A stretch of 51,258 bases of DNA from NCBI GenBank assembly GCA_934091015.1, contig CAKOKM010000002.1, positions 1 to 51,258 of the forward strand, read 5' to 3'. The DNA is from an uncultured Bacilli bacterium (GTDB lineage Bacteria > Bacillota_I > Bacilli_A > RF39 > UBA660). Within the stretch, counting starts at the first letter, position 1, and the number at the start of each line of letters is the position of its first letter. This document shows positions 1 through 51,258 of this stretch, one piece after another. The translations under genes were made by a program, and so were the position numbers. The notes beneath the pieces are model-generated. The model saw only the letters and a program-made list of their open reading frames with translations, was not told the origin of the DNA and did not search any database.

Positions 1-1
1 A

Positions 2-268
2 ATGAAAAACTTTAATAAAATTAGAGAAATCGGTAACGAGATAAGTGATGGAATAATGGATTCTTGGAATAAGAGAAACGCATCCTTTGATATAATGAGT
101 CAAAAACAAAGCGATGCAACACTTGGATATGAAAGAGTATATGATACTGAAACTAATGAAGTATATAAAGCATACAATGGATTTACTGATGATTATAATG
201 GAGAAAGATATAAGCCTATAACTGATGATATGTACACGCAAAAAACAAGTGGATATATAGAAAAGTAG
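2..268 (+). CDS. 3' end of an upstream gene (partial hypothetical protein)
   Basis: The ORF is open to the window edge and stops at 266-268. The next gene starts 8 nt later. No recognisable motif. Confidence 0.4.
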   Translation: MKNFNKIREIGNEISDGIMDSWNKRNASFDIMSQKQSDATLGYERVYDTETNEVYKAYNGFTDDYNGERYKPITDDMYTQKTSGYIEK

Positions 269-275
269 GTGTGAT

Positions 276-1199
276 ATGAGGAATAAAAAAATAATTTATG
301 TTGTTATTGTATCTATCGTATTAATAAGCATTATTTCTATAGCCATTATTAAAAATGGAAAACAGGAATTAAATGATCATACACCACCAGAGGCAAACTC
401 AATATTGGATGCACTTAAGAAAAAATATCCAGATAAAGAATATCAAAAACTAAATGGTGGAGAAATATTAACTGAAGATACATCATTTAGTAAATACTCA
501 TTTATAGCTAATAATTCTATATATATTTTTAATCCACAAAAGTTAGATAATGGAGAGTTTGTTTATAAAAAAGTATATGATATAGAAAAAAATATTAAGG
601 TTATGAATATTGCTCCAAACTCAGGAGCAGACATAAAATTTTACGATTATAATGATACTATATATACCTTACATGATGATAATACGGATAATAAAGTTAC
701 AGATAGTTATGATATGTATTTAAATGCTAATTATAATTTAAGTGATTATCTTAAATGGGAATACTCAACAGAATTTCTTGGAAAAAAGATTGATTATGAT
801 TTTATGTCCGAATATGCTTATGTAAAGGATAATATTTTATATAGTAAAAACTATGGAAATGATAAATATCCAACTATTGAAAAAATAAGTGGTAATTATG
901 AAGGTGAAAAAGTAATTAGAATATATAATGAAAGAATAGTTAAAACAGATAAAGGTTTTTATGAATTAATGAGTTACTTTGATAATGATTTAAATAAAAG
1001 AATTATTACTACTGTAAAAATTAATATGTTAACTAGATATTATGATGAAATATTAACATTTACATATAAATATGTAGTATTAAAAGATTATACACTTATA
1101 CCTATAAATGATGTTATGGAAAACAGAGTAAGAGAATATTCAGATGATTATTACTTAAGTGGATTTAATTATATGAATGAGGTTAGATATGAGGAATAA
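276..1199 (+). CDS. membrane-anchored hypothetical protein
   Basis: 307-aa ORF with an N-terminal hydrophobic helix (IIYVVIVSIVLISIISIAII). It is tightly spaced after the preceding ORF. Confidence 0.6.
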   Translation: MRNKKIIYVVIVSIVLISIISIAIIKNGKQELNDHTPPEANSILDALKKKYPDKEYQKLNGGEILTEDTSFSKYSFIANNSIYIFNPQKLDNGEFVYKKVYDIEKNIKVMNIAPNSGADIKFYDYNDTIYTLHDDNTDNKVTDSYDMYLNANYNLSDYLKWEYSTEFLGKKIDYDFMSEYAYVKDNILYSKNYGNDKYPTIEKISGNYEGEKVIRIYNERIVKTDKGFYELMSYFDNDLNKRIITTVKINMLTRYYDEILTFTYKYVVLKDYTLIPINDVMENRVREYSDDYYLSGFNYMNEVRYEE

Positions 1200-1574
1200 T
1201 GGGAGGAGCGAAAAATAGAGAAAATATTACTATTAAATAATAAAATATACAATCATCCAAAAATAAAGTGCGATAGCAAATATTACAAATTTAAGTCTAC
1301 ATTATTTATGAAATAGAAAATTATAGACGGAAACTGAAAATAAAATATTATGTGTGTTTTTAAGATTGCCCGTTGTGATAAATCGGTTCAAGCTATGTGT
1401 TAGTACTAATATAAAAATGTTTAAAAATCTATATTATTATTTGATCAAACAACATCAATTTTATATTGAAATTAACATATGTAAAAAATAGTTTAATATT
1501 TATTAACTTATTTATTGATTTTTAAAATTTCAAATAATATACTTATAATAGTAAGAATGGTAGGCGAGATAAAT

Positions 1575-3722
1575 ATGACTAAGAAAAGAGATATTAAAAT
1601 TGATGGGCAATTATTTATTGGAGAAGATAATTTAATTAAAGAAACTGAAAATATTAAATTAATAACTGAAGAAAATTTAAAAGAATATGCAGATATGTTA
1701 CAGTTTGATACTTTAGCACAAGAATGTATTTTAGAAGATTTATGTGAGTCTTATAATATAAATAGAGATGATATGTTTATATTAATTCATGAACTTAAAA
1801 GAAGAGGAAATAATATTGTTACTTTAAATACATCAGCAAAAAATAATGAAGATGGTTTAGATACAATGGTTACTTTAATACGCAATTTTGGGCATGAACA
1901 ATTAATTAATGATTTATCTTATAATATTGTAGATAATAGTGAACAGTTAAGAATTATGTTAATATCTGATACGAGATTTGGAAGTATTTATCAACAAACA
2001 ACTATTTTAAATGATATGTATTTAAAAGCAAAAGAAATGGGAGTTAAATATGTATTCTTAACAGGTGATGTTGTAGAAGGCGTTTATAGGGGAGTAAAAA
2101 GTATTTATAATAGTACTCTTCATAAAGATGGTTATAAGGATCAAGCAGAATATGTTTCATCTTGTTTTCCTAGAGTTGAAGGAATTACTACTTATTTTAT
2201 AACTGGTGAACATGATTTAAGTTTCTTAAGAGGTACTGATAAGGTTGATATTGGTAAGTTAATTTCTGATCATAGGGATGATATGATATATTTAGGGCCT
2301 AAGAGAAAGAAAGTCTCATTCATATGCAATGATAAGAGAAGTGGAAATATTTCATTATATTTACATCATTCTAGTGGAAATGTACCATATACTATAAGTT
2401 ATAAACCACAACAAAAGATATCTTCACTTAGAAATGAAGATAAGACTGATATTTTAGTTACTAGTCATTTTGCTGCTTGTGATTCATTTTTAAGAAGAGG
2501 TGTTAGAAGTTATCAGGTGCCAACTGTTACAGCAACAACTGATGAAATGAAAGATGCTAATACGCCAGTATATAATACGATAGGAAGTTGGATAGTTACT
2601 TTAGATAAAGATAAAAAAGGAAATTTAAAAGGAACAAGTCAAATGTATATTCCTTATTATAAAACTATTAAAGATGATTATCGAACTTTTAAAAAATTAG
2701 AGTTACTTGATCATACTACAATAAGTGTTCCAGAAGTAAATGTAAAAGATGATAAAGATAAAATATTTGATATGTTAAAAAATGGTCAAAGTTTAGATGA
2801 CTTATCTAAAAAATTAGGTATATCTTCTTTAAAATTAGGTGGCGTTATTGAAGAACTTAACGCTAGAGGATATGACATAAATATAGTTGATAATAAAGTT
2901 GTTGTTAAGAAAAGTAAAAATAAGAATAATAAATCTATTAAACCTAATATGAGTGAATTAAAGAAAATTAGACAGTTATGGATATCTGATACTCATTTAT
3001 GTAATGAGGCTCAACAACTAAATTTACTTAATAAAGTTTATAAGGAAGCTTATGATAGAGGAATAGATACAGTGTTGCATTTTGGAGATGTACTTGATGG
3101 TGATTATCATAATAGACCTGAACATCAATATGCTTTATTTAGGTTAGGTGCTTCAAGACAACTAGATTATATTACTAATTATTACCCTAAAGTTGATGGG
3201 ATAGATACATATTTTATAACTGGTACTCATGATCAAACTCATTGTAAAAATGGCGGGGTATTTATGGGCGAAGCTATTGAAGAAAAAAGACCTGATATGC
3301 ATTTCTTAGGTGATGATAAAGGAATATTTAATCCTAAAGAAAGTATTAAAACAAGTGAAGAAATGTTCCACCCAGGAGGAGGATGTTCTTCTAGTTTATC
3401 TTATAAAATGCAAAAGTATATTGATAAAATTGAGCCTGGTACTAAACCTAATATTATTGGAAGTGGTCATTTTCATCAAAGCCATATGATGGCATATCGT
3501 AATGTGATTGCATTCTTAATTCCTTGTTTAACAGCTAAAACTAACTTTGCAATTAGACAAGGATTAGAAAACACGATGGGAGCTTATTTTATTGATATGT
3601 ATGTTAATAAAGATGGTGATATTGAAATGATTGAATTTGAAGAAAAAAGATATACGGAAAAAGATATTAAAAAAGATGATTATATGAAAACTAAACAATT
3701 AGTTTTGAAAAGAGATAATTAA
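1575..3722 (+). CDS. internally duplicated calcineurin-like metallophosphoesterase
   Basis: Two modules, each a small helical domain followed by a phosphoesterase. Copy 1 motifs: LISDTRFG, TGDVVEG, TGEHD. Copy 2 motifs: ISDTHL, FGDVLDGDY, TGTHD, GSGHFHQSH. I moved the start to the ATG at 1575, which follows AGGCGAG. Confidence 0.7.
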   Translation: MTKKRDIKIDGQLFIGEDNLIKETENIKLITEENLKEYADMLQFDTLAQECILEDLCESYNINRDDMFILIHELKRRGNNIVTLNTSAKNNEDGLDTMVTLIRNFGHEQLINDLSYNIVDNSEQLRIMLISDTRFGSIYQQTTILNDMYLKAKEMGVKYVFLTGDVVEGVYRGVKSIYNSTLHKDGYKDQAEYVSSCFPRVEGITTYFITGEHDLSFLRGTDKVDIGKLISDHRDDMIYLGPKRKKVSFICNDKRSGNISLYLHHSSGNVPYTISYKPQQKISSLRNEDKTDILVTSHFAACDSFLRRGVRSYQVPTVTATTDEMKDANTPVYNTIGSWIVTLDKDKKGNLKGTSQMYIPYYKTIKDDYRTFKKLELLDHTTISVPEVNVKDDKDKIFDMLKNGQSLDDLSKKLGISSLKLGGVIEELNARGYDINIVDNKVVVKKSKNKNNKSIKPNMSELKKIRQLWISDTHLCNEAQQLNLLNKVYKEAYDRGIDTVLHFGDVLDGDYHNRPEHQYALFRLGASRQLDYITNYYPKVDGIDTYFITGTHDQTHCKNGGVFMGEAIEEKRPDMHFLGDDKGIFNPKESIKTSEEMFHPGGGCSSSLSYKMQKYIDKIEPGTKPNIIGSGHFHQSHMMAYRNVIAFLIPCLTAKTNFAIRQGLENTMGAYFIDMYVNKDGDIEMIEFEEKRYTEKDIKKDDYMKTKQLVLKRDN

Positions 3723-3811
3723 TTTATAAACTTCATCAAAGAATGGTGAGGTTTATTTTTATTTACAAGATGAAATATCTTTGATAATCTTATACTAGAA
3801 GGAGGATACTT

Positions 3812-4345
3812 GTGAGAAAGAGATTATTGATTTTAGGTGCAATACTTTGTGGTGCATTTATTTTAACGGGTTGTGGTAAAGATTCGACAGTTAATAATTA
3901 CGATGGTAAAGTAGAAAATATAACTTATACTAATAAATTTGAATGTAAAAAAAACGAAAAATATACAACATCACAAATGTATTACATAACTAAACAAGAA
4001 GTTTTAAATGATGCAGATAGTGGTAAGGACGCTGTTAATGTAACACTTACTAGAAGTTATGATTTTAATAAAGATGGCAGTAAATTACTTGCTTATTATG
4101 ATATAACTGTTTATGATTTTCTTGTTAGTTATGATATGGATGCTTTAAAGAAATATTATGAAGATGAATGTAGTAAGCAAGATAAAAATACTTATAAAAG
4201 TTGTAATGTTAGTTTAAAAGATAAAACTATTACAGTTATTTCGGAAGTAGATTTAAATTCTGAAATAGCTAATGAATATTTAACAACTGTAACTTTAGAT
4301 AAAATTAAAGATAACTATGCTGAATCAACATATAAATGTGAATAG
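3812..4345 (+). CDS. lipoprotein, unknown function
   Basis: GTG start 7 nt after GAAGGAGGA. The signal peptide has a lipobox (AFILTGC). Confidence 0.75.
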   Translation: MRKRLLILGAILCGAFILTGCGKDSTVNNYDGKVENITYTNKFECKKNEKYTTSQMYYITKQEVLNDADSGKDAVNVTLTRSYDFNKDGSKLLAYYDITVYDFLVSYDMDALKKYYEDECSKQDKNTYKSCNVSLKDKTITVISEVDLNSEIANEYLTTVTLDKIKDNYAESTYKCE

Positions 4346-4407
4346 AAAGTCTTTATGTTTAATTTTAGAAAAAGAACATATAATATAATGTATGCTACTA
4401 GAGTTAT

Positions 4408-4436
4408 TTGACTTTTCGTTAAAATTATAGTATACT
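4408..4436 (+). promoter_or_regulatory. sigma-A-type promoter of the tandem-repeat RNA
   Basis: TTGACT (4408-4413), a 17-nt spacer, then TATACT (4431-4436). Confidence 0.5.
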
Positions 4437-4440
4437 TTTC

Positions 4441-4600
4441 ATGTACTTGAGATAGTACTCGAAGAAAATGTTAGCCGCTCTTGGATGGCGCGGGTTATAA
4501 ATTATTCCAGTCGCGAAATGTTAATCGCTCCCGGATGGTGCGAATAATAAATTATTCCGGTCGAAAATATTTTAGGAGATAAAATTTTATCTTCTTTTTT
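4441..4600 (+). ncRNA. candidate small RNA with two 50-nt pseudoknot-forming tandem repeats
   Basis: It has its own promoter, a 5' hairpin (GTACT/AGTAC), two 50-nt repeats that are GC-rich for this genome, and an AT-rich palindrome followed by a T-run (4577-4600). There is no ORF with an RBS. Confidence 0.45.
4464..4563 (+). repeat. 2 x 50-nt head-to-tail direct repeat
   Basis: 4464-4513 aligns with 4514-4563 at an exact 50-nt offset. A partial third start (GAAAAT) lies at 4563-4568. Confidence 0.85.
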
Positions 4601-4601
4601 G

Positions 4602-4651
4602 TTGACATTATATTTAATATTTTGTATTATTGTATTAAGTAAGCAATACAA
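4602..4651 (+). promoter_or_regulatory. promoter and palindromic operator of the gntR-ABC operon
   Basis: TTGACA (4602-4607), 17 nt, then TATTAT (4625-4630). Immediately after comes the inverted repeat TTGTATT-n8-AATACAA (4630-4651). Confidence 0.6.
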
Positions 4652-4666
4652 TAGAAAAGAGGGATA

Positions 4667-5035
4667 ATGAAATTTAATTTTGATAATAATATACCAATTT
4701 ATATTCAATTAGTAGAACAAATAAGATTATTAATATTATCTGGTTATTTTAAGTTGGGTGATAGATTACCATCAGTTAGAGAATTTGCACTTATTGCGAA
4801 GGTTAATCCGAATACAGTACAAAAGGCTTTGCAAGAACTGGAAGATGAAAAGTTAATATATACTGATAGAACAAATGGTAAGTATATTACTGATGATAAA
4901 AATTTGATAAAAAAATTAAAGTTAAAAATAGCAAATGATTTTGTTTTAAATTATTTAGAGGATATGAATAAAATTGGTTTTAATAAAGAGGATGCAATAA
5001 AGTATTTAGTAGAATATGAAGGAGATAAAAAATGA
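4667..5035 (+). CDS. GntR-family (YtrA-like) transcriptional regulator
   Basis: Short GntR with a winged-HTH signature (LPSVREFALIAKVNPNTVQKALQELE). It overlaps the downstream ABC ATPase gene. Confidence 0.85.
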   Translation: MKFNFDNNIPIYIQLVEQIRLLILSGYFKLGDRLPSVREFALIAKVNPNTVQKALQELEDEKLIYTDRTNGKYITDDKNLIKKLKLKIANDFVLNYLEDMNKIGFNKEDAIKYLVEYEGDKK

Positions 5036-5727
5036 GTTTATTAGAATGTAAAAATATAGTTAAAAAGTTTGATAATAGAATTGTTTTAGATAATATTAAT
5101 TTAAAAATAGGTAAAGGAAAGATTATTGGTTTACTTGGTAAAAATGGAGCTGGTAAGACGACTTTAATTAAAATAATGAATGGTTTACTTACAACAGATA
5201 ATGGAGAAATATTGTTTAATAATAATGATATTTCATATAAAGATAGAAATGATATTGCATACTTACCAGAAAGAAGTTATTTAAATAAAGATATGAAAAT
5301 ATATGAATCAATAAATTATATGAAAGATTTTTATAGTAACTTTGATGAAAATAAAGCGTATAAATTACTTGAAGAATTAAATTTAGATAAAAATATTACT
5401 ATATCTAAATTATCTAAGGGTATGCAAGAAAAGTTACGTTTAATACTGGTGATGGCAAGAAACGCTGATTTATATATTTTAGATGAGCCATTAGGTGGAG
5501 TAGATCCAGCTACTAGAGATTATATTTTAGATACAATACTAACAAATATTAAAAGTGGATCTAGTGTTTTAATATCAACTCATTTAATTTCAGATGTAGA
5601 AAGAATATTAGATGAAGTAATATTTATAGATGATGGTAAAATTAAATTAGTTTCAGATACAGATGAGTTAAGAGAAAAAGAAAATGCTAGTATAGACGAA
5701 GTTTTTAGGAGGACTTTTAAATGTTAA
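5032..5727 (+). CDS. ABC transporter ATP-binding protein
   Basis: Walker A GKNGAGKTT, signature LSKGMQEKL, Walker B LYILDEP. Confidence 0.9.
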   Translation: MSLLECKNIVKKFDNRIVLDNINLKIGKGKIIGLLGKNGAGKTTLIKIMNGLLTTDNGEILFNNNDISYKDRNDIAYLPERSYLNKDMKIYESINYMKDFYSNFDENKAYKLLEELNLDKNITISKLSKGMQEKLRLILVMARNADLYILDEPLGGVDPATRDYILDTILTNIKSGSSVLISTHLISDVERILDEVIFIDDGKIKLVSDTDELREKENASIDEVFRRTFKC

Positions 5728-6581
5728 AAAAATTAGTTAAATATGATTTAAAATCTTTATTTAAGAATATGTGGATATTTTATGTTCTATTATTAATTGA
5801 TGTAATTGTTAATTTTATTTTGAATAATTATGGTAATAGGACACTTACTTTAGATATAATTGAACCAATTATTTATTTGTCTTTAATATTATATCTTTTA
5901 GGTTTCATATTGTTTTCTGTTTATAAAACTATATCTAGATATAGAAATAATCTTTATACGGATGAAGGATATTTAACTTTTACCTTACCTGTTAGTAAAA
6001 ATAAATTATTTTTTTCTAAGTTTATATCTGGATTTATTTATAATGTTATAAATTTTATTGTTGTAATAGTTTCTTATTTATTTGGTTTAAGCTTTATTTT
6101 TACAAAAAATAGTTGCTTTATGAAAGCATTAAATAATATATCTAGTGGATGTACAATGGGAGTATTTGAAAGTAGAATAGAGGAATATAAATATATTTTT
6201 AATACTGAATATTGGGTTGTAATTGTATTTTTAATTAGTATAGTATTATTAAATATAATTTGTGTTATTTTATCGGGATATTTTGGTACTACTTTAGGAA
6301 GTAAATGTAATAATAATAAAAAATCTAAATCAGTTACTTTTAGTGTTGTGACGTATTTTTTAACTATTTTATTAATAGTATCTATATTTAGTATTATTGG
6401 TAAAACTAATCCAGAGTTATCATTATTCTTTAATAATTATGATAGGGCATATGATTTAAAAGGTAAATATATGTTATTAAGAAAAATGTTGTATTTGTAT
6501 GTATTTTTACAAGTATTTATTGATAGTGCATTATATTTTATGGGAAATAAATTATTAAATAAAGGTATTAATTTAGAGTAG
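5721..6581 (+). CDS. ABC transporter permease-like membrane protein
   Basis: Multi-pass hydrophobic ORF that overlaps the ATPase stop codon. Confidence 0.6.
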   Translation: MLKKLVKYDLKSLFKNMWIFYVLLLIDVIVNFILNNYGNRTLTLDIIEPIIYLSLILYLLGFILFSVYKTISRYRNNLYTDEGYLTFTLPVSKNKLFFSKFISGFIYNVINFIVVIVSYLFGLSFIFTKNSCFMKALNNISSGCTMGVFESRIEEYKYIFNTEYWVVIVFLISIVLLNIICVILSGYFGTTLGSKCNNNKKSKSVTFSVVTYFLTILLIVSIFSIIGKTNPELSLFFNNYDRAYDLKGKYMLLRKMLYLYVFLQVFIDSALYFMGNKLLNKGINLE

Positions 6582-6796
6582 AAGTATATTAAATTAATTA
6601 TGTTATAGTTTATGTTTGTTAGCAAAGCGATTTATATTATGGATAAATAATGAACATCTAAGTATAATTGATGCTTTAAAAGAATTTTATGAATGAAATA
6701 GTAGTAAAGATAATCAATTAAAGGTTATCTTTTTAGTTTATTTTTTTATTTGTGTGTTATAATAAATTTGTTAGGATAAAAAAGGAGAAGATGAAA

Positions 6797-7528
6797 ATGG
6801 AAAATAGTAAAGTTGCAATTATAACTGGTGGAGCATCTGGTATTGGTCTTGCTACTGCTAAAAAGTTAGCTGGTTATGGTGTTAAGGTTGTACTTGCAGA
6901 TTGGAATGATAATGTTGAAGAAATTGCTTCTAATATAGGAGAAAATGCGTTAGGAATTAAATGTGATGTTTCAAATGAAGAAAGTGTTAAATCTTTAGTT
7001 GAAGAAACAGTAAGTAAATTTGGTCATATTGATTATTTAGTTGCTAATGCTGGAATTGGTGGAGGACCAAATAAGGCACATGAAGTTAGCTTAGAAGAAT
7101 GGAATAAGGTTGTTGCAGTTAACCAAACAGGAATATTCTTAGCTAATAAATATGTTATTGCCGAAATGCTTAAAAATGGTGGAGGAAGCATTGTTAATAC
7201 ATCAAGTATGTATGGATTAGTAGGTACAACTATGAGTTTTGCTTATTCAGCTACTAAAGGCGCAATTAATCAAATGACTAGATCACTTGCTCTTACTTAT
7301 GCAAGAGATAATATAAGAGTTAATGCAGTTGCACCAGGTTATGTTGATACACCAATTTTAAGTCAAGTTCCTGATGATATGAAAATGGCTATGGCTAATC
7401 AATTGCCGATTGGAAGATTAGGAAAAGATAATGAAATTGCTAATTTAATAGTTTATTTATTAAGTGAAAAAGCATCATTTATAACAGGAGCTGTTGTTCC
7501 TATTGATGGTGGATATACTGCACAATAG
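6797..7528 (+). CDS. short-chain dehydrogenase/reductase (SDR)
   Basis: TGGASGIG cofactor motif, NAG motif and a YSATK catalytic motif. Start placed at the ATG 9 nt after AAAGGAG. Confidence 0.85.
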   Translation: MENSKVAIITGGASGIGLATAKKLAGYGVKVVLADWNDNVEEIASNIGENALGIKCDVSNEESVKSLVEETVSKFGHIDYLVANAGIGGGPNKAHEVSLEEWNKVVAVNQTGIFLANKYVIAEMLKNGGGSIVNTSSMYGLVGTTMSFAYSATKGAINQMTRSLALTYARDNIRVNAVAPGYVDTPILSQVPDDMKMAMANQLPIGRLGKDNEIANLIVYLLSEKASFITGAVVPIDGGYTAQ

Positions 7529-7677
7529 CTAAAAAAGTAAATTAAGGCTTGACTTTTACAAAAAAATATTGTAACATATGTTTGTATATTTAAAAAAGAA
7601 GTAGAAATTAAATATGTTAGTGTATTATTTCTACTTTTTTATTTGAAAAAATATAATATATAAAAAGGAGAGAAAGT

Positions 7678-7959
7678 ATGAAAAATTTAGAAATTAGTAG
7701 TATGTTATTAATGATTAAAAGAGGTTATAATATTTATTCTACAAATAATGTAACAATTGGACAAATGTTAAGTCTTGGTTTAATTGAATTTGTTAATGAA
7801 GAATTAATTATAACTGAAATTGGAGATCTTTATTTAAATAAAGTTATGGAAGAAAAATCTTTATTAGTATTAAGATACTTATCAGCTAATAGCAAAGCAT
7901 TTGATGCTAATATGGCTAATTCATTAAGAAATGAATCAGTTAAAAGAGTATCATTATAA
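7678..7959 (+). CDS. hypothetical protein
   Basis: 93-aa ORF preceded by AAAGGAGAG. No recognisable motif. Confidence 0.4.
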   Translation: MKNLEISSMLLMIKRGYNIYSTNNVTIGQMLSLGLIEFVNEELIITEIGDLYLNKVMEEKSLLVLRYLSANSKAFDANMANSLRNESVKRVSL

Positions 7960-7965
7960 TATGCT

Positions 7966-7990
7966 AAAAACACCTAATTAGGTGTTTTTT
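7966..7990. terminator. bidirectional rho-independent terminator
   Basis: AAAAACACCT-aatt-AGGTGTTTTT sits between convergent genes. Confidence 0.6.
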
Positions 7991-8901
7991 ATATTTATTT
8001 CTTTAATTAAGGTATTATCTAAATAATAAATTACTTTTGATACATCATAATTATCTTGAATAGATAAATTTAAAGTATAGATTGTTTCTTCTATTAAATC
8101 TTTAGATGAAAATACATTATTATTTAAATTTAAGACTATATAGTCGTTCTTAATTTCATAGTTTATTTTTTGAATATCTTTAATATAACTTATTAGATTA
8201 GTGTTATAAACTGATTTAGATGCCATTTGTTCAATTATAATTTTGATTTTATCATCTTTATTGTTGCTCATTAAAGTAATTGGTACATAATAATAAAAGT
8301 CATTATATTTAGATAAATAATAAATAGTTGTTTTAGTTATACCAGTAATTGAGTCAATATTAAATGTTTTATTAATTCCATAACTACGATCTAAAATAGA
8401 ATCAATTACTTCATTATTAGGTAACTTTGTTAAAATATTACCTTCTATATAAATAGATAATTTATAATTTGAATCCAAACTAGTTATAGAATAGATAAGA
8501 GAGGATATTAAGGTATCTATTTTATCATTTTCAATATTTAATAATTCTTTAGAAAAGTTAAGTTTAACTATGTTGTTATCAAGATCAACTGATAATAATT
8601 TAGTATCTTTAGGTATAACTTGTTTAAATCCTTCTTTAATATAATTGCTCTTATTACCATCAATAGTTAAGTAATTAATTATTTCTTTTATTTTATTTAT
8701 TCTGTCATTTTCTTTTAAAATAACATTAACTCTAGCTACATAATTATTGTAATCAATTAGATATATATAAGCATCTTTATAACTTTTTTTCTCATTATTA
8801 ATAGTTTCTATCTTTTTAGTCGGAAATAGATAGATAATTAAAATTATTAAGAGAGAAGATACAATTAAAAAGATACGTTTTTTTAATTTATTTTTTAACA
8901 T
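7978..8901 (-). CDS. gerM: GerM-like sporulation/germination protein (two GerMN-type modules)
   Basis: N-terminal membrane anchor and two repeated modules that resemble GerMN. It sits next to gerE. Start moved to the ATG 5 nt after GGTGG. Confidence 0.55.
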   Translation of the reverse strand: MLKNKLKKRIFLIVSSLLIILIIYLFPTKKIETINNEKKSYKDAYIYLIDYNNYVARVNVILKENDRINKIKEIINYLTIDGNKSNYIKEGFKQVIPKDTKLLSVDLDNNIVKLNFSKELLNIENDKIDTLISSLIYSITSLDSNYKLSIYIEGNILTKLPNNEVIDSILDRSYGINKTFNIDSITGITKTTIYYLSKYNDFYYYVPITLMSNNKDDKIKIIIEQMASKSVYNTNLISYIKDIQKINYEIKNDYIVLNLNNNVFSSKDLIEETIYTLNLSIQDNYDVSKVIYYLDNTLIKEINIKNT

Positions 8902-8959
8902 AAATTCCACCATTAAAATTATATGCTAATTAAAAAAATAAAGTCGCTAATTTGCGACT

Positions 8960-9169
8960 TTATAAAGTTATTTCACCTAATTTAATTAATTCTAATATAG
9001 CACATGATCTATTTTTGCAATCTAATTTTTGAATTACATTAGATATATGATTTCTTACAGTTTTTTCACTAATTAGCAGTTCGTCTGAAATTTGTTTTGT
9101 ACTTTTATTAGTTACTAATAAGTTAAATATTTCTTTTTCTCTTTTAGTTAATAGTGATTCCACTTCCAA
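8960..9169 (-). CDS. gerE: GerE, LuxR-family sporulation regulator
   Basis: 69 aa. LTKREKEIFNLLV...ISEKTVRNHISNVIQKL closely matches my recollection of B. subtilis GerE. Confidence 0.85.
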   Translation of the reverse strand: MEVESLLTKREKEIFNLLVTNKSTKQISDELLISEKTVRNHISNVIQKLDCKNRSCAILELIKLGEITL

Positions 9170-9234
9170 TCTTCCTTTCCATAGTATCCTCTTGATATTT
9201 TATGATAGAGAAAGATAGTTAGTGAATAATCATA

Positions 9235-9723
9235 TTATTGATATTTAACTGTAATGTACATTTGTTTATCAAATTCTTTTTGAATTGTTCTAATAATGTT
9301 ATTAGCGTCTGTTACATTACTGTTTTTAGATGATATTATAACACTTATTTGATCATCTTTAATTTTAATAAAACTTTTTAAATTATATGTTTTAAGAATT
9401 AAAGATTCTAATTTGTTTTCTTTACCTTTAGTACTATTAATACCTTTTAATTTTTCATAAGCATTATTTTTTTCTTGAACACTGACAGTTTGGTCTAAAA
9501 GAATTTCTTGGAGTTCAGCAATAACTTTTTGATCTTGATCATCATTTTCTACTCTTAAAGCACTTAAAGTATCCTCCTCTTTAACATTTAAGGTTTCACT
9601 AGTAGAAGTATTAGATGGCATTAATTTTGTTAAGTTATCTTCATCTAAAGCTACATAGTAAACTGAAAGTACTAATATAATACTAAATAAAGTTAAAAAC
9701 CATAATTTTTGTTTGTTAATCAT
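9235..9723 (-). CDS. spoIIIAH: SpoIIIAH-like sporulation protein
   Basis: N-terminal anchor ending LSVYY, an acidic linker and a C-terminal domain laid out as in SpoIIIAH. ATG at 9723 follows GGAGGA. Confidence 0.6.
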   Translation of the reverse strand: MINKQKLWFLTLFSIILVLSVYYVALDEDNLTKLMPSNTSTSETLNVKEEDTLSALRVENDDQDQKVIAELQEILLDQTVSVQEKNNAYEKLKGINSTKGKENKLESLILKTYNLKSFIKIKDDQISVIISSKNSNVTDANNIIRTIQKEFDKQMYITVKYQ

Positions 9724-9784
9724 TATTATCCTCCATATCAATTTAATTATATTAAAGTAAAATAAAATTATGATATTTTTTTAA

Positions 9785-9850
9785 TTAACGAAACCAAGAA
9801 TATTTAATTATTTTAATTATTTTTAATATTTCAGTAAATACTAATCTCAT
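9785..9850 (-). CDS. possible 21-aa amphipathic peptide (MRLVFTEILKIIKIIKYSWFR)
   Basis: ATG lies 5 nt after GAAAGGAG. Not in the ORF track because it is too short. Confidence 0.3.
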   Translation of the reverse strand: MRLVFTEILKIIKIIKYSWFR

Positions 9851-9885
9851 TTTGACTCCTTTCTATAAAATTTTTTCTTTAATTA

Positions 9886-9942
9886 TTAAAGAAACACTAG
9901 GATTAATCTAGCTAATGTTTTTAGAAAATTTAAAAAACTCAT
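9886..9942 (-). CDS. possible 17-aa amphipathic peptide (MSFLNFLKTLARLILVFL)
   Basis: ATG lies 9 nt after GAAAGGAG. Not in the ORF track. Confidence 0.3.
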   Translation of the reverse strand: MSFLNFLKTLARLILVFL

Positions 9943-10131
9943 TAAAAATTTCTCCTTTCTTAATTATTTCACAAGTTCAACCCCTTATTTACCCTTCACT
10001 TATATATATAGACAAAAAAATTTCATTTTACTTGTTTTTTTTTAAAAATTTTTATTTTTATTGCTTTTTTAAAAAAGTAGTAAAAAAATAAAGTAATTTG
10101 AAAAATTTATCTCTATATATATAAGTAGAGG

Positions 10132-12126
10132 GTGGTAAATATAAAAAGATATATAATAAGACAAGAAGAAGAAAAAGATTGTGGGGCATCATGTTTAGCA
10201 TCAATAGTTAAATATTATAATGGATATGTTCCATTAGAAATAATTAGGAATGATACTTTAACAGATAATAATGGAACTAATTTTTATAATATTAAAATGG
10301 CTGCTATTAAATATGGTTTTGATGTTATGGGATATAATAATGAACAAATAATACCTCCTTATATTGTTCAAACTAGGATAAATGATTGTTATCACTTTAT
10401 GGTTGTATATAAAATAACAGATAAATATGTAATAGTTATGGATCCAGGTAAAGGAATTATAAAGTATTCTAAAAATGATTATAATAAAATATTTACGGGA
10501 TATATGTTAAAGTTAATTCCTGATGGTAAAATTGTTAAATATGATAAAAAGAATAGTTATTTATCTTTCTTAAAGAAATTAGTTAAGAATAATATTAAAA
10601 ATATTATAATTTGTTTTATATTAACTATTATAATTATTATATTAAATTTAAGTGAAACTTATTTAATTAAAGAAGTCTTAATATATAAAGTATTTATTAA
10701 AGAATTACTAATTATATTATTAATTAAATTAAGTGTTAATTGGTTTAAGAATAATATATTAATAAAAGTTAATAAGAAAATAAATATAGAATTAGTTAAT
10801 GATTATATATCTAAATATTTTAGACTCTCATATAAATATTTGTATTTAAAATCTTCAGGAGACATAATTAATAGAATTAAAGATTTAAATAAAATAAAGA
10901 ATTATCTTGTTAATGAGGTTGTTAATTTTAATTTAAATTTAATGATAATGTTAGTAGTTATTGTTATATTATTTATAATAAATTATAAGTTAACATTAGT
11001 TGTAGTTTTGTTATATGTTGTTACATTTATAGTGTGTAAGTATATTAATAAAAAAGTATTAAAAAAGTACAACGAATTAATATATTTAGATAATTTATAT
11101 ATGGATAATGTAAGTGAATATGTAAGTAAAATATTAACGATTAATTCTTTGAATATTAATAATTTCTTTATTAATAGGTTAAATGATAAATCTAAATTAG
11201 TAGGTAATTTTAATTTTAAAGTAGATAAGTTAAATAATTATTTAAATATTGTTTTAGAATTTGTAGAAATAGTAGTTATGATTATAATTTTAAGTTTATC
11301 ATATAAGAAGGGGTTAGATAATATAATCATTTATTTTCTTTATTATAATTATTTTAAAGAAAGTGTTTATTATTTTATAACTATTAATGCTTCTTTTAAT
11401 TATATAAAGTTAGTTATTGATAAGATTAATGGTGTTTATTATTTAAAAGATTATGATAAAAATAAAGGGATAGAGTTTAAAAATGATGATATTATAATTA
11501 ATAATTTAAGTTATTCTTATGGATTAAATAAAGTATTTGATAAGATAAATTATAAAATTAAGGTTGGTAGTAAAGTACTAATTAAAGGTAATAATGGTAG
11601 TGGGAAGAGTACCTTAATTAATATATTAACTAAGAATATTGATGATTATGATGGTGAAGTATTTATTGGAAGTAATATTAAAGATATTAATTATAATAGT
11701 TATTTAGAACATATTTCTTATGTTAATCAACATAGTGAATTATTTGAAGATAGTATAGTTAATAATATTGTTTTAAATAATGAGATAGATAATAATAAGT
11801 TAAATAAAATAGTTAATATACTTGGTTTAGATGATGTCATTAAAAGAAAAGAAAAAAGGATAAATACATTAATTAAAGATAATTTTAGTGGTGGTGAGAA
11901 ACAAAAAATAATTATTGCTAGATGTTTATATAAATGTTCTGATATTATGATATTTGATGAAGCTTTTTCAGAAATAGCATCTGTTGATAGAAATAATATA
12001 ATTAATAAAATTAATGACGTTTATAGAGATAAAACAATTATTTATGTTAATCATTTTAATGATGATATTAAATATGATCAAATCTTGAAGATAAATAATA
12101 CTAGAAAGGATAAAGTAGATGAGTGA
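10132..12126 (+). CDS. bacteriocin ABC exporter with N-terminal C39 peptidase domain
   Basis: C39 catalytic Cys context (EEEKDCGASCLASIVKYYNG), a membrane domain, Walker A GNNGSGKST, signature FSGGEKQK and Walker B IMIFDEA. Confidence 0.9.
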   Translation: MVNIKRYIIRQEEEKDCGASCLASIVKYYNGYVPLEIIRNDTLTDNNGTNFYNIKMAAIKYGFDVMGYNNEQIIPPYIVQTRINDCYHFMVVYKITDKYVIVMDPGKGIIKYSKNDYNKIFTGYMLKLIPDGKIVKYDKKNSYLSFLKKLVKNNIKNIIICFILTIIIIILNLSETYLIKEVLIYKVFIKELLIILLIKLSVNWFKNNILIKVNKKINIELVNDYISKYFRLSYKYLYLKSSGDIINRIKDLNKIKNYLVNEVVNFNLNLMIMLVVIVILFIINYKLTLVVVLLYVVTFIVCKYINKKVLKKYNELIYLDNLYMDNVSEYVSKILTINSLNINNFFINRLNDKSKLVGNFNFKVDKLNNYLNIVLEFVEIVVMIIILSLSYKKGLDNIIIYFLYYNYFKESVYYFITINASFNYIKLVIDKINGVYYLKDYDKNKGIEFKNDDIIINNLSYSYGLNKVFDKINYKIKVGSKVLIKGNNGSGKSTLINILTKNIDDYDGEVFIGSNIKDINYNSYLEHISYVNQHSELFEDSIVNNIVLNNEIDNNKLNKIVNILGLDDVIKRKEKRINTLIKDNFSGGEKQKIIIARCLYKCSDIMIFDEAFSEIASVDRNNIINKINDVYRDKTIIYVNHFNDDIKYDQILKINNTRKDKVDE

Positions 12127-12250
12127 TAGTAAGTTATATAGTATAAGTGGTGGAAAAGCAAAGTATTCTATCTTTGCAATTGTTGGTGGATTAATTACTT
12201 TCTTAATTGGGGTTGTTGATGGGTTCATTCGTCCTACAAAGTGTAATTAA
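12119..12250 (+). CDS. double-glycine-leader bacteriocin precursor, peptide 1 (43 aa)
   Basis: MSDSKLYSISGG|KAKYSIFAIVGGLITFLIGVVDGFIRPTKCN. RBS AAAGGA. The ATG overlaps the exporter stop codon. The mature part has a GxxxG motif. Confidence 0.7.
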   Translation: MSDSKLYSISGGKAKYSIFAIVGGLITFLIGVVDGFIRPTKCN

Positions 12251-12399
12251 TGAATAATTATGAATTAAATAAAATAGTGGGTGGACAAATTAATGGTTCA
12301 ATATTAAATGCCTTATCAAGATTTATTACTACTTTGTTTGAACTTGGTAGATCTGTTGGCAGTAGTTTGCGTCGAGTAACTAATAAAAATATGTGCTAA
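12250..12399 (+). CDS. double-glycine-leader bacteriocin precursor, peptide 2 (49 aa)
   Basis: MNNYELNKIVGG|QINGSILNALSRFITTLFELGRSVGSSLRRVTNKNMC. TAATG overlap with peptide 1. GxxxG motif (GRSVG). Confidence 0.7.
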   Translation: MNNYELNKIVGGQINGSILNALSRFITTLFELGRSVGSSLRRVTNKNMC

Positions 12400-12448
12400 C
12401 GTTCACAAAAAGGATAATATTTGATATAATTTTGGTAGAGGTATTATA

Positions 12449-13531
12449 GTGAATAATAGTATAAAAAAGATATTAAATAAATTAGAAAAAAATGGATTTG
12501 AAGCATATGTTGTAGGAGGTTATGTTAGGGATTATTTACTTAATATAACTTCTTATGATGTTGACATATGTACAAATGCTTTACCTAAAGATATAATTAA
12601 AGTTTTTAAGATTAAAAAGGGTGTTAGTAATTATGGATCTATTGGTTTTAAAATAGGTAAATATAATTATGATATAACTACTTATAGAGAAGATGGGGAA
12701 TATAATAATCATAAGCCTAAAAGTATTAAGTATGTTGATAATTTATTAATAGATTTAAAAAGAAGAGATTTTAGAATTAATTCAATATGTATGAATAATG
12801 AAGGAAAAATATTTGATTATTTAAATGGGAAAGAAGATATTCATAATAAGTTAATTAAAACTATTGGAAGTACAGATGTTAGACTAAATGAAGATCCGGT
12901 TAGAATACTTAGAGCTATTAGATTCGCTATTATATTAGATTTTAATTTAGATGAAGAAATAGTTAGTTTTATTAAAAATAATAAAGATTTATTAAAGAGT
13001 ATAAGTTATACAAGAAAAAAACAAGAGTTAGAAAAAATACTTACATCTAAAAATGCAGTTAAAGGATTAAATTATTTAAAAGAATTAGAATTATTAGATG
13101 AATTAGAAATAAAATATGATAAAATAGTTAATGTTTCTGATATATTAGGAATGTGGGCTCAAATGGAGTTTAGTTTAAAATATCAGTTTACAAAACAATC
13201 TTTAACAATTATTAATCAAATTAAAGAAATAGTTAATTATGGAAAGATTGATTGTTATGTATTACTAAAATATGGATTATATGTTAGTTTAGTTGCAGGA
13301 GAAATATTAGGTTATAGTAGAGAAGATATTAATAAAATGGATAAGCAAATGCCTATTCATAAAATGAGTGATGTTAAAATTAATAATAATGATATAATGA
13401 ATTTATTAAATATTGAGGGTTCTCCTAAACTTAAAACTATTTATGATGATATTGTAGATGAAGTACTTAAAGGAAAAGTTAAGAATAATAAAAGAGATAT
13501 TAAGAAATATATTATTAAAAGATGGATGTGA
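12449..13531 (+). CDS. cca: CCA-adding enzyme / tRNA nucleotidyltransferase family
   Basis: N-terminal VVGGYVRD...DVDI nucleotidyltransferase motif and RDFRINS. Confidence 0.8.
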   Translation: MNNSIKKILNKLEKNGFEAYVVGGYVRDYLLNITSYDVDICTNALPKDIIKVFKIKKGVSNYGSIGFKIGKYNYDITTYREDGEYNNHKPKSIKYVDNLLIDLKRRDFRINSICMNNEGKIFDYLNGKEDIHNKLIKTIGSTDVRLNEDPVRILRAIRFAIILDFNLDEEIVSFIKNNKDLLKSISYTRKKQELEKILTSKNAVKGLNYLKELELLDELEIKYDKIVNVSDILGMWAQMEFSLKYQFTKQSLTIINQIKEIVNYGKIDCYVLLKYGLYVSLVAGEILGYSREDINKMDKQMPIHKMSDVKINNNDIMNLLNIEGSPKLKTIYDDIVDEVLKGKVKNNKRDIKKYIIKRWM

Positions 13532-13538
13532 TATTTAA

Positions 13539-14177
13539 ATGAATAGTAGTTTTTTAGAACAATATGTTAAATCTAAAGATTATATTTTAAGAAAAGAACT
13601 ATTTCCGATAATATGGGAATATAAACTTAACTTAGAAGAAGTACTTTTATTAATATATTTTATGAATGAGGATATACCTACTTTTGATGTTGAACATATT
13701 AATAAAATTACAATGATTAGTGTTAATAAAATATTAGATTCTTTTACTAGTTTAACTAATAAAGGGTTAATATCTATTGATGTTATTAAAGAAAGTAGTG
13801 GAGTTAAAGAGGTTGTTAATCTTGATTCTATTTATAAATGTATGGTTGATGGTTTAATGAAAAATAATAAAAAAGTAGTGAATAATAATATATTTGAAAA
13901 ATTTGAAAAGGAATTTTCAAGAACTTTATCTCCTATGGAGTATGAAATAATTAATGATTGGTTAGATAAAAATATTAGTGAAGATTTGATATTAGGGGCA
14001 TTAAAAGAAGCAACTTATAATGGAGTAAATAATTTAAGGTATATAGATAAAATAATTTATGAATGGACAAAAAAGGGATTTAAAAATATGGAGGATGTAA
14101 GTAATCATTTAAGAAACAGAAGTACTTCTGATAAAAGTGTTAAAGAAATAAGTGATTATAATTGGTTAGATGAATAA
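13539..14177 (+). CDS. dnaD: DnaD-domain replication initiation protein
   Basis: C-terminal DnaD/DnaB_2-like block (LSPMEYEIINDWL...YIDKIIYEWTKKG). dnaD-nth synteny as in Bacillus. Confidence 0.75.
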   Translation: MNSSFLEQYVKSKDYILRKELFPIIWEYKLNLEEVLLLIYFMNEDIPTFDVEHINKITMISVNKILDSFTSLTNKGLISIDVIKESSGVKEVVNLDSIYKCMVDGLMKNNKKVVNNNIFEKFEKEFSRTLSPMEYEIINDWLDKNISEDLILGALKEATYNGVNNLRYIDKIIYEWTKKGFKNMEDVSNHLRNRSTSDKSVKEISDYNWLDE

Positions 14178-14787
14178 GGAAGTTTATGATATTTTAGATT
14201 ATTATATACCTGATCCGAAGTGTGAGCTTGATTATAATAGTCCATTTGAGTTATTAGTATCAACTATTTTAAGTGCACAATGTACTGATAAAAGAGTTAA
14301 TGTTGTTACAAAAGATTTATTTAGTAAATATGATATTAATAGTCTTGCTAAGGTGGATAAGAAAGAAATAGAAAGTATTATTAGATCGTGTGGTTCTTAT
14401 AGTAAAAAAAGTGATTATATAATTACTGTTAGTAAAAGATTATTAAATGATTATAATGGAGTGGTTCCGAATAATAGAAAATATTTAGAATCATTACCGG
14501 GAGTTGGTAGAAAGACTACTAATGTAGTTCTTAAGAATATTTATAATGAGCCGAGTATTCCAGTAGATACGCATGTGGAAAGGGTATCTAAAAGACTTGG
14601 TTTTGCTAAAATGAATGATTCGGTTAGTATCATTGAAAAGAAGCTTATGAAAAAGATTCCTAAAGAAAAGTGGAATAGAGTTAGTGAACAAATTCTTTTA
14701 TTTGGTAGATATTATTGTAAGAGTATTAATCCAAGTTGTGATGGATGTAAATTTAAAAATATTTGTAAGTATAAGAAAAACAGTTAG
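14170..14787 (+). CDS. nth: endonuclease III
   Basis: HhH-GPD motif LPGVGRKTTNVV, DTHVERV, and a C-terminal 4-Cys cluster (CKSINPSCDGCKFKNIC). Confidence 0.9.
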   Translation: MNKEVYDILDYYIPDPKCELDYNSPFELLVSTILSAQCTDKRVNVVTKDLFSKYDINSLAKVDKKEIESIIRSCGSYSKKSDYIITVSKRLLNDYNGVVPNNRKYLESLPGVGRKTTNVVLKNIYNEPSIPVDTHVERVSKRLGFAKMNDSVSIIEKKLMKKIPKEKWNRVSEQILLFGRYYCKSINPSCDGCKFKNICKYKKNS

Positions 14788-14806
14788 AAATTTATCTAAC
14801 TGTTTT

Positions 14807-17584
14807 TTAGCATCCAGCTTTTAATGTTCTTTGGACTGTTTTACTTGATTTTCCATTATATGTTGCCTTATGAGATAAAATATAACTTGTAGTACAATCC
14901 ATTGAAGTGACATTACACTCTTCACCAGTTAATTCTTGAGTACAAGTAGTTGTAAATGATGCTTTATCACTAATATCATTATTATTTGAATGAACTTTTA
15001 ATGGTTTATTATTTTTAATGAAGTTATAATATTCAGCTACTGTCATACTTGATGCACCATTAAGTTCAACTGAAATATTTTCCTCTGGATTATCATTTAC
15101 AGCATTAATAGTAACTGTTATTGGATCTGATGCATTACTTTTAAAGATTGAATACGCTGATTTTACCATAAATGTTGTATTATTAGTAATTGTACCGGTG
15201 TATGTATAAGTTGTGTTAGTAGAGAAGGCTACATAATTGTAACCACTACCATTATTTACATATATATCATAACCAAAGTTGCCAATATTTGCTGCATTAT
15301 ATTCTTTACGTTTACCTAAATATTTTTCTGCCCATACTCCATAGTTTTCTTTAAAGTAATTATCTAAGAATGTATCACTTACAGCATCAGGAGTATTTAT
15401 GCCATTCCATGTTAATGTTACTATATTAGTTCCAGAAACATAATCGGCTTTAATATTTGTTGGAGCAGATAATTTACTAAATCTTGTTGATTCTGTATCA
15501 GGAACTGTTCCTTCTTTGAAATATTCAACACTCTTTAGATTGTCAGGTGTATATTCACTTGCTAATTGAATTGGATTTGTTTCTAATTCAATTGTTGCAG
15601 TAACAACTGATGCTGGTTTAGTAAATATTTTATTAGTACTATTAATTTTAGATGTTAATTCTCTTACAATAGCTTTTTTGACGGTGTTTGCTGCTGATGA
15701 TGTAAGACATGTGTTTCCTTTATTTTCATCATATCCAACCCATACTGCGTATGAATATTGTGGAGTATATGTTACTTGCCATGAATCACCGATAATATCT
15801 CCTTTAACTGTACATCCTTTTTTGGTAGCTGCTGGAATTGTTGATGTACCTGTTTTACTTGCTACTTCAGTGCCACTTTTTGATCCTGCTGATACTTCGC
15901 CACTTTTAACTGCATAAGTTAATATTGCGTTAATCATATAAGCTGTTGAATCACTCATAACTGTTCTTTTTTCGGGTGTTACAGTATAAATTTCGCCAGT
16001 ATCTAAAAATTCAATTTCGGTAAATGAATATGGTTCTATATAAACGCCACCTCTTGCAAATGTGGCATAAGCCGCTGACATTTGTAGTGGGTTAACTCCG
16101 TTAAATCCACCGATACTATGGGCTTCATTAATATATCCGTTTTCGTATTCTGGTGTAATTCCTAAACCAGTTACGAATGTTTTGAGTTGATTTTGAGATA
16201 ATTGTTGAAATGCATATAAGGCAGGAATATTTCTTGAAGATGCTAGAGCAGTTTTAATAGTCATTATACCTTTATATCGATTATCCCAGTTTTTAATATA
16301 TCCGCCATTACTATAAGTATATTCATCATCAACAACCATTTGACCAGTACTCCAATTTAGATATTCGATTGCTGGACCGTAGTCAAAAATTGGTTTAGCA
16401 GATGATCCTGGATGACGTTTAATCATTGTAGCATAGTTATAATTTCTTTCATCATTTTTACGATTGGCACCAACTGCGACAATTGCTCCTGTGTTAACAT
16501 CAGTAACAGCAACACCAGCTCTAATATATTCGTTAGGCCATTTTAAATTTTTATTTGTTCCAGCATATAAATCATTTAAGACGTCTTGTTTTGATTGAAT
16601 CATAGTTGATTTAATTTTCATTGGAACTATGTATGGGTTTTTACCAGTTCTTTTAATTACTTCTTCAACAACAGTATTAATAAATCCGATATTTTTGTTA
16701 TTAGATCTACTACCGTTATAAATCATATCTTTAACTTTAATTGATTTTGCAATTTCACATTCTTCGTCATTAATGTAACCATGACGTTTCATTAAATTTA
16801 ATACTTGATTTCTTCTGGCTTCAGCCTTTTCAGGATAATTTATTGGGTTATAAGCAGATGGTGCTTGAAATAATCCAACAAGTAGAGCGGCTTCAGCTAA
16901 ATTAACTTCACTAATTGATTTATTAAAGTAAGTTTGGGCAGCTTGTTCAATACCGAAAGCACTACTTCCTAAATCAGGAATATTTACATAAAATTCAATT
17001 AATTGTTCTTTTGTATAAGTTTTTTCTAATTTAAATACAGACATATACATATCGGTAAATTTACGAACTAATCCTTTAATACCACTTGATTCATAACCAC
17101 TATATCTTTGTTTAGCAATTTGCATTGTTAGAGTGGAAGCACCTCCGGCACCACTTTGTCCTAAAACTTGACCAATAGATGCTTTTATAAATCTGGCTAA
17201 GTCAACACCGTGATGTTGAAAGAATCTTGAATCTTCAGTAGCTACTAGAGCATCAACAAATACCTCGGGTAATTCATCATAAGTAACTCTTTGTCTATTT
17301 TCAGTTCCAAGTCTAGCTATTTCGTTATTTTCAGAATCATAGACTATTGATGCTTCTTTAGTGTATAAATTATTGGCATCGAAATCAGGAGCTGATATTA
17401 CAATATAGATAGCAAACGCGAATCCGAGAATAAATATCGATACTAATATAAGCATAATAATTATTAGAATTTTTTCTCCTAAATTACCTTTTTTAAATCT
17501 TCTTTTAAAAGCACTTAAATTACCTTTATCATTAGATTTAACATTTGTTTTTTTAGTTCTTTTCTTTATTTTAATCTTTTTCAT
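14807..17584 (-). CDS. ponA: class A penicillin-binding protein (PBP1A) with long C-terminal extension
   Basis: Glycosyltransferase motif EDSRFFQHHGVD and transpeptidase SSAKP. recU lies immediately upstream, as in Bacillus. Confidence 0.9.
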   Translation of the reverse strand: MKKIKIKKRTKKTNVKSNDKGNLSAFKRRFKKGNLGEKILIIIMLILVSIFILGFAFAIYIVISAPDFDANNLYTKEASIVYDSENNEIARLGTENRQRVTYDELPEVFVDALVATEDSRFFQHHGVDLARFIKASIGQVLGQSGAGGASTLTMQIAKQRYSGYESSGIKGLVRKFTDMYMSVFKLEKTYTKEQLIEFYVNIPDLGSSAFGIEQAAQTYFNKSISEVNLAEAALLVGLFQAPSAYNPINYPEKAEARRNQVLNLMKRHGYINDEECEIAKSIKVKDMIYNGSRSNNKNIGFINTVVEEVIKRTGKNPYIVPMKIKSTMIQSKQDVLNDLYAGTNKNLKWPNEYIRAGVAVTDVNTGAIVAVGANRKNDERNYNYATMIKRHPGSSAKPIFDYGPAIEYLNWSTGQMVVDDEYTYSNGGYIKNWDNRYKGIMTIKTALASSRNIPALYAFQQLSQNQLKTFVTGLGITPEYENGYINEAHSIGGFNGVNPLQMSAAYATFARGGVYIEPYSFTEIEFLDTGEIYTVTPEKRTVMSDSTAYMINAILTYAVKSGEVSAGSKSGTEVASKTGTSTIPAATKKGCTVKGDIIGDSWQVTYTPQYSYAVWVGYDENKGNTCLTSSAANTVKKAIVRELTSKINSTNKIFTKPASVVTATIELETNPIQLASEYTPDNLKSVEYFKEGTVPDTESTRFSKLSAPTNIKADYVSGTNIVTLTWNGINTPDAVSDTFLDNYFKENYGVWAEKYLGKRKEYNAANIGNFGYDIYVNNGSGYNYVAFSTNTTYTYTGTITNNTTFMVKSAYSIFKSNASDPITVTINAVNDNPEENISVELNGASSMTVAEYYNFIKNNKPLKVHSNNNDISDKASFTTTCTQELTGEECNVTSMDCTTSYILSHKATYNGKSSKTVQRTLKAGC

Positions 17585-18144
17585 TTTCTTTCTCCTTTAA
17601 AATAAACATTATCAAGTGTGTTAATATAATTTAATATTGGATTATAACTATATTCAATTTGATAACCTTTTTCTTCTATATAAGAGTAGGGAATACTTTT
17701 TTTATTATTATTTTCAATAAAATTAATAATATCTTCTCCTTTAAGTAAAAATACTTTATTTTGAATATCTATAAGTAAGAATGTAATACCTTCATGTTTA
17801 ATTATCGTCTTCATATGTTTTAATTGATGAGGATGAATATTAGATAAAGGAAAAGAATTTATATTAAGAGTTTTTTTTGCATCAAAATCAATATATTTTC
17901 CTTTATATAAACCAACATAATCTAAAGTAGATTTTTGATTTAAATATCCTTCAACTTTAGGTATATCATTAGTATATGTTACTTTCTTTATTTTAACAGG
18001 GGTAGGTTTCTTATAAATAACAGCAATGTCTTCATTTAAATAATAGTCATTTGCTTCATTAATAAGAGTTTCTAAATCCATTCCTCTATTGGCAAAAGAT
18101 ATATTTTTTTTTACTTTCTTTTTAATATTATTTGGATATAACAA
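17581..18144 (-). CDS. recU: Holliday junction resolvase RecU
   Basis: Size and recU-ponA operon arrangement fit. It overlaps the ponA start by 4 nt. Confidence 0.8.
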   Translation of the reverse strand: MLYPNNIKKKVKKNISFANRGMDLETLINEANDYYLNEDIAVIYKKPTPVKIKKVTYTNDIPKVEGYLNQKSTLDYVGLYKGKYIDFDAKKTLNINSFPLSNIHPHQLKHMKTIIKHEGITFLLIDIQNKVFLLKGEDIINFIENNNKKSIPYSYIEEKGYQIEYSYNPILNYINTLDNVYFKGERK

Positions 18145-18272
18145 TACGTATCACCCATTAATAATTATACTTTAGGTTTAAATTTTTTTCTACAAGTTTG
18201 CAATTTTTTAACATCTTTATTATAATTAAAGTGTAAACTAAGAGTTTATTTGATTGAATTGAGGAAAATTAT

Positions 18273-18857
18273 ATGAAAATTGAAACAAGTAATTTAGAAG
18301 TTATTGCAATAAGAACAAGTCAGTATCCAACTGATAATAAACCTGAATTTTTATTAGTAGGAAGATCTAACGTTGGTAAGAGTAGTTTTATTAACACTAT
18401 GATTGGTAGAAAAAACTATGCTAAAACTAGCGCTACTCCTGGTAAAACTCAAACTTTAAATTTTTATTTATGTAATAATTCATTTTATTTAGTTGATGTT
18501 CCGGGATATGGTTATGCAAGTGTAAGTAAAGCAACTCAAAAGAAGTTTGGTTTAATGATTGAAGAATATTTAAAGACTAGAAGTAATTTAAAGAATGTTT
18601 TTATGATAATTGATGGCAGAAATAAACCAACTGAAAATGATGTATTAATGTATAATTATTTAAAATATTACAATATACCAGTAACTATTATCGCTAATAA
18701 ATATGATAAAATAAGTGCTAATAATAGAGATAAAACTTTAAAAAATATTACTAATATATTAAATCTTAATGAAGATGATAAAATAATTTATTTTTCTTCA
18801 ATAAATAAAAAGGGAAGAGACGAAGTAGGCAAAGTTATTGCTGAATATTTAAAGTAA
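18273..18857 (+). CDS. engB: ribosome biogenesis GTPase EngB/YsxC
   Basis: G1 GRSNVGKSS, G3 DVPGYG, G4 NKYDK. Confidence 0.9.
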   Translation: MKIETSNLEVIAIRTSQYPTDNKPEFLLVGRSNVGKSSFINTMIGRKNYAKTSATPGKTQTLNFYLCNNSFYLVDVPGYGYASVSKATQKKFGLMIEEYLKTRSNLKNVFMIIDGRNKPTENDVLMYNYLKYYNIPVTIIANKYDKISANNRDKTLKNITNILNLNEDDKIIYFSSINKKGRDEVGKVIAEYLK

Positions 18858-18858
18858 A

Positions 18859-20635
18859 ATGGATTTAAGTAAAGAATTAAAATATATAAAGAAAAAATAT
18901 GGTGAAAAAATGATGCATTATTGTAGGGAATGTTTTCCTACAATTTTAAATGTGTCTGGTAAATTAATTGAAATATTAAATACTCATTTTTATTATGTTA
19001 GAGATAGTTTATATAATGATATCGTAAATAATCATAAAGAAGAAGAATTTAATGATTATGTTTATAGTAAAGCTGGATTAAAAAATGAATATGATATTAA
19101 GGATGTAAGTAAAACGCCTAAAGAATTATTAAATGATGTGGGTTATGATTTTTATGAATGTAAGAGCGTAGAAGATATTATGAACTTCAAAAAATATTAT
19201 GCTTCAAAGGAAGATTTATGTACTTTTTGGAGTCCCGATTCGAGATTAAAAAGATTTTTTGTTTTCTTTGCAGTTAAGAAAAATGCTTTAGATATTAAAA
19301 GAGAGGAATTTGTTATTCCTGATAGAGAAGATGAATATGGAACTAGTGTAATATCAATTCAGTTTTCTAGAGATAAATATAATCATCTATCAATTAAAAA
19401 TCGATATAATGAATCGGTTAATAATCCAGATTCTACTTTTAATAATAATTTAGATAATATTGTACCGGGACTAACAATGAGTTTTTATAAAACTTATGAT
19501 ATTAAAGAAGTATATTTTGAAAATGCTGAATTTCAAATGGAAAATTATATAAGTGTTAATGAAGAATATTTTAAGTTTAACTATAAATTAAATGATATAT
19601 ATTATTGTACAAATAATGTAATAGTTGATAATGGTAATGTGATTAGATATGATCCTGAAAAATATATAATAATGGATTATTTTATAATTGATTTAGTTAA
19701 TAAAAAGGTAGATGTTTTTGATAGTAAACTAAGAGATAGTTTTAGCGAAGTTATTGGTAAAATTAAAAATATTGAAATTGTTAGGGGAGGAAAAGATAAG
19801 AAGGTATATATTACAAACGAGGAAGACAATATTTTTGAACTTACTTTGTCTTTTGATAATAAATTGATTGGAATAAAAGATAATATGATAGATAAATTAC
19901 CTGATCGTTTCTTGATTTCAGGTCAATATCTTAAAAATATGGAATTTAATAATGTTAGAGAGATTGGTAATGATGTGTTATATGCTAATATGGATTTAGA
20001 ATATTTTAATTTAAGTAAGGCAGAAGTTATCGGAAATTATTTCTTAGCTAATAATATTAAATTAACGAATGTTGATTTAAATAAAACTATAATGATTGGT
20101 GATGATTTTTTAAAGAGAAATATTATAGTTGAAAGTATAAATTTTGATTCACTAAAAAGAGTAGGAAACAGTTTTATGTTTTCTAATAGAGGGTTAAGTT
20201 AGAGGGTTAAGTTCAATTGTATTACCTAATTTAAGTTATACTGGTAAATGTTTCTTTAAATTAAACGATAAGGTCTTATTTGCTTCTTTTCCTTCTCTTC
20301 AAGAAACTGGTGATTTTTTTATGAATGATGCTAAAAACTTAAGAATGTTTGAAGCAGATAATTTGAGAGTTACTGGTGATATGTTTATGATGGCTAATAA
20401 AGAACTTGATTATATATCACTACCAAATTTAATTAAAACTGGTAAATTGTTTTTAGCTGCTAATCAGATTATAATGAGTGTTAATTTACCAAATCTTTCT
20501 TATTTACCGAAATATTTTTTACGTAATGCGGGAGAACTGGAAAGTATAACATTAGCAGATAATTGTAGTTGGGATGATATTTATAATAAAAAGTTATTAG
20601 AATTAATGCATGAGAAGAAGGGAAAAACTTTATGA
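18859..20635 (+). pseudogene. LRR-containing protein gene split by a 13-bp tandem duplication
   Basis: ORFs 18859-20202 and 20321-20635 lie in frames 1 and 2. Removing one 13-bp copy fuses them into a single 587-aa ORF, and the roughly 22-aa BspA-like LRR periodicity continues across the junction. Confidence 0.7.
20188..20213 (+). repeat. perfect 13-bp tandem duplication (AGAGGGTTAAGTT x2)
   Basis: 20188-20200 is identical to 20201-20213. The junction creates the TAG stop at 20200-20202. Confidence 0.9.
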
Positions 20636-20910
20636 TAAAATTGTTAATTAATAAAATTGATGGTTATAATTATTATTTAAATGATGTTAATTCAAATGAT
20701 AGCTATGTTATTAATATAGAGTTTTATGGTAATAAACCTGCTGTTAATGACTATTTATATTTGAATTATCCATTAACTAAAGAAAAAATACTTAATATTG
20801 GTCCGTTAACAAGTGAATGTGGAAATGAAGTATTAAGTGAAGATGATGATGATTTTGTTAAACTTGAAAATGATGGTAAAATTATTTATTTAAAGAGAAT
20901 ATATGGTTAA
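20632..20910 (+). CDS. hypothetical protein
   Basis: 92-aa ORF with an ATGA overlap onto the preceding ORF. Confidence 0.45.
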   Translation: MIKLLINKIDGYNYYLNDVNSNDSYVINIEFYGNKPAVNDYLYLNYPLTKEKILNIGPLTSECGNEVLSEDDDDFVKLENDGKIIYLKRIYG

Positions 20911-20955
20911 AACTGTTAAAATTAGCAGTTTTTTCTTTTTTAATGATTTTAATAC

Positions 20956-20984
20956 TTGATTTATGTTAAAAAATATTATAGAAT
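20956..20984 (+). promoter_or_regulatory. promoter of tRNA-Arg
   Basis: TTGATT, 17 nt, then TAGAAT, ending 21 nt before the tRNA. Confidence 0.5.
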
Positions 20985-21005
20985 TAATTTGTTCATTTGA
21001 GATAT

Positions 21006-21082
21006 GTCCCCGTAGCTCAGCTGGATAGAGCATACGCCTTCTAAGCGTACGGTCGCGCGTTCGAATCGCGCCGGAGACACCA
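21006..21082 (+). tRNA. tRNA-Arg (anticodon TCT), CCA encoded
   Basis: Cloverleaf features are visible: GTAGCTCAGCTGGATAGAGC D-arm, anticodon loop CTTCTAA, GTTCGAATC T-arm. There is one C-A mismatch in the acceptor stem. Confidence 0.9.
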
Positions 21083-21160
21083 TATATTGATATTAAGCTC
21101 TTGGTATAAGGGCTTTTTTCGTGTGATAAGGTTTTGCGTTAGTTAACTCAGAAAATAAAA

Positions 21161-21189
21161 TTGAAAAATAAAGATAATTATGCTACAAT
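21161..21189 (+). promoter_or_regulatory. promoter of sRNA (type I TA-like locus 1)
   Basis: TTGAAA, 17 nt, then TGcTACAAT (an extended -10). Confidence 0.6.
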
Positions 21190-21194
21190 GAATA

Positions 21195-21311
21195 TGTAAG
21201 GAAAACTTACATAAAATAAAAAGAGGAACATTCTATTCTGTAAGTGAATGCCGTCTCTAAAAAATAGTGTTGACACTCAATCAGAGATGAAAGAGTGTCA
21301 TATTTTTATTG
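21195..21311 (+). ncRNA. candidate antisense sRNA, locus 1
   Basis: 5' hairpin ATGTAAG-gaaaa-CTTACAT. The terminator GACACTC-n14-GAGTGTC plus T-run overlaps the 3' end of the opposite-strand peptide ORF. Confidence 0.5.
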
Positions 21312-21390
21312 CTATTACCAATATGGTAAGGAGTAATAAATTGATAGCAATAAGACGAAGGACTTTTATTATAAAAGTTCTTTTCTTCAT
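21298..21390 (-). CDS. 30-aa hydrophobic peptide, type I toxin-like (MKKRTFIIKVLRLIAINLLLLTILVIAIKI)
   Basis: ATG lies 5 nt after AAAGGAGGG. The 5' UTR carries an anti-SD sequence (TCCTCC). Basic N-terminus followed by one TM helix. Not in the ORF track. Confidence 0.55.
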   Translation of the reverse strand: MKKRTFIIKVLRLIAINLLLLTILVIAIKI

Positions 21391-21452
21391 TGTATCCCTC
21401 CTTTCTTTCTTAAGATTGGAGGACGACACTCACATCAAATGTTCCTGATAAA

Positions 21453-21481
21453 ATTATATAATAAGTAAATTTATAAAACAA
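21453..21481 (-). promoter_or_regulatory. promoter of the locus 1 peptide mRNA
   Basis: Minus-strand TTGTTT, 17 nt, then TATAAT. The predicted start is at AGGAACATTT. Confidence 0.5.
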
Positions 21482-21645
21482 GCGAACAGATGGAAGTTTT
21501 TGTTAAAAAAATTATGTATTAAAAATTATTAAACACACTTTTAAAAGTTAGAAAATTCACGAAAAGTTAGAAAATCTAAAAATTATTCTTTAATTTAAAT
21601 TTAGTTTATGGTAAGATATTATTATAGTACGAGGAGGAATTATTT

Positions 21646-22044
21646 ATGGGTTTAAAAATAAGTAATTTATTTAAGGAAGAAACTGAAAAAGATAACAGTG
21701 TTGAAGAAGAATTTTATTCAATTAGTGAAAAAAACTATAAAGAAGAAGAAGCAAATAGTGGAAGTAAAATGATACTTGTAGAACCTAGAGCTTATTCAGA
21801 AAGTCAAACAATTGCTGATCATTTAAAGAAACGCAATAGTGTTGTTGTTAATTTGAAGAGAGTTACTAGTGAACAAGCTAAAAGAATTATTGATTTTTTA
21901 ACTGGATGTATTTATGCTATTGGTGGAGATTTACAAAAATTAGGTAACGGAATTTATTTATGTACTCCAAAAAATGTATCTGTACAGGGTAAAATGAGTG
22001 AAAATGAAAAAGTTAAAAAAGTAGAGGATGAAATAGATTTTTAA
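21646..22044 (+). CDS. sepF: cell division protein SepF
   Basis: Conserved C-terminal block (LVEPRAYSESQTIADHLKKRNSVVVNL...AKRIIDFLTG...GG). Confidence 0.85.
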   Translation: MGLKISNLFKEETEKDNSVEEEFYSISEKNYKEEEANSGSKMILVEPRAYSESQTIADHLKKRNSVVVNLKRVTSEQAKRIIDFLTGCIYAIGGDLQKLGNGIYLCTPKNVSVQGKMSENEKVKKVEDEIDF

Positions 22045-22063
22045 TTAATAGGGATGTGATTAT

Positions 22064-22501
22064 ATGGAAAAGTTTAGCACATCAAAAGATGGTTATAATA
22101 AAGAAGAAGTTAATAAATTCGTAAATGATGTTATAACTGAAGTTGAGTCTATGCTTAACAAAATGAAACAAAAAGATAAAGAGATTAGTGAACTTACGAA
22201 ATCTCTTGAAAAATATAATAATTTAGAACTTGTATTAGATAAGACAATATTAATGGCAGAAGACAGTTCTAATCAAATGAAGAAGTTAGCTAAGGAAGAA
22301 GCAGATAATTTAATAAATGATGCTAAAAAGAATGCTTCTCGTATAGTTAATGAAGCATTAATGCAAGCAGAAAAGACTGAACTTGAAAGTATAAGATTAA
22401 AAAGAAATATTATTACTTTTAAAAAGAAACTTAAAGTATTATTAGAACAGCAGATTGATTTAGCTGATGAAATCGATAAAATAGATTTAGATGATAATTA
22501 A
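22064..22501 (+). CDS. divIVA: DivIVA-family protein
   Basis: N-terminal F..S..GYNKEEVNKFV motif followed by a coiled coil. Lies downstream of sepF. Confidence 0.85.
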   Translation: MEKFSTSKDGYNKEEVNKFVNDVITEVESMLNKMKQKDKEISELTKSLEKYNNLELVLDKTILMAEDSSNQMKKLAKEEADNLINDAKKNASRIVNEALMQAEKTELESIRLKRNIITFKKKLKVLLEQQIDLADEIDKIDLDDN

Positions 22502-22520
22502 CCTTTTTAAAGGTTTTTTA
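22500..22520 (+). terminator. rho-independent terminator of divIVA
   Basis: AACCT-tttTaa-AGGTT followed by a T-run. Confidence 0.55.
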
Positions 22521-22532
22521 TTTTGAAATTCA

Positions 22533-22569
22533 TTCCGAATTTTTTCGCATTTGCGAACTTTTTCGGAGT
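22533..22569. repeat. degenerate copy of the 36-nt palindrome (left flank of the ATPase gene)
   Basis: TTCCGAATTTTTTCGCATTTGCGAACTTTTTCGGAGT. Its right arm plus centre are identical to the copy at 23955-23990. Confidence 0.8.
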
Positions 22570-22607
22570 ATAAAAAATAGATATAATTTTAATATATATC
22601 TATTTTG

Positions 22608-23876
22608 TTATTGATTTAAACTATCTTCATTTAAAAGAAAGTAATATATTCCCATTGTTATAATCCCATTATCATCCATTCTAGGTTTACTTACATCTCC
22701 AGTAATAATTATTTTTTTAAATGAATCATTGATATTTAATAAAGATTTTTGTTCCTGAACTTTTTTTGAATCACTATTTATTTCAAATGATGATTGAATA
22801 TATATTCTTTTGCTACCCTGATTACAAACAAAGTCAACTTCATATTGTGGTTTAACTCTTACACCAAAATTATTTGTTTCATTTACTTCCACAACACCAA
22901 CATCAACATTATATCCCCTTCTTAAAAGTTCATTATATATAATATTTTCCATAGTATGACCTTTATCTATTTGTCTAAAATTTAATCTAGCATTTCTTAA
23001 ACCAATATCTTCAAAATAATATTTGTATGGGGTGTTTATGTATTTTTTACCTTTTATATCATATCTTTCAGCTTTTGTTATTAAAAATGAATCAATAAAA
23101 TATTCTAAATAATTACTTATAGTTTTATCACTTAAAATCATATTTTTTTCACTTTTAAATGTATTTTGAAGATTATGTGGATTTGTTAAAGAACCTATTT
23201 GAGAAGATATTATATTCAATAATTCGTTTAGTTCTTCTATATTATTAATTTTATTTCTTTCAATTATATCTCTTATATATGTTTCTTCAAATAATTCTTT
23301 TAAATATTTTGATCTTTCATTATCGTTATCAAATGATAGAGTATAAGGTAAGCCACCATATATACTATATTGCTCATATCCTTGATATTGATCTCCATCA
23401 AACACTTCCATATATTCTTTAAAACTTAAAGGATATATATGTATTTCATCTCCACGACCTCTAAATTCAGTTACTACATCTTTAGATAGTAGTTTTGCAT
23501 TAGAACCAGTTACATATACTTCTATATTATCTTCATATAAAAATGTATTTAATACAGGTACAAAGTCTTTCATTAATTGAACTTCATCTATTAATATATA
23601 ATATTTCTTACTATCTTTTATTAATGTTCTTATATACTTAATAAAATTATTACCATCTAATAGATATTCATTTTCTTTAATATCTAATGGAATATAAATG
23701 ATGTGATCTTTATCATTATTTTTTAATAAGTATTTATAAAAAATATTTCTTAATAGATATGATTTGCCACATCTTCTAATTCCTGTAATAACTTTAATTT
23801 GTCCATTACCATCTTTTTTTATAAGTTGGTTAAGATAAAAATCTCTTTTAATTTCTTTCATATTAATTAATTTCAA
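22608..23876 (-). CDS. AAA-family ATPase (AAA_14/DUF4143-like architecture)
   Basis: Walker A GIRRCGKSYLL and Walker B ILIDEVQ. C-terminal region as in DUF4143 ATPases (from memory). Confidence 0.75.
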   Translation of the reverse strand: MKLINMKEIKRDFYLNQLIKKDGNGQIKVITGIRRCGKSYLLRNIFYKYLLKNNDKDHIIYIPLDIKENEYLLDGNNFIKYIRTLIKDSKKYYILIDEVQLMKDFVPVLNTFLYEDNIEVYVTGSNAKLLSKDVVTEFRGRGDEIHIYPLSFKEYMEVFDGDQYQGYEQYSIYGGLPYTLSFDNDNERSKYLKELFEETYIRDIIERNKINNIEELNELLNIISSQIGSLTNPHNLQNTFKSEKNMILSDKTISNYLEYFIDSFLITKAERYDIKGKKYINTPYKYYFEDIGLRNARLNFRQIDKGHTMENIIYNELLRRGYNVDVGVVEVNETNNFGVRVKPQYEVDFVCNQGSKRIYIQSSFEINSDSKKVQEQKSLLNINDSFKKIIITGDVSKPRMDDNGIITMGIYYFLLNEDSLNQ

Positions 23877-23954
23877 TCTTAAGTTTAATTTAGATTGAGT
23901 TCCTTTCCTACATATAAATTATACAATTTCTTTGAAGTATTGTAAATGAATTTA

Positions 23955-23990
23955 CTCCGAAAAAGTTCGCATTTGCGAACTTTTTCGGAG
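23955..23990. repeat. perfect 36-nt palindrome (right flank of the ATPase gene)
   Basis: CTCCGAAAAAGTTCGCA-tt-TGCGAACTTTTTCGGAG, with 17-nt arms. Confidence 0.9.
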
Positions 23991-24035
23991 TGAGATCTTA
24001 AACTAATTAATTTATTTAGTAAATCATATAATTAA

Positions 24036-24743
24036 TTGGTGATGTTTTTGTTAAGTTATATACTATTTTTATTAAAAGGATGTGCTTTGTTTACGGGTTC
24101 TTATTCGGTTAATGTATTTCCAAGTACTTTAAATAAGAAAGATGAAGAAAAGTATTTAAATCAAATGGCAATGGGAGATAAAGATGCTAGGAGTAAACTA
24201 ATAGAACATAATTTAAGATTAGTTGCTCATATTGTTAAAAAATATGAGAATTCTTCATATGATCCTGATGATTTAATATCAATTGGTACTATTGGGCTAG
24301 TTAAGGGAATTGATTCTTATAAAATGAATAAGAAAGTTAAGTTAACTACTTATGCAGCTAGATGTATCGAAAATGAAATATTAATGCATTTAAGAAGCAA
24401 TAAAAAACATTTAAATAATGTATCTTTAAATGATTCTTTAGGTTATGATAAAGATGGCAATGAGATTAATTTGATAGATGTTATTAAAATGGAAAATAAG
24501 GATATAACAGAAGAAATTAATACTAAAGATAATGTAGAATTATTATATAAATATATTAATAAATTAACGAAGAGAGAAAAAGAAATAATAATTAGAAGAT
24601 ATGGCTTATTTAACAATAAAGAAATGACTCAAAAAGAAATTGCTAAAGAAATGATGATATCTAGAAGTTATGTATCAAGAATTGAAAAAAGAGCTATTAG
24701 TAAAATATTAAAAGAATTTATTAAAAGTAATAAAACTTTGTGA
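24036..24743 (+). CDS. sigK: pro-sigma-K sporulation sigma factor, uninterrupted
   Basis: Hydrophobic pro-sequence, then VFPSTL..EE.KYL, LIEHNLRLVAHIVKKYEN, TYAARCIENEILMHLR and ISRSYVSRIEKRA. The start is ambiguous (TTG 24036, ATG 24042 or TTG 24048). Confidence 0.85.
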   Translation: MVMFLLSYILFLLKGCALFTGSYSVNVFPSTLNKKDEEKYLNQMAMGDKDARSKLIEHNLRLVAHIVKKYENSSYDPDDLISIGTIGLVKGIDSYKMNKKVKLTTYAARCIENEILMHLRSNKKHLNNVSLNDSLGYDKDGNEINLIDVIKMENKDITEEINTKDNVELLYKYINKLTKREKEIIIRRYGLFNNKEMTQKEIAKEMMISRSYVSRIEKRAISKILKEFIKSNKTL

Positions 24744-25252
24744 TTGTAGTTAATTGTTATATCAGATTTTTTAAAGTAAAATTATCATGTCTAAACTTTT
24801 CTGTAATTATTTTTTGATTTATTCATATTTATTTTAAATTTTTTAATGCTTATAAAACGTTAATGATTATTGTGTTCTCATTACGAAAAAAGGTACAAAA
24901 CGGAAAAAATTCGTAATGGATGGTATAGGAATATAAATAGAGATTATTGTTACTAAAGATGGAGTTGGTTCATATATAAATGATGATGGTATACTATTTT
25001 TAAATATTTATGAATTCTTATTAAATGAAAATAGTTTAGAAATATAAAAAGTTAGATTTGCAGTAAATACATATAAAATGAAACGAAATAATAAACTTAA
25101 AAAATTTTTACTTTGAGAATTAAATATATTGTATATTGCAACTTAAATGCATATGGTATAGACATTTTCTAAAAAGTATGGTAAATTATTCGTACATAAG
25201 CAATTATGTTATGCAAATTGTTGCATATAATATTAGTGCAACATGTTGTTAT

Positions 25253-25365
25253 AAAAAAGCTAGTGATTCCCACTAAGAGAGGAACTTAAAAAAGAAGTGA
25301 TTCCGGCTTAGACAGGAACTTAAAAAAGAAGCGATTCCGGCTTAAATAGGAACTTAAAAAAGAAA
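25253..25365 (+). ncRNA. toxI: type III antitoxin RNA: about three tandem 34-35-nt repeats (ToxI/antiQ-like)
   Basis: Repeats at 25253-25287 (35 nt, divergent), 25288-25321 and 25322-25355 (34 nt each), then a partial fourth. Each begins AAAAAAG and ends GGAACTT. Confidence 0.8.
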
Positions 25366-25387
25366 CTAGAGAGCTTACTCTAGTTTT
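25363..25387 (+). terminator. hairpin between the antitoxin repeats and toxN
   Basis: AAACTAGAG-agctta-CTCTAGTTT followed by TTATT. This is the position of the attenuating terminator in known ToxIN loci. Confidence 0.6.
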
Positions 25388-25406
25388 ATTAAACTTTAGG
25401 GGGATT

Positions 25407-25922
25407 ATGGATAAGTTATTTTTAGTTAAGATAGATTATAAATATTGTAACTATTTAAGAAAGTTTGATAATAAAGTGCCATATAATATGGATAAAAAAG
25501 AATTGAGACCCTTTATTGGCGTTTTATTTGAAATAAATAAATGTAAATATTTTGCGCCATTATCAAGCCCAAAAGAAAAACATAAAACAATGAGAAGCAG
25601 TATTGATTTCTTAAAAATTGATAATGGTAATCTTGGAGCTATTAATTTTAATAATATGATACCAGTTGCTAATAGCAATATTATTTACTTAAATTTAAAT
25701 GAAAAACCAAAAGATAAGAAAGAAGCAAAATATTATAAATTACTTACTGAACAATTATTTTGGTTAAATCGTAATGATGTAAAAGTATTTAAAAGATCAA
25801 GAAATTTATATGATAAATATAAAAATAAAGATTTAAATGAGAATATAATTAAAAGATGCTGCAATTTCCCTCTACTTGAAGAAAAATGTAAAGAATATAA
25901 TAATATAGAACAAAAAGTTTAA
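25407..25922 (+). CDS. toxN: ToxN/AbiQ-family type III toxin endoribonuclease
   Basis: 171 aa. The blocks YLRKFDNKVP, FIGVLFEINKCKYFAPLSSPKEKH, LGAINFNNMIP and CCNFPLLEEKCKEY match my recollection of ToxN. RBS GGGGGA. Confidence 0.85.
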   Translation: MDKLFLVKIDYKYCNYLRKFDNKVPYNMDKKELRPFIGVLFEINKCKYFAPLSSPKEKHKTMRSSIDFLKIDNGNLGAINFNNMIPVANSNIIYLNLNEKPKDKKEAKYYKLLTEQLFWLNRNDVKVFKRSRNLYDKYKNKDLNENIIKRCCNFPLLEEKCKEYNNIEQKV

Positions 25923-25990
25923 ACAAATACCTTAAAAGTATTTGTTTTATTTTAGATTTTAAGTATAATTATATTCAAGGGTGATTAATA

Positions 25991-28900
25991 ATGGATGATA
26001 AATTAATAAGATTCTTTAATAAAATTAATTTTGATGAGATAGATGATTTTGAGGGAGTAAAAGTTTCTAAAGTTGTTATAAATAAACAAAAAGAATCTTG
26101 GATAGTATATTTACAAAGTGATAAAGTTGTTAATCCAGAAGCAATGATAAAACTTATTAATAAAGCTAAAAATGGGATTGAAAATGTTAATACGATAGAT
26201 ATTAAGATAAATTATAGTAATATATTAGATGAAGATATTATTAAATATTTTAAATATTTTTTAGATCAAAAAGTTATTGATAATGTTTCTTTACAAAGTA
26301 TAATAAATAATGATTTTAAAGTAGAGAATAATGAAATAAGTGTAGAAGTTATTTCGAAGATGGAGGCTAATTTAATAAATTCTTTTAATGATGAATTTAG
26401 TAAGTATTTAAAGAATTTGGGATTATCTGAAGTTGAACTAGTTCCTATTATTAATGATGAAAAAAGAAAAGAAATAAAAGAAGAAATAGAAAACAGTAAA
26501 ACAGATATAATTGTTAATAAAGAACCTGAATTTAAAATTATTATGGGTGAAGAAATTAAATCTAAAAAGATTACTGAAATTAAAGATATTATTGGAGAAG
26601 AAAATAATGTTACAGTTGAAGCATATATTTTTGGAATAGAAGAATTTGTATCTAATAAGAGTAATTTTAAAATATTAACTTTGAAGATTAGTGATAAGAC
26701 TGATAGTATTTTAGCTAAAATATTTACAAGAGAAGAAGATGAATTTAATAAATATAAAGCTGGTTTAAAAGAAGGAAAATGGTATGCCTTTAGAGGGTAT
26801 GTTAAAAATGATACGTTTGCTAAGGATTTAGTGTTTAATGTAAGAGATATAGAGGAAATTCCTAGTAAAGATGATGAGTTTGTTGATGATGCTGAAGTTA
26901 AGAGAGTTGAATTACATGCTCATACAATGATGAGTCAAATGGATGGGGTTACTAAATTTGATTTAGATAAACATACATCAGAACTTGTTAGTAATGCGAT
27001 TAAATTTGGGTATAGAGGAGTTGCAATAACTGATCATGGTGGTTGTCAAGCATTCCCGATTTGTTATGAAATAATTAAAAATTATAATAAAGGAAAACCT
27101 AAAGAAGAACATTTTAAGGGGATTTATGGTACTGAACTTACATTAGTAGATGATTCGGCTGATATAACTTTTAGAGCTAAAGATGATGATTTAAGAAACA
27201 CTACTTATGTTGTATTTGATACAGAAACTACTGGTTTTAACGCTGGTGGTAAAGATCAAATGATTGAAATTGGTGCTGTAAAGATAGCAAATGGTGAAAT
27301 AATTGATAGATTTGATGAATTTATTAATCCAGGAAGACCACTTCCACAAAAGATAGTTGATTTAACATGTATTACTGATGATGATTTAGCTGGTGCCGAT
27401 AATGAAGAAAATGTTACTAAACGATTTTTAGAGTGGGCAGAAGGACTTCCTATGGTTGCTCATAACGCAAAATTCGATATGTCATTTGTTGATATGGCTT
27501 GTAAAAAGTATGGATTACCGGAGTTTAGTAATACCGTTATTGATACATTAGAATTATCAAGAGCGTTAGATCCTGATTTAACTAGACATAGTTTGTCAGC
27601 GTTAGTTAAAAGATATGAAGTCCCTTGGAATGAAGATGCACATCATAGAGCTGATTATGATGCTGAGGGAACGGCTTATGTATTTTGGAAAATGTTGGAT
27701 CGTGTTCCAAAAGATACATATAAAACTATAAAGGATTTAGATAATTTAGTTTCTAAAGAAAATTTATATAAGTTTGGAGCAACACATCATTTTAATGCTT
27801 TAGTTTTAAATCAAAAAGGATTAAAGAATTTATTTAAAATTGTTTCTTTAGCGAATACAACATATTACTTTAAGTGTCCTAGAATTCCGAGAAGTGTATT
27901 ACAGGAGTTAAGAGAAGGATTATTAATTGGTAGTGGATGCTTTGATTCAGAAATATTTAAAGAAGCAAGAAGAAAAGATAAAGAAGAATTAACTAATTTA
28001 ATTAATTTCTATGATTACGTTGAGGTGCAACCACCAGATGTTTATTCTCATTTAGTTGATACAGGAGATTTTTCTTCTAATGCAGAGTTAATTGGAAACA
28101 TTATGAAGGTAGTAGATGCAGTTAGAGACGCTGGCAAAATAATGGTGGCTACTGGGGATGTTCATCATTTTTATAAAGAAGATAAAATATTTAGACAAAT
28201 AATTCTTGATACAAAAGCCAATTTTGGAAAACATCATTTAGCTAAGTCTAGTATAAAAGAAATACCTTCACAACATTATAGAACAACAAATGAAATGCTA
28301 GAAAATTTTAACTTTTTAGATAAAGATGTTGCTTATGAAATTGTTGTTACTAACACAAATAAAATATGCGATATGATTGATGAAATAGAAGTTATTCCCG
28401 ATACTGGTGGAACACCATTTTCACCTAGAGTAAAAGCCGATGATGGTAAAACTTATTTAGATTGTCCTAGAGTTGTAACTGACTTAGTTTATGGTAGAGC
28501 AACTGATTGGTATGGAGATCCCCTTCCTTTATTAATTGAAGAACGTATCGCTAAAGAACTTTATGGAGAAACTGTTTATAAAGTTTGTCGTGAAAATTTA
28601 TTAAAAACACATAGTGAAGATGAACCTAATTTAAAAGAATTAATATTTAAAGATGTTCATGAAGTTATATTAAAGGGTGTAGATGCTGTTAAAGAGTTAG
28701 TTAGAAATAATATTAAAGAACATTTAGAAGAAGAAACTAGTGACGAAGAGATTGAACAAATGTTAAAGAAATCACTTGGTGGAGTAATTGGTGCAGGTTT
28801 CGATCCAATTTACTTAATTGCCCAAAGATTAGTTAAACACTCTAATGATGAAGGTTTCTTAGTTGGTTCAAGAGGTTCAGTAGGTTCATCATTTGTCGCA

Positions 28901-30574
28901 ACTATGATGGGTATTACTGAAGTTAATTCACTTGCGGCACATTACCGCTGTTTAAAATGTAAAACAAGTATTTTTAATGATGAAAATGGTAAACCACTTG
29001 GTGCTACTTATTCATGTGGTATTGATTTACCAGAAAAGAAATGTCCTAATTGCGGGGAAGATATGTATAGAGATGGACATGATATTCCATTTGAAACTTT
29101 CTTAGGATTCAATGCCGATAAAGTTCCAGATATCGACTTAAACTTTTCTGATTTAAATCAAGCATCTGCTCATGAATATACTAAAGTACTATTTGGTGTT
29201 GATAATGTATATCGTGCTGGTACTATTGGTACAGTTGCTGAAAAAACGGCTTTTGGTTTTGTAAAAGGTTATATGGAAGATAAAGGAATTATGATGCGTA
29301 CTCCGGAAATAGAACGTTTAGCTAAAGGCGTTACAGGAGTTAAGAGAACTACTGGACAACATCCCGGTGGAATTGTAGTTGTTCCTGATTATAAAGAAGT
29401 TTATGATTTTACTCCATTTCAATATCCAGCAGAAGATGTTAATAATGCTTGGAGAACAACTCACTTTGGATACCATTCAATTGAAGAATGTCTACTTAAA
29501 TTAGATATTTTAGGTCATACCGATCCAACTCAACTTAGAATTATTCAAGAACAAACGGGAATTGATGTTAGTAAAATACCTTTATCGGATCCTGAAACTA
29601 TGAGTATTTTCTCATCAACTAAAGCGTTAGGTGTAACTAACGAACAGATTTTAGCTCTTACTGGTACTTTAGGTATTCCGGAATTTGGTACTAACTTTAC
29701 CATTGGAATGGTTGATGAAATTAAGCCTAAAACATTTGCTGAACTTGTTAAAATTGCGGGACTATCACATGGGACTGATGTATGGCTTGGTAATGCGAGA
29801 GATTTAATTATTAATAATGTTGTTCCATTTAGTGAAGTTATTGGTTGTCGTGACGATATTATGATTTACTTAATGTATCATGGAGTAGAACCTATTAAAG
29901 CATTTAAAATAATGGAATTTGTACGTAAAGGTAAAGCAAGTAAACCAAAAGAAAAAGATACTTGGGAATCTTATAAAAAGATAATGCAAGACGCTAATAT
30001 TCCAGAATGGTTTATTGATTCATGTAATAAGATTAAATATATGTTCCCTAAAGCTCATGCTGCTGCATATGTAGTAAGTGCCTTTAGAATTGCTTGGATT
30101 AAAGTACATAAACCAGTATATTTTTATTCATCTTGGTTATCATGTAAAGCGACTGATTTTGATGTTGAAACGATGATGAAAGGATATGATGCAATTAAAG
30201 CAAGAGTAGAAGAAATTCAAAATAAAGGATTTAACGCTACTACTAAGGAACTAGGACTTCTTGAATGCTTAAAAGTATGTTTAGAAGCATCAGCTAGAGG
30301 AATAAAATTTGCTAAAATAGATTTATATAAAAGTGATTGGAAAGTATGGCAAGTTGCTGATGAACATACAATAATTCCATCTTTCTTATCAGTAGATGGA
30401 CTTGGCGAGACTGTTGCTAAGAATATTGTCAACGAAAGAAATAAAGGTAAGTTTGTAAGTATTGAAGACTTTCAATCAAGAGCAAAAGTATCTGGAACAA
30501 TTGTAGATAAGTTAAAAACAATTGATGTTTTAGAAAATATGCCGGAATCTTCACAATTAAGTTTATTTGATTAA
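25991..30574 (+). CDS. polC: DNA polymerase III PolC-type alpha subunit
   Basis: 1527 aa. Contains a PHP domain, the internal DnaQ-like exonuclease (VVFDTETTG, HNAKFD), a zinc-finger Cys pair and the polymerase core. Confidence 0.95.
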   Translation: MDDKLIRFFNKINFDEIDDFEGVKVSKVVINKQKESWIVYLQSDKVVNPEAMIKLINKAKNGIENVNTIDIKINYSNILDEDIIKYFKYFLDQKVIDNVSLQSIINNDFKVENNEISVEVISKMEANLINSFNDEFSKYLKNLGLSEVELVPIINDEKRKEIKEEIENSKTDIIVNKEPEFKIIMGEEIKSKKITEIKDIIGEENNVTVEAYIFGIEEFVSNKSNFKILTLKISDKTDSILAKIFTREEDEFNKYKAGLKEGKWYAFRGYVKNDTFAKDLVFNVRDIEEIPSKDDEFVDDAEVKRVELHAHTMMSQMDGVTKFDLDKHTSELVSNAIKFGYRGVAITDHGGCQAFPICYEIIKNYNKGKPKEEHFKGIYGTELTLVDDSADITFRAKDDDLRNTTYVVFDTETTGFNAGGKDQMIEIGAVKIANGEIIDRFDEFINPGRPLPQKIVDLTCITDDDLAGADNEENVTKRFLEWAEGLPMVAHNAKFDMSFVDMACKKYGLPEFSNTVIDTLELSRALDPDLTRHSLSALVKRYEVPWNEDAHHRADYDAEGTAYVFWKMLDRVPKDTYKTIKDLDNLVSKENLYKFGATHHFNALVLNQKGLKNLFKIVSLANTTYYFKCPRIPRSVLQELREGLLIGSGCFDSEIFKEARRKDKEELTNLINFYDYVEVQPPDVYSHLVDTGDFSSNAELIGNIMKVVDAVRDAGKIMVATGDVHHFYKEDKIFRQIILDTKANFGKHHLAKSSIKEIPSQHYRTTNEMLENFNFLDKDVAYEIVVTNTNKICDMIDEIEVIPDTGGTPFSPRVKADDGKTYLDCPRVVTDLVYGRATDWYGDPLPLLIEERIAKELYGETVYKVCRENLLKTHSEDEPNLKELIFKDVHEVILKGVDAVKELVRNNIKEHLEEETSDEEIEQMLKKSLGGVIGAGFDPIYLIAQRLVKHSNDEGFLVGSRGSVGSSFVATMMGITEVNSLAAHYRCLKCKTSIFNDENGKPLGATYSCGIDLPEKKCPNCGEDMYRDGHDIPFETFLGFNADKVPDIDLNFSDLNQASAHEYTKVLFGVDNVYRAGTIGTVAEKTAFGFVKGYMEDKGIMMRTPEIERLAKGVTGVKRTTGQHPGGIVVVPDYKEVYDFTPFQYPAEDVNNAWRTTHFGYHSIEECLLKLDILGHTDPTQLRIIQEQTGIDVSKIPLSDPETMSIFSSTKALGVTNEQILALTGTLGIPEFGTNFTIGMVDEIKPKTFAELVKIAGLSHGTDVWLGNARDLIINNVVPFSEVIGCRDDIMIYLMYHGVEPIKAFKIMEFVRKGKASKPKEKDTWESYKKIMQDANIPEWFIDSCNKIKYMFPKAHAAAYVVSAFRIAWIKVHKPVYFYSSWLSCKATDFDVETMMKGYDAIKARVEEIQNKGFNATTKELGLLECLKVCLEASARGIKFAKIDLYKSDWKVWQVADEHTIIPSFLSVDGLGETVAKNIVNERNKGKFVSIEDFQSRAKVSGTIVDKLKTIDVLENMPESSQLSLFD

Positions 30575-30599
30575 AAAAATATCGTGATTAAAAAAATAT

Positions 30600-30630
30600 G
30601 GTTTTATGTTATTTACATAAAACCTTTTTT
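30600..30630 (+). terminator. rho-independent terminator of polC
   Basis: GGTTTTATG-ttattta-CATAAAACC followed by TTTTTT. Confidence 0.7.
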
Positions 30631-30663
30631 AAGGTAAAATTATATAAGATAGGTGGCATGTGT

Positions 30664-33048
30664 ATGAACACTGAAATGAATAAAAAGAAAATTATTATGT
30701 TATTAATCATGTTTGGATTAGTTTTATCAATAATTATGGGAGTAACTTTTTCTTATTTGTTACCAATAATTAATAATGTAGAAACAGATTCAACAGTTGT
30801 ATTTAATGCAGGAATTATATCAGCAACATATGAAAATGGAAGTAATCAAATAGTTTCAAGTGAAGTACTACCTGGCTGGTCAGAAACAAAAACATTTAGT
30901 TTAACAGCAGTAAATTCAACAACAATTAGAAAAGCTGGAGCTATGAATTATTCACTAAAACTAATAGTAGATTCAAATACATTTAGTGATAACTCAATAG
31001 CAGTATCATTAAAAAGTACAAATACATCAAATAATGGAACCCCAGCAGAGATGATATCAGGAACATTGTTAAGTGGACCAAGTGAAGTAAGTTTAGGATT
31101 TGGATCATTTGATGCAACACAGGAAATAGGAGAAGAAGGAGTAACACATGATTTTGAGTTAAAACTTTCATTTCCAGAACAATATAGAAGTCAAAATAAT
31201 GACATGGATAAATCCATTGCAGCACATGTAGTAGTAGAAAGAGCAAATGATTTAGGAAACTTAACAATAGTAGATAATTATGAAAGTTATAATAAAACAA
31301 TAAATATAGAAAAGAATAAAGAAGTAAATTTATTAAGTTTATATAGTTATCCAATAAAGAAAACATATTCAATCATAAGTGGAGAAGGAACAATTAATTC
31401 AAATAAATTAACATTAAAAAGTGATGAAATGAAAGTATCAATAAATTATCCATCAGTATCAGATACAATAGCAGATTTAGATAAAGAAACAAATGGATTA
31501 GAAGAAGATGATACAGCAGATAAAAACTTAAGATATGTAGGTGCAAGTCCAAAAAATTACATTACTTTTAATGATGAAACATGGAGAATAATAGGCATAT
31601 TTAATGTATTTAATGTTGAAACTAATACAACTGAAAAACTTGTAAAAATAGTAAGAAATGATTCACTAGGAGATTATTCATGGGATAGTTCAGATTCATC
31701 AAAAAATAATGGCTACGGAATCAATGAATGGAGTCAAGCCGATTTAATGAACGAATTAAATACTGATTATATAAATCCAAATCCAACAAGTGAAACAACA
31801 GAATGGTTTAATGGACGAAATAATGCAAAAAATGGATCATACAATTATAGTAATAATATGAAAAGTACTTCAATGGATAAAATAGCCAAAGTAAGATGGA
31901 ACTTAGGCGGTTATTCAACATCACAAGTTACTGCGTTAAATATGTATAATGCTGAAAGAGGAACATTACATATAAGTAATCCATCAGATGAAACAACAAG
32001 AACCAACACATGGGATGGAAAAATAGCATTAATATATCCAAGTGATTATGGCTATGCCTCAACGGATACAACATGTAGAGGAGATTTAATGTCATCTGAT
32101 TCTAATTATAAAGGATATTGTAAAAATGAAAACTGGTTATTTAACGGTGCATATCAATGGACTTTGTCCCCTAGTTCTGGCAATGCGAGTAATGTGTTCT
32201 ATGTCGATTCGGACGGGTATGTCGGCAGCGGCAGTGCGATCAACGCTATTGGTGTGCGTCCGGCCCTTTTCTTAAAATCTGATGTAGTTGTAACAAGTGG
32301 AACTGGTGATGAAAAAGATCCATATAAAATTTCTTCACGAGCATCATTTGCAAATGACGCATGGGAAACAATAGCAAATAACGTTAAATCAGAAAAATCA
32401 TATTTATATAATATCGGCGATGAAAAAGAAGTAGAAATAGGTGGAACAAATTATACTGTACGTGTTGCCAATAACACCACACCAAGTGATTGTAATAAAG
32501 ATGATTTTTCCCAGACAGCCTGTGGATTTGTAGTAGAGTTTGTTGATATTGTAGAAAATAGAAAAATGAATAGTACTGATACCAATGTAGGTGGCTGGCC
32601 AGCAACAGCAATGAGAACATACTTAAACGACGAGTTTTATAATAGTTTACCAGAAGATTTAAGAAATGTGATAGCAGATACCAAAGTAATATCAGGACAT
32701 GGAAAAAGTGATACAAGTAATTTTCCATCAACTGATAAAATATATTTATTAAGTGGACATGAAATATATGAAGATGCATCACCAACAACGTCATCATTAT
32801 CAGCAAGAGATACAGCCTATAATAATACAAGACAATTAGATTATTATAAGAATAAAGGAGTAACAACAAGAAGCTATTTAGAAACTAGAAAGAAACCACT
32901 AGGCTCTAGTTCTTATGATTGGTGGTGGCTGCGCGCGGCTAATTCCAGCAGTGACGATAATTTCCTAAGTGTTGGTAGCGACGGCGACTGGAACATCATT
33001 AATGCTAGCGATTCAAGTGGCGTTTCTCCAGCTTTCCGTATCGGATAA
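30664..33048 (+). CDS. secreted protein with two C-terminal-type 'W-x-L ... G-V-[RS]-P-A' modules
   Basis: ATG lies 7 nt after AGGTGG. N-terminal signal/anchor (KKKIIMLLIMFGLVLSIIMGVTFSY, like a SipW-type signal). The two homologous module ends fall at 32158-32271 and 32920-33045. Confidence 0.8.
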   Translation: MNTEMNKKKIIMLLIMFGLVLSIIMGVTFSYLLPIINNVETDSTVVFNAGIISATYENGSNQIVSSEVLPGWSETKTFSLTAVNSTTIRKAGAMNYSLKLIVDSNTFSDNSIAVSLKSTNTSNNGTPAEMISGTLLSGPSEVSLGFGSFDATQEIGEEGVTHDFELKLSFPEQYRSQNNDMDKSIAAHVVVERANDLGNLTIVDNYESYNKTINIEKNKEVNLLSLYSYPIKKTYSIISGEGTINSNKLTLKSDEMKVSINYPSVSDTIADLDKETNGLEEDDTADKNLRYVGASPKNYITFNDETWRIIGIFNVFNVETNTTEKLVKIVRNDSLGDYSWDSSDSSKNNGYGINEWSQADLMNELNTDYINPNPTSETTEWFNGRNNAKNGSYNYSNNMKSTSMDKIAKVRWNLGGYSTSQVTALNMYNAERGTLHISNPSDETTRTNTWDGKIALIYPSDYGYASTDTTCRGDLMSSDSNYKGYCKNENWLFNGAYQWTLSPSSGNASNVFYVDSDGYVGSGSAINAIGVRPALFLKSDVVVTSGTGDEKDPYKISSRASFANDAWETIANNVKSEKSYLYNIGDEKEVEIGGTNYTVRVANNTTPSDCNKDDFSQTACGFVVEFVDIVENRKMNSTDTNVGGWPATAMRTYLNDEFYNSLPEDLRNVIADTKVISGHGKSDTSNFPSTDKIYLLSGHEIYEDASPTTSSLSARDTAYNNTRQLDYYKNKGVTTRSYLETRKKPLGSSSYDWWWLRAANSSSDDNFLSVGSDGDWNIINASDSSGVSPAFRIG
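32158..32271 (+). other. adenine-depleted NNY-codon island 1 (DGR variable-region-like)
   Basis: 38 codons with no third-position A. Only 17 A in total, all in NNY codons. Confidence 0.5.
32920..33045 (+). other. adenine-depleted NNY-codon island 2 at the C-terminus (DGR variable-region-like)
   Basis: 42 codons. Third-position A appears in only four, all 4-fold-degenerate (cta, tca, cca, gga). Includes the run aat tcc agc agt gac gat aat. Confidence 0.5.
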
Positions 33049-33096
33049 TAATGTAAACTAAATGTAAAGCAAGAAATAATATAATTAAGCAGGGAT

Positions 33097-33207
33097 AGGA
33101 AAATCGTTTCCTAGAGGGCCGTTCCTGCGAGCGAAAGCGAGTAAAATAGACGGCCCATAAGATAAAAAAATAAATCCCATCTGATTGACGTAAGGAAATC
33201 AGATGGG
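33097..33207 (+). other. cluster of three stable hairpins in the 3' region of the secreted-protein gene
   Basis: AGGAAA-atcg-TTTCCT (33097-33112); GGGCCGT-n27-ACGGCCC with an internal GAAA loop (33116-33156); CCCATCTGATT-n10-AATCAGATGGG (33176-33207). Confidence 0.5.
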
Positions 33208-33429
33208 TACATAAAGTATTATGAAAGATAAATATAATAAAATAATAAGAAATGTTTATAAAGATAGTTTTAATATAAAGTGTGGCTCTAGAATTTCTAG
33301 TGGGGAGTTTTTATAAGAAAACTTCGTGTTTTAGTGGGGAGATATTTTAATAGATATCTTTCTTTTTTTGGTTAAATAATCGTTATTAATTAAATCTAGG
33401 TTAAAACATATAATTAATTGGTGATGCAT

Positions 33430-33663
33430 ATGCTAGATATAATTAATAGTGCATTAAGAAATAATAATTATTATATTTGTTTGTATAAAAATAATATTTA
33501 TCTTTATAACTATATAGATATATTGTCTTTTGATAATAATTTGATAATGATTAAATTTGATAATTTTAATTTAAAAATTAAAGGAAGCAATATGTTAATA
33601 AAACATATGCAAGAAAAAGAATTAATTATTTCTGGTAATATTGTAGGAGTATCCTATGAATAA
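33430..33663 (+). CDS. yqfC: sporulation protein YqfC
   Basis: Small ORF immediately upstream of and overlapping yqfD. Start placed 5 nt after GGTGA. Confidence 0.7.
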   Translation: MLDIINSALRNNNYYICLYKNNIYLYNYIDILSFDNNLIMIKFDNFNLKIKGSNMLIKHMQEKELIISGNIVGVSYE

Positions 33664-34792
33664 AATTATTAAGATAGAAGTTAATGATAATATTAATAGA
33701 TTTATAAATAAATGTATTAATAATAAAATATATATTACAAATATAAATTATATTAATGATAATAAAATTACTTGTGATATTAATAGTGTTGATTATAAAA
33801 AAGTTAAAAAAATAAATTATTATTCTAAGATTAAAATTATAGATTATATTGGGTTTTATAAAATTAAAGAATTAATAAAAAATAATATATTTTTAATAAT
33901 TATATTTATGTTGTCTTTTGGATTAATGGATATAATAACTAGTTATATAGTAGATATAGAGGTTATTCATTCTTCCTCTAGTATTCGTAAGTTAATATAT
34001 AAAGAATTAGATAATAATAATATTAAGAAATATTCTTTTGCTTATGATTTTAATGAGTTAGATAAAATTCAAAAAAATATTTTAAATAATAATAAAGATA
34101 GATTAGAATGGATAAGTATTACTAGAGATGGTATGAAGTATATTATTAGATGTGAAGAAAGAAAGATTAAAAATATTAACAAAGAAACTGGATATCGTCA
34201 TGTTATAGCTAAAAAAGATGCTTATATTACTAAGATAATTTCTACTAAGGGTGAAAATGTTGTTAGAAGTGGGGAATATGTTAAAAAAGGTGATTTATTA
34301 ATTAGTGGAGAAATTAAGTTATATGATGCAGTTAAGGGAGATACTTTAGCAACTGGATCAGTTTATGGTAATGTTTGGTATAATGTTAATATAAGTGTTC
34401 CAAAAGAAGAACCTAGAAGAGAGTTTACTGGTAAAAAAAGATTTAATTTAAATATTAATGATAAAATATTTCTTAAAAATAAATATAAGTATTTTACTCA
34501 AGATAATATTAGAGAAATTAAGTTTTTAGGATTAAAAATTAAAATTTATAAAGAGAAAGAATATGTTAATAAAAAGTATATTTTAAGTGATGAAGAGATT
34601 GAAAATTTAGTAAATAATAAGATAAAAGAAAAATTTAATAATATTGGAACAATTAGTAGTCAAAAAGTTTTGAAAAAAGAGATAAATAATAGTACAATAG
34701 ATTATAGAGTATTTGTTATTTGTAATGAACTTATTAGTGAATATAAATACTATGAAAAGAGTGATGCTAATGATACCCAAAGCAGCAATTGA
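33656..34792 (+). CDS. yqfD: sporulation protein YqfD (stage IV)
   Basis: 378 aa with one central TM segment. yqfC-yqfD synteny upstream of ybeY-dgkA-cdd-era-recO. Confidence 0.75.
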   Translation: MNKIIKIEVNDNINRFINKCINNKIYITNINYINDNKITCDINSVDYKKVKKINYYSKIKIIDYIGFYKIKELIKNNIFLIIIFMLSFGLMDIITSYIVDIEVIHSSSSIRKLIYKELDNNNIKKYSFAYDFNELDKIQKNILNNNKDRLEWISITRDGMKYIIRCEERKIKNINKETGYRHVIAKKDAYITKIISTKGENVVRSGEYVKKGDLLISGEIKLYDAVKGDTLATGSVYGNVWYNVNISVPKEEPRREFTGKKRFNLNINDKIFLKNKYKYFTQDNIREIKFLGLKIKIYKEKEYVNKKYILSDEEIENLVNNKIKEKFNNIGTISSQKVLKKEINNSTIDYRVFVICNELISEYKYYEKSDANDTQSSN

Positions 34793-35381
34793 TATAATAG
34801 TTGATTTATGGCCAATATTATTTTTATGCATAATAACTACTATATGTTTAAAAGTTGCGTATAGTTTAGCTAATCATACTAAATTAGAATTATATAAAGA
34901 GATGATTAATTTAGTATTTATTGCTTATGTTATTATGTTATTTAGTTTAGTTACTGCTACTGATTTTTCATCTTTTAGTAATAATTTTGTTCCTTTTAAA
35001 GAAATATTTAGATATAGTTTTAATTCTAAGTTATTTTATCGAAATGTGATTGGAAATGTTGCGATATTTGTACCTTTTGGATATTATGTTAATTATTATT
35101 GTAAGAGTAAAAATATAACTTATAGTTTACTTATTACTTTAATTGTTAGTACTACAATTGAAACTATACAGCTAACATTAGGAAGAAGTTTTGATATAGA
35201 TGATATAATTCTTAATGTATTAGGGGGATTTGTAGGATATCTTCTTTATAGATTTAGTGAATTTATATTTAAAAAGACTAGTGAAAAGGTTAAAAATGGT
35301 TTTTTATTAAATTTAATATGTATTTTAATAATTATAATACTTTTAGTAATAATACTTAGTTTATATGGAGTGGTAATATGA
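34764..35381 (+). CDS. VanZ-like membrane protein
   Basis: Motifs NVAIFVPFGYY and ETIQLTLGRSFDIDDIILNVLGGFVGY. Start chosen to minimise the overlap with yqfD. Confidence 0.7.
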   Translation: MLMIPKAAIDIIVDLWPILFLCIITTICLKVAYSLANHTKLELYKEMINLVFIAYVIMLFSLVTATDFSSFSNNFVPFKEIFRYSFNSKLFYRNVIGNVAIFVPFGYYVNYYCKSKNITYSLLITLIVSTTIETIQLTLGRSFDIDDIILNVLGGFVGYLLYRFSEFIFKKTSEKVKNGFLLNLICILIIIILLVIILSLYGVVI

Positions 35382-35818
35382 ATAGTTTTGATATAATAGA
35401 TGAATATGGATATAAAGAATATGATTATTTAAATGATTTATTTGAGTTTGCATGTAATAAGTTAAAACTTAAGAATGTATATTTTTCAGTAATATTTATT
35501 AATAATGAAGAAATACATAAGATTAATAAAGAGTATAGAGGTATTGATAGACCAACTGATGTTATATCTTTTGCGTTTAATGATAATGGTTCTTTAGATG
35601 GTCCTATTAATATGTTAGGTGAGATATATGTATCAATAGATAGGATGAAAGAACAAGCAGTAGAATATGGTCATAGTGAAAAGAGAGAATTATCATTTTT
35701 ATGTATTCATGGACTTTTACATTTACTTGGTTATGATCATACTTTAGGAGAAAAAGAAGAGAAAGAAATGTTTGATTTACAGAGGGAAATATTAAATGAA
35801 AAAGGTATTATCGATTAA
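35378..35818 (+). CDS. ybeY: rRNA maturation endoribonuclease YbeY
   Basis: Zinc motif HGLLHLLGYDH. Confidence 0.9.
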   Translation: MNSFDIIDEYGYKEYDYLNDLFEFACNKLKLKNVYFSVIFINNEEIHKINKEYRGIDRPTDVISFAFNDNGSLDGPINMLGEIYVSIDRMKEQAVEYGHSEKRELSFLCIHGLLHLLGYDHTLGEKEEKEMFDLQREILNEKGIID

Positions 35819-36179
35819 AAGACTTAGAAAATCATTTGGTTATGCATTTAAAGGGATTGATGACGTTATTAAACATGAACCTAATATGAAAATACATGTT
35901 GGTGTTGCAATATTGGTTGTTATTATGGCATTTATTCTTAAAGTAAGTATTATAGAATGGATTATTTTAGTATTACTAATTGGAGCAGTTTTAGCTGCTG
36001 AAACAATTAATACAACAATTGAAAATTTAGTTGATATGTATACTAAAGAATATGATGAGAAAGCTAAGGTTGTTAAAGATACTGCAGCTGGAACAGTACT
36101 TATACTTGCTATTACTTCAGCGATTATTGGTTTAATAATATTTATACCTAAAATAATATATTTATTGGAGAGTTTATGA
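35796..36179 (+). CDS. dgkA: diacylglycerol/undecaprenol kinase DgkA
   Basis: 127 aa with three TM segments and a conserved AAETINTTIENLVD block. Synteny supports the call. Confidence 0.85.
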   Translation: MKKVLSIKRLRKSFGYAFKGIDDVIKHEPNMKIHVGVAILVVIMAFILKVSIIEWIILVLLIGAVLAAETINTTIENLVDMYTKEYDEKAKVVKDTAAGTVLILAITSAIIGLIIFIPKIIYLLESL

Positions 36180-36556
36180 AAGATAATTTAAAGTTAGTAA
36201 TGAAAAATGCTTATGCTAATATTTCTAATTATAAAGTAGCTTGTATAATTGTTATGCAAAATAATCAAGAAGTTATTGGAGTTAATATTGAAAATAAAGA
36301 TGGTAAAAGTGGAATGTGTGCTGAACAAGTAGCAATTGCTAATGCTTTTAGTGAAGGATTTAGTACAAAAGATTTTAAAGAAATACATGTTATGGGATCA
36401 AGTAAAGGTATTTGTATGCCTTGTTTTATGTGTAGAGAGTTATTACATGAATATTTTTTACCAGATACAAAAGTTTTTTGTTATAATAATAGAGGAAAGT
36501 GTAAGGAATTTAAAATATCAGATATTTGTCCTTATCCATTTAATTTGGAGGATTAA
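36176..36556 (+). CDS. cdd: cytidine deaminase
   Basis: CAE motif (GMCAEQVAI) and the zinc motif CMPCFMCRE. Confidence 0.85.
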   Translation: MKDNLKLVMKNAYANISNYKVACIIVMQNNQEVIGVNIENKDGKSGMCAEQVAIANAFSEGFSTKDFKEIHVMGSSKGICMPCFMCRELLHEYFLPDTKVFCYNNRGKCKEFKISDICPYPFNLED

Positions 36557-36924
36557 TGGTAAGAGAGTTAGAAAGATTATTAAGTAATTGTTATGCTCCT
36601 CATGATAAAGTATATTTTAGTGCGATTGCTAAAATGAAAGATGGAATGGTATTTGGAGGAGTACTTGTTAAAAATGATATTTTTAGAAGTACTATTTATG
36701 CTGAAGAAGCAGCAATTGCAAATGCAGTTAGTCATGGATATAAGAAAAGTGATTTTGATAGTTTGTATGTTATGACTAGTTCTAAAAATTTAAATGATTT
36801 AAAAAATATTAATAAAAATATGATTAGTGAATTTTATGAAAATAATGCTGAAATATTTTTATATGATATTAATAGAAATGAAAGAATAATTAAAGTAGGA
36901 AATTTAATAGATAATATATATTAA
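36556..36924 (+). CDS. cytidine-deaminase-like paralogue lacking the zinc ligands
   Basis: Has IYAEEAAIANAVSHGY where cdd has MCAEQVAIANAFSEGF. No PCxxC motif. TAATG overlap with cdd. Confidence 0.6.
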   Translation: MVRELERLLSNCYAPHDKVYFSAIAKMKDGMVFGGVLVKNDIFRSTIYAEEAAIANAVSHGYKKSDFDSLYVMTSSKNLNDLKNINKNMISEFYENNAEIFLYDINRNERIIKVGNLIDNIY

Positions 36925-36949
36925 AATATAAAACGGAGGATGTGGTAGC

Positions 36950-37831
36950 ATGAAAAGTGGATTTGTCAGTATTGTAGGAAGACCTAATACTGGTAAGAGT
37001 ACATTAATGAATACAGTATTAAAAAAACATATTGCAATAGTTTCTGATGTAGCAGGAACAACTAGAAATGCAATACAAGGTGTTTATAATGATAAAGATA
37101 CACAAATAATATTTGTAGATACACCTGGTATTCATAAACCCCAAGATAAATTAGGAAAGTATTTAAATAAACAAACTTATGAATCTTTAGAAGATATAGA
37201 TGTAATATTATTTGTAGTTGATGCATCTGCTCCTTTAGGAAGAGGAGATACATTTATATCTCAAGCATTTAAGAATAATGATATTCCTGTTATTTTAGTA
37301 TTAAATAAAATAGATAAATTAAATGATGAACAAATATTAAAAGCTATAAATAGTTATAAAGAATTATATGATTTTAGTGATATAGTTCCTATTAGTGCTT
37401 TAAAAGATGATAATGTTGAGAGATTAATTAAAGTTATTAAAGGTTATTTAACAGATGAAATTAAATATTATGATGATGGAACTATTACAAATACTTCTTT
37501 AGAGTTTATGTTGGGAGAATTAGTTAGAGAAAAAGTTCTTAATTTAACAGAAGAAGAAGTACCACATTCAGTTACTTGTGCTGTTACTCATTTAAAAGAT
37601 AAGGGTAACTTAATGGAAGTGTATGTTGATATAATTGTTGAAAGAAATAATTTAAAGAAAATTATTATTGGATCACAAGGATCAATGCTTAAACAAATCG
37701 GTTCTTTAGCTAGACGTGATATGGAAGAATTACTTGGTAAACAAGTTTATTTGGAATTATACGTTAAGACAATTAAAAATTGGAGAGATAAAGAAAGATA
37801 TTTAAGTGAATTGGGATTTAAAGATTTTTAA
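36950..37831 (+). CDS. era: GTPase Era
   Basis: G1 GRPNTGKST, G3 DTPG, G4 NKID and a C-terminal KH domain. Confidence 0.95.
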   Translation: MKSGFVSIVGRPNTGKSTLMNTVLKKHIAIVSDVAGTTRNAIQGVYNDKDTQIIFVDTPGIHKPQDKLGKYLNKQTYESLEDIDVILFVVDASAPLGRGDTFISQAFKNNDIPVILVLNKIDKLNDEQILKAINSYKELYDFSDIVPISALKDDNVERLIKVIKGYLTDEIKYYDDGTITNTSLEFMLGELVREKVLNLTEEEVPHSVTCAVTHLKDKGNLMEVYVDIIVERNNLKKIIIGSQGSMLKQIGSLARRDMEELLGKQVYLELYVKTIKNWRDKERYLSELGFKDF

Positions 37832-37849
37832 AAAGGGAGAATATGAATT

Positions 37850-38923
37850 ATGAAAAGGTATACAAGGGAAGAAAAAATTAAAATAGGTCAAGAAACATTT
37901 TATAGATTAATTGAAACTGAATATGGTGAAAATGTTAAAGAAGAAATAATGAAGAAATATAATATAGGATCATTTCAGATATCAACATTTTTAAATATGT
38001 TTAAAAAACATATAGTTGAACCTAAACCAACAGAAGAAGAAATAATGATATTAGATAAATATTATCAAAAGAGATTGATGAAAAAATATCAAAGTAGTCC
38101 AAATGGTTTAATAAAAGAATATCCTTTAATTAAATTATTATTATCCAATTTAAATGATGAAGAGTTAAATAATGTAATAGAAAGATATAATTTAAGTTAT
38201 ATAAAAAGAACTGTTAATGAATATATAGTTACTCATCCAAATGATAAAGAAGAACTTATAAATATACTATCTAAATTAGATAAGATTAATGAATCTAAAA
38301 AAGAAGAAAGAAAAAATGAAAGAGATAAAGAATTTACTAGTGTTAGAAAAGAATATGTAGTTAATGTAATAAACGAATTTTTAAATAGTAACGATATTTA
38401 TCCTAATTATATATATAGTGAATATAATGTAGATAAAAATACATTTAATGATTGGCTTAAACTTAGTAGTTTAAAAGGTAATGAAGATTTAAAAGAGTTG
38501 TTAAGTAGATATAATAAAGAATTAAAATTAAGAGAAGCTATATTTGTTAATGGACTTAGAAATTTAAATAATTCTATAGTGTTAGGTGATTTAAGTTTAT
38601 TAAATTTTTATCGTAGTACACATATGCCTTTAAATAAATTCAAATTTTTTATGTATTTAGCTAGAAGAAGAGGATTAATTGATAATGAAACTTTTGTTAC
38701 ATTAGATAATTATATTAAAAGAATAGAATTTGGTTCATATCAATATAATTCTTTGGAAGAATTAAAAGAAAGCTTAAATTATAATTATAATGGAGTACAG
38801 TTATCACCAAATATGATTGATCAAATATGTGTTGAACTTAATGAAGAAGATATTCCAATAAATAGAAATACTATAATTAGTTTATTTCAAGAAGAAATTA
38901 ATAAAAAATTGAATAAAAAATAA
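37850..38923 (+). CDS. hypothetical protein (K/E/N-rich, helical)
   Basis: 357-aa ORF with RBS AGGGAGAA. It lies between era and yqzL-recO, where Bacillus has no gene. Confidence 0.55.
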   Translation: MKRYTREEKIKIGQETFYRLIETEYGENVKEEIMKKYNIGSFQISTFLNMFKKHIVEPKPTEEEIMILDKYYQKRLMKKYQSSPNGLIKEYPLIKLLLSNLNDEELNNVIERYNLSYIKRTVNEYIVTHPNDKEELINILSKLDKINESKKEERKNERDKEFTSVRKEYVVNVINEFLNSNDIYPNYIYSEYNVDKNTFNDWLKLSSLKGNEDLKELLSRYNKELKLREAIFVNGLRNLNNSIVLGDLSLLNFYRSTHMPLNKFKFFMYLARRRGLIDNETFVTLDNYIKRIEFGSYQYNSLEELKESLNYNYNGVQLSPNMIDQICVELNEEDIPINRNTIISLFQEEINKKLNKK

Positions 38924-38963
38924 TTTATGCTCCCAATATAATTATAGAAAGGGAGCATAAATT

Positions 38964-39041
38964 ATGACTAAACAAGAAGCTTGGGATAAATTTAAAGAAA
39001 CAGGCGAAATTAAATATTATATGATATATAAAAGAGGTTAG
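38964..39041 (+). CDS. yqzL: YqzL-like small protein (25 aa)
   Basis: MTKQEAWDKFKETGEIKYYMIYKRG fits the W..F..TG.I..Y.LYK pattern of YqzL. RBS GGGAG. It sits between era and recO as in Bacillus. Not in the ORF track. Confidence 0.6.
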   Translation: MTKQEAWDKFKETGEIKYYMIYKRG

Positions 39042-39047
39042 ATTTAA

Positions 39048-39770
39048 ATGTTAAAAAAAGTGGAAGGAATTATAGTTAGTAGTGTTAATTATGGAGAAAC
39101 TAGTAAAATTATTAATATATTAACTAAAGATGGTATGATTGGTGCTATTGCTAAAGGTGCTAAAAATATTAAAAGTCCTCTACGAAGTTTTACAATAAAT
39201 TTAACGTATGGTTCTTTTTATATTTATTATAATGATAATAAATTAAGTACTTTAAAAAGTGTAGATATAATAAATGAATTTAAAACAATAAAAAAAGATA
39301 TAGTCTTAATTAGTTATATGTCTTTTTTACTTGATTTAACAACTCAAGTAATGAAACAAAATAATGATGAAGAAATATATAATTTATTAATAAATACTTT
39401 ATATAAAATAAATGATGGATTAAATCCAATGGTTATGACTAATATTTTAGAACTTAAATATTTGGATTATTTAGGAGTTGGATTTAGTTTTAATAATTGT
39501 TGTAAATGTGGTAAAAGTTCTAATATAATTACTATAGATCCTGATGAAGGTGGATATATTTGTAAGAATTGTTATACTAATGAAATTATTTATGATAGTA
39601 AAACATTAAAGATGCTTAGAATGTATTATTTAGTTAATATAGATTCTATAAGTGAATTAAAAATAAAAGAAGATATAATTAAAAATATTAATTATTTTGT
39701 TAATACTTATTATGATAGATATACAGGATTGTATTTAAAGAGTAAGAAATTTTTAAATGAGTTAATATGA
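39048..39770 (+). CDS. recO: DNA repair protein RecO
   Basis: N-terminal OB-fold region and a 4-Cys zinc motif (CCKCG...CKNC). Synteny supports the call. Confidence 0.85.
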   Translation: MLKKVEGIIVSSVNYGETSKIINILTKDGMIGAIAKGAKNIKSPLRSFTINLTYGSFYIYYNDNKLSTLKSVDIINEFKTIKKDIVLISYMSFLLDLTTQVMKQNNDEEIYNLLINTLYKINDGLNPMVMTNILELKYLDYLGVGFSFNNCCKCGKSSNIITIDPDEGGYICKNCYTNEIIYDSKTLKMLRMYYLVNIDSISELKIKEDIIKNINYFVNTYYDRYTGLYLKSKKFLNELI

Positions 39771-39852
39771 TAAATCAGTAGAAATACTGATTTTTATATT
39801 GAATTATTTTTAAATATTTTATAGAATTAATATAGAAGGTAGGAAGATACTT

Positions 39853-42800
39853 ATGAGTAAGAAAAAGAAATTATTTAGTGCGGTTGTACTAACTATAGGA
39901 TTATTTATAGTTTTATTAGGAAGTATGATTAGCTCTAATAATTATAAAAATACAAATGTAAGTGATAATGAAAATAATGAAATAGCAGCTGGTACTGGTT
40001 GTATTAGTGTTATTAATAAAAATAGCGGCACTTACTCAATTACAGGAAGTGGCCTTGATATTATTAATTGTTGCACTAATAAAAAAGGATGCAAATATTA
40101 TGTTTCTGTAAGTAATGGAAGTTATTTTGGATTAAATGGAAAATGTACTACAAATCAAGGAACAGATACACGTTCATCAACAATCTTTCCTAGTTCAGCA
40201 GGTTTAACATTTACTGTTTGTGGACCAACAACTGTAGCTAGCAGGTATATTTCTGCATATACAAATGGAAATGTAATTGTTAAATGTTCGGGAAGTGGTT
40301 GTGAAAGTTATACTTCTAATAAATGTAATGTTGGAAAGGGAAATTGTACGTTTACTGGAACACCAAATTCTGGATACAATGTAAGTAGTAGTAGCAGTTG
40401 TACAAATCCACAATCCACACTTAGTTATACTGTTAATTCTAAAAATACTAGTAATGTTTATTTTTATTCATGTGCAAAACAAACAGCTACTACTAAAGCA
40501 AAATCTGTTTATGCTAAGAATCGTAGCGGAAATGATAAGCTAAATGTTACATGCTATAGTTCTGCTGGAGCATGTGTAAATAGTTCGACATGTAATGTTT
40601 CAAAAGGACTATGCACTTTTACGGCAACTGCACAATCTAATTATAATGTAAGTCGAAATTCTGATTGTTCTTATAAACAAACTAAATTAGAAGATTCAGT
40701 TTCAATTGGATCTAGTGATATTAACTATTATGCTTGTCCAGTAAATAATCAAAGTGGAGGCACAACATCAACTTGTAAAATAAATTTAAACGTAAATAGT
40801 GGTGAAACATACTCCATTTTTGATGGTGGTGAATTTAAATTTTCAACTGGAAAATCAACAAGTTATGATTGTAAATCACAAAATTGTTATGCACAAATTA
40901 CTTCATACTCCGATTCAAATAAATATAAAGGTTTAGCTGGAGATGGAGATTGTTCAACTGGTGTTAGAACAACAGGAACGAGAGTGGATTGTACAAATAA
41001 TTCTGTTAGTGTAAAAGCATGCTATGATAGTCCAAAAAATAATCAATTAATAATAAGATCAATAAATGGTGGCGTAGCACGTATATCGAAGATTACGTCC
41101 GGTGAAGGTACAATAGAGCCAGGAGGACAAACAGCTGAATGTACACAGGAACCATGTGAATTTCTTGTTATTGCAGAAGAAAATTATGGATTTGGATATG
41201 GTTTAAATGGTTCGACCTGTACTAATAATTTACGAGAAGGAACTGTTACTGTATCAAAAAGTGATACTGTTATATATGTGTGCCCAAAAAATTCTGGTAG
41301 TTCATCAGGAGGAACATATACACCTATACCCGAACCGTCGGTAGAAGATAATAAAACAGTAACTAAAAAGCAATTTTTCTATGCAAATGGAACTCAATAT
41401 CAAGGTAATTCAATAAAATGTGGAGATAAAGTATATGTAACAACATGTACTGCAGGAGATAATGCAATATGTAATGTAACATCAATAAATTCAACATCAG
41501 TAAGTACAACAACACAAATATATGAAAAAGATTTAGTAACAAACTTACAAGATACAGGATGTTATCAAAAAATCGAAAGATATATAACAGAAAAAACAAA
41601 TTACTATTCAAATAGAGAATTAAGCAAAAATGCAACTGAAATAGGATGTGGATCAGTAATAACATTCAAACAAGAGATAAAAAATGCATGTGTAAATAAG
41701 TCATGTGAAGTAGAATATAATGGTAAAATAGTATATATAAATATAGATTATATAACAAGTGATAAACCTGCATGTCAAAATCAAAATACTAGTGGTGGAA
41801 ATACAGGAGGAAGTACAAGCAGTGATACAAACACATGTGTAACTTCTAAAAGTTTAACAGGAGTAAAAGGAGAAGTAACAGTATCAATATGTAAAAAAGA
41901 TGATACAGAAGATACAAAAAATAAGATAGTAACATGTGCAGAAGATTATACATATCAATATAGATTAACAAAAGATACATGTAAAGATAGTAATTCGGAA
42001 AATTGTTATAAAGAATATATATATACATGTAATTATATAAAAAGACCAGGAATAAATGCATCAGCAGGAACAATAAAATCAAATGGTAAAGGAACAATAA
42101 CAGTAACAGGAATGCCATATGGAAATATTGGAATCTTAGGATATCATGTATCAAATGGAGAAGAACCAACAGTAAATTCAGGATGGAGTACATTTAATGC
42201 TATAAATAATACATTTAGTATTGAAAGATCAGCCGGAACATATTTCATATGGGCAATAAATAATAAACGTAGAATTAGTTATCCGGTCTTAGCAAAAGTA
42301 TATGATTCCGATTTAAGTACAACATTATCATCATTTAGTTTAAAAGATGAAAACGGAAATAATATAAATGTAACTATGAATTCATTAGATAACACAGTTG
42401 GATATAATGAACCAGTTAAAGATTCAAATTATGCATTGCTAACAAATAATTTATTAGCAGATTCAATAGGTGGATTTGATAAATTAACAACATCATATGA
42501 ATTATCAGTAACATCAAATAAAATAGCCATTTATGCAACCTTAACAAGTAATGATGCATCATATGTATCAGGATATGAACCAAGAACGATAGATTTAGAA
42601 TACGGAAGAAATGTAGCTCTAATAAAAATAGTTAATAAAAATGGAAAAGAAAGATGTTATACATTTATAATAAATAGAGTAGATGATCGAAATAGTTCTA
42701 ATTTACTTAAAAATATAAAATTAAGTAGAGGAAGTATTGATTTTGATCCATATACAACAAATTATGATGTAAAGATAAGTAGATTTACTAAAAAAGTAAG

Positions 42801-43614
42801 TATAAATGCTGAATTAGATAGTAGTACATCAACATTTATCTCAGGATATGAACCAAGAGAGGTAGAGATAACAGAAGATAGACAATCAGTAGTACTTAAA
42901 GTAATAAGTGAGGCAGGAAGTATCAGAAGTTATGTAATAACCTTTACAAGAAATGGTGAAGAAAAAGATAATGTAAATAGTACATATTTAAGTAGTTTAA
43001 CAGTACCGGGAACAATGCTTGGATTTGATAAAGAAACATATGATTATACAATAACAGTGCCATATGAAACCGAAGATATTCCAGTATATGCCTTTGCTGA
43101 AGATGAAAATGCGACAGTAAATGTAGGAAATAATACCGGATTAAAAGTAGGAAATAATCTAATTCAAATAGAAGTAAAAAATAATAATAAAACAAGAATC
43201 TATAGTTTACATGTAATAAGAAAAGAAAGTGGATTAGATATATCAAATTCAGCAAGATTAGGAACACTTAGTATAAAGAATTATAATATAGAATTTAATC
43301 CAGATAAGTTAGATTATGAAGTAAAAATAAAAAGAGAAAAGACATTATTAATAAGTGCAACACCTGAATCAAATAGAGCAGATATCTATATGTATGGAAA
43401 TAATGATTTAACCGGATTTAGTACAGTAAGAGTAAAAGTAATAGCTGAGAATGGATTAACAAATATATATTCAATAGATATTCAAAAAGATGCATATAAT
43501 AAGAAAATTGAGATAATTGCAAGTGTAGCAGGAGTTAGTACTGTAATAATAGTTGGAGTTATAGTTTACCTTAAAAATAAACATAACAAGAGAAAAGAAT
43601 ATTTAGAAGGATGA
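39853..43614 (+). CDS. large surface protein: Cys-rich N-terminal repeats, four cadherin-like beta-sandwich repeats, C-terminal TM anchor
   Basis: Signal/anchor at the N-terminus and repeated C..G.CTFT.T...YNVS modules. Four repeats of about 90 aa end in IYS(L/I).(V/I). The C-terminus is a TM segment followed by a KNKHNKRK tail. Confidence 0.8.
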   Translation: MSKKKKLFSAVVLTIGLFIVLLGSMISSNNYKNTNVSDNENNEIAAGTGCISVINKNSGTYSITGSGLDIINCCTNKKGCKYYVSVSNGSYFGLNGKCTTNQGTDTRSSTIFPSSAGLTFTVCGPTTVASRYISAYTNGNVIVKCSGSGCESYTSNKCNVGKGNCTFTGTPNSGYNVSSSSSCTNPQSTLSYTVNSKNTSNVYFYSCAKQTATTKAKSVYAKNRSGNDKLNVTCYSSAGACVNSSTCNVSKGLCTFTATAQSNYNVSRNSDCSYKQTKLEDSVSIGSSDINYYACPVNNQSGGTTSTCKINLNVNSGETYSIFDGGEFKFSTGKSTSYDCKSQNCYAQITSYSDSNKYKGLAGDGDCSTGVRTTGTRVDCTNNSVSVKACYDSPKNNQLIIRSINGGVARISKITSGEGTIEPGGQTAECTQEPCEFLVIAEENYGFGYGLNGSTCTNNLREGTVTVSKSDTVIYVCPKNSGSSSGGTYTPIPEPSVEDNKTVTKKQFFYANGTQYQGNSIKCGDKVYVTTCTAGDNAICNVTSINSTSVSTTTQIYEKDLVTNLQDTGCYQKIERYITEKTNYYSNRELSKNATEIGCGSVITFKQEIKNACVNKSCEVEYNGKIVYINIDYITSDKPACQNQNTSGGNTGGSTSSDTNTCVTSKSLTGVKGEVTVSICKKDDTEDTKNKIVTCAEDYTYQYRLTKDTCKDSNSENCYKEYIYTCNYIKRPGINASAGTIKSNGKGTITVTGMPYGNIGILGYHVSNGEEPTVNSGWSTFNAINNTFSIERSAGTYFIWAINNKRRISYPVLAKVYDSDLSTTLSSFSLKDENGNNINVTMNSLDNTVGYNEPVKDSNYALLTNNLLADSIGGFDKLTTSYELSVTSNKIAIYATLTSNDASYVSGYEPRTIDLEYGRNVALIKIVNKNGKERCYTFIINRVDDRNSSNLLKNIKLSRGSIDFDPYTTNYDVKISRFTKKVSINAELDSSTSTFISGYEPREVEITEDRQSVVLKVISEAGSIRSYVITFTRNGEEKDNVNSTYLSSLTVPGTMLGFDKETYDYTITVPYETEDIPVYAFAEDENATVNVGNNTGLKVGNNLIQIEVKNNNKTRIYSLHVIRKESGLDISNSARLGTLSIKNYNIEFNPDKLDYEVKIKREKTLLISATPESNRADIYMYGNNDLTGFSTVRVKVIAENGLTNIYSIDIQKDAYNKKIEIIASVAGVSTVIIVGVIVYLKNKHNKRKEYLEG

Positions 43615-43630
43615 TAATTCATCCTTTTTA
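43608..43630 (+). terminator. rho-independent terminator
   Basis: AGGATGA-taat-TCATCCT followed by TTTT; the stem overlaps the stop codon. Confidence 0.7.
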
Positions 43631-43655
43631 AGTATTAAATAAGGAGTATAAATTT

Positions 43656-44738
43656 ATGAAACATATGTATATTCATATACCTTTTTGTAAGAAAATATGT
43701 TCTTATTGTGATTTTTGTAAAATGTTTTATAATCATAAATTTATTGATAAATATTTAGATGAATTAAATAATGAAATTACAAATTATTATAATGGAGAAG
43801 AAATGGAGACCATTTATATTGGAGGAGGAACTCCTTCTTCTTTAAGTTATGATGAATTAAATAAATTATTTAAGATATTAAGTGTAATTAAAGTATCTAG
43901 TAATTATGAATATAGTTTTGAATGTAATCCGGATGATATAACTGAAGAATTAATTGATATTCTTATTAAAAATAAAGTTAATAGAATAAGTATTGGGATT
44001 GAATCTTTTGATATAGATAATTTGGGATTTATGGAAAGAAATGTTAATTTTAAAGATATTCAAAATAAAATGAATATGATAAGAAGTAAAGGCATAGATA
44101 ACATTAATTTAGATTTAATTTATGGTATTCCAGGGGAAAATATTAAGACTTTAGAAAAAGATCTTAAGCTTATGGTTAAATTAAAACCTAAACATATTAG
44201 TACTTATTCATTACAAATTGAAGAACATACTAAAATTTATAATGAAGGTATTAATCCGATTGATGAAGATCTTGATTCTAAAATGTATTTTACAATTATT
44301 AAATATTTAAAGAAAAAAGGATATAATCATTATGAAATTAGTAATTTTTCATTAAAGGGATATGAATCTAAACATAATTTAAGTTATTGGAATAATGAAG
44401 AATATTATGGATTCGGGTTAGGAGCATCTGGTTATATTGATGGTTTTAGGTATGATAATACACGTAATTTAAATAAATATTTAAGTGGTGATTATCATAA
44501 TTATGAAAATTTACTTGGTAATGATGATAAAATGTATGATGAAGTAATGCTTGGATTAAGAAAAACTAAAGGTATTAATTTAAAAGATTTTGAGAATAAA
44601 TATGGCGTTAAGTTTGAAGATAAATATGATATTAAAGATTTAGTTAAAAATAAAGAATTAATTATAAAAAAAGGATATTTATATGTTAATCCGAAATATT
44701 TATATATAATTAATGATATATTAGTAAAGATTTTGTAG
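43656..44738 (+). CDS. hemW: radical SAM heme chaperone HemW (HemN-like)
   Basis: CxxxCxxC motif (CKKICSYCDFC), GGGTP and an HemN C-terminal-like region. Confidence 0.85.
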   Translation: MKHMYIHIPFCKKICSYCDFCKMFYNHKFIDKYLDELNNEITNYYNGEEMETIYIGGGTPSSLSYDELNKLFKILSVIKVSSNYEYSFECNPDDITEELIDILIKNKVNRISIGIESFDIDNLGFMERNVNFKDIQNKMNMIRSKGIDNINLDLIYGIPGENIKTLEKDLKLMVKLKPKHISTYSLQIEEHTKIYNEGINPIDEDLDSKMYFTIIKYLKKKGYNHYEISNFSLKGYESKHNLSYWNNEEYYGFGLGASGYIDGFRYDNTRNLNKYLSGDYHNYENLLGNDDKMYDEVMLGLRKTKGINLKDFENKYGVKFEDKYDIKDLVKNKELIIKKGYLYVNPKYLYIINDILVKIL

Positions 44739-44748
44739 GTGAATAATT

Positions 44749-45195
44749 ATGTATGAAAATTATTATATAGGAAAAATAGTTTATATTAAAGATATTGTTT
44801 TTACAGATGGGAGTACAAATAAATTAGATCATGCCTATAAAAAAGGCAGACCTTGTTTACTTATCTATAGTGATGATGAGTATGATTATTTTTTAACTAT
44901 TTCATCTGAAATAAAAACTAAAAGTTATACGTTTGAATACTATAAATTATGCCCTGATGATTTTATGTATTTATATGAATATACTGGTGTAGATGCCAAA
45001 AAAGATGCTAGTTATGCACATGGATATGTTAATATAAGAAATATTTATAAAAAAAGAGTAAGTGGTTTTGGTGTGAATGATTCAGGAAAAATAAAATTAG
45101 AAGCTTATAAAGCAATTATTGATAAGTTAAAGTATTTACATAATAATGAAAATATGAATGAAATAGTTAATGATGCAAGAGTAATTGGAAGATAA
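44749..45195 (+). CDS. hypothetical protein with a possible PemK/MazF-like N-terminal fold
   Basis: GKIVYIKDIVF..G.......KKGRPCLLIYSDD....FLTISS resembles the G.(I/V)....(L/F)..G.E...RP.(L/V)(V/I) pattern of MazF. This is a weak, by-eye match. Confidence 0.5.
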   Translation: MYENYYIGKIVYIKDIVFTDGSTNKLDHAYKKGRPCLLIYSDDEYDYFLTISSEIKTKSYTFEYYKLCPDDFMYLYEYTGVDAKKDASYAHGYVNIRNIYKKRVSGFGVNDSGKIKLEAYKAIIDKLKYLHNNENMNEIVNDARVIGR

Positions 45196-45227
45196 AATTA
45201 ATGTCAAATAAAATTTCTTGTTATATC

Positions 45228-45256
45228 TTGCTAATAATAATAAAATTTGCTAGAAT
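45228..45256 (+). promoter_or_regulatory. promoter of sRNA (type I TA-like locus 2)
   Basis: TTGCTA, 17 nt, then TGcTAGAAT. Confidence 0.6.
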
Positions 45257-45261
45257 GAATA

Positions 45262-45368
45262 TGTAAGGAAAACTTACATAAAATAAAAAAGGAACATTTA
45301 ATTTGGATGTTAAGTGATTACCTTTTGTAAAGTTTCACAAAACCCCCTGTTTATGGTGGTTTTTATTT
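45262..45368 (+). ncRNA. candidate antisense sRNA, locus 2
   Basis: Same 5' hairpin ATGTAAG-gaaaa-CTTACAT as locus 1. The terminator AACCCCC-tgtttat-GGTGGTT plus T-run abuts and overlaps the peptide stop codon. Confidence 0.5.
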
Positions 45369-45458
45369 TAACACAATCATTTTAATAATAATGTAGAATA
45401 AAATAAAAATAATTATAAATAAATTAAATATTATAAAATATAATAATCTTTTATTCAC
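45363..45458 (-). CDS. 31-aa hydrophobic peptide, type I toxin-like (MNKRLLYFIIFNLFIIIFILFYIIIKMIVLK)
   Basis: GTG start 6 nt after GAGGTG. An anti-SD (ACCTCT) lies in the 5' UTR. Not in the ORF track. Confidence 0.5.
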   Translation of the reverse strand: MNKRLLYFIIFNLFIIIFILFYIIIKMIVLK

Positions 45459-45526
45459 AATCATCACCTCTTTCTATTGCTAGAGTAGAGGTAATCACCT
45501 AAACAATTAAATGTTCCTTAAGGAAT

Positions 45527-51258: not shown

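Follow-up and report, generated by a model that had tools for sequence, protein, structure and literature searches.

The region at positions 4408–4600 of the 51,258-nt stretch of DNA analysed here (the window) very probably derives from a CptIN type III toxin-antitoxin (TA) locus that has kept its antitoxin part and lost the toxin gene, cptN. The two 50-nt tandem repeats in this region are homologous to arrays that lie directly ahead of cptN at other loci, and it is on the basis of this homology that we assign them to CptI. No CptN-like sequence was found in the 51-kb window, either by tblastn or by an HMM run on all six frames with filters off, and the next gene downstream of the array is a GntR regulator. 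A first-pass annotation of this DNA had described tandem H-type pseudoknots of the type III antitoxin kind with no toxin gene beside them, and both parts of that description agree with our results, as homologous arrays precede cptN and the window copy does not. Our view of the genome is 51 kb, and the absence of cptN holds for that stretch.

The element has the layout of a short transcription unit on the plus strand. A sigma-70-type promoter, with TTGACT at 4408–4413 and TATACT at 4431–4436 separated by a 17-nt spacer, matches the consensus at 10 of 12 positions in our scan. In this AT-rich DNA promoter-like sites are equally common in real and in shuffled sequence, so a 10/12 match alone is weak evidence; support for the promoter comes from its exact conservation ahead of intact cptIN operons, the window sequence being found base for base 5′ of the arrays in loci L104, L133 and L085, where cptN follows. 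On these grounds we keep the near-consensus promoter of the first-pass annotation. In locus L004 the −35 element reads TTTACT. Between the predicted transcription start and repeat 1, RNAfold predicts a 5′ leader hairpin on the plus strand (GTACT-TGAGAT-AGTAC, 4443–4458) that is also kept in L104, L133 and L085.

TRF found one array in this region, at 4466–4563, with a period of 50, 2.0 copies, 81% matches and 0 indels, in line with the two in-register 50-nt repeats reported earlier. We place repeat 1 at 4465–4514, where both stems covary (nhmmer 52.4 bits; covariance model R1 65.3 bits, E = 9e-14), and repeat 2 at 4515–4564 (nhmmer 57.0 bits; R1 73.6 bits, E = 9e-16), both on the plus strand. 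The core motif CGCTNNNGGATGGNGCG occurs in the window at 4476 and 4526 only, with 0.18 matches expected by chance, and neither nhmmer nor covariance model R1 with filters off found further CptI units in the 51 kb. The repeats are GC-rich, as had been remarked, with a GC content of 44% at 4450–4549 versus about 20% in the flanks on both sides. Downstream of repeat 2, RNAfold gives a 9-bp hairpin at 4574–4595 (stem AGGAGAUAAAA/UUUUAUCUUCU). A U-run then extends as far as 4600, which makes 4574–4600 a predicted plus-strand intrinsic terminator and matches the AT palindrome and T-run at which the transcript had been proposed to end. Our terminator scan missed this hairpin because it demands at least three G-C pairs and the stem has fewer. 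In L004 a G-to-A change in the terminator turns a G·U pair into A-U. From its promoter to this terminator the transcript is predicted to be about 155 nt, and it would stop just ahead of the gntR promoter (TTGACA at 4602).

Two other candidates in this region were examined and set aside. A minus-strand transcript (fold z-score −2.9) was rejected, as the U-run, the promoter and the cptN genes downstream of the homologous arrays are all on the plus strand. The 177-aa ORF upstream of the element was rejected as a toxin in reversed gene order; it matched no protein family and encodes a lipoprotein (LTGC lipobox).

Each repeat is predicted to form an H-type pseudoknot, with the helix strands in the order S1-5′, S2-5′, S1-3′, S2-3′. 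In repeat 1, stem 1 pairs 4475–4478 with 4490–4493 (CCGC/GCGG) and stem 2 pairs 4482–4485 with 4506–4509, extended by a wobble between 4481 and 4510 (TTGGA at 4481–4485, TCCAG at 4506–4510), and the A/U-rich loop 2, GUUAUAAAUUAU, spans 4494–4505. In repeat 2, stem 1 pairs 4525–4528 with 4540–4543 (TCGC/GCGA), stem 2 pairs 4531–4535 with 4556–4560 (CCGGA/TCCGG), and loop 2 spans 4544–4555; all of these features are on the plus strand. The 3′ tails are GUCGCGA in repeat 1 and GUCGA in repeat 2. Both crossing helices had already been drawn in the first-pass annotation, and all four of their strands are present at those positions in both copies.

That annotation had also claimed compensatory substitutions between the two copies, and this was upheld on a much larger set. 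In alignment A2, a gap-free set of 138 distinct homologous 50-nt units, the covariation score was reached by 0 of 500 shuffles and 7 of the 10 pairs showed double changes. Homologues whose substitutions break the proposed pairs had been named as grounds for rejecting the structure; instead, 90% of cells are paired overall across the 138 units, versus 26–54% when the 3′ partners are slid by 1–3 columns. In stem 1, the pair at alignment columns 11–29 is UA in 99 units and CG in 33. In stem 2, pair 18–45 is CG in 77 units, UA in 56 and UG in 5, with 0 unpaired, pair 21–42 is AU in 89 and GC in 43, and pairs 19–44 and 20–43 show occasional AU and GU. Only some 70% of units retain the outermost pair of the second helix, 17–46 in the alignment and 4481–4510 in the window. 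Because CGC...GCG and GG were set by the scan pattern, the invariance seen at those columns partly reflects the way in which the units were collected; the columns that covary were free in the pattern or lie outside it. In loop 2 (GUUAUAAAUUAU in repeat 1), A33, A35, A36 and A40 are invariant across the family and T34 is nearly so, a conservation at the level of primary sequence. We consider the H-type pseudoknot strongly supported by this covariation, and since it occurs in crossing helices, it argues for an RNA rather than for DNA operators.

A scan of one genome per species with the pattern AATGTTNNNCGCTNNNGGNTGGNGCG returned at least 120 loci. Among the matches listed, almost all come from gut MAGs of low GC content that carry the label Bacilli, Tenericutes or Erysipelotrichaceae. 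A profile made from the units found 138 arrays among the matches listed, nearly all with exactly two units. Copies in relatives and a covariance model had been suggested as a check on the element; the scan supplies the former, and covariance model R1 scores both window repeats. Toxin linkage was scored with a CptN HMM on the 900 nt downstream of each array. Among the matches listed, a full-length CptN in one frame follows 60 of the 138 arrays, a partial or frameshifted CptN follows 17, no CptN follows 39, and the remaining 22 arrays are too near an end to score. An intact CptN gene is found about 60–200 nt downstream of 60 of the 116 assessable arrays, and counting pseudogenes the number of CptN-linked arrays is 77, again among the matches listed.

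In the viral collection, a first, tighter pattern gave no match, and a looser gapped pattern gave one real locus along with 8 GC-rich chance matches. The real locus (L016, IMGVR_UViG_3300011008_002676) is a complete cptIN locus at 4510–5239 of a 63-kb viral-collection contig, and its order is a TTGACT promoter, two homologous 49–50-nt repeats, a terminator, about 80 nt and then a 159-aa ORF. This ORF scores 156.9 bits on the NCBIfam CptIN equivalog NF047359 (cutoff 90) and matches the CptN chain of PDB 4RMO with an E of 2e-17, while reaching only 16.7 bits on Pfam ToxN; judged by these matches, it is a CptN toxin. The toxins of L104 and L133 score 147 and 157 bits on NF047359, respectively, and the arrays of L016, L104 and L133 are among the 60 with a linked CptN. 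A neighbouring ORF on the L016 contig has a weak T4SS-pilin match and may point to a prophage or a conjugative element; in the Blower 2012 survey, cptIN was found on chromosomes only (PMC3401426). The L016 CptN has more than 2,700 database relatives, and none of the 120 listed carries a precomputed Pfam domain. The source names of these 120 are uninformative, with one labelled just ‘hypothetical protein’, and this CptN sub-family appears to be invisible to Pfam-based annotation.

From its genomic associations, the repeat family is the CptI antitoxin of a large CptIN subfamily, an assignment that we base on toxin linkage and a common architecture and not on RNA similarity to E. rectale CptI. 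A profile of the window RNA family gave no match to the E. rectale CptI sequence, and Rfam searches with the repeats, at the gathering threshold and at E ≤ 10, returned chance rows only; no Rfam model for CptI exists. Both results could be read as signs of a new class of structured RNA, which the first-pass annotation had listed among its options, or of DNA-level protein-binding repeats. However, 77 arrays among the matches listed are CptN-linked when pseudogenes are counted, the architecture is identical to that of published cptIN loci, and the covariation in crossing helices argues against DNA operators. We give both readings next to no credence, as the repeats are homologous to arrays upstream of CptN, a known family (PMC3401426, PMC4627078).

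The CptIN family itself has been described previously (Blower 2012; Rao 2015), and the window locus is a member of it or of a sub-family with 50-nt units. In E. rectale, CptI folds into an H-type pseudoknot of 45 nt whose two stems are coaxial and whose loop 2 is long and A-rich (PMC4627078; PDB 4RMO); loop 2 makes an A-minor twist on stem 1 and A29 and U30 are essential (PMC4627078). The E. rectale CptN cuts CptI after A45 (GA↓AAG, with a cyclic phosphate on A45), and the two form a 2:2 heterotetramer (PMC4627078). The window resembles this system in having, as predicted from sequence, a promoter, about two tandem repeats and then a terminator, and its unit is likewise an H-type pseudoknot with a long loop 2, A/U-rich in this case. 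Two-unit arrays fit the 2:2 complex (PMC4627078), the hosts are gut Firmicutes, and the homologous arrays precede proteins that pass the NCBIfam CptIN equivalog cutoff. By eye, UAUAAAU can be found in loop 2 of the window units and of E. rectale CptI alike, and the boundaries share GA↓AA, a likeness for which the profile search gives no statistical support.

There are several differences from the published CptIN loci. The window has no cptN downstream and contains a CptI array but an incomplete cptIN module. Its 50-nt unit is just above the published length, cptI having been described with 1.9–3.4 repeats of 40–48 nt in 33 loci (Blower 2012, PMC3401426). In the window, the 5′ strand of stem 2 is separated by 4 nt (UGG+N) from the 3′ strand of stem 1, and loop 1 has 2–3 nt where that of E. 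rectale has 1 nt. No primary-sequence similarity to E. rectale CptI could be detected, and the toxins linked to this family have no Pfam domain on record. Some cptIN loci, including those of Bryantella formatexigens, Lachnospiraceae 9_1_43BFAA and others, carry a truncated toxin with a full repeat set (PMC3401426). In those loci, as here, the array and terminator outlast the toxin, and the 17 partial or frameshifted toxins among the matches listed belong to the same continuum; the window differs in that its toxin gene is wholly gone and the array abuts an unrelated operon.

The ToxI/ToxN system (RF02519) is comparable in that a tandem pseudoknot RNA is processed by, and inhibits, an endoribonuclease toxin. 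ToxI units, however, are 34–36 nt long, occur about 3–5 times and have triplex pseudoknots in triangular 3:3 complexes, whereas the window array has 50-nt units, no adjacent ToxN and a different toxin family. The array also had no match to the Rfam ToxI model, as the sole ToxI row falls within gntR on the minus strand and, at 15 bits, is a chance match.

The window does contain a second, complete type III TA locus at 25252–25922. It consists of a ToxI-like array of 34-nt tandem repeats in 3.3 copies (25252–25364), which falls below the Rfam ToxI gathering score, a terminator at about 25358–25388 (25252–25390 for array and terminator together) directly upstream of ToxN, and a 171-aa ToxN/AbiQ toxin at 25407. 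The matches of this toxin (Pfam ToxN, E = 5e-48; PADLOC AbiQ, E = 6e-40) confirm the ToxN that the first-pass annotation had placed there. With components of both type III systems within the same 51-kb window, the array at 4465–4564 had been suggested as a decoy for this ToxN, and it could also be thought of as an auxiliary antitoxin for it. We regard either role as highly unlikely. The toxin is of a different family (AbiQ/ToxN) than CptN and has its own 34-nt × 3.3 ToxI array and terminator immediately upstream, the two repeat families are unrelated, with the covariance model finding nothing at 25.2 kb, and CptN and the window ToxN show no significant similarity. Type III antitoxins were strictly specific for their cognate toxin in cross-inhibition tests (PMC4627078), and even toxins and antitoxins of one family did not cross-talk in published experiments (PMC4627078; PMC5086642).

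The genes that follow the array encode a 122-aa GntR regulator, an ABC ATPase and a 286-aa ORF, the last of which has no Pfam match and is presumably the transporter permease. The gntR gene has its own promoter on the plus strand, TTGACA-17-TATTAT from 4602 (11/12), which overlaps a tandem TTGTATTA TTGTATTA at 4622–4637 with an inverted partner, AATACAA, at 4645–4651. These sites, which recur in the same arrangement in the 67%-identical operon of L012, are probably the autoregulatory operator of the YhcF-like GntR. Metagenome contigs with the same GntR, or with one that is 94–98% identical, carry the repeat element, and the GntR-synteny homologue search returned same-genus copies only. In L009 (4460–4975) and L011 (2704–3219) an extra 171-aa ORF lies between the presumed permease and an SDR gene, an arrangement not found in the window; this ORF was rejected as a toxin candidate, having no Pfam, NCBIfam or PADLOC match.

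Its position upstream of the gntR-ABC operon, on the operon's strand and with a terminator at its end, could conceivably make the array a cis-regulatory leader of that operon, for example a tandem riboswitch or an attenuator acting via the terminator at 4574–4600. Several observations make such a leader very improbable. The 11/12 promoter of gntR is located past the terminator, homologous arrays precede CptN or unrelated genes and not gntR, and no Rfam family, riboswitches included, matched at E ≤ 10, a match to a riboswitch or leader model being what had been named at the outset as pointing to a different explanation. In the next-closest gntR-ABC operon, that of L012–L015 (67% identity), the 95-bp intergenic region contains no repeats yet keeps the gntR promoter and the TTGTATTA.../...AATACAA operator. 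Because this operon retains both without the repeats, the comparison indicates that the repeat element is an independent transcription unit, inserted ahead of an operon that has a promoter of its own.

Closely related loci suggest how the CptI array came to be without its toxin. The promoter, leader hairpin and array of L104, L133 and L085 are the same as those of the window, and the flanking genes are 88–96% identical. The array of L104, which is linked to cptN, is identical to that of the window at 99 of 100 positions (1 base differs), with repeat 2 identical throughout, and this speaks for the orphan antitoxin that the first-pass annotation had proposed as one option. In all three loci a different terminator and then an intact cptN follow, and all three score a full-length CptN. 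The homology of the window to these cptN-linked relatives ends exactly after repeat 2. Past that point the window has the terminator of the second L009 module and of the L011 module, found there 3′ of orphan arrays, and then the gntR promoter; intact cptIN loci have a different terminator in this position. L009 carries two orphan modules in tandem, each with a promoter, two repeats and a terminator, and its two promoter and terminator types, which differ from each other, are those joined in the window, while L011 has a single module behind a different upstream gene. The window junction is a promoter and array of the cptN-linked type fused to the terminator of a second array type. The 5′ part of the window copy is thus that of a cptN-linked module and its 3′ part that of a different array, a pattern most simply explained if adjacent cptI arrays recombined and the toxin was thereby deleted.

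Layouts of the form array-cptN-array and array-pseudogene-array-cptN are common among the matches listed, and such tandem cptI(N) layouts provide direct repeats for recombinational toxin loss. Tandem modules 0.5–1 kb apart were observed in L035, L036, L048, L072, L077, L086, L101, L117 and L130, often with one toxin intact and the other frameshifted or absent, and 4-unit arrays were observed in L070 and L101. The cptIN cassettes of the relatives keep only the last 47–73 nt of the lipoprotein gene (L133 5985–6035, L104 ~5205–5277, and L085), and the same gene is full-length in the window (3812–4345). L133 has cptN and a 234-aa ORF in place of the gntR-ABC genes. The cptIN/gntR neighbourhood looks like a recombination hot spot.

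By analogy with the E. rectale CptIN complex, the ~155-nt transcript from the promoter would fold into two pseudoknots, and a cognate CptN RNase would cut after GA at the repeat boundaries, at approximately 4465/4466, 4516/4517 and 4564/4565. The motif GA↓AA is found at all three boundaries. The processed units would then hold CptN inactive in a 2:2 complex. Without cptN in cis, the array RNA would have no partner at the window locus; a closely related CptN (L104-type), if encoded elsewhere in the genome or brought in on a mobile element, could still be neutralised by it. The window array is most likely a recent relic that would be unprocessed and inert, because many orphan units are only 0–2 nt from a toxin-linked unit and all stages of toxin decay are seen.

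A retained trans-acting antidote is a serious alternative to the relic. Here the CptI array would be kept by selection, buffering a paralogous cptIN locus or providing anti-addiction or immunity against a phage- or plasmid-encoded CptN, which we consider possible though unlikely. In type II systems, orphan or anti-addiction antitoxins without their own toxin can neutralise a toxin encoded elsewhere. Pseudo-ToxI of phage PhiTE, a phage-borne antitoxin sequence without a toxin, has reportedly been shown by experiment to do the same, and differs from the window array in that the latter is chromosomal and its trans activity putative. Toxin-less arrays are frequent in our family (39 of 116 assessable arrays among the matches listed, 27 of them with two or more units), and in the multi-unit orphan arrays 51 of 51 units keep 8 of 8 core pairs, versus 99% of linked units. 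These multi-unit arrays carry terminators and are then followed by unrelated genes. When orphan units are compared with the nearest linked unit, paired columns change less (1.7 vs 3.1 per column), and mostly as compensatory doubles. The clade often has several cptI(N) loci per genome, with orphans beside complete ones, the promoter in the window is intact, and the presence of cptIN on the viral-collection contig L016 makes an incoming CptN plausible.

Much of this can also be accounted for without selection. With many orphan units only 0–2 nt from the nearest toxin-linked unit, recent loss alone can explain their intactness, so these distances do not separate a relic from a selected array; the intactness (51/51 units with 8/8 core pairs) is equally expected under retention by selection. 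The continuum of frameshifted and truncated toxins fits plain decay, the −35 element in L004 is weakened, and no cognate cptN of the window strain was seen within the 51 kb. As CptI is highly specific (PMC4627078), any protection would be limited to a near-identical CptN. A recent relic is the reading we prefer for the window. For the family as a whole, we think it doubtful that toxin-less CptI arrays are kept as chromosomal ‘antidote-only’ genes, whether as anti-addiction or anti-exclusion immunity against phage- or plasmid-delivered CptN or for the safe loss of a resident cptIN. If this were true, antidote-only arrays would correspond, at the RNA level, to orphan protein antitoxins, and the flanking array-toxin-array layout would be a built-in route for toxin excision by recombination.

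In the type III TA papers that we searched for ‘orphan’ (including PMC3401426 and PMC5086642), we found no mention of fully toxin-less arrays. Surveys such as Blower 2012 would have missed them because they searched by toxin, and the locus class missed by toxin-based surveys is sizeable: among the matches listed, about one third of assessable arrays are toxin-less and another 15% have a broken toxin. This frequency is modestly interesting and deserves an unbiased census. For the window, an unannotated GC-rich intergenic RNA can now be assigned to a known system. The covariation-supported alignment of 138 distinct units could serve as the seed of a family model for this RNA, and with it the known CptI unit length reaches 50 nt. 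If orphan arrays are not protective, then they document the expected order of TA decay, with the toxin lost first and the antidote last. Should they turn out to be expressed and to protect in trans, they would give the cell a simple RNA-based immunity to type III toxins that arrive from outside.

Follow-up and report, generated by a model that had tools for sequence, protein, structure and literature searches.

What is encoded between positions 21161 and 21481 of this stretch of DNA, immediately beyond the tRNA-Arg(TCT) gene (21006-21082) that adjoins it? The stretch of DNA analysed here (the window, 51,258 nt) comes from an uncultured Bacilli bacterium, and a sequence-only reading of it had proposed that this locus, locus 1, is a type I toxin-antitoxin-like module in which a small hydrophobic peptide is controlled by a convergently transcribed antisense RNA. 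Based on the analyses described below, we conclude that positions 21161-21481 are probably occupied by a type I toxin-antitoxin-like cassette that is chromosomal and belongs to a family not described before; we assign this reading a probability of roughly three in four.

Results

Two predicted convergent transcription units at locus 1

The features of locus 1 are as follows.

21161..21189, plus strand: promoter of the sRNA (putative antitoxin), with -35 TTGAAA (21161-66), a 17-nt spacer and extended -10 TGcTACAAT (-10 at 21184-89)
21194..21311 (about), plus strand: predicted antisense sRNA, 115-118 nt, ends predicted, in the order 5' hairpin, A-rich linker, central "module" hairpin, terminator
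21194..21212, plus strand: sRNA 5' hairpin, AUGUAAG-GAAAA-CUUACAU
21213-21221, plus strand: sRNA A-rich linker, directly after the 5' hairpin
21222..21258, plus strand: sRNA central module hairpin, AGAGG-AA-CAUUC ... GAAUG-CCG-UCUCU
21272..21299: shared hairpin, GACACTC (21272-78) / GAGTGTC (21293-99), then ATATTTTTATT on the plus strand
21453..21481, minus strand: promoter of the peptide mRNA, with -35 TTGTTT (21481..76), a 17-nt spacer and -10 TATAAT (21458..53)
A21446, minus strand: predicted start site of the peptide mRNA
21424..21446, minus strand: mRNA 5' end, which repeats the sRNA module in the sense orientation (AGGAACAUUUGAUGUGAGUGUCG...) and whose predicted partner is the 3' end of the same mRNA
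21423..21418, minus strand: anti-Shine-Dalgarno (anti-SD) UCCUCC (DNA TCCTCC), 17 nt upstream of the Shine-Dalgarno (SD) sequence and paired to it in the minimum free energy (MFE) fold
21401..21396, minus strand: SD GGAGGG, 5 nt ahead of the ATG
21390..21298, minus strand: 30-aa peptide ORF (putative toxin), MKKRTFIIKVLRLIAINLLLLTILVIAIKI, TGA stop included
21213..21258, minus strand: probable mRNA terminator, consisting of the antisense of the sRNA module hairpin and a U-tract, which complements the A-rich linker of the sRNA

Both promoters proposed earlier are present. The plus-strand promoter scored 10/12 in a 1.4-kb scan for sigma-70-like sites, where it was among the two best and, of those two, the only one with the TG extension. 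The minus-strand promoter was absent from the scan output because its -35 matches the consensus at only 3/6 positions; it was read directly from the sequence at 21481..21453. The non-coding RNA of about 117 nt predicted downstream of the plus-strand promoter appears to be structured (z = -4.6). The stem that had been described as its terminator was found and meets the peptide stop codon with a 2-nt overlap; the U-tract of this terminator follows the stem at 21301-21311. On the same strand, sepF lies ~330 nt downstream of the structured RNA and its terminator.

The 30-residue peptide read on the minus strand has a basic N-terminus followed by a hydrophobic stretch of ~18 residues, which would form one transmembrane helix. 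Within its own subfamily, the locus 1 ORF gave a pN/pS of 0.51. The 30-aa core is the only part common to its homologues, whose N-terminal extensions differ.

A second cassette and a wider family

The cassette has further copies. One is a paralogue in the same window:

45228..45556: second cassette, subfamily B
45228-45256, plus strand: sRNA promoter of cassette 2
45261-45362 (about), plus strand: predicted sRNA of cassette 2
45458..45363, minus strand: 31-aa ORF of cassette 2, MNKRLLYFIIFNLFIIIFILFYIIIKMIVLK, GTG start
45556..45527, minus strand: promoter of the cassette 2 mRNA, 5' end at about 45519

Beyond the window, at least 45 further copies were found across ~30 gut "Bacilli/Tenericutes" metagenome-assembled genomes. 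An exact 19-nt hairpin is common to 41 cassettes overall, an identity that follows from its use as the search pattern. Six more copies carry variant hairpins, some of them in tandem arrays and some differing in the loop, and a peptide-only route reached 2 further loci. In these peptide-found loci the 5' hairpin reads GCAAG/CUUGC rather than GUAAG/CUUAC, a compensatory U-A to C-G change. Genomes carry up to ~8 copies, and at least one carrier has a genome of ~1.3 Mb (largest contig). Many copies are pseudogenised. The flanking genes vary by copy: at locus 2, the second cassette of the window, the neighbour encodes a cadherin-like surface protein, and other copies have unrelated neighbours. Two subfamilies neighbour tRNA genes. 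Subfamily C, present as a single copy, keeps a syntenic position beside tRNA-Gln in ~17 species.

Conservation extends past the repeated sequences to both promoters. A convergent, SD-preceded ORF of 22-31 aa, basic and then hydrophobic, is kept in 33 of the 37 complete loci; across the family its pN/pS is 0.29-0.51, variation is lowest at codon position 2, and the deletion present in 2 loci is in frame (18 nt). All 41 sRNA promoters contain TGnTAnnnT, and a TTG-type -35 lies 17 nt upstream in all but two of them (at 16 nt in one, none found in the other). Most mRNA promoters have weaker -10 boxes than these extended -10 promoters, and subfamilies A and C conserve the TTGTTT element with its preceding GTTCGC. 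All of the unique sRNAs (30/30) form the central hairpin, several positions of which show compensatory pairs, and RNAalifold identified 5 of its pairs as altered on both sides. Since the cross-subfamily MAFFT alignment misaligns the 3' arm of the sRNA, the pairs were counted per sequence and anchored on the 5' arm. The near-invariant 5' hairpin and A-rich linker are common to subfamilies with diverged peptides and pairing regions. With a paralogue, family copies and conserved elements that show compensatory changes, the cassette is more than a chance arrangement.

The SD is occluded in cis

The pairing of TCCTCC with GGAGGG, noted from the locus 1 sequence, has an equivalent in every family member analysed. 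An upstream anti-SD pairs with the SD in 26/26 unique 5' UTRs, through a helix of which at least 8 compensating forms occur. The mean probability that the SD is unpaired was 0.11, compared with 0.60 for 22 other genes of the window (p = 6e-7). We also considered closure of the SD by sRNA bound at the 3' end, as in SR4. Cofolding of the sRNA and mRNA barely altered the predicted accessibility of the SD in most loci, where it is closed whether or not the sRNA is bound. An effect on translation like that of SR4 is thus unsupported, and this candidate was rejected.

The predicted mRNA 3' end and its predicted pairing with the 5' end

The extent of the overlap between the two RNAs depends on where the mRNA terminates. 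On the mRNA strand, the 8 nt after the antisense-module hairpin hold 6-7 U in every family member; the 8 nt after the shared hairpin hold 0-3 U in nearly all other family members, and at locus 1 the U-run begins only past a 7-nt spacer, AACACUA. Because the usable mRNA terminator is the antisense of the sRNA central hairpin with its U-tract, transcription of the mRNA most likely runs through the antisense of the whole sRNA body before it ends, and the overlap would be ~95 nt and not ~45 nt. This overlap probably takes in the whole sRNA except its 5' hairpin. The 3'-end overlap proposed by the sequence-only reading is therefore supported in its convergent arrangement and revised in its extent: judged from predicted ends, the 3'-3' overlap of the convergent genes lies outside the initiation region and spans at least ~45 nt, probably ~95 nt.

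The 5' end of the mRNA is a sense copy of the sRNA central hairpin, a feature absent from the sequence-only reading. As a result, the full-length mRNA is predicted to pair its 5' end with its 3' end (5' AGGAACAUU / 3' AAUGUUCCU). Full-length mRNAs with the antisense-module terminator folded with z = -7.4 at locus 1 and -8.4 at locus 2, and the duplex energy of cognate 5' and 3' ends was -33 kcal/mol, compared with -21 for ends paired across subfamilies and -10 for two separate hairpins. The 5'-3' closure at the family loci is thus strongly predicted and subfamily-specific; it depends on the mRNA 3' end, itself a prediction, and would be impossible for an mRNA stopping at the first hairpin.

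In the DNA, the sRNA module and the mRNA 5' module form imperfect ~30-bp inverted repeats that flank the ORF and hairpin in every copy. Since the repeat is inverted, it has the same sense in both RNAs, which therefore lack complementarity at this element. Differences between the two modules are biased toward C-to-U and A-to-G (55 versus 19 reverse transitions), changes that keep pairing as G-U and so point to RNA-level selection. This asymmetry was considered as proof of the 5'-3' helix and set aside, as maintenance of the pairing within each hairpin accounts for it equally well. The bias marks RNA-level selection and leaves either helix as its object.

Loss of the sRNA gene and toxin-side lesions among strains

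Natural strains offer an approximation to a genetic experiment: toxin expression appears to be lost once the antitoxin gene is gone. The species of the window is common, with an identical SepF in more than 2,500 assembly blocks. Among its strains with identical SepF, toxin-side lesions were present in 0 of 3 alleles with an intact sRNA gene versus 8 of 9 in which it is deleted. The lesions in the sRNA-lost alleles hit the toxin promoter, SD or start codon, and they arose by at least two independent routes: a 58-nt promoter deletion, and point changes in the promoter with a subsequent mutation of the SD or of the start codon (ATG to ATA). A metagenome scan for more locus 1 strains returned only 6 loci, so the association test is small; the co-decay rests on few independent events, and neutral decay of a dispensable cassette could also be its source. 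None of the 12 strain alleles has the inverted orientation, and sepF stays identical in strains without the sRNA promoter.

Family-wide, sRNA-only remnants (L002, L007, the second copy of L026, and L042) outnumber the lone toxin-only allele, L057. In L057 the toxin gene and its promoter are apparently intact, and the sRNA promoter and central hairpin are gone. This allele implies either that sRNA loss is not immediately lethal or that read-through from tRNA-Arg supplies antisense RNA.

Database and literature searches

The family is undescribed and lies outside Pfam, NCBIfam and Rfam. At the gathering score, Rfam recognized two tRNAs only in the window; at E <= 10 the remainder was noise, with MCS4 as the best sub-threshold hit (24.9 bits versus a gathering score of 56). 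Searches with the peptides gave no match in Pfam or NCBIfam (E <= 10) or among PDB sequences. A 43-aa GTG-extended ORF matched 4 proteins in a set of 5.8 billion, none with a name or Pfam domain, and family genes have been called in a handful of assemblies only, none of them named or domain-annotated. A full-text literature search with the hairpin and peptide sequences found no paper. The locus had no BLASTN match in PLSDB plasmids or INPHARED phages, and three scans of IMG/VR, one for the hairpin, one for the mRNA module of subfamily B and one for hairpin plus linker in degenerate form, returned nothing but one false positive inside a coding region. Across PLSDB, INPHARED, IMG/VR and the neighbouring genes, no link to a prophage, plasmid or other mobile element was found.

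Discussion

Our analyses suggest that locus 1 functions as a type I toxin-antitoxin-like cassette, as the sequence-only reading had proposed. This interpretation is supported by a conserved peptide, a covarying anti-SD, an antisense promoter stronger than that of its target, copies that are multiple and in places tandem, and joint decay of the two genes. Like the type I class in general, the locus has a small hydrophobic peptide of the membrane type, an antisense RNA complementary to the toxin mRNA (at the sequence level, for predicted transcripts) and cis elements, the SD and anti-SD, against premature translation. Support for a toxic action of the peptide and its neutralisation by the RNA is indirect and comes from the natural alleles that lost the sRNA gene.

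The likeness to txpA/RatA and bsrG/SR4 of Bacillus subtilis that had been drawn from the sequence holds for architecture and not for homology. All three loci combine a small hydrophobic peptide with two convergent RNAs, the toxin mRNA and an antisense sRNA, whose overlap (predicted for locus 1) is confined to the 3' ends, while searches of Pfam, NCBIfam and Rfam at E <= 10 revealed no homology of the peptide or sRNA to TxpA, BsrG, RatA or SR4. The new peptides are shorter (22-31 aa versus 59 for TxpA), and it is their N-terminus that is basic, whereas TxpA and BsrG are charged at the C-terminus. BsrG has ~38 aa. The Bacillus subtilis systems reside on the skin element and the SPbeta prophage, whereas locus 1 is chromosomal and non-prophage. 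In txpA/RatA the overlap is ~75 nt (PMC4147584), and the SD of bsrG is partly sequestered in cis (PMC3834814). By analogy with these systems, duplex-triggered decay by RNase III is expected at locus 1 (PMC4147584, PMC3834814). An increase in SD occlusion upon sRNA binding, as with SR4, is not predicted here, and locus 1 differs from both systems in that its mRNA 5' end copies the sRNA hairpin in sense, with predicted 5'-3' closure.

The par system of Enterococcus faecalis pAD1 (fst RNA I/RNA II) also has convergent promoters and a shared hairpin, which acts as a bidirectional terminator; a 5' stem-loop sequesters its SD, the extreme 5' end of the toxin mRNA is sequestered, and an element is repeated near the 5' ends of both RNAs (PMC7472228). 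Locus 1 shares the convergent promoters, the shared hairpin, the SD stem-loop, 5'-end sequestration (predicted) and a repeated element. However, in the new family the shared hairpin, read on the mRNA strand, is for the most part not followed by a U-tract. Further, the par repeats DRa/DRb are direct in the DNA, making the RNAs complementary at the toxin initiation region, whereas the locus 1 repeats are inverted and its RNAs lack such complementarity in trans (trans-duplex z ~0). [quoted passage not shown]

In Staphylococcus aureus, sprA1/SprA1AS pairs a 30-aa membrane peptide with a cis-antisense sRNA overlapping the mRNA 3' end. SprA1AS represses in trans via its non-overlapping 5' domain, and PepA1 is a member of the Fst family. 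The 5' domain of the locus 1 sRNA is without such complementarity, and the new peptides do not belong to the Fst family. SprA1AS is far more abundant than the toxin mRNA (PMC7472228). Closure of a full-length mRNA by a long-distance 5'-3' interaction, with an anti-SD on the SD, is known from hok/Sok and aapA1/IsoA1 and is reflected in the T1TAdb descriptors (PMC8594479; PMC6733600). Locus 1 resembles these systems of plasmid R1 and Helicobacter pylori in its SD/anti-SD pair and, by prediction, in 5'-3' closure. They belong to different phyla and show no homology to it in Pfam, and antitoxins of the Sok/IsoA type bind near the 5' end of an mRNA that has been processed at its 3' end, whereas the locus 1 sRNA is complementary only to the 3' partner of the helix.

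With these comparisons in mind, we propose the following model. A moderately strong minus-strand promoter would produce an mRNA for a 30-residue peptide, presumed to be a membrane-acting toxin, whose translation would be blocked in cis by pairing of the anti-SD with the SD. The stronger extended -10 promoter on the plus strand would produce a structured sRNA of ~117 nt, predicted to match the 3' portion of the mRNA with perfect complementarity: certainly over the shared hairpin and most likely over the whole 3' UTR. Excess sRNA would then form a long duplex with this region, to be cut by a double-strand RNase such as RNase III, and the mRNA would be destabilised as in txpA/RatA and bsrG/SR4; the cis lock would stop translation of any mRNA escaping the sRNA. 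In its full-length form the mRNA may also pair its two ends, as in hok and AapA1, so that its 5' end and the sRNA would compete for one 3' UTR. We tentatively extend this model, as one possibility, to an sRNA that acts as a sense mimic of the mRNA 5' end. On this view the 3' UTR would be a switch with two states, one a self-closed mRNA that is stable and silent, the other an mRNA bound by the sRNA and sensitive to RNase, with the 5' hairpin and linker as a handle for a host factor (RNase, chaperone or ribosome). Such logic is unlike that of par, with its direct repeats and 5' pairing, and that of hok, where the antitoxin acts at the 5' end.

Other explanations must be weighed against the toxin-antitoxin reading. 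The peptide could be a small non-toxic membrane protein, for example a transporter or envelope modulator, whose level is tuned by the antisense RNA. Its toxicity is a presumption, L057 tolerates loss of the sRNA gene, and the single-copy, syntenic state of subfamily C beside tRNA-Gln suggests a retained host function. We nevertheless regard this as rather unlikely, since every copy has an occluded SD, maintained through compensating changes, the antisense promoter is stronger than that of the mRNA, copies are tandem and multiple within genomes with many pseudogenised, and repeated knock-outs of expression signals after sRNA loss form the classic pattern of a toxin and not of a benign protein. 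It seems quite improbable that the 5' domain of the sRNA acts in trans on the SD and start codon with the 3' overlap as an incidental feature (cf. SprA1AS/sprA1 and DRa/DRb of par RNA II/RNA I). The 3' arm of the central hairpin is anti-SD-like (UUACCU) and could form 7 bp with the SD in subfamily B; however, RNAduplex paired the first 80 nt of the sRNA with the cognate 5' UTR and start codon no better than dinucleotide shuffles (mean z -0.2; +0.4 at locus 1), the same-sense repeat offers no complementarity, and the SD is already closed in cis.

Two further readings concern the DNA around the peptide gene. The imperfect inverted repeats around the ORF and hairpin in every copy, the multiple copies and the location of two subfamilies beside tRNA genes would suit a small mobile or invertible element with the ~30-bp repeats as recombination sites. 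This is very improbable given that conservation goes beyond the repeats to both promoters, that no recombinase is linked, that the 55-to-19 preference for G-U-preserving differences reflects selection on RNA and not DNA, and that no inverted allele was seen among the 12 from strains. Finally, the position of a structured RNA with a terminator upstream of sepF on the same strand could indicate a cis-regulatory leader of that gene (terminator/antiterminator or riboswitch), with the minus-strand ORF being spurious. We give this next to no credence, as the neighbours differ between copies, the opposite-strand ORF with its SD and own promoter is conserved under purifying selection, and sepF is unchanged in strains that lost the sRNA promoter.

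Taken together, a type I toxin-antitoxin-like cassette at locus 1 would extend this class to a clade of uncultured gut Bacilli. The presence of one subfamily at a syntenic site in ~17 species argues for a function in the host, and the inverted-repeat architecture provides a testable variant in which an antitoxin that binds the 3' end may communicate with the 5' end of its target. The cassette also represents a compact set of parts, with a strong promoter, a stabilising 5' hairpin and an SD lock, from hosts without genetic tools.

Structure of locus 1

Each element that the sequence-only reading had named at locus 1 (window 21161-21481) was found when both strands were read. Here, a minus-strand gene for a 30-aa peptide, the putative toxin, converges on a predicted sRNA gene, the putative antitoxin.

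Elements of locus 1 and its neighbouring tRNA
21006-21082: tRNA-Arg(TCT)
21161-66, with -10 at 21184-89, plus strand: sRNA promoter TTGAAA, 17 nt, TGcTACAAT
21194-21212, plus strand: 5' hairpin AUGUAAG-GAAAA-CUUACAU, 7 bp, at the predicted sRNA 5' end
Between the 5' and second hairpins, plus strand: A-rich linker
21222-21258, plus strand: second (central) sRNA hairpin
21272-78 / 21293-99, plus strand: shared hairpin GACACTC/GAGTGTC, then ATATTTTTATT
21481..76 and 21458..53, minus strand: mRNA promoter TTGTTT, 17 nt, TATAAT; start predicted at A21446
21423..18 and 21401..396, minus strand: anti-SD UCCUCC and SD GGAGGG
ATG at 21390, TGA 21300..298, minus strand: peptide ORF, 30 codons

The TGA stop and the hairpin arm have 2 nt in common. 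In a scan of the surrounding 1.4 kb, the sRNA promoter was among the top two promoter-like sites (10/12), and it alone of those two carries a TG extension. The predicted sRNA fold beats 200/200 shuffles (z = -4.6). The predicted sRNA 5' end reads AUG-UAA (window 21194-21199) in every family copy; if transcription starts at A21194, this would form a leaderless start-stop mini-ORF inside the conserved 5' hairpin.

A family of chromosomal cassettes

The suggestion that more copies be sought proved fruitful, as a repeat search of the window found a 94%-identical second sRNA promoter and 5' hairpin at 45243-45289. These belong to locus 2 (45228-45556, subfamily B), which repeats the locus-1 architecture with another peptide of 31 aa (MNKRLLYFIIFNLFIIIFILFYIIIKMIVLK, GTG start), between a 148-aa ORF without a Pfam match and a cadherin-like surface protein. 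The 19-nt hairpin, used as a pattern against one genome per GTDB species, gave 47 loci; 9 were chance matches and the 38 others hold 39 cassettes. A relaxed pattern within the fetched DNA added six copies, some of them in tandem arrays in which two or three cassettes repeat every ~360 nt, and the highest copy number was ~8, in one assembly. All but one of the cassette-bearing assemblies are labelled uncultured Bacilli, Tenericutes or Bacillales, or Candidatus Onthousia, and many bear gut-study names (Hadza, UMGS). Neighbouring genes in the window have housekeeping roles (SepF, DivIVA, a sigma factor and PolC), and plasmid, phage and viral-contig collections gave no cassette matches; the context is therefore chromosomal.

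The subfamily A cassette adjoins tRNA-Arg(TCT) in both the window and UBA6331 (L035). Subfamily C cassettes (22 aa) are single-copy and always lie ~80 nt from a divergently oriented tRNA-Gln(CTG), in ~17 species-level genomes; their loci (L005, L006, L010, L012, L019, L020, L024, L034) have a conserved upstream stretch, CTATCACAAAAAGG..TTGACAAC. Elsewhere in the window, an AAA_14/DUF4143 ATPase gene (22608-23876, minus strand, 422 aa) is bracketed by 41-nt inverted repeats (22530-22570 / 23953-23993, 83% complementary). Since strain orthologues L049-L054 lack it, with the sigma-factor gene 48 nt after DivIVA, segment 22530-23993 resembles a mobile insertion confined to the window's lineage. 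Three tandem copies of a ~43-nt unit (AAAAAGCTAGTGATTCC..AGGAACTTAAAAAAGAA; 34-nt-spaced, each with a small inverted repeat) occupy 25254-25364, between the sigma-factor gene and a 171-aa ORF (25407-25922) that is followed by polC (25991-30574). An intergenic gap at 4466-4563 holds two adjacent 48-nt repeats, 81% identical and GC-richer than their surroundings (AAATGTTAGCCGCTCTTGGATGGCGCGGGTTATAAATTATTCCAGTCG).

The peptide gene and its predicted translational lock

A convergent, SD-preceded ORF of 22-31 codons lies at a constant distance from the sRNA gene in 33 of the 37 complete loci. Peptides of the three subfamilies have in common an N-terminal M-x-K-K/R, a 16-22-residue hydrophobic stretch and usually a terminal basic residue. 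The pN/pS ratio within subfamilies is 0.29-0.51, with the least variation at codon position 2; an in-frame 18-nt deletion accounts for one length variant. The only relatives of the locus-1 peptide in databases have precisely its 30-residue core in common with it, their N-terminal extensions being unrelated, which fixes the start at the ATG at 21390. Searches of Pfam, NCBIfam and PDB sequences returned no relative of the peptides. Judged from these sequence patterns, the peptide gene is real. At L073 (1501-1692), from another organism, 33 unrelated N-terminal residues precede the core in one continuous reading frame. Other sequence stands in place of the usual 5' UTR and its anti-SD, but the convergent sRNA gene is still intact; the copy may have been rearranged or be under different regulation.

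The proposed pairing of TCCTCC with GGAGGG was confirmed and extends family-wide, as the SD is paired with an upstream anti-SD in the minimum-energy folds of 26/26 distinct 5' UTRs. The helix sequence varies between lineages with compensating changes (CCUCC/GGAGG, CCUCA/UGAGG, AUUACCUCU/AGAGGUGAU in the 9-bp lock of locus 2, GAUUACCUUAUUUC/GAAAUGAGGUGAUC, CCUCUUUCUA/UAGAAAGGGG, UCUCCUU/AAGGAGA, CCUUUUUUCA/UGAAAGAAGG and UACCAC/GUGGUA). Mean probability of an unpaired SD is 0.11 in the family versus 0.60 for 22 ordinary window genes (Mann-Whitney p = 6e-7). Peptide translation is thus predicted to be locked in cis.

Promoters and structure of the sRNA

An extended -10 (TGnTAnnnT) is present in 41/41 sRNA copies, with a TTG-type -35 at 17 nt in all but two; one of these has it at 16 nt, and in the other none was found. 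Poorer -10 boxes (TATTGT, TATTCT) are the rule among the mRNA promoters, the exception being subfamily A (TATAAT). In type I systems the antitoxin promoter is typically stronger than the toxin promoter. The central hairpin forms in 30/30 unique sequences, with U-A/C-G/G-C exchanges at several positions, and RNAalifold found 5 sRNA pairs with both sides changed. The 5' hairpin is invariant partly because it served as the search pattern; at loci reached through the peptide, GCAAG/CUUGC replaces GUAAG/CUUAC, a compensatory change, before the same AUAAAAUAAAAAAGAGGAACA. No Rfam family matches the sRNA, which we predict to be structured and strongly expressed.

GTTCGC is conserved directly upstream of the TTGTTT -35 in mRNA promoters of subfamilies A and C (window 21467-21481) and is mutated to GTTTGC in decayed alleles. 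Subfamily B mRNA promoters have a conserved GAATTTTCG ~15 nt upstream of the -35. A regulator could bind at either motif.

Predicted ends of the mRNA and probable action of the sRNA

In almost every member, the 8 nt that come after the stop-codon hairpin on the mRNA strand include just 0-3 U, whereas the following hairpin, the antisense of the sRNA central hairpin, is succeeded by 6-7 U, the complement of the A-rich linker. The mRNA therefore probably runs to ~21213; the overlap would then be ~95 nt, all of the sRNA but its 5' hairpin. In every subfamily, the mRNA opens with ~35 nt that repeat the sRNA central hairpin in the sense orientation (at the DNA level, the two form an inverted repeat), so the full-length mRNA is predicted to pair its 5' with its 3' end. 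Full-length folds have z = -7.4 (locus 1) and -8.4 (locus 2), and cognate ends have a predicted duplex energy of -33 kcal/mol, versus -21 across subfamilies and -10 for two separate hairpins. Where the two copies differ, the mRNA copy mostly has U for C or G for A (55 vs 19 reverse transitions), substitutions that preserve RNA pairing as G-U. This bias shows selection at the RNA level but on its own does not establish which helix is under selection, and we regard 5'-3' closure of the mRNA as an even bet.

Complementarity between the non-overlapping part of the sRNA and the mRNA initiation region was no better than in shuffled controls (mean z = -0.2), so the sRNA is unlikely to block initiation in trans in the manner of par or SprA1AS. 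Predicted SD accessibility shifts only slightly when the mRNA is cofolded with the sRNA, since the SD is closed without it. On both grounds, the best-supported candidate mechanism is antisense pairing of the sRNA along the mRNA 3' region, with the duplex leading to duplex-dependent decay. The cis SD lock would be a second safeguard, and the sRNA and the mRNA 5' end would compete for the 3' UTR. Duplex-dependent decay after 3' antisense pairing has been shown for txpA/RatA and bsrG/SR4 (PMC4147584, PMC3834814).

The likeness to those two systems that had been proposed stands for architecture (convergent genes, 3' overlap, a partly closed SD); it does not extend to homology or to a prophage context. 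The par/Fst system resembles the cassette in its convergent promoters, in a hairpin common to both RNAs, in a 5' stem-loop that covers the SD and in a repeat close to the 5' end of each RNA (PMC7472228); however, that repeat is direct in par and inverted in the cassette, whose peptide lacks the Fst/Ldr signature. The 5'-3' closure of hok and aapA1 (PMC8594479, PMC6733600) is only predicted in the cassette, and their antitoxins bind the opposite mRNA end from its sRNA. A full-text search of the accessible literature did not find the hairpin or peptide sequences.

Natural variation between strains

The window SepF is identical in >2,500 assembly blocks, and 12 distinct alleles of the tRNA-Arg/sepF spacer were surveyed (the window and strain orthologues of its positions 21084-21645). 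The sRNA gene is intact in three (window, L049, L050), likewise with intact toxin promoter, SD, ATG and ORF. The other nine have a common deletion of the sRNA promoter and half of the sRNA. L057 still has its toxin gene intact, immediately downstream of the tRNA-Arg terminator and with no evident promoter for an antitoxin. In L054, L058 and L060, a 58-nt deletion removed the mRNA promoter, with a premature stop in L060 as well. L051, L052, L053, L055 and L056 have common promoter changes (GTTCGC to GTTTGC, spacer 16 vs 17), joined by a weakened SD (AGAGGG) in L052 and L055 and by ATG to ATA and SD GGAGAG in L051, L053 and L056. In strain L049, an HTH_38 (IS30-like) transposase gene (954-2159) lies between a 92-aa ORF and the tRNA-Arg/toxin-antitoxin region.

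Toxin-side lesions thus occur in 0/3 sRNA-intact versus 8/9 sRNA-deleted alleles (one-sided Fisher ~0.02, hand-computed on phylogenetically non-independent alleles). Neutral decay of a dispensable cassette could also produce this pattern. Silencing of the toxin took at least two independent routes, both hitting expression signals, and family-wide an intact sRNA with a dead or absent toxin (L002, L007, the second L026 copy, L042) is commoner than the reverse. A toxin with its antidote would produce such an excess of sRNA-only cassettes.

In conclusion, the sequence evidence makes locus 1 a genuine, well-supported candidate for a type I toxin-antitoxin-like cassette, and we put the probability that it is an antisense-controlled toxin-type peptide gene at roughly 0.75. 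It is the founding example of an unannotated family.

Follow-up and report, generated by a model that had tools for sequence, protein, structure and literature searches.

A probable diversity-generating retroelement variable region in a DUF6273 surface-protein gene of uncultured gut Bacilli

A 104-nt segment at positions 32164-32267 of the stretch of DNA analysed here (51,258 nt, hereafter the window) is very probably the variable region (VR) of a diversity-generating retroelement (DGR), as a preliminary description had proposed from the composition of the sequence. A template repeat (TR), a reverse transcriptase (RT) with an Avd partner, variation confined to NNY codons and a location at the C-terminal end of a DUF6273 domain all argue in favour. 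Systems of this kind are already well known, and the working principles of DGRs are unchanged by the finding. It does illustrate that the variable region of a DGR can be recognised in raw sequence from composition alone, and that the variation between strains, recast as a search pattern, can lead to a distant template. It also assigns a predicted hypervariable ligand-binding tip to a surface-protein family in an uncultured, small-genome Bacilli lineage of the human gut.

The target gene and its lectin-like domain

The target gene (positions 30664-33048; this and all other features of the window lie on the forward strand) encodes a protein of 794 amino acids. Translation is taken to start at the ATG of 30664 instead of at 30598, in agreement with the database protein (P0001); upstream lie a terminator-like hairpin of polC (30600-30624) and a promoter-like site (30612-30640). 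The protein has an N-terminal hydrophobic signal or anchor, followed by a weak camelysin/TasA-like region and two copies of DUF6273. Pfam searches found DUF6273 in two stretches (E = 2e-25) and Peptidase_M73 weakly. The first DUF6273 domain (31483-32367) was modelled with AlphaFold2 (pLDDT 86.4, pTM 0.89) as a C-type-lectin-like domain, of which the adenine-poor island described below forms the C-terminal strands. The best Foldseek match in the PDB was 9qa6 (E = 2e-10), the N-terminal DUF6273 domain of the IgA peptidase of T. ramosa, and was followed by weak matches to C-type-lectin domains. In BFVD the domain matched phage proteins named 'DUF6273 domain-containing' (probability 1.00), and among PHROGs it matched 'Hoc-like head decoration' (E = 1e-9). 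The Pfam assignment, the structural model, the Foldseek matches and the site of the VR in published DGR targets thus agree with the earlier suggestion that the island covers the end of a lectin-like domain.

Composition and limits of the island

The island as first reported spans positions 32158-32271, in frame with the ORF, and its 38 codons translate as WTLSPSSGNASNVFYVDSDGYVGSGSAINAIGVRPALF. A recount reproduced every item of that report: third positions are T16, C13, G9 and A0, and each of the 17 adenines in its 114 nt sits at position 1 or 2 of an NNY codon. In the gene without the island, third positions are 49% A, 36% T, 8% C and 7% G. At these frequencies the probability of 38 consecutive codons without a third-position adenine is ~7e-12, or ~6e-9 once corrected for ~760 window positions, and the island is the only 38-codon window of the gene in which this occurs. 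The GC content of the island is 54%, against 24.6% for the window (genome ~25%), and the composition profile of the gene has GC peaks at this island and at a second one (32899-33045).

Adenine avoidance had been given as the explanation of this composition. The complete lack of adenine at third positions bears this out, but avoidance alone is insufficient, as G+C at third positions is also enriched (58% in the island vs 15% in the rest of the gene), in excess of what adenine avoidance would produce by itself. The composition of the island is that of a copy of a GC-rich template, which itself lies inside a cassette of 20.5% GC.

The repeat defined by the template (32164-32267, 104 nt homologous to the TR by blastn and by ungapped comparison) differs from the limits first proposed by no more than 6 nt at either end. 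At the 3' end of the VR a GC-rich 17-mer, GGTGTGCGTCCGGCCCT (32251-32267), is common to the TR and kept in all VRs and TR variants; it sits where the IMH-type element of DGRs sits, and presumably has the corresponding role, by analogy with Bordetella phage BPP-1. All target paralogues conserve, in their nucleotide sequence, the flank directly 3' of the VR, TTTCTTAAAATCTGATGT (32268-32285); it is absent after the TR and hence marks the target side of the repeat. Downstream of the VR no hairpin of the BPP-1 type, inverted repeat or stable fold was found, and the lack of this feature counts against a DGR.

Template repeat and retroelement cassette in related strains

The codons that vary among syntenic orthologues of the island gene were written as AAY to give a TR-specific search pattern. 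This pattern matched exactly one contig in a metagenome collection and none among viral contigs. On the matched contig, a 104-nt TR precedes a MutS-like ORF, avd and the gene of a 350-aa RT. The TR lies at positions 391-494 of locus L019, and the same sequence is found at 2371-2474 of L018 (minus strand) and at 1568-1671 of L020. Compared with 32164-32267 of the window it has 17 mismatches, which fall at 16 of the 31 TR adenines and at 1 of the 73 other bases (p = 1.6e-9). The sole mismatch away from an adenine is a change of GGC to GAC, and GAC is present in another TR variant. When eight VRs are pooled, 140 of 248 adenines differ from the TR, against 15 of 584 other bases. All but one of the 31 TR adenines lie within 15 AAY codons, the remaining one being the third base of a CCA. 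The template of roughly 110 nt that had been predicted is therefore present in related contigs, with mismatches almost wholly at its adenines.

The RT ORF lies ~0.9 kb from the TR, carries the motifs IGNMTSQ and YMDD, and matches PF00078 (E = 8e-12) and PHROG 1423 (E = 2e-66). The start of its gene is overlapped by a 114-aa Avd-like ORF, which matches NF033474 DivGenRetAVD (E = 7.5e-9, positions 1-104 of 104), PF22296 bAvd (E = 4e-7) and the PHROG 'Avd protein of DGR' (E = 3e-10); these profile matches are all full-length, yet below curated cut-offs. The RT with an Avd-like gene that the preliminary description had said to look for thus adjoins the TR, on related contigs rather than on the window's own. 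Between the TR and avd lies an ORF of 122 aa that is kept in all cassettes and has 35 homologues; it gave no significant direct match in Pfam or NCBIfam, and one distant homologue carries PF01624 MutS_I. The order in related strains is target, small ORF, TR, MutS-like ORF, avd, RT, at another chromosomal locus than that of the window gene and beside a paralogous target. The VR of the adjacent target lies just upstream of the TR, the canonical layout, in L020, L021 and L025-L043.

No TR or RT was found anywhere in the 61.8-kb contig to which the window belongs, or in 10 kb around the orthologous gene in three other strains; a six-frame search of that contig and of the orthologous loci for the motif Y[AVMTCL]DD also gave no match. 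Searches through RT homologues, members of the RT cluster, homologues of the MutS-like ORF and cassette look-ups found no contig that carries both a cassette gene and a polC-linked target, and the matches listed placed no cassette gene on the 1.17-1.19-Mb contigs. Ungapped scans tolerant of changes at adenines, run with the island and the inferred TR over the window and the other loci examined, returned only VRs until the cassette contigs were included. A generic VR/TR pattern applied to genome contigs found no TR and just two more VRs, both in different chromosomal surroundings; one of them (L017) is in a genome without a cassette at that locus, which accounts for the failure to find a TR there. 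Two further leads to such a linkage failed: the paralogue P0079 is a separate, eno-linked target without a cassette, and the first genes of the window do not continue the gene order of the nusA-infB-truB operon of L019. The genome of the window would have, or have had, a cassette like that of the related strains, and the window gene is very probably a remote (trans) target of such a cassette.

Variation among strains and paralogues

Syntenic orthologues are 93-97% identical in their flanking DNA, against 66-70% amino-acid identity in the target gene itself. Within the island, identity among these orthologues is 0.67 at codon positions 1 and 2 and 0.89-0.94 at position 3, the reverse of the pattern in the rest of the gene. 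Polymorphism between strains is limited to positions 1 and 2 of 16 NNY codons, as had been anticipated, and scaffold codons are the same even at synonymous sites. The 72 homologues carry 61 distinct VR peptides, in which the variable sites hold almost exclusively NNY-codable residues. Several paralogues elsewhere share the VR scaffold at the nucleotide level. The targets and the cassette sit among chromosomal housekeeping genes (polC, eno, nrnA/rimP-nusA, addAB), with no phage genes nearby.

Proposed mechanism and alternative explanations

Following established DGR biology, the 104-nt TR would be transcribed, and the RT together with its Avd partner would copy it into cDNA with adenines misread. 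The mutated cDNA would then replace the VR at the end of the DUF6273 domain of the secreted or surface protein. Because the TR adenines lie in AAY codons, each homing event could rewrite about 15 binding-face residues to any of the 15 amino acids that NNY codons encode, and no stop codon would arise. Scaffold codons, having no A, would be copied faithfully. Such a template would also account for the lack of third-position A in the island, for its GC-rich scaffold and for its NNY codons.

The target gene as a whole is a hot spot of divergence relative to its flanks, which makes selection for diversity plausible. An account without any retroelement, in which diversifying selection acts on a ligand-binding loop with unusual local codon usage, is nevertheless highly improbable. 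It leaves unexplained the non-coding 104-nt copy beside an RT with A exactly at the variable positions, the scaffold synonymous sites kept across both strains and paralogues, and the limitation of variation to NNY positions 1 and 2; the TR/VR relation already contradicts it. We also regard as very unlikely that the island is a gene-conversion patch from DUF6273 paralogues or from a GC-rich donor, its variation being a mosaic of paralogue alleles. The scaffold shared by several paralogues, the whole-gene alleles that have clearly been swapped or swept among strains and one TR variant that looks overwritten with VR-like sequence would suit such a process, yet it cannot yield 61 distinct peptides that differ only at template-A sites, and the GC-rich scaffold is the TR's own, within an otherwise AT-rich cassette. 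That a GC-rich stretch in so AT-rich a gene has been kept for a nucleic-acid structure or a regulatory signal inside the coding sequence is barely credible, the high local GC content notwithstanding. Half of the island positions are hypervariable, Rfam matches in the window are limited to two tRNAs (with nothing relevant in the intergenic region after the target gene), and the 3' part of the VR with its flank folds like shuffled sequence (z = 0.01).

Present activity of the system

The preliminary description had named a lack of strain-level variation as evidence against a DGR; the island does vary among orthologues, yet it is constant between strains that are very closely related. Four assemblies from two cohorts carry the VR without a nucleotide difference, and in three strains whose polC genes differ by 27-39 SNPs (flanks ~0.8%) the target gene has 0 SNPs over its full length. 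The state of the cassette in related strains runs from intact to absent. In 14 cassette loci codon 163 of the RT is TGA; other loci have avd and RT in fragments or indels in the TR; one TR variant looks as if VR-like bases had been written over it; and a species-representative MAG, although it has the target, lacks the cassette at the same locus. The single intact allele among the sampled cassettes is that of L018-L020. RTs entered as '354-aa intact' in some records were discarded as read-through of the TGA by the gene caller, their DNA being identical to that of records called as 162 + 148 aa.

The VR may still be diversified today by an intact cassette elsewhere in the genome of the strain, with assemblies showing the dominant variant. 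The intact 350-aa RT allele is in keeping with this. Away from template adenines, the VR beside it departs from its TR at one base only; the window VR, too, has just one such difference from the best TR variants, which suggests recent homing. Minority variants would be hidden by consensus assemblies. Against this stand the identical VRs across cohorts, the absence of SNPs in target genes of strains with diverged flanks, and the defective or missing state of most sampled cassettes, and we consider ongoing diversification unlikely, though a serious contender. Current activity of the system in this strain is doubtful, and the window VR is probably static there, a relic of past homing.

A fuller picture can be offered tentatively. 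The island may be the fossil of a chromosomal DGR of the MutS-like (MSL) type in spore-forming gut Bacilli with AT-rich genomes of ~1.2 Mb, a DGR that would act in trans on four or more paralogous surface-protein genes at scattered loci and that would be seen, in natural populations, at every stage of loss (intact RT; nonsense RT; TR with indels or VR-like overwriting; clean absence), with 'frozen' VRs perhaps spreading as whole-gene alleles. Such a natural series of decay states could address how long a VR is of use after the death of its retroelement.

Comparison with known DGRs

DGRs with DUF6273 targets have been described in gut phages, namely for the tentaclins of phages nd4 and nd12 (PMC10743442), in the Faecalibacterium prophages Lelie, Roos and Pioen (PMC11792537) and in Toutatisvirus (bioRxiv 10.1101/2024.10.15.618418, in which target genes are also reported to persist without a DGR). 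The system described here shares with them the domain family and fold, the VR at the DUF6273 C-terminus and possibly a TR that serves two or more targets, a remote one among them; its RT and the RT of phage nd12 are 35% identical. Unlike in the gut-phage systems, the cassette and all targets lie among housekeeping genes of a small AT-rich Bacilli genome, the cassette includes a MutS-like ORF, and in the target the place of phage tail or Ig domains is taken by an N-terminal signal or anchor and a camelysin-like region.

MSL-containing DGRs, that of Legionella pneumophila included, have been classed as 'Architecture D' (Wu et al. 2018, PMC5758913). Their possible likeness to the present system is one of gene content, with a small ORF beside avd and RT that is MutS-like by the MutS_I domain of one distant homologue, its own similarity to MutS being non-significant. 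The gene order here is TR-MSL-avd-RT, and the target domain is DUF6273. The targets are in both cases chromosomal, secreted or surface proteins with a C-type-lectin fold.

In the DGR of Treponema denticola, one chromosomal TR serves several dispersed paralogous targets of the TvpA type, whose lectin/FGE-like fold has the VR at its C-terminus, and the accessory gene is of the HRDC type. Scattered paralogous targets, a single chromosomal TR and a C-terminal VR in a lectin-type fold are features in common with the present system, while the accessory gene (MSL here, HRDC there) and the domain family of the targets differ. With the prototype DGR of BPP-1 (Mtd, bAvd, Brt) the system shares adenine-specific changes from TR to VR, the AAY design, an Avd partner and a VR that lies C-terminally in a C-type-lectin fold and ends in a GC-rich element. 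It departs from this prototype in having no hairpin after the VR, in its order (TR-MSL-avd-RT as opposed to avd-TR-RT) and in having a remote bacterial gene as target.

A second adenine-poor island

No copy that could serve as a template for the second island (32899-33045) was found in any locus fetched, and a test for A among its variable bases is non-discriminating in so A-rich a genome. This island is the region of the gene with the second-lowest third-position adenine content, and it forms the C-terminal end of the second DUF6273 copy, with a position and composition like those of a VR.

The target gene and its adenine-poor island

The target gene (30664-33048, + strand) most likely starts at ATG 30664, where its database protein (P0001, 794 aa) begins, and is preceded by a terminator-like hairpin of polC (30600-30624) and a promoter-like site (30612-30640). 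Its neighbours are polC on one side and yabP/yqfD on the other, and the genome is of Bacilli type and carries sporulation genes. Pfam places DUF6273 in two stretches of the protein, together with a weak camelysin-like N-terminal region that follows a hydrophobic N-terminus. DUF6273 has been described as a C-type-lectin-like domain of diversity-generating retroelement (DGR) targets, with the variable region (VR) at its C-terminus (PMC10743442; PMC11792537; bioRxiv 10.1101/2024.10.15.618418). When the first copy was modelled with AlphaFold2 (pLDDT 86.4), the structures matched were the T. ramosa IgA peptidase (9qa6, E = 2e-10), at its N-terminal DUF6273 domain, and many phage 'DUF6273 domain-containing' proteins, with weaker matches to C-type lectin domains.

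Each DUF6273 copy ends, at its C-terminus, in an island: island 1 in the first copy, island 2 in the second. The preliminary description had read island 1 (32158-32271) as a DGR VR, and what it reported of the frame, translation and adenine usage was confirmed as written on re-counting. The island lies in frame within the long + strand ORF and encodes WTLSPSSGNASNVFYVDSDGYVGSGSAINAIGVRPALF; its third codon positions are T16, C13, G9 and A0, and each of its 17 adenines sits at position 1 or 2 of an NNY codon. GC content reaches 54% in the island and is 24.6% in the window as a whole, and 49% of third positions in the rest of the gene are A. This is the gene's only 38-codon window free of third-position adenine, the chance of which is ~7e-12 per window by our arithmetic from the third-position frequencies in the rest of the gene.

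Variation among strains

Syntenic orthologues of the target gene were taken from other metagenome assemblies. Their flanks share 93-97% DNA identity with the window, and the target protein is only 66-70% identical. Across the codon-aligned island, the first two codon positions have an identity of 0.67 and the third one of 0.89-0.94, the opposite of the pattern in the rest of the gene. As the preliminary description had anticipated, strain-level polymorphism is confined to NNY codons: 16 vary, at the first two bases only, and the scaffold codons between them are identical even at synonymous sites, which predicts a template repeat (TR) with AAY at the variable codons. The VR peptides of 72 homologous proteins fall into 61 distinct sequences, whose variable sites hold almost only NNY-codable residues.

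Template repeat and cassette

The window, the 10 kb that remain of its contig and the orthologue flanks contain neither a TR copy nor a reverse transcriptase (RT) motif. A generic scaffold pattern, searched in one genome per species, found two further VRs, in single-domain paralogues of ~500 aa that lie elsewhere on the chromosomes of 'uncultured Bacilli' MAGs of the Hadza study. A TR-specific pattern had no match in viral contigs and matched exactly one metagenome contig (L018), where the repeat TTGTCCCCTAATTCTGGCAATGCGAATAAT...GGTGTGCGTCCAGCCCT is non-coding and is followed by ORFs of 122, 114 and 350 aa. The 114-aa ORF matches DivGenRetAVD, bAvd and the PHROG 'Avd protein of DGR', all over their full length and all below curated cut-offs. 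The 350-aa RT matches RVT_1 and PHROG 1423 (E = 2e-66), carries the motifs IGNMTSQ and YMDD, and is 35% identical to the RT of the DGR phage nd12. The 122-aa ORF has just 35 homologues; because one of these carries Pfam MutS_I, it may resemble the MutS-like (MSL) accessory gene of DGR 'Architecture D' (Wu et al. 2018, PMC5758913).

On longer contigs the layout is canonical, with a paralogous DUF6273 target bearing its own VR, a small ORF, TR, MSL, avd and RT. The neighbours are housekeeping genes (rimP-nusA-infB or addAB), with no phage genes nearby. Cassette GC content is 20.5%, so the TR stands out there as GC-rich as well.

Over the 104 nt aligned between TR and window VR (32164-32267), 16 of 31 template adenines differ, against one of 73 other bases (Fisher p = 1.6e-9); the sole non-adenine mismatch, GGC to GAC, falls where another TR variant has GAC. 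Pooling eight VRs from six genomic contexts gives mismatches at 140/248 adenine positions and 15/584 others. Thirty of the 31 TR adenines make up 15 AAY codons. Adenine-specific mismatches, AAY codons and NNY-codable variable sites are the defining signature of DGR mutagenic retrohoming and thus support the original interpretation, for which a search for a template and for a DGR-type RT with an Avd-like gene had been proposed; on related contigs these now prove to lie in one cassette. Very probably, island 1 is a genuine DGR VR in a remote target gene, served by a chromosomal and probably MSL-type DGR in an uncultured lineage of gut Bacilli. The VR is of a known type; what is new is another member, in this lineage.

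Among the RT and MSL homologues, paralogue loci and cassette loci checked, in no case could a cassette be assigned to the contig or genome of a polC-linked target. The proposed tie between cassette and window organism rests on four points: 72/73 non-A bases are identical in the shared scaffold of TR and window VR; the cassette-adjacent target has 80-85% nucleotide identity to the window gene; the rimP-upstream sequence beside the L019 cassette (3158-3260) matches, at 98% identity, that following the target gene of L017 (6997-7099), a Hadza Bacilli MAG; and cassette contigs and window share cohorts and base composition. In L017, a species-representative MAG (GTDB; CAKOQK01), the rimP upstream region directly follows the target gene with no cassette between, whereas in L019 the whole cassette separates them, a presence/absence polymorphism of the DGR cassette.

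Present activity and apparent decay

The evidence leans against present DGR activity, and the VR in this strain is probably static at present. Four assemblies, drawn from two cohorts, share the window's DNA at 100% identity over stretches of 2.8-22 kb. Among three strains polC differs by 27-39 SNPs and the 2376-nt target gene by 0; an eno-linked paralogue likewise has none. Downstream of these 0-SNP genes (L009/L010/L011 10001-12376, orthologous to 30664-33048; L022/L024 10001-11479), 3.1 kb carries 26-40 SNPs between strains. Between more distant strains, divergence of the target gene far exceeds that of its flanks. The pattern looks like whole-allele exchange or sweeps.

Only one allele (L018-L020) among the cassette loci fetched has an uninterrupted RT, and 14 loci (L025-L033, L035-L039; e.g. 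L025 4163-5230) have an in-frame TGA at RT codon 163, Cys in the intact allele, although sampling was biased by the way of fetching and these counts are not frequencies. This genome uses TGA as an ordinary stop codon. Some records list a 354-aa RT on DNA identical to that of records listing 162 + 148 aa, presumably an effect of gene calling with a TGA-reading code on low-GC contigs. At other cassette loci only 42 codons of avd are left and the RT is split. The L021 TR (901-1004) carries two indels, a deletion of 3 nt and an insertion of 1 nt; the avd-RT junction of L021 is deleted. In L041-L045 the TR reads GGC GGC AGC AGT in place of the four AAY codons AAC AAC AAC AAT, as if it had itself been mutagenised or converted from a VR. 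Non-adenine mismatches between adjacent VR and own TR number 3-5 in nonsense-RT strains and 1 in the intact allele. No hairpin was found 3' of the VR. With the cassette-free L017, these loci appear to record the decay of the retroelement, in stages, at the population level, with 'frozen' VR alleles that persist and recombine.

Island 2 and other features

Island 2 (32899-33045) is weaker than island 1, with which it aligns in register at 48% nucleotide identity; it has ~50% GC and few third-position adenines. All three of its codon positions are hypervariable in a comparison of four orthologues, which also shows an indel, and no fetched locus holds a template for it. A different or lost DGR may have used island 2 as its VR, or the island may be a relic that is drifting.

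The ~290-nt intergenic segment after the target gene (33049-33340) is present in the window and L012 and absent from L009 and L015. It contains GC-rich hairpins (GGGCCGT...ACGGCCC; CCCATCTGATT...AATCAGATGGG) and a repeated TAGTGGGGAG motif, and has no Rfam match. Just before polC, a 34-nt tandem repeat (3.3 copies, 25252-25377) immediately upstream of a ToxN-family toxin gene (25407-25922) is arranged like a type III toxin-antitoxin (ToxIN-like) system.

Two large Cadherin-like-domain proteins are encoded at 39853-43614 and 45671-47071; the former is 1253, 1157, 1100 or 980 aa long among strains, and the surrounding DNA is 85-89% conserved, below neighbouring genes. Sporulation genes (GerM-like, SpoIIIAH, YabP/YqfC, YqfD) lie at 7978-9741 and 33418-34792, and the near-complete contigs L009-L011 are only ~1.18 Mb at 25% GC, which is very small for the genome of a putative spore former. 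Beyond the window (L005 14164-18976; contig ~53.3-58.1 kb) are four consecutive sigma-70-family paralogues of 379-414 aa; a related contig, L006, has just two.

Follow-up and report, generated by a model that had tools for sequence, protein, structure and literature searches.

A C-terminal variable region in a DUF6273 surface protein of uncultured gut Bacilli, probably orphaned by loss of its DGR template

The target gene and its C-terminal codon island

The window, a stretch of 51,258 nt from a contig of an uncultured Bacilli bacterium, carries a gene for a probably secreted protein of 794 aa (counted from M23) with a hydrophobic signal or anchor at the N-terminus and two DUF6273 modules (Table 1). 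Relatives have the gene at the syntenic position, flanked by polC and yabP/yqfD, and the homologous proteins begin with MNT.... A Pfam scan matched DUF6273 in two stretches (E = 2e-25), the second module comprising residues 649-815, and suggested a weak camelysin-type N-terminus. An NCBIfam scan of the protein gave no match. The gene as a whole is mosaic and fast-evolving, with 76-80% nucleotide identity versus 95.5-96.8% for the neighbours polC and yqfD of the compared strains, and its homologues contain 2 to 3 modules.

In published DGRs, DUF6273 serves as a target domain whose C-terminus contains the variable region (VR), and the DUF6273 fold has been termed C-lectin-like (PMC11792537, PMC10743442). 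An AlphaFold model of the module (pLDDT 94) had strong structural matches to phage DUF6273, tail-fibre and receptor-binding proteins. PDB matches of the model to C-type lectins were weak only (E 0.3-2), and a PDB sequence search with the module returned nothing meaningful.

Table 1. Coordinates of the target gene, its variable regions and the downstream elements in the window.
Feature	Position	Strand	Basis or remark
Target gene, probably secreted protein	30664..33048	+	mechanical ORF from 30598; start M23 according to homologues and called gene
VR1 (core of island 1, 32152-32280)	32164..32267	+	C-terminus of first DUF6273 module
VR2 (island 2, 32920-33045)	32923..33036	+	TR2-homologous stretch, TGGTGG to CCAGCTTTC
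3' gene end past TR homology (CGTATCGGATAA), then conserved post-stop box AATGTAAACTAAATGTAAAG	33037..33069	+	candidate IMH-like boundary region
Hairpin A, TAGGAAA-ATCG-TTTCCTA, AT-rich stem	33096..33113	+	region fold and consensus fold of 6 sequences
Hairpin B, outer stem GGGCCGT/ACGGCCC around 27 nt	33116..33156	+	folds
Hairpin C, CCCATCTGATT/AATCAGATGGG, 11-bp stem	33176..33207	+	end of clearly conserved VR2-to-TR2 spacer
AT-rich stretch where relatives carry TR2 and flanks; no TR2	33215..33339	+	global alignment to L026
Terminator-like hairpin and T-run (AGATATTTTAATAGATATC TTTCTTTTTTT)	33340..33369	+	ahead of yabP (33418); intergenic comparison

The last 42 codons of the ORF (codons 775-816, WWWLRAANSSSDDNFLSVGSDGDWNIINASDSSGVSPAFRIG), directly followed by a TAA stop (33046-33048), form an island of about 50% GC in a genome of 25% GC. 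An earlier sequence-only reading had described this island (island 2) as A-depleted, had counted only four codons with third-position A (CTA, TCA, CCA and GGA) and had proposed an exact test. The count is correct, and the test identifies the island as an outlier: third-position A occurs in 4/42 codons, compared with 375/731 in the remaining ORF (Fisher p = 3e-8). GC3 differs similarly (21/42 vs 94/731, p = 3e-8), and total A amounts to 20.6% versus 43%. Synonymous codons were also resampled from the window's own codon usage with the amino acids fixed. This null model predicted a GC3 count of 6.9 +/- 1.6 (21 observed) and an A count of 34.2 +/- 2.5 (26 observed), indicating that the signal lies in codon choice and not in amino-acid content.

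Only four 120-nt segments in the 51 kb had a GC content of at least 44%, namely the two tRNA genes and both islands. Plain avoidance of A in an AT-rich genome would yield T-rich codons, unlike island 2, which is GC-enriched in addition to being A-depleted (e.g., CTG CGC GCG). The scaffold of VR2 in the window includes CTG, GAC-GGC and GGCGTTTCT, with stretches such as TGGTGGCTGCGCGCGGCT ... GGCGTTTCTCCAGATTTC. DGR VRs are expected at the C-terminus of a ligand-binding domain with a C-type-lectin or Ig fold, and the island has this position in a C-type-lectin-like DUF6273 domain.

Two templates on related contigs

A template was inferred from the VR2 of four strains, and its peptide was used as a query against metagenome contigs. 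The query recovered short ORFs such as ...WWLRAANSNNNNNFLNVNNSGDWNNNNANNTNGFAPDF, and true template units (TR2) were found on related gut metagenome contigs, about 257 nt past the VR2 stop. On contigs L026-L029 the order is VR2, stop codon, 257-nt spacer, TR2. Over the repeat of about 120 nt, VR2 and TR2 differ at 20 (L026) or 18 (L027-L029) TR adenines and at one position elsewhere. The homology in the same-contig pairs stops at ...TTTC. These pairs thus exhibit the hallmark of a DGR, a cognate TR with near-exclusively adenine differences. L026 and L027 have different VR2s and nearly the same TR2 (one base apart), and L027-L029 have one common VR2 although TR2 is present.

The variable positions of TR2 are rich in AAY (Asn) codons, as expected of DGR templates. 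In L029, TR2 reads ...AAT TCC AAT AAT AAC AAT AAT TTC CTA AAT GTC AAT AAC ... and, in a further part, ... AAC AAC AAT AAT GCT AAC AAT ACC AAT.... Its scaffold codons TGG TGG TTG CGC GCG GCT are free of A. Adenine-free scaffold codons in the template, together with template adenines that are mostly non-A in the copy, explain why VR2 stands out as an A-poor, GC-rich island.

Comparison across strains, which the sequence-only reading had also proposed, revealed a conserved scaffold and about 20 hypervariable positions in each island. In the VR2 DNA of the window, L018, L020 and L008, the scaffold codons are common to all, and the variable codons follow NNY, their third base being unchanged. In a set of VR2s from six strains, 36/37 columns at TR2 adenines varied, compared with 22/77 other columns (p = 3e-13). 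The presence of TR2 right downstream of the homologous VR2 in relatives, with adenine-specific mismatches, supports the reading of island 2 as a DGR variable region.

The nearest TR2 recovered, that of L029, explains only part of the window VR2. There are 25 mismatches in 114 nt, of which 15 are at TR adenines. Most of the remaining 10 also occur in L018, L020 and L008, which points to a template variant of the sub-lineage. The actual template of the window VR2 would therefore be a variant that we infer from these comparisons.

The two islands differ at many non-A positions, and the sequence-only reading had concluded that two templates would be needed. This inference was right, because island 1 has its own template. 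TR1, found by a metagenome scan, is part of a separate bAvd-RT cassette. Over 108 nt, the VR1 of the window has 20 mismatches to TR1 of L013/L015/L016, of which 18 fall at TR adenines. Among 9 VR1 copies of the window type, nearly every scaffold codon is the same, even at synonymous sites, and NNY accounts for nearly all variable codons. On the related contigs TR1 adjoins ORF122, bAvd and a 350-aa reverse transcriptase (RT; Pfam RVT_1) whose IGNMTSQ and YMDD motifs conform to the DGR-type I/LGxxxSQ and YxDD. The 114-aa ORF ahead of this RT matched NF033474 DivGenRetAVD with E = 7.5e-9, which is below the curated cutoff, and PF22296 bAvd weakly. In L015, the cassette is located near rimP-nusA-infB, remote from the target gene. 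An exact TR1-specific pattern had 0 matches in IMG/VR and 0 in GTDB representative genomes. From the latter genomes, an N-masked scaffold pattern retrieved no TR and only four VR1s, all in target genes; TR1 may have dropped out of these genomes during binning, or the element may be truly absent.

TR2 appears to belong to a different system. It was not found near the TR1-type RT cassettes and their relatives (L013-L017, L021, L024, L025), no RT was seen on the short TR2 contigs L026-L029, and the exact inferred TR2 pattern had 0 matches in IMG/VR. L030-L033 contain a canonical cassette with a TR2-like template, consisting of a DUF6273 target, ORF179, TR and a 380-aa RT. The TR and spacer of the L030 cassette align with the TR2 unit of L026, the 179-aa ORF has no family match, and the RT is only 25% identical to that of the TR1 cassette. 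We also considered a single RT for both templates. This was not supported, as the TR1 and TR2 spacers are without significant similarity and the TR2 spacer matches the L030-type cassette. The partner RT of TR2 is presumably of the L030 type.

The spacer, its hairpins and the missing template

The region downstream of VR2 is retained in the window, but the template is not. Over VR2 and the spacer (32923-33246), the window is 79% identical to L026. In the global alignment, similarity is lost past about 33246 and the TR2 block stands opposite gaps. L018, L019, L020 and L026-L029 all have the post-stop box, and L030 has part of it. Two of these contigs, L018 and L019, stop inside hairpin C or shortly past it, and L020 ends at an equivalent distance. 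The terminator-like hairpin was recognised visually and through comparison with the L008 sequence, which has it in common with the window and is without the whole VR2-to-TR2 spacer; a terminator scan of 32800-33700 flagged nothing. Short junction-like motifs are present at 33294-33307 (TTTCTAGTGGGGAG) and 33323-33351 (TTCGTGTTTTAGTGGGGAGATATTTTAAT). A scar of TR2 deletion at 33283-33351 is a suggestion only, as the local alignment was not significant (35/500 shuffles scored equally well).

The search proposed for island 2 in the sequence-only reading recovered the template, TR2, in relatives and yielded neither a template nor an RT in the 51-kb window. In a scan of both strands that scored identity and mismatches at candidate adenines, the best match to island 2 (46%) was island 1 itself. 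A direct-repeat finder returned only AT-rich chance repeats from the window, and Pfam scans of 23 of its larger ORFs detected no RT. Rfam at gathering thresholds identified two tRNAs only in the window, and a permissive Rfam scan of 32900-33450 identified nothing.

The 7-bp stem of hairpin B, 67 nt past the stop codon and about 79 nt past the end of TR2 homology, is present as the sequence-only reading had described it. That reading had asked whether it is equivalent to the hairpin that promotes retrohoming in the Bordetella phage DGR. Published DGR target hairpins have a GC stem of 7-10 bp and a 4-nt GRNA loop (sense strand) and are located 4-34 bp downstream of the VR, although this distance is flexible (PMC3240598). 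Hairpin B deviates from this form in both respects, since its stem encloses 27 nt instead of a 4-nt loop and its distance exceeds the published range. The interior contains a mini-hairpin, CGAGC-GAAA-GCGAG, at about 33127-33140, whose GAAA loop closes a mini-stem of just 5 pairs that includes two tandem G.A mismatches.

All relatives with a retained spacer have hairpin B downstream of VR2, TR2 carriers included. Two adjacent outer pairs change in a compensatory manner (GT/AC in the window and L020, AC/GT in L018, L019, L026 and L028). The inner core CGA(G/A)CGAAAG(C/T)GAG, with its GRNA-type GAAA loop, is kept as far as the distant cassette of L030 (RT only 25% identical to that of the TR1 cassette), with a G-C to A-T switch. 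The adjacent target of the TR1 cassette also has, about 70 nt past its VR, a GC-rich hairpin whose loop comprises 4 nt. Hairpin B is therefore conserved with compensatory changes, yet outside the canonical definition. These observations favor a functional equivalent of the BPP-1 hairpin or cruciform, which would presumably serve target recognition. We consider such a role possible but on balance doubtful. Apart from the geometry and distance, the covariation consists of two haplotypes only, the region matches no Rfam family, and the predicted DNA fold is only moderately stable (-7.7 kcal/mol, z = -1.9, 11/200 shuffles equally stable). Moreover, L008 is without the entire spacer, yet its VR2 differs in DGR fashion. 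Published target hairpins keep their structure while the stem sequence varies and do not occur after the TR; in L026, no element equivalent to hairpin B follows TR2.

Origin and present state of VR2

VR2 is a DGR product, but with TR2 absent at the site that it occupies in relatives and no RT among the larger ORFs of the window, it is probably an inactive target. We favor, with a probability of roughly 60%, that VR2 was written by a DGR and that TR2 was lost in the window strain, leaving an orphaned and static record of the last retrohoming event. In this bacterial lineage, the AAY-rich TR2 would be transcribed and copied to cDNA by a DGR reverse transcriptase, which would insert random bases wherever the template has adenine. 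By replacing the final ~114 nt of the second DUF6273 module, the cDNA would re-randomise about 20 surface residues, while the scaffold would be kept. VR1 would be written likewise from TR1, in its separate bAvd-RT cassette elsewhere on the chromosome. In the window strain, the VR2-TR2 spacer would have been kept, including the hairpin, and TR2 itself would be gone, so that the window VR2 would derive from a TR2 variant now lost. That TR2 was lost, and not never gained, is suggested by parsimony.

Ongoing diversification of VR2 was not seen. The locus is 100% identical in four samples, protein included, and the 90%-identity cluster of the target protein has a single member. The four samples represent one clone (0 SNPs in 12 kb), and their identity is therefore weak evidence for stasis.

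VR2 could also still be an active target, served in trans by a TR2 (with or without its cognate RT) elsewhere on the ~1.2-Mb chromosome. Some known DGR targets are separated from the RT by over 100 kb (PMC5758913), and in the same gene VR1 is likewise distant from the cassette of TR1 and its RT. The strong GC3 signal of VR2, uneroded by the AT pressure of the genome, suggests recent writing, and the conserved spacer with its hairpins is retained. We nevertheless regard an active target as unlikely, since in L026-L029 TR2 directly follows VR2 and the corresponding site in the window is empty, no variant of the target protein with at least 90% identity is on record, and the locus does not differ among the four samples. 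It is highly improbable that the island was not made by a DGR at all, but is an acquired or gene-converted segment of higher GC or a patch under ordinary diversifying selection: the mosaic, fast-evolving gene with its 2 to 3 modules, the GC enrichment on top of A depletion and one species cluster whose islands differ by scattered point changes only, and not at adenines, would fit such an origin, but recombination or selection predicts neither the concentration of between-strain variation at template adenines, nor the retained third base of variable codons, nor true TR2 units with adenine-only mismatches next to homologous VR2s.

Returning to a DGR-written VR2 with a lost template, we offer a more far-reaching and somewhat unlikely proposal, in which one probably secreted protein of a gut bacterium with a reduced genome carries two VRs from two unrelated DGRs and loss of TR2 freezes one binding site, serving as a switch at the population level. 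TR2 would be a stand-alone unit about 257 nt behind the gene, and VR1 would be written from TR1 near rimP-nusA. The TR2 unit is polymorphic among strains that are about 96% identical in the flanks, being present in L026-L029 and absent in the window. The whole spacer is absent in L005, L007 and L008, where it would have been excised. If the proposal is true, the VR2 binding site is frozen and the other site, VR1, is still rewritable.

The underlying system is itself of a well-known kind. As in the BPP-1 DGR (mtd VR, TR, avd, brt), the TR-to-VR relation is adenine-specific, the template is AAY-rich, the VR lies at the very C-terminus of a ligand-binding domain with a C-type-lectin-like fold, Avd and RT (YMDD) are partners (here for TR1), and a structured GC-rich element is located downstream of the VR. 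In contrast to the Bordetella phage system, we deal with a chromosomal element of uncultured low-GC gut Bacilli, the target is DUF6273 instead of Mtd, hairpin B differs from the simple 8-bp stem with GAAA loop immediately past the VR, and TR and RT are absent from the window.

DUF6273 targets of gut phages and prophages (Faecalibacterium prophages, PMC11792537; 'tentaclins', PMC10743442) have the same Pfam domain, C-terminal VR and C-type-lectin-like fold. Unlike these, the protein targeted here is cellular and probably secreted, its two or three modules are arranged in tandem, it is encoded between polC and sporulation genes, and two modules in one protein each have a VR with its own template. 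The cellular DGRs of Treponema denticola and others of 'lineage 4' (PMC5758913, PMC4891356) similarly act from the chromosome in trans on remote targets, and their number of targets is likewise unstable between close relatives. However, those DGRs have several targets per TR, whereas here one gene has two VRs that depend on two different TRs. More than one TR per genome serving different VRs is also known from Stenotrophomonas sp. SKA14 (two TRs, six VRs; PMC6642488). There, a single cassette contains the TRs and the VRs are spread over separate ORFs, whereas TR2 stands alone behind its VR and its spacer resembles an RT clade other than that of the TR1 cassette.

In a very AT-rich genome, codon islands that are poor in A and rich in GC can point to DGR VRs from sequence alone, even when template and RT are absent from the contig. 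Standard DGR finders, which begin from RT and TR, would miss this locus. The cellular multi-DUF6273 surface protein adds a new DGR target in an uncultured human-gut Bacilli lineage and provides a concrete case of two templates for two sites in one protein. It is also a likely case of a VR orphaned by template loss, which bears on how often 'hypervariable' sites in metagenomes are still rewritten.

Composition and variation of the two islands

The target gene lies between polC and yabP/yqfD, in the window as in relatives, within a chromosome segment of a low-GC Firmicute/Bacilli (window GC 24.7%) that is also present in Hadza gut metagenome contigs. Downstream in the window are yabP/yqfD, ybeY, era and recO. 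The gene start was set to M23 of the ORF because homologues begin there, making this the likely extent. The protein starts with a hydrophobic signal/anchor and matches Pfam DUF6273 in two stretches (the better at residues 649-815); it is one of a large family found in gut MAGs of uncultured Bacilli and 'Tenericutes'. In the syntenic strains, nucleotide identity to the window is 95.5-96.8% for polC and yqfD and just 76-80% for the target gene as a whole (window against L005, L007 and L008). The number of DUF6273 modules is two or three among strains (P0002-P0004 have 1044-1059 aa), and the third module of L007 has the same VR2 peptide as L005.

Features of the target locus and its surroundings
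Feature	Position in the window	Remarks
Direct repeats 5' of the ToxN gene	25254-25364	three, 34 nt spacing
ToxN toxin gene	25407-25922	Pfam ToxN_toxin, E = 5e-48
polC	25991-30574	
Target ORF	30598-33048	island 2 at its 3' end
Target gene, likely extent	30664-33048	794 aa
Island 1 (VR1)	32152-32280	inside the gene
Second DUF6273 module	32320-33045	
Island 2 (VR2)	32920-33045	
Post-stop box		AATGTAAACTnTATGTAAAG
Hairpin A		AGGAA/TTCCT
Hairpin B	33116-33156	outer stem GGGCCGT/ACGGCCC
Hairpin C		11-bp stem
First cadherin-like-domain protein	39853-43614	
Second cadherin-like-domain protein	45671-47071	

Re-reading of island 2 reproduced the peptide, codons and coordinates of the sequence-only reading, which had described the island as adenine-depleted. 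Of its 42 codons, 4 have A in third position, compared with 375/731 elsewhere in the ORF (Fisher p = 3e-8); island 1 is alike (3/43). GC3 is 21/42 in island 2 versus 94/731 in the remaining ORF. When synonymous codons were resampled from the window's own usage with amino acids fixed, only 6.9 +/- 1.6 such codons were expected, so that the anomaly is one of codon choice. Across the 51 kb, 120-nt windows with at least 44% GC were found only in two tRNA genes and the two islands.

When 20 homologues were aligned, conservation was good except for two blocks (QWTLSPxSGNxxxVFxVxSxGxVxxxxAxxxxxVRPALFLKS and WWLRSAxxxxxxxFxxVTSxGxWxxxxAxxxYGFSPAFRIG), in which an invariant scaffold is interleaved with hypervariable positions. 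In nine copies of the island 1 type, nearly all scaffold codons are identical, synonymous sites included, and the variable codons are, with few exceptions, NNY and retain the third base, which fits adenine mutagenesis of AAY codons. Island 2 of the window, L018, L020 and L008 has the same codon pattern. A diversity-generating retroelement (DGR) accounts for the adenine depletion: template adenines would be randomised during copying into the variable region (VR), and scaffold codons of the template would have to avoid A. A-avoidance alone does not account for the extra GC enrichment.

Elsewhere in the window, the ToxN gene and its upstream repeats resemble a type III toxin-antitoxin locus in which the repeats would be a ToxI-like RNA array; the locus is present in L001 and L008 and absent in L005-L007. 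Of two large cadherin-like-domain proteins, the first varies in length across strains (1253, 1157, 1100, 1041 and 980 aa) and is therefore another fast-evolving surface protein. No DGR-type GC-rich island was seen in either gene.

Separate templates for the two variable regions

The template repeat of VR1 (TR1) was predicted from the island 1 alignment by restoring adenines. It had no match in IMG/VR or in GTDB representative genomes, and was matched in two gut metagenome contigs. The TR1 cassette was first obtained from L013, and L015 and L016 were reached via the reverse transcriptase (RT) protein. All three share the order ORF79, TR1, ORF122, bAvd, RT; the RT has 350 aa and the motifs IGNMTSQ and YMDD, and the L015 cassette adjoins rimP-nusA-infB and is therefore chromosomal. 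Comparison of the window VR1 with TR1 gave 20 mismatches over 108 positions, and 18 of these fall on template adenines. No island 2-like sequence was present in the TR1 cassettes.

In L014 (378-566), the usual post-VR tail (...FLKSDVVIAEGTGESIEDAYTLE) continues in frame from a TR1-like sequence; this fusion adjoins nusB/xseA, with no Avd or RT between, and looks like a TR/VR recombination product. The 126-kb contig L017 contains a decayed cassette (340-2544), with indels in the TR and an RT ORF of 320 aa matching just 60% of the intact RT, beside which a VR1-type target persists.

For island 2, a template was inferred from four VR2 sequences, translated (WWLRAANSNNNNNFLNVNNNGNWNNNNANNTNGVSPAFRIG) and searched as protein, which identified six short ORFs of 45-69 aa (e.g. 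...NWWLRAANSNNNNNFLNVNNSGDWNNNNANNTNGFAPDFLFQWDK). The ORF P0297 is carried by contigs L026-L029, from pig and other gut metagenomes, where the 3' end of a homologous target gene with VR2 and stop codon is followed by a 257-nt spacer, TR2, and about 250 nt of further spacer closing with a terminator-like hairpin. Over the repeat of about 120 nt, VR2 and TR2 of the same contig differ at 20 TR adenines in L026 and 18 in L027-L029, and at one non-adenine position. The VR2s of L026 and L027 differ, while their TR2s are one base apart. Among six VR2s, 36 of 37 columns with a TR2 adenine vary, as opposed to 22/77 other columns (p = 3e-13). In a more distant organism (L030-L033), the cassette is canonical, with a DUF6273 target, ORF179, a TR2-like template and an RT of 380 aa.

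The adenine-specific VR2/TR2 pairs and the L030-L033 cassette place island 2 in a genuine DGR variable-region family. The composition observation stands confirmed, and the TR2 units of relatives with their adenine-specific mismatches support a DGR interpretation. The sequence-only reading was also correct that one template could not serve both islands, VR1 matching TR1 and the island 2 family having TR2. DGRs with multiple TRs are uncommon but documented (PMC6642488).

The TR unit of L030 could be aligned with the L026 TR2 unit over its 5' flank, TR and some 170 nt of spacer; similarity of the L026 unit to the TR1 spacer is not significant. Between the RTs of L030 and of the TR1 cassette, identity is only 25%. 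These comparisons suggest that TR2 may be part of another DGR, unrelated to the first, rather than serving the TR1 enzyme as an additional template. The short TR2 contigs (L026-L029) end before any RT could appear.

The 3' flank of the target gene

The proposed search for template and RT was unsuccessful within the 51-kb window, an outcome that at first spoke against the sequence-only reading by its own criterion; the templates were found in contigs of relatives. On both strands of the window, the best match to an island 2 template was island 1 (46% identity), and no RT was present among the large ORFs. The window aligns to L026 across VR2 and spacer (32923-33246, 79% identity); the match is clear through hairpin C (~33214) and then fades in an AT-rich stretch. 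Past the aligned spacer, the window has no counterpart of the L026 TR2 block, and junction-like motifs remaining at this site are not statistically significant. L005, L007 and L008 are without the entire spacer, the stop codon being followed by a terminator within 62-100 nt.

Between the window VR2 and the nearest TR2 recovered, 25 of 114 positions are mismatched, 15 of these at adenines. Most of the other ten differences recur in L018, L020 and L008, implying a sub-lineage template variant that would encode ...NGVSPDF, a sequence also seen in P0298 and P0301. Four samples carry the clone's locus with 100% identity over up to 22 kb, and no target protein variants at 90% identity or higher are on record. 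Possibly, TR2 is located elsewhere in this strain's genome, outside the window. In our reading, the window VR2 was written by a TR2 since lost from its usual place and is now static, the template probably having been lost in this strain. Three independent contigs (L018, L019, L020) stop 143-159 nt past the target's stop; for L018 and L019 this point is inside hairpin C or immediately behind it. These shared ends suggest that assembly broke at a structural polymorphism, co-occurring strains either having or lacking the TR2 unit.

The first 170 nt or so 3' of the stop codon form an element conserved in every relative that retains the spacer, made up of the post-stop box and hairpins A, B and C. 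The whole 297-nt intergenic stretch folds more stably than shuffles (z = -5.3), and the element matched no Rfam family. The GC stem noted from the sequence alone was found in place, as hairpin B. Two adjacent outer pairs are compensatory, GT/AC in the window and L020 versus AC/GT in L018, L019, L026 and L028. The inner core CGA(G/A)CGAAAG(C/T)GAG is kept as far as L030, where the GAAA-capped mini-stem switches from G-C to A-T.

DGR target hairpins have a 7-10 bp GC-rich stem and a 4-nt GRNA loop 4-34 bp after the VR, and structure rather than stem sequence is required (Guo et al., PMC3240598). Hairpin B resembles them in its GC-rich stem, GAAA and signs of structural conservation. However, it differs in architecture, enclosing 27 nt, and in distance, beginning 67 nt past the stop. 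As DNA it is of modest stability (-7.7 kcal/mol, z = -1.9), and L008 has a DGR-type VR2 without it. Functional equivalence is possible but unproven. Some 70 nt past its VR, the target beside the TR1 cassette also has a GC-rich hairpin, which is stronger and has a 4-nt loop, so such a distance between VR and hairpin may be usual in these elements. Strong GC-rich hairpins about 70 nt after the VR were seen behind targets adjoining TR1-type cassettes in L016 (1200-1245) and L024 (400-440), with a conserved 4-nt AGGG loop and different stems (GGCAGGT/ACCTGCC versus GGGT/ACCC inside GTGCCT/AGGCAC). Downstream of VR1 in the window, no GC-rich hairpin was obvious.

Fold of the DUF6273 module

Earlier publications locate DGR variable regions at the C-terminal end of DUF6273 and regard the domain as C-type-lectin-like (PMC11792537, PMC10743442), which makes the system one of a known kind. 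Three features stand out here: one protein has two variable regions and two templates for them, TR2 stands alone right after its variable region, and the template has probably been lost in this strain.

The second module was modelled over residues 575-816 from a 32-sequence alignment (pLDDT = 94). The model matched phage DUF6273, tail-fibre and receptor-binding proteins, with E down to 2e-15. Among PDB matches, C-type lectins were weak, and the best was a domain of the Thomasclavelia ramosa IgA peptidase (9qa6, E = 4.8e-6, TM 0.54). This match hints that the DUF6273 module may bind host glycoproteins or immunoglobulin.
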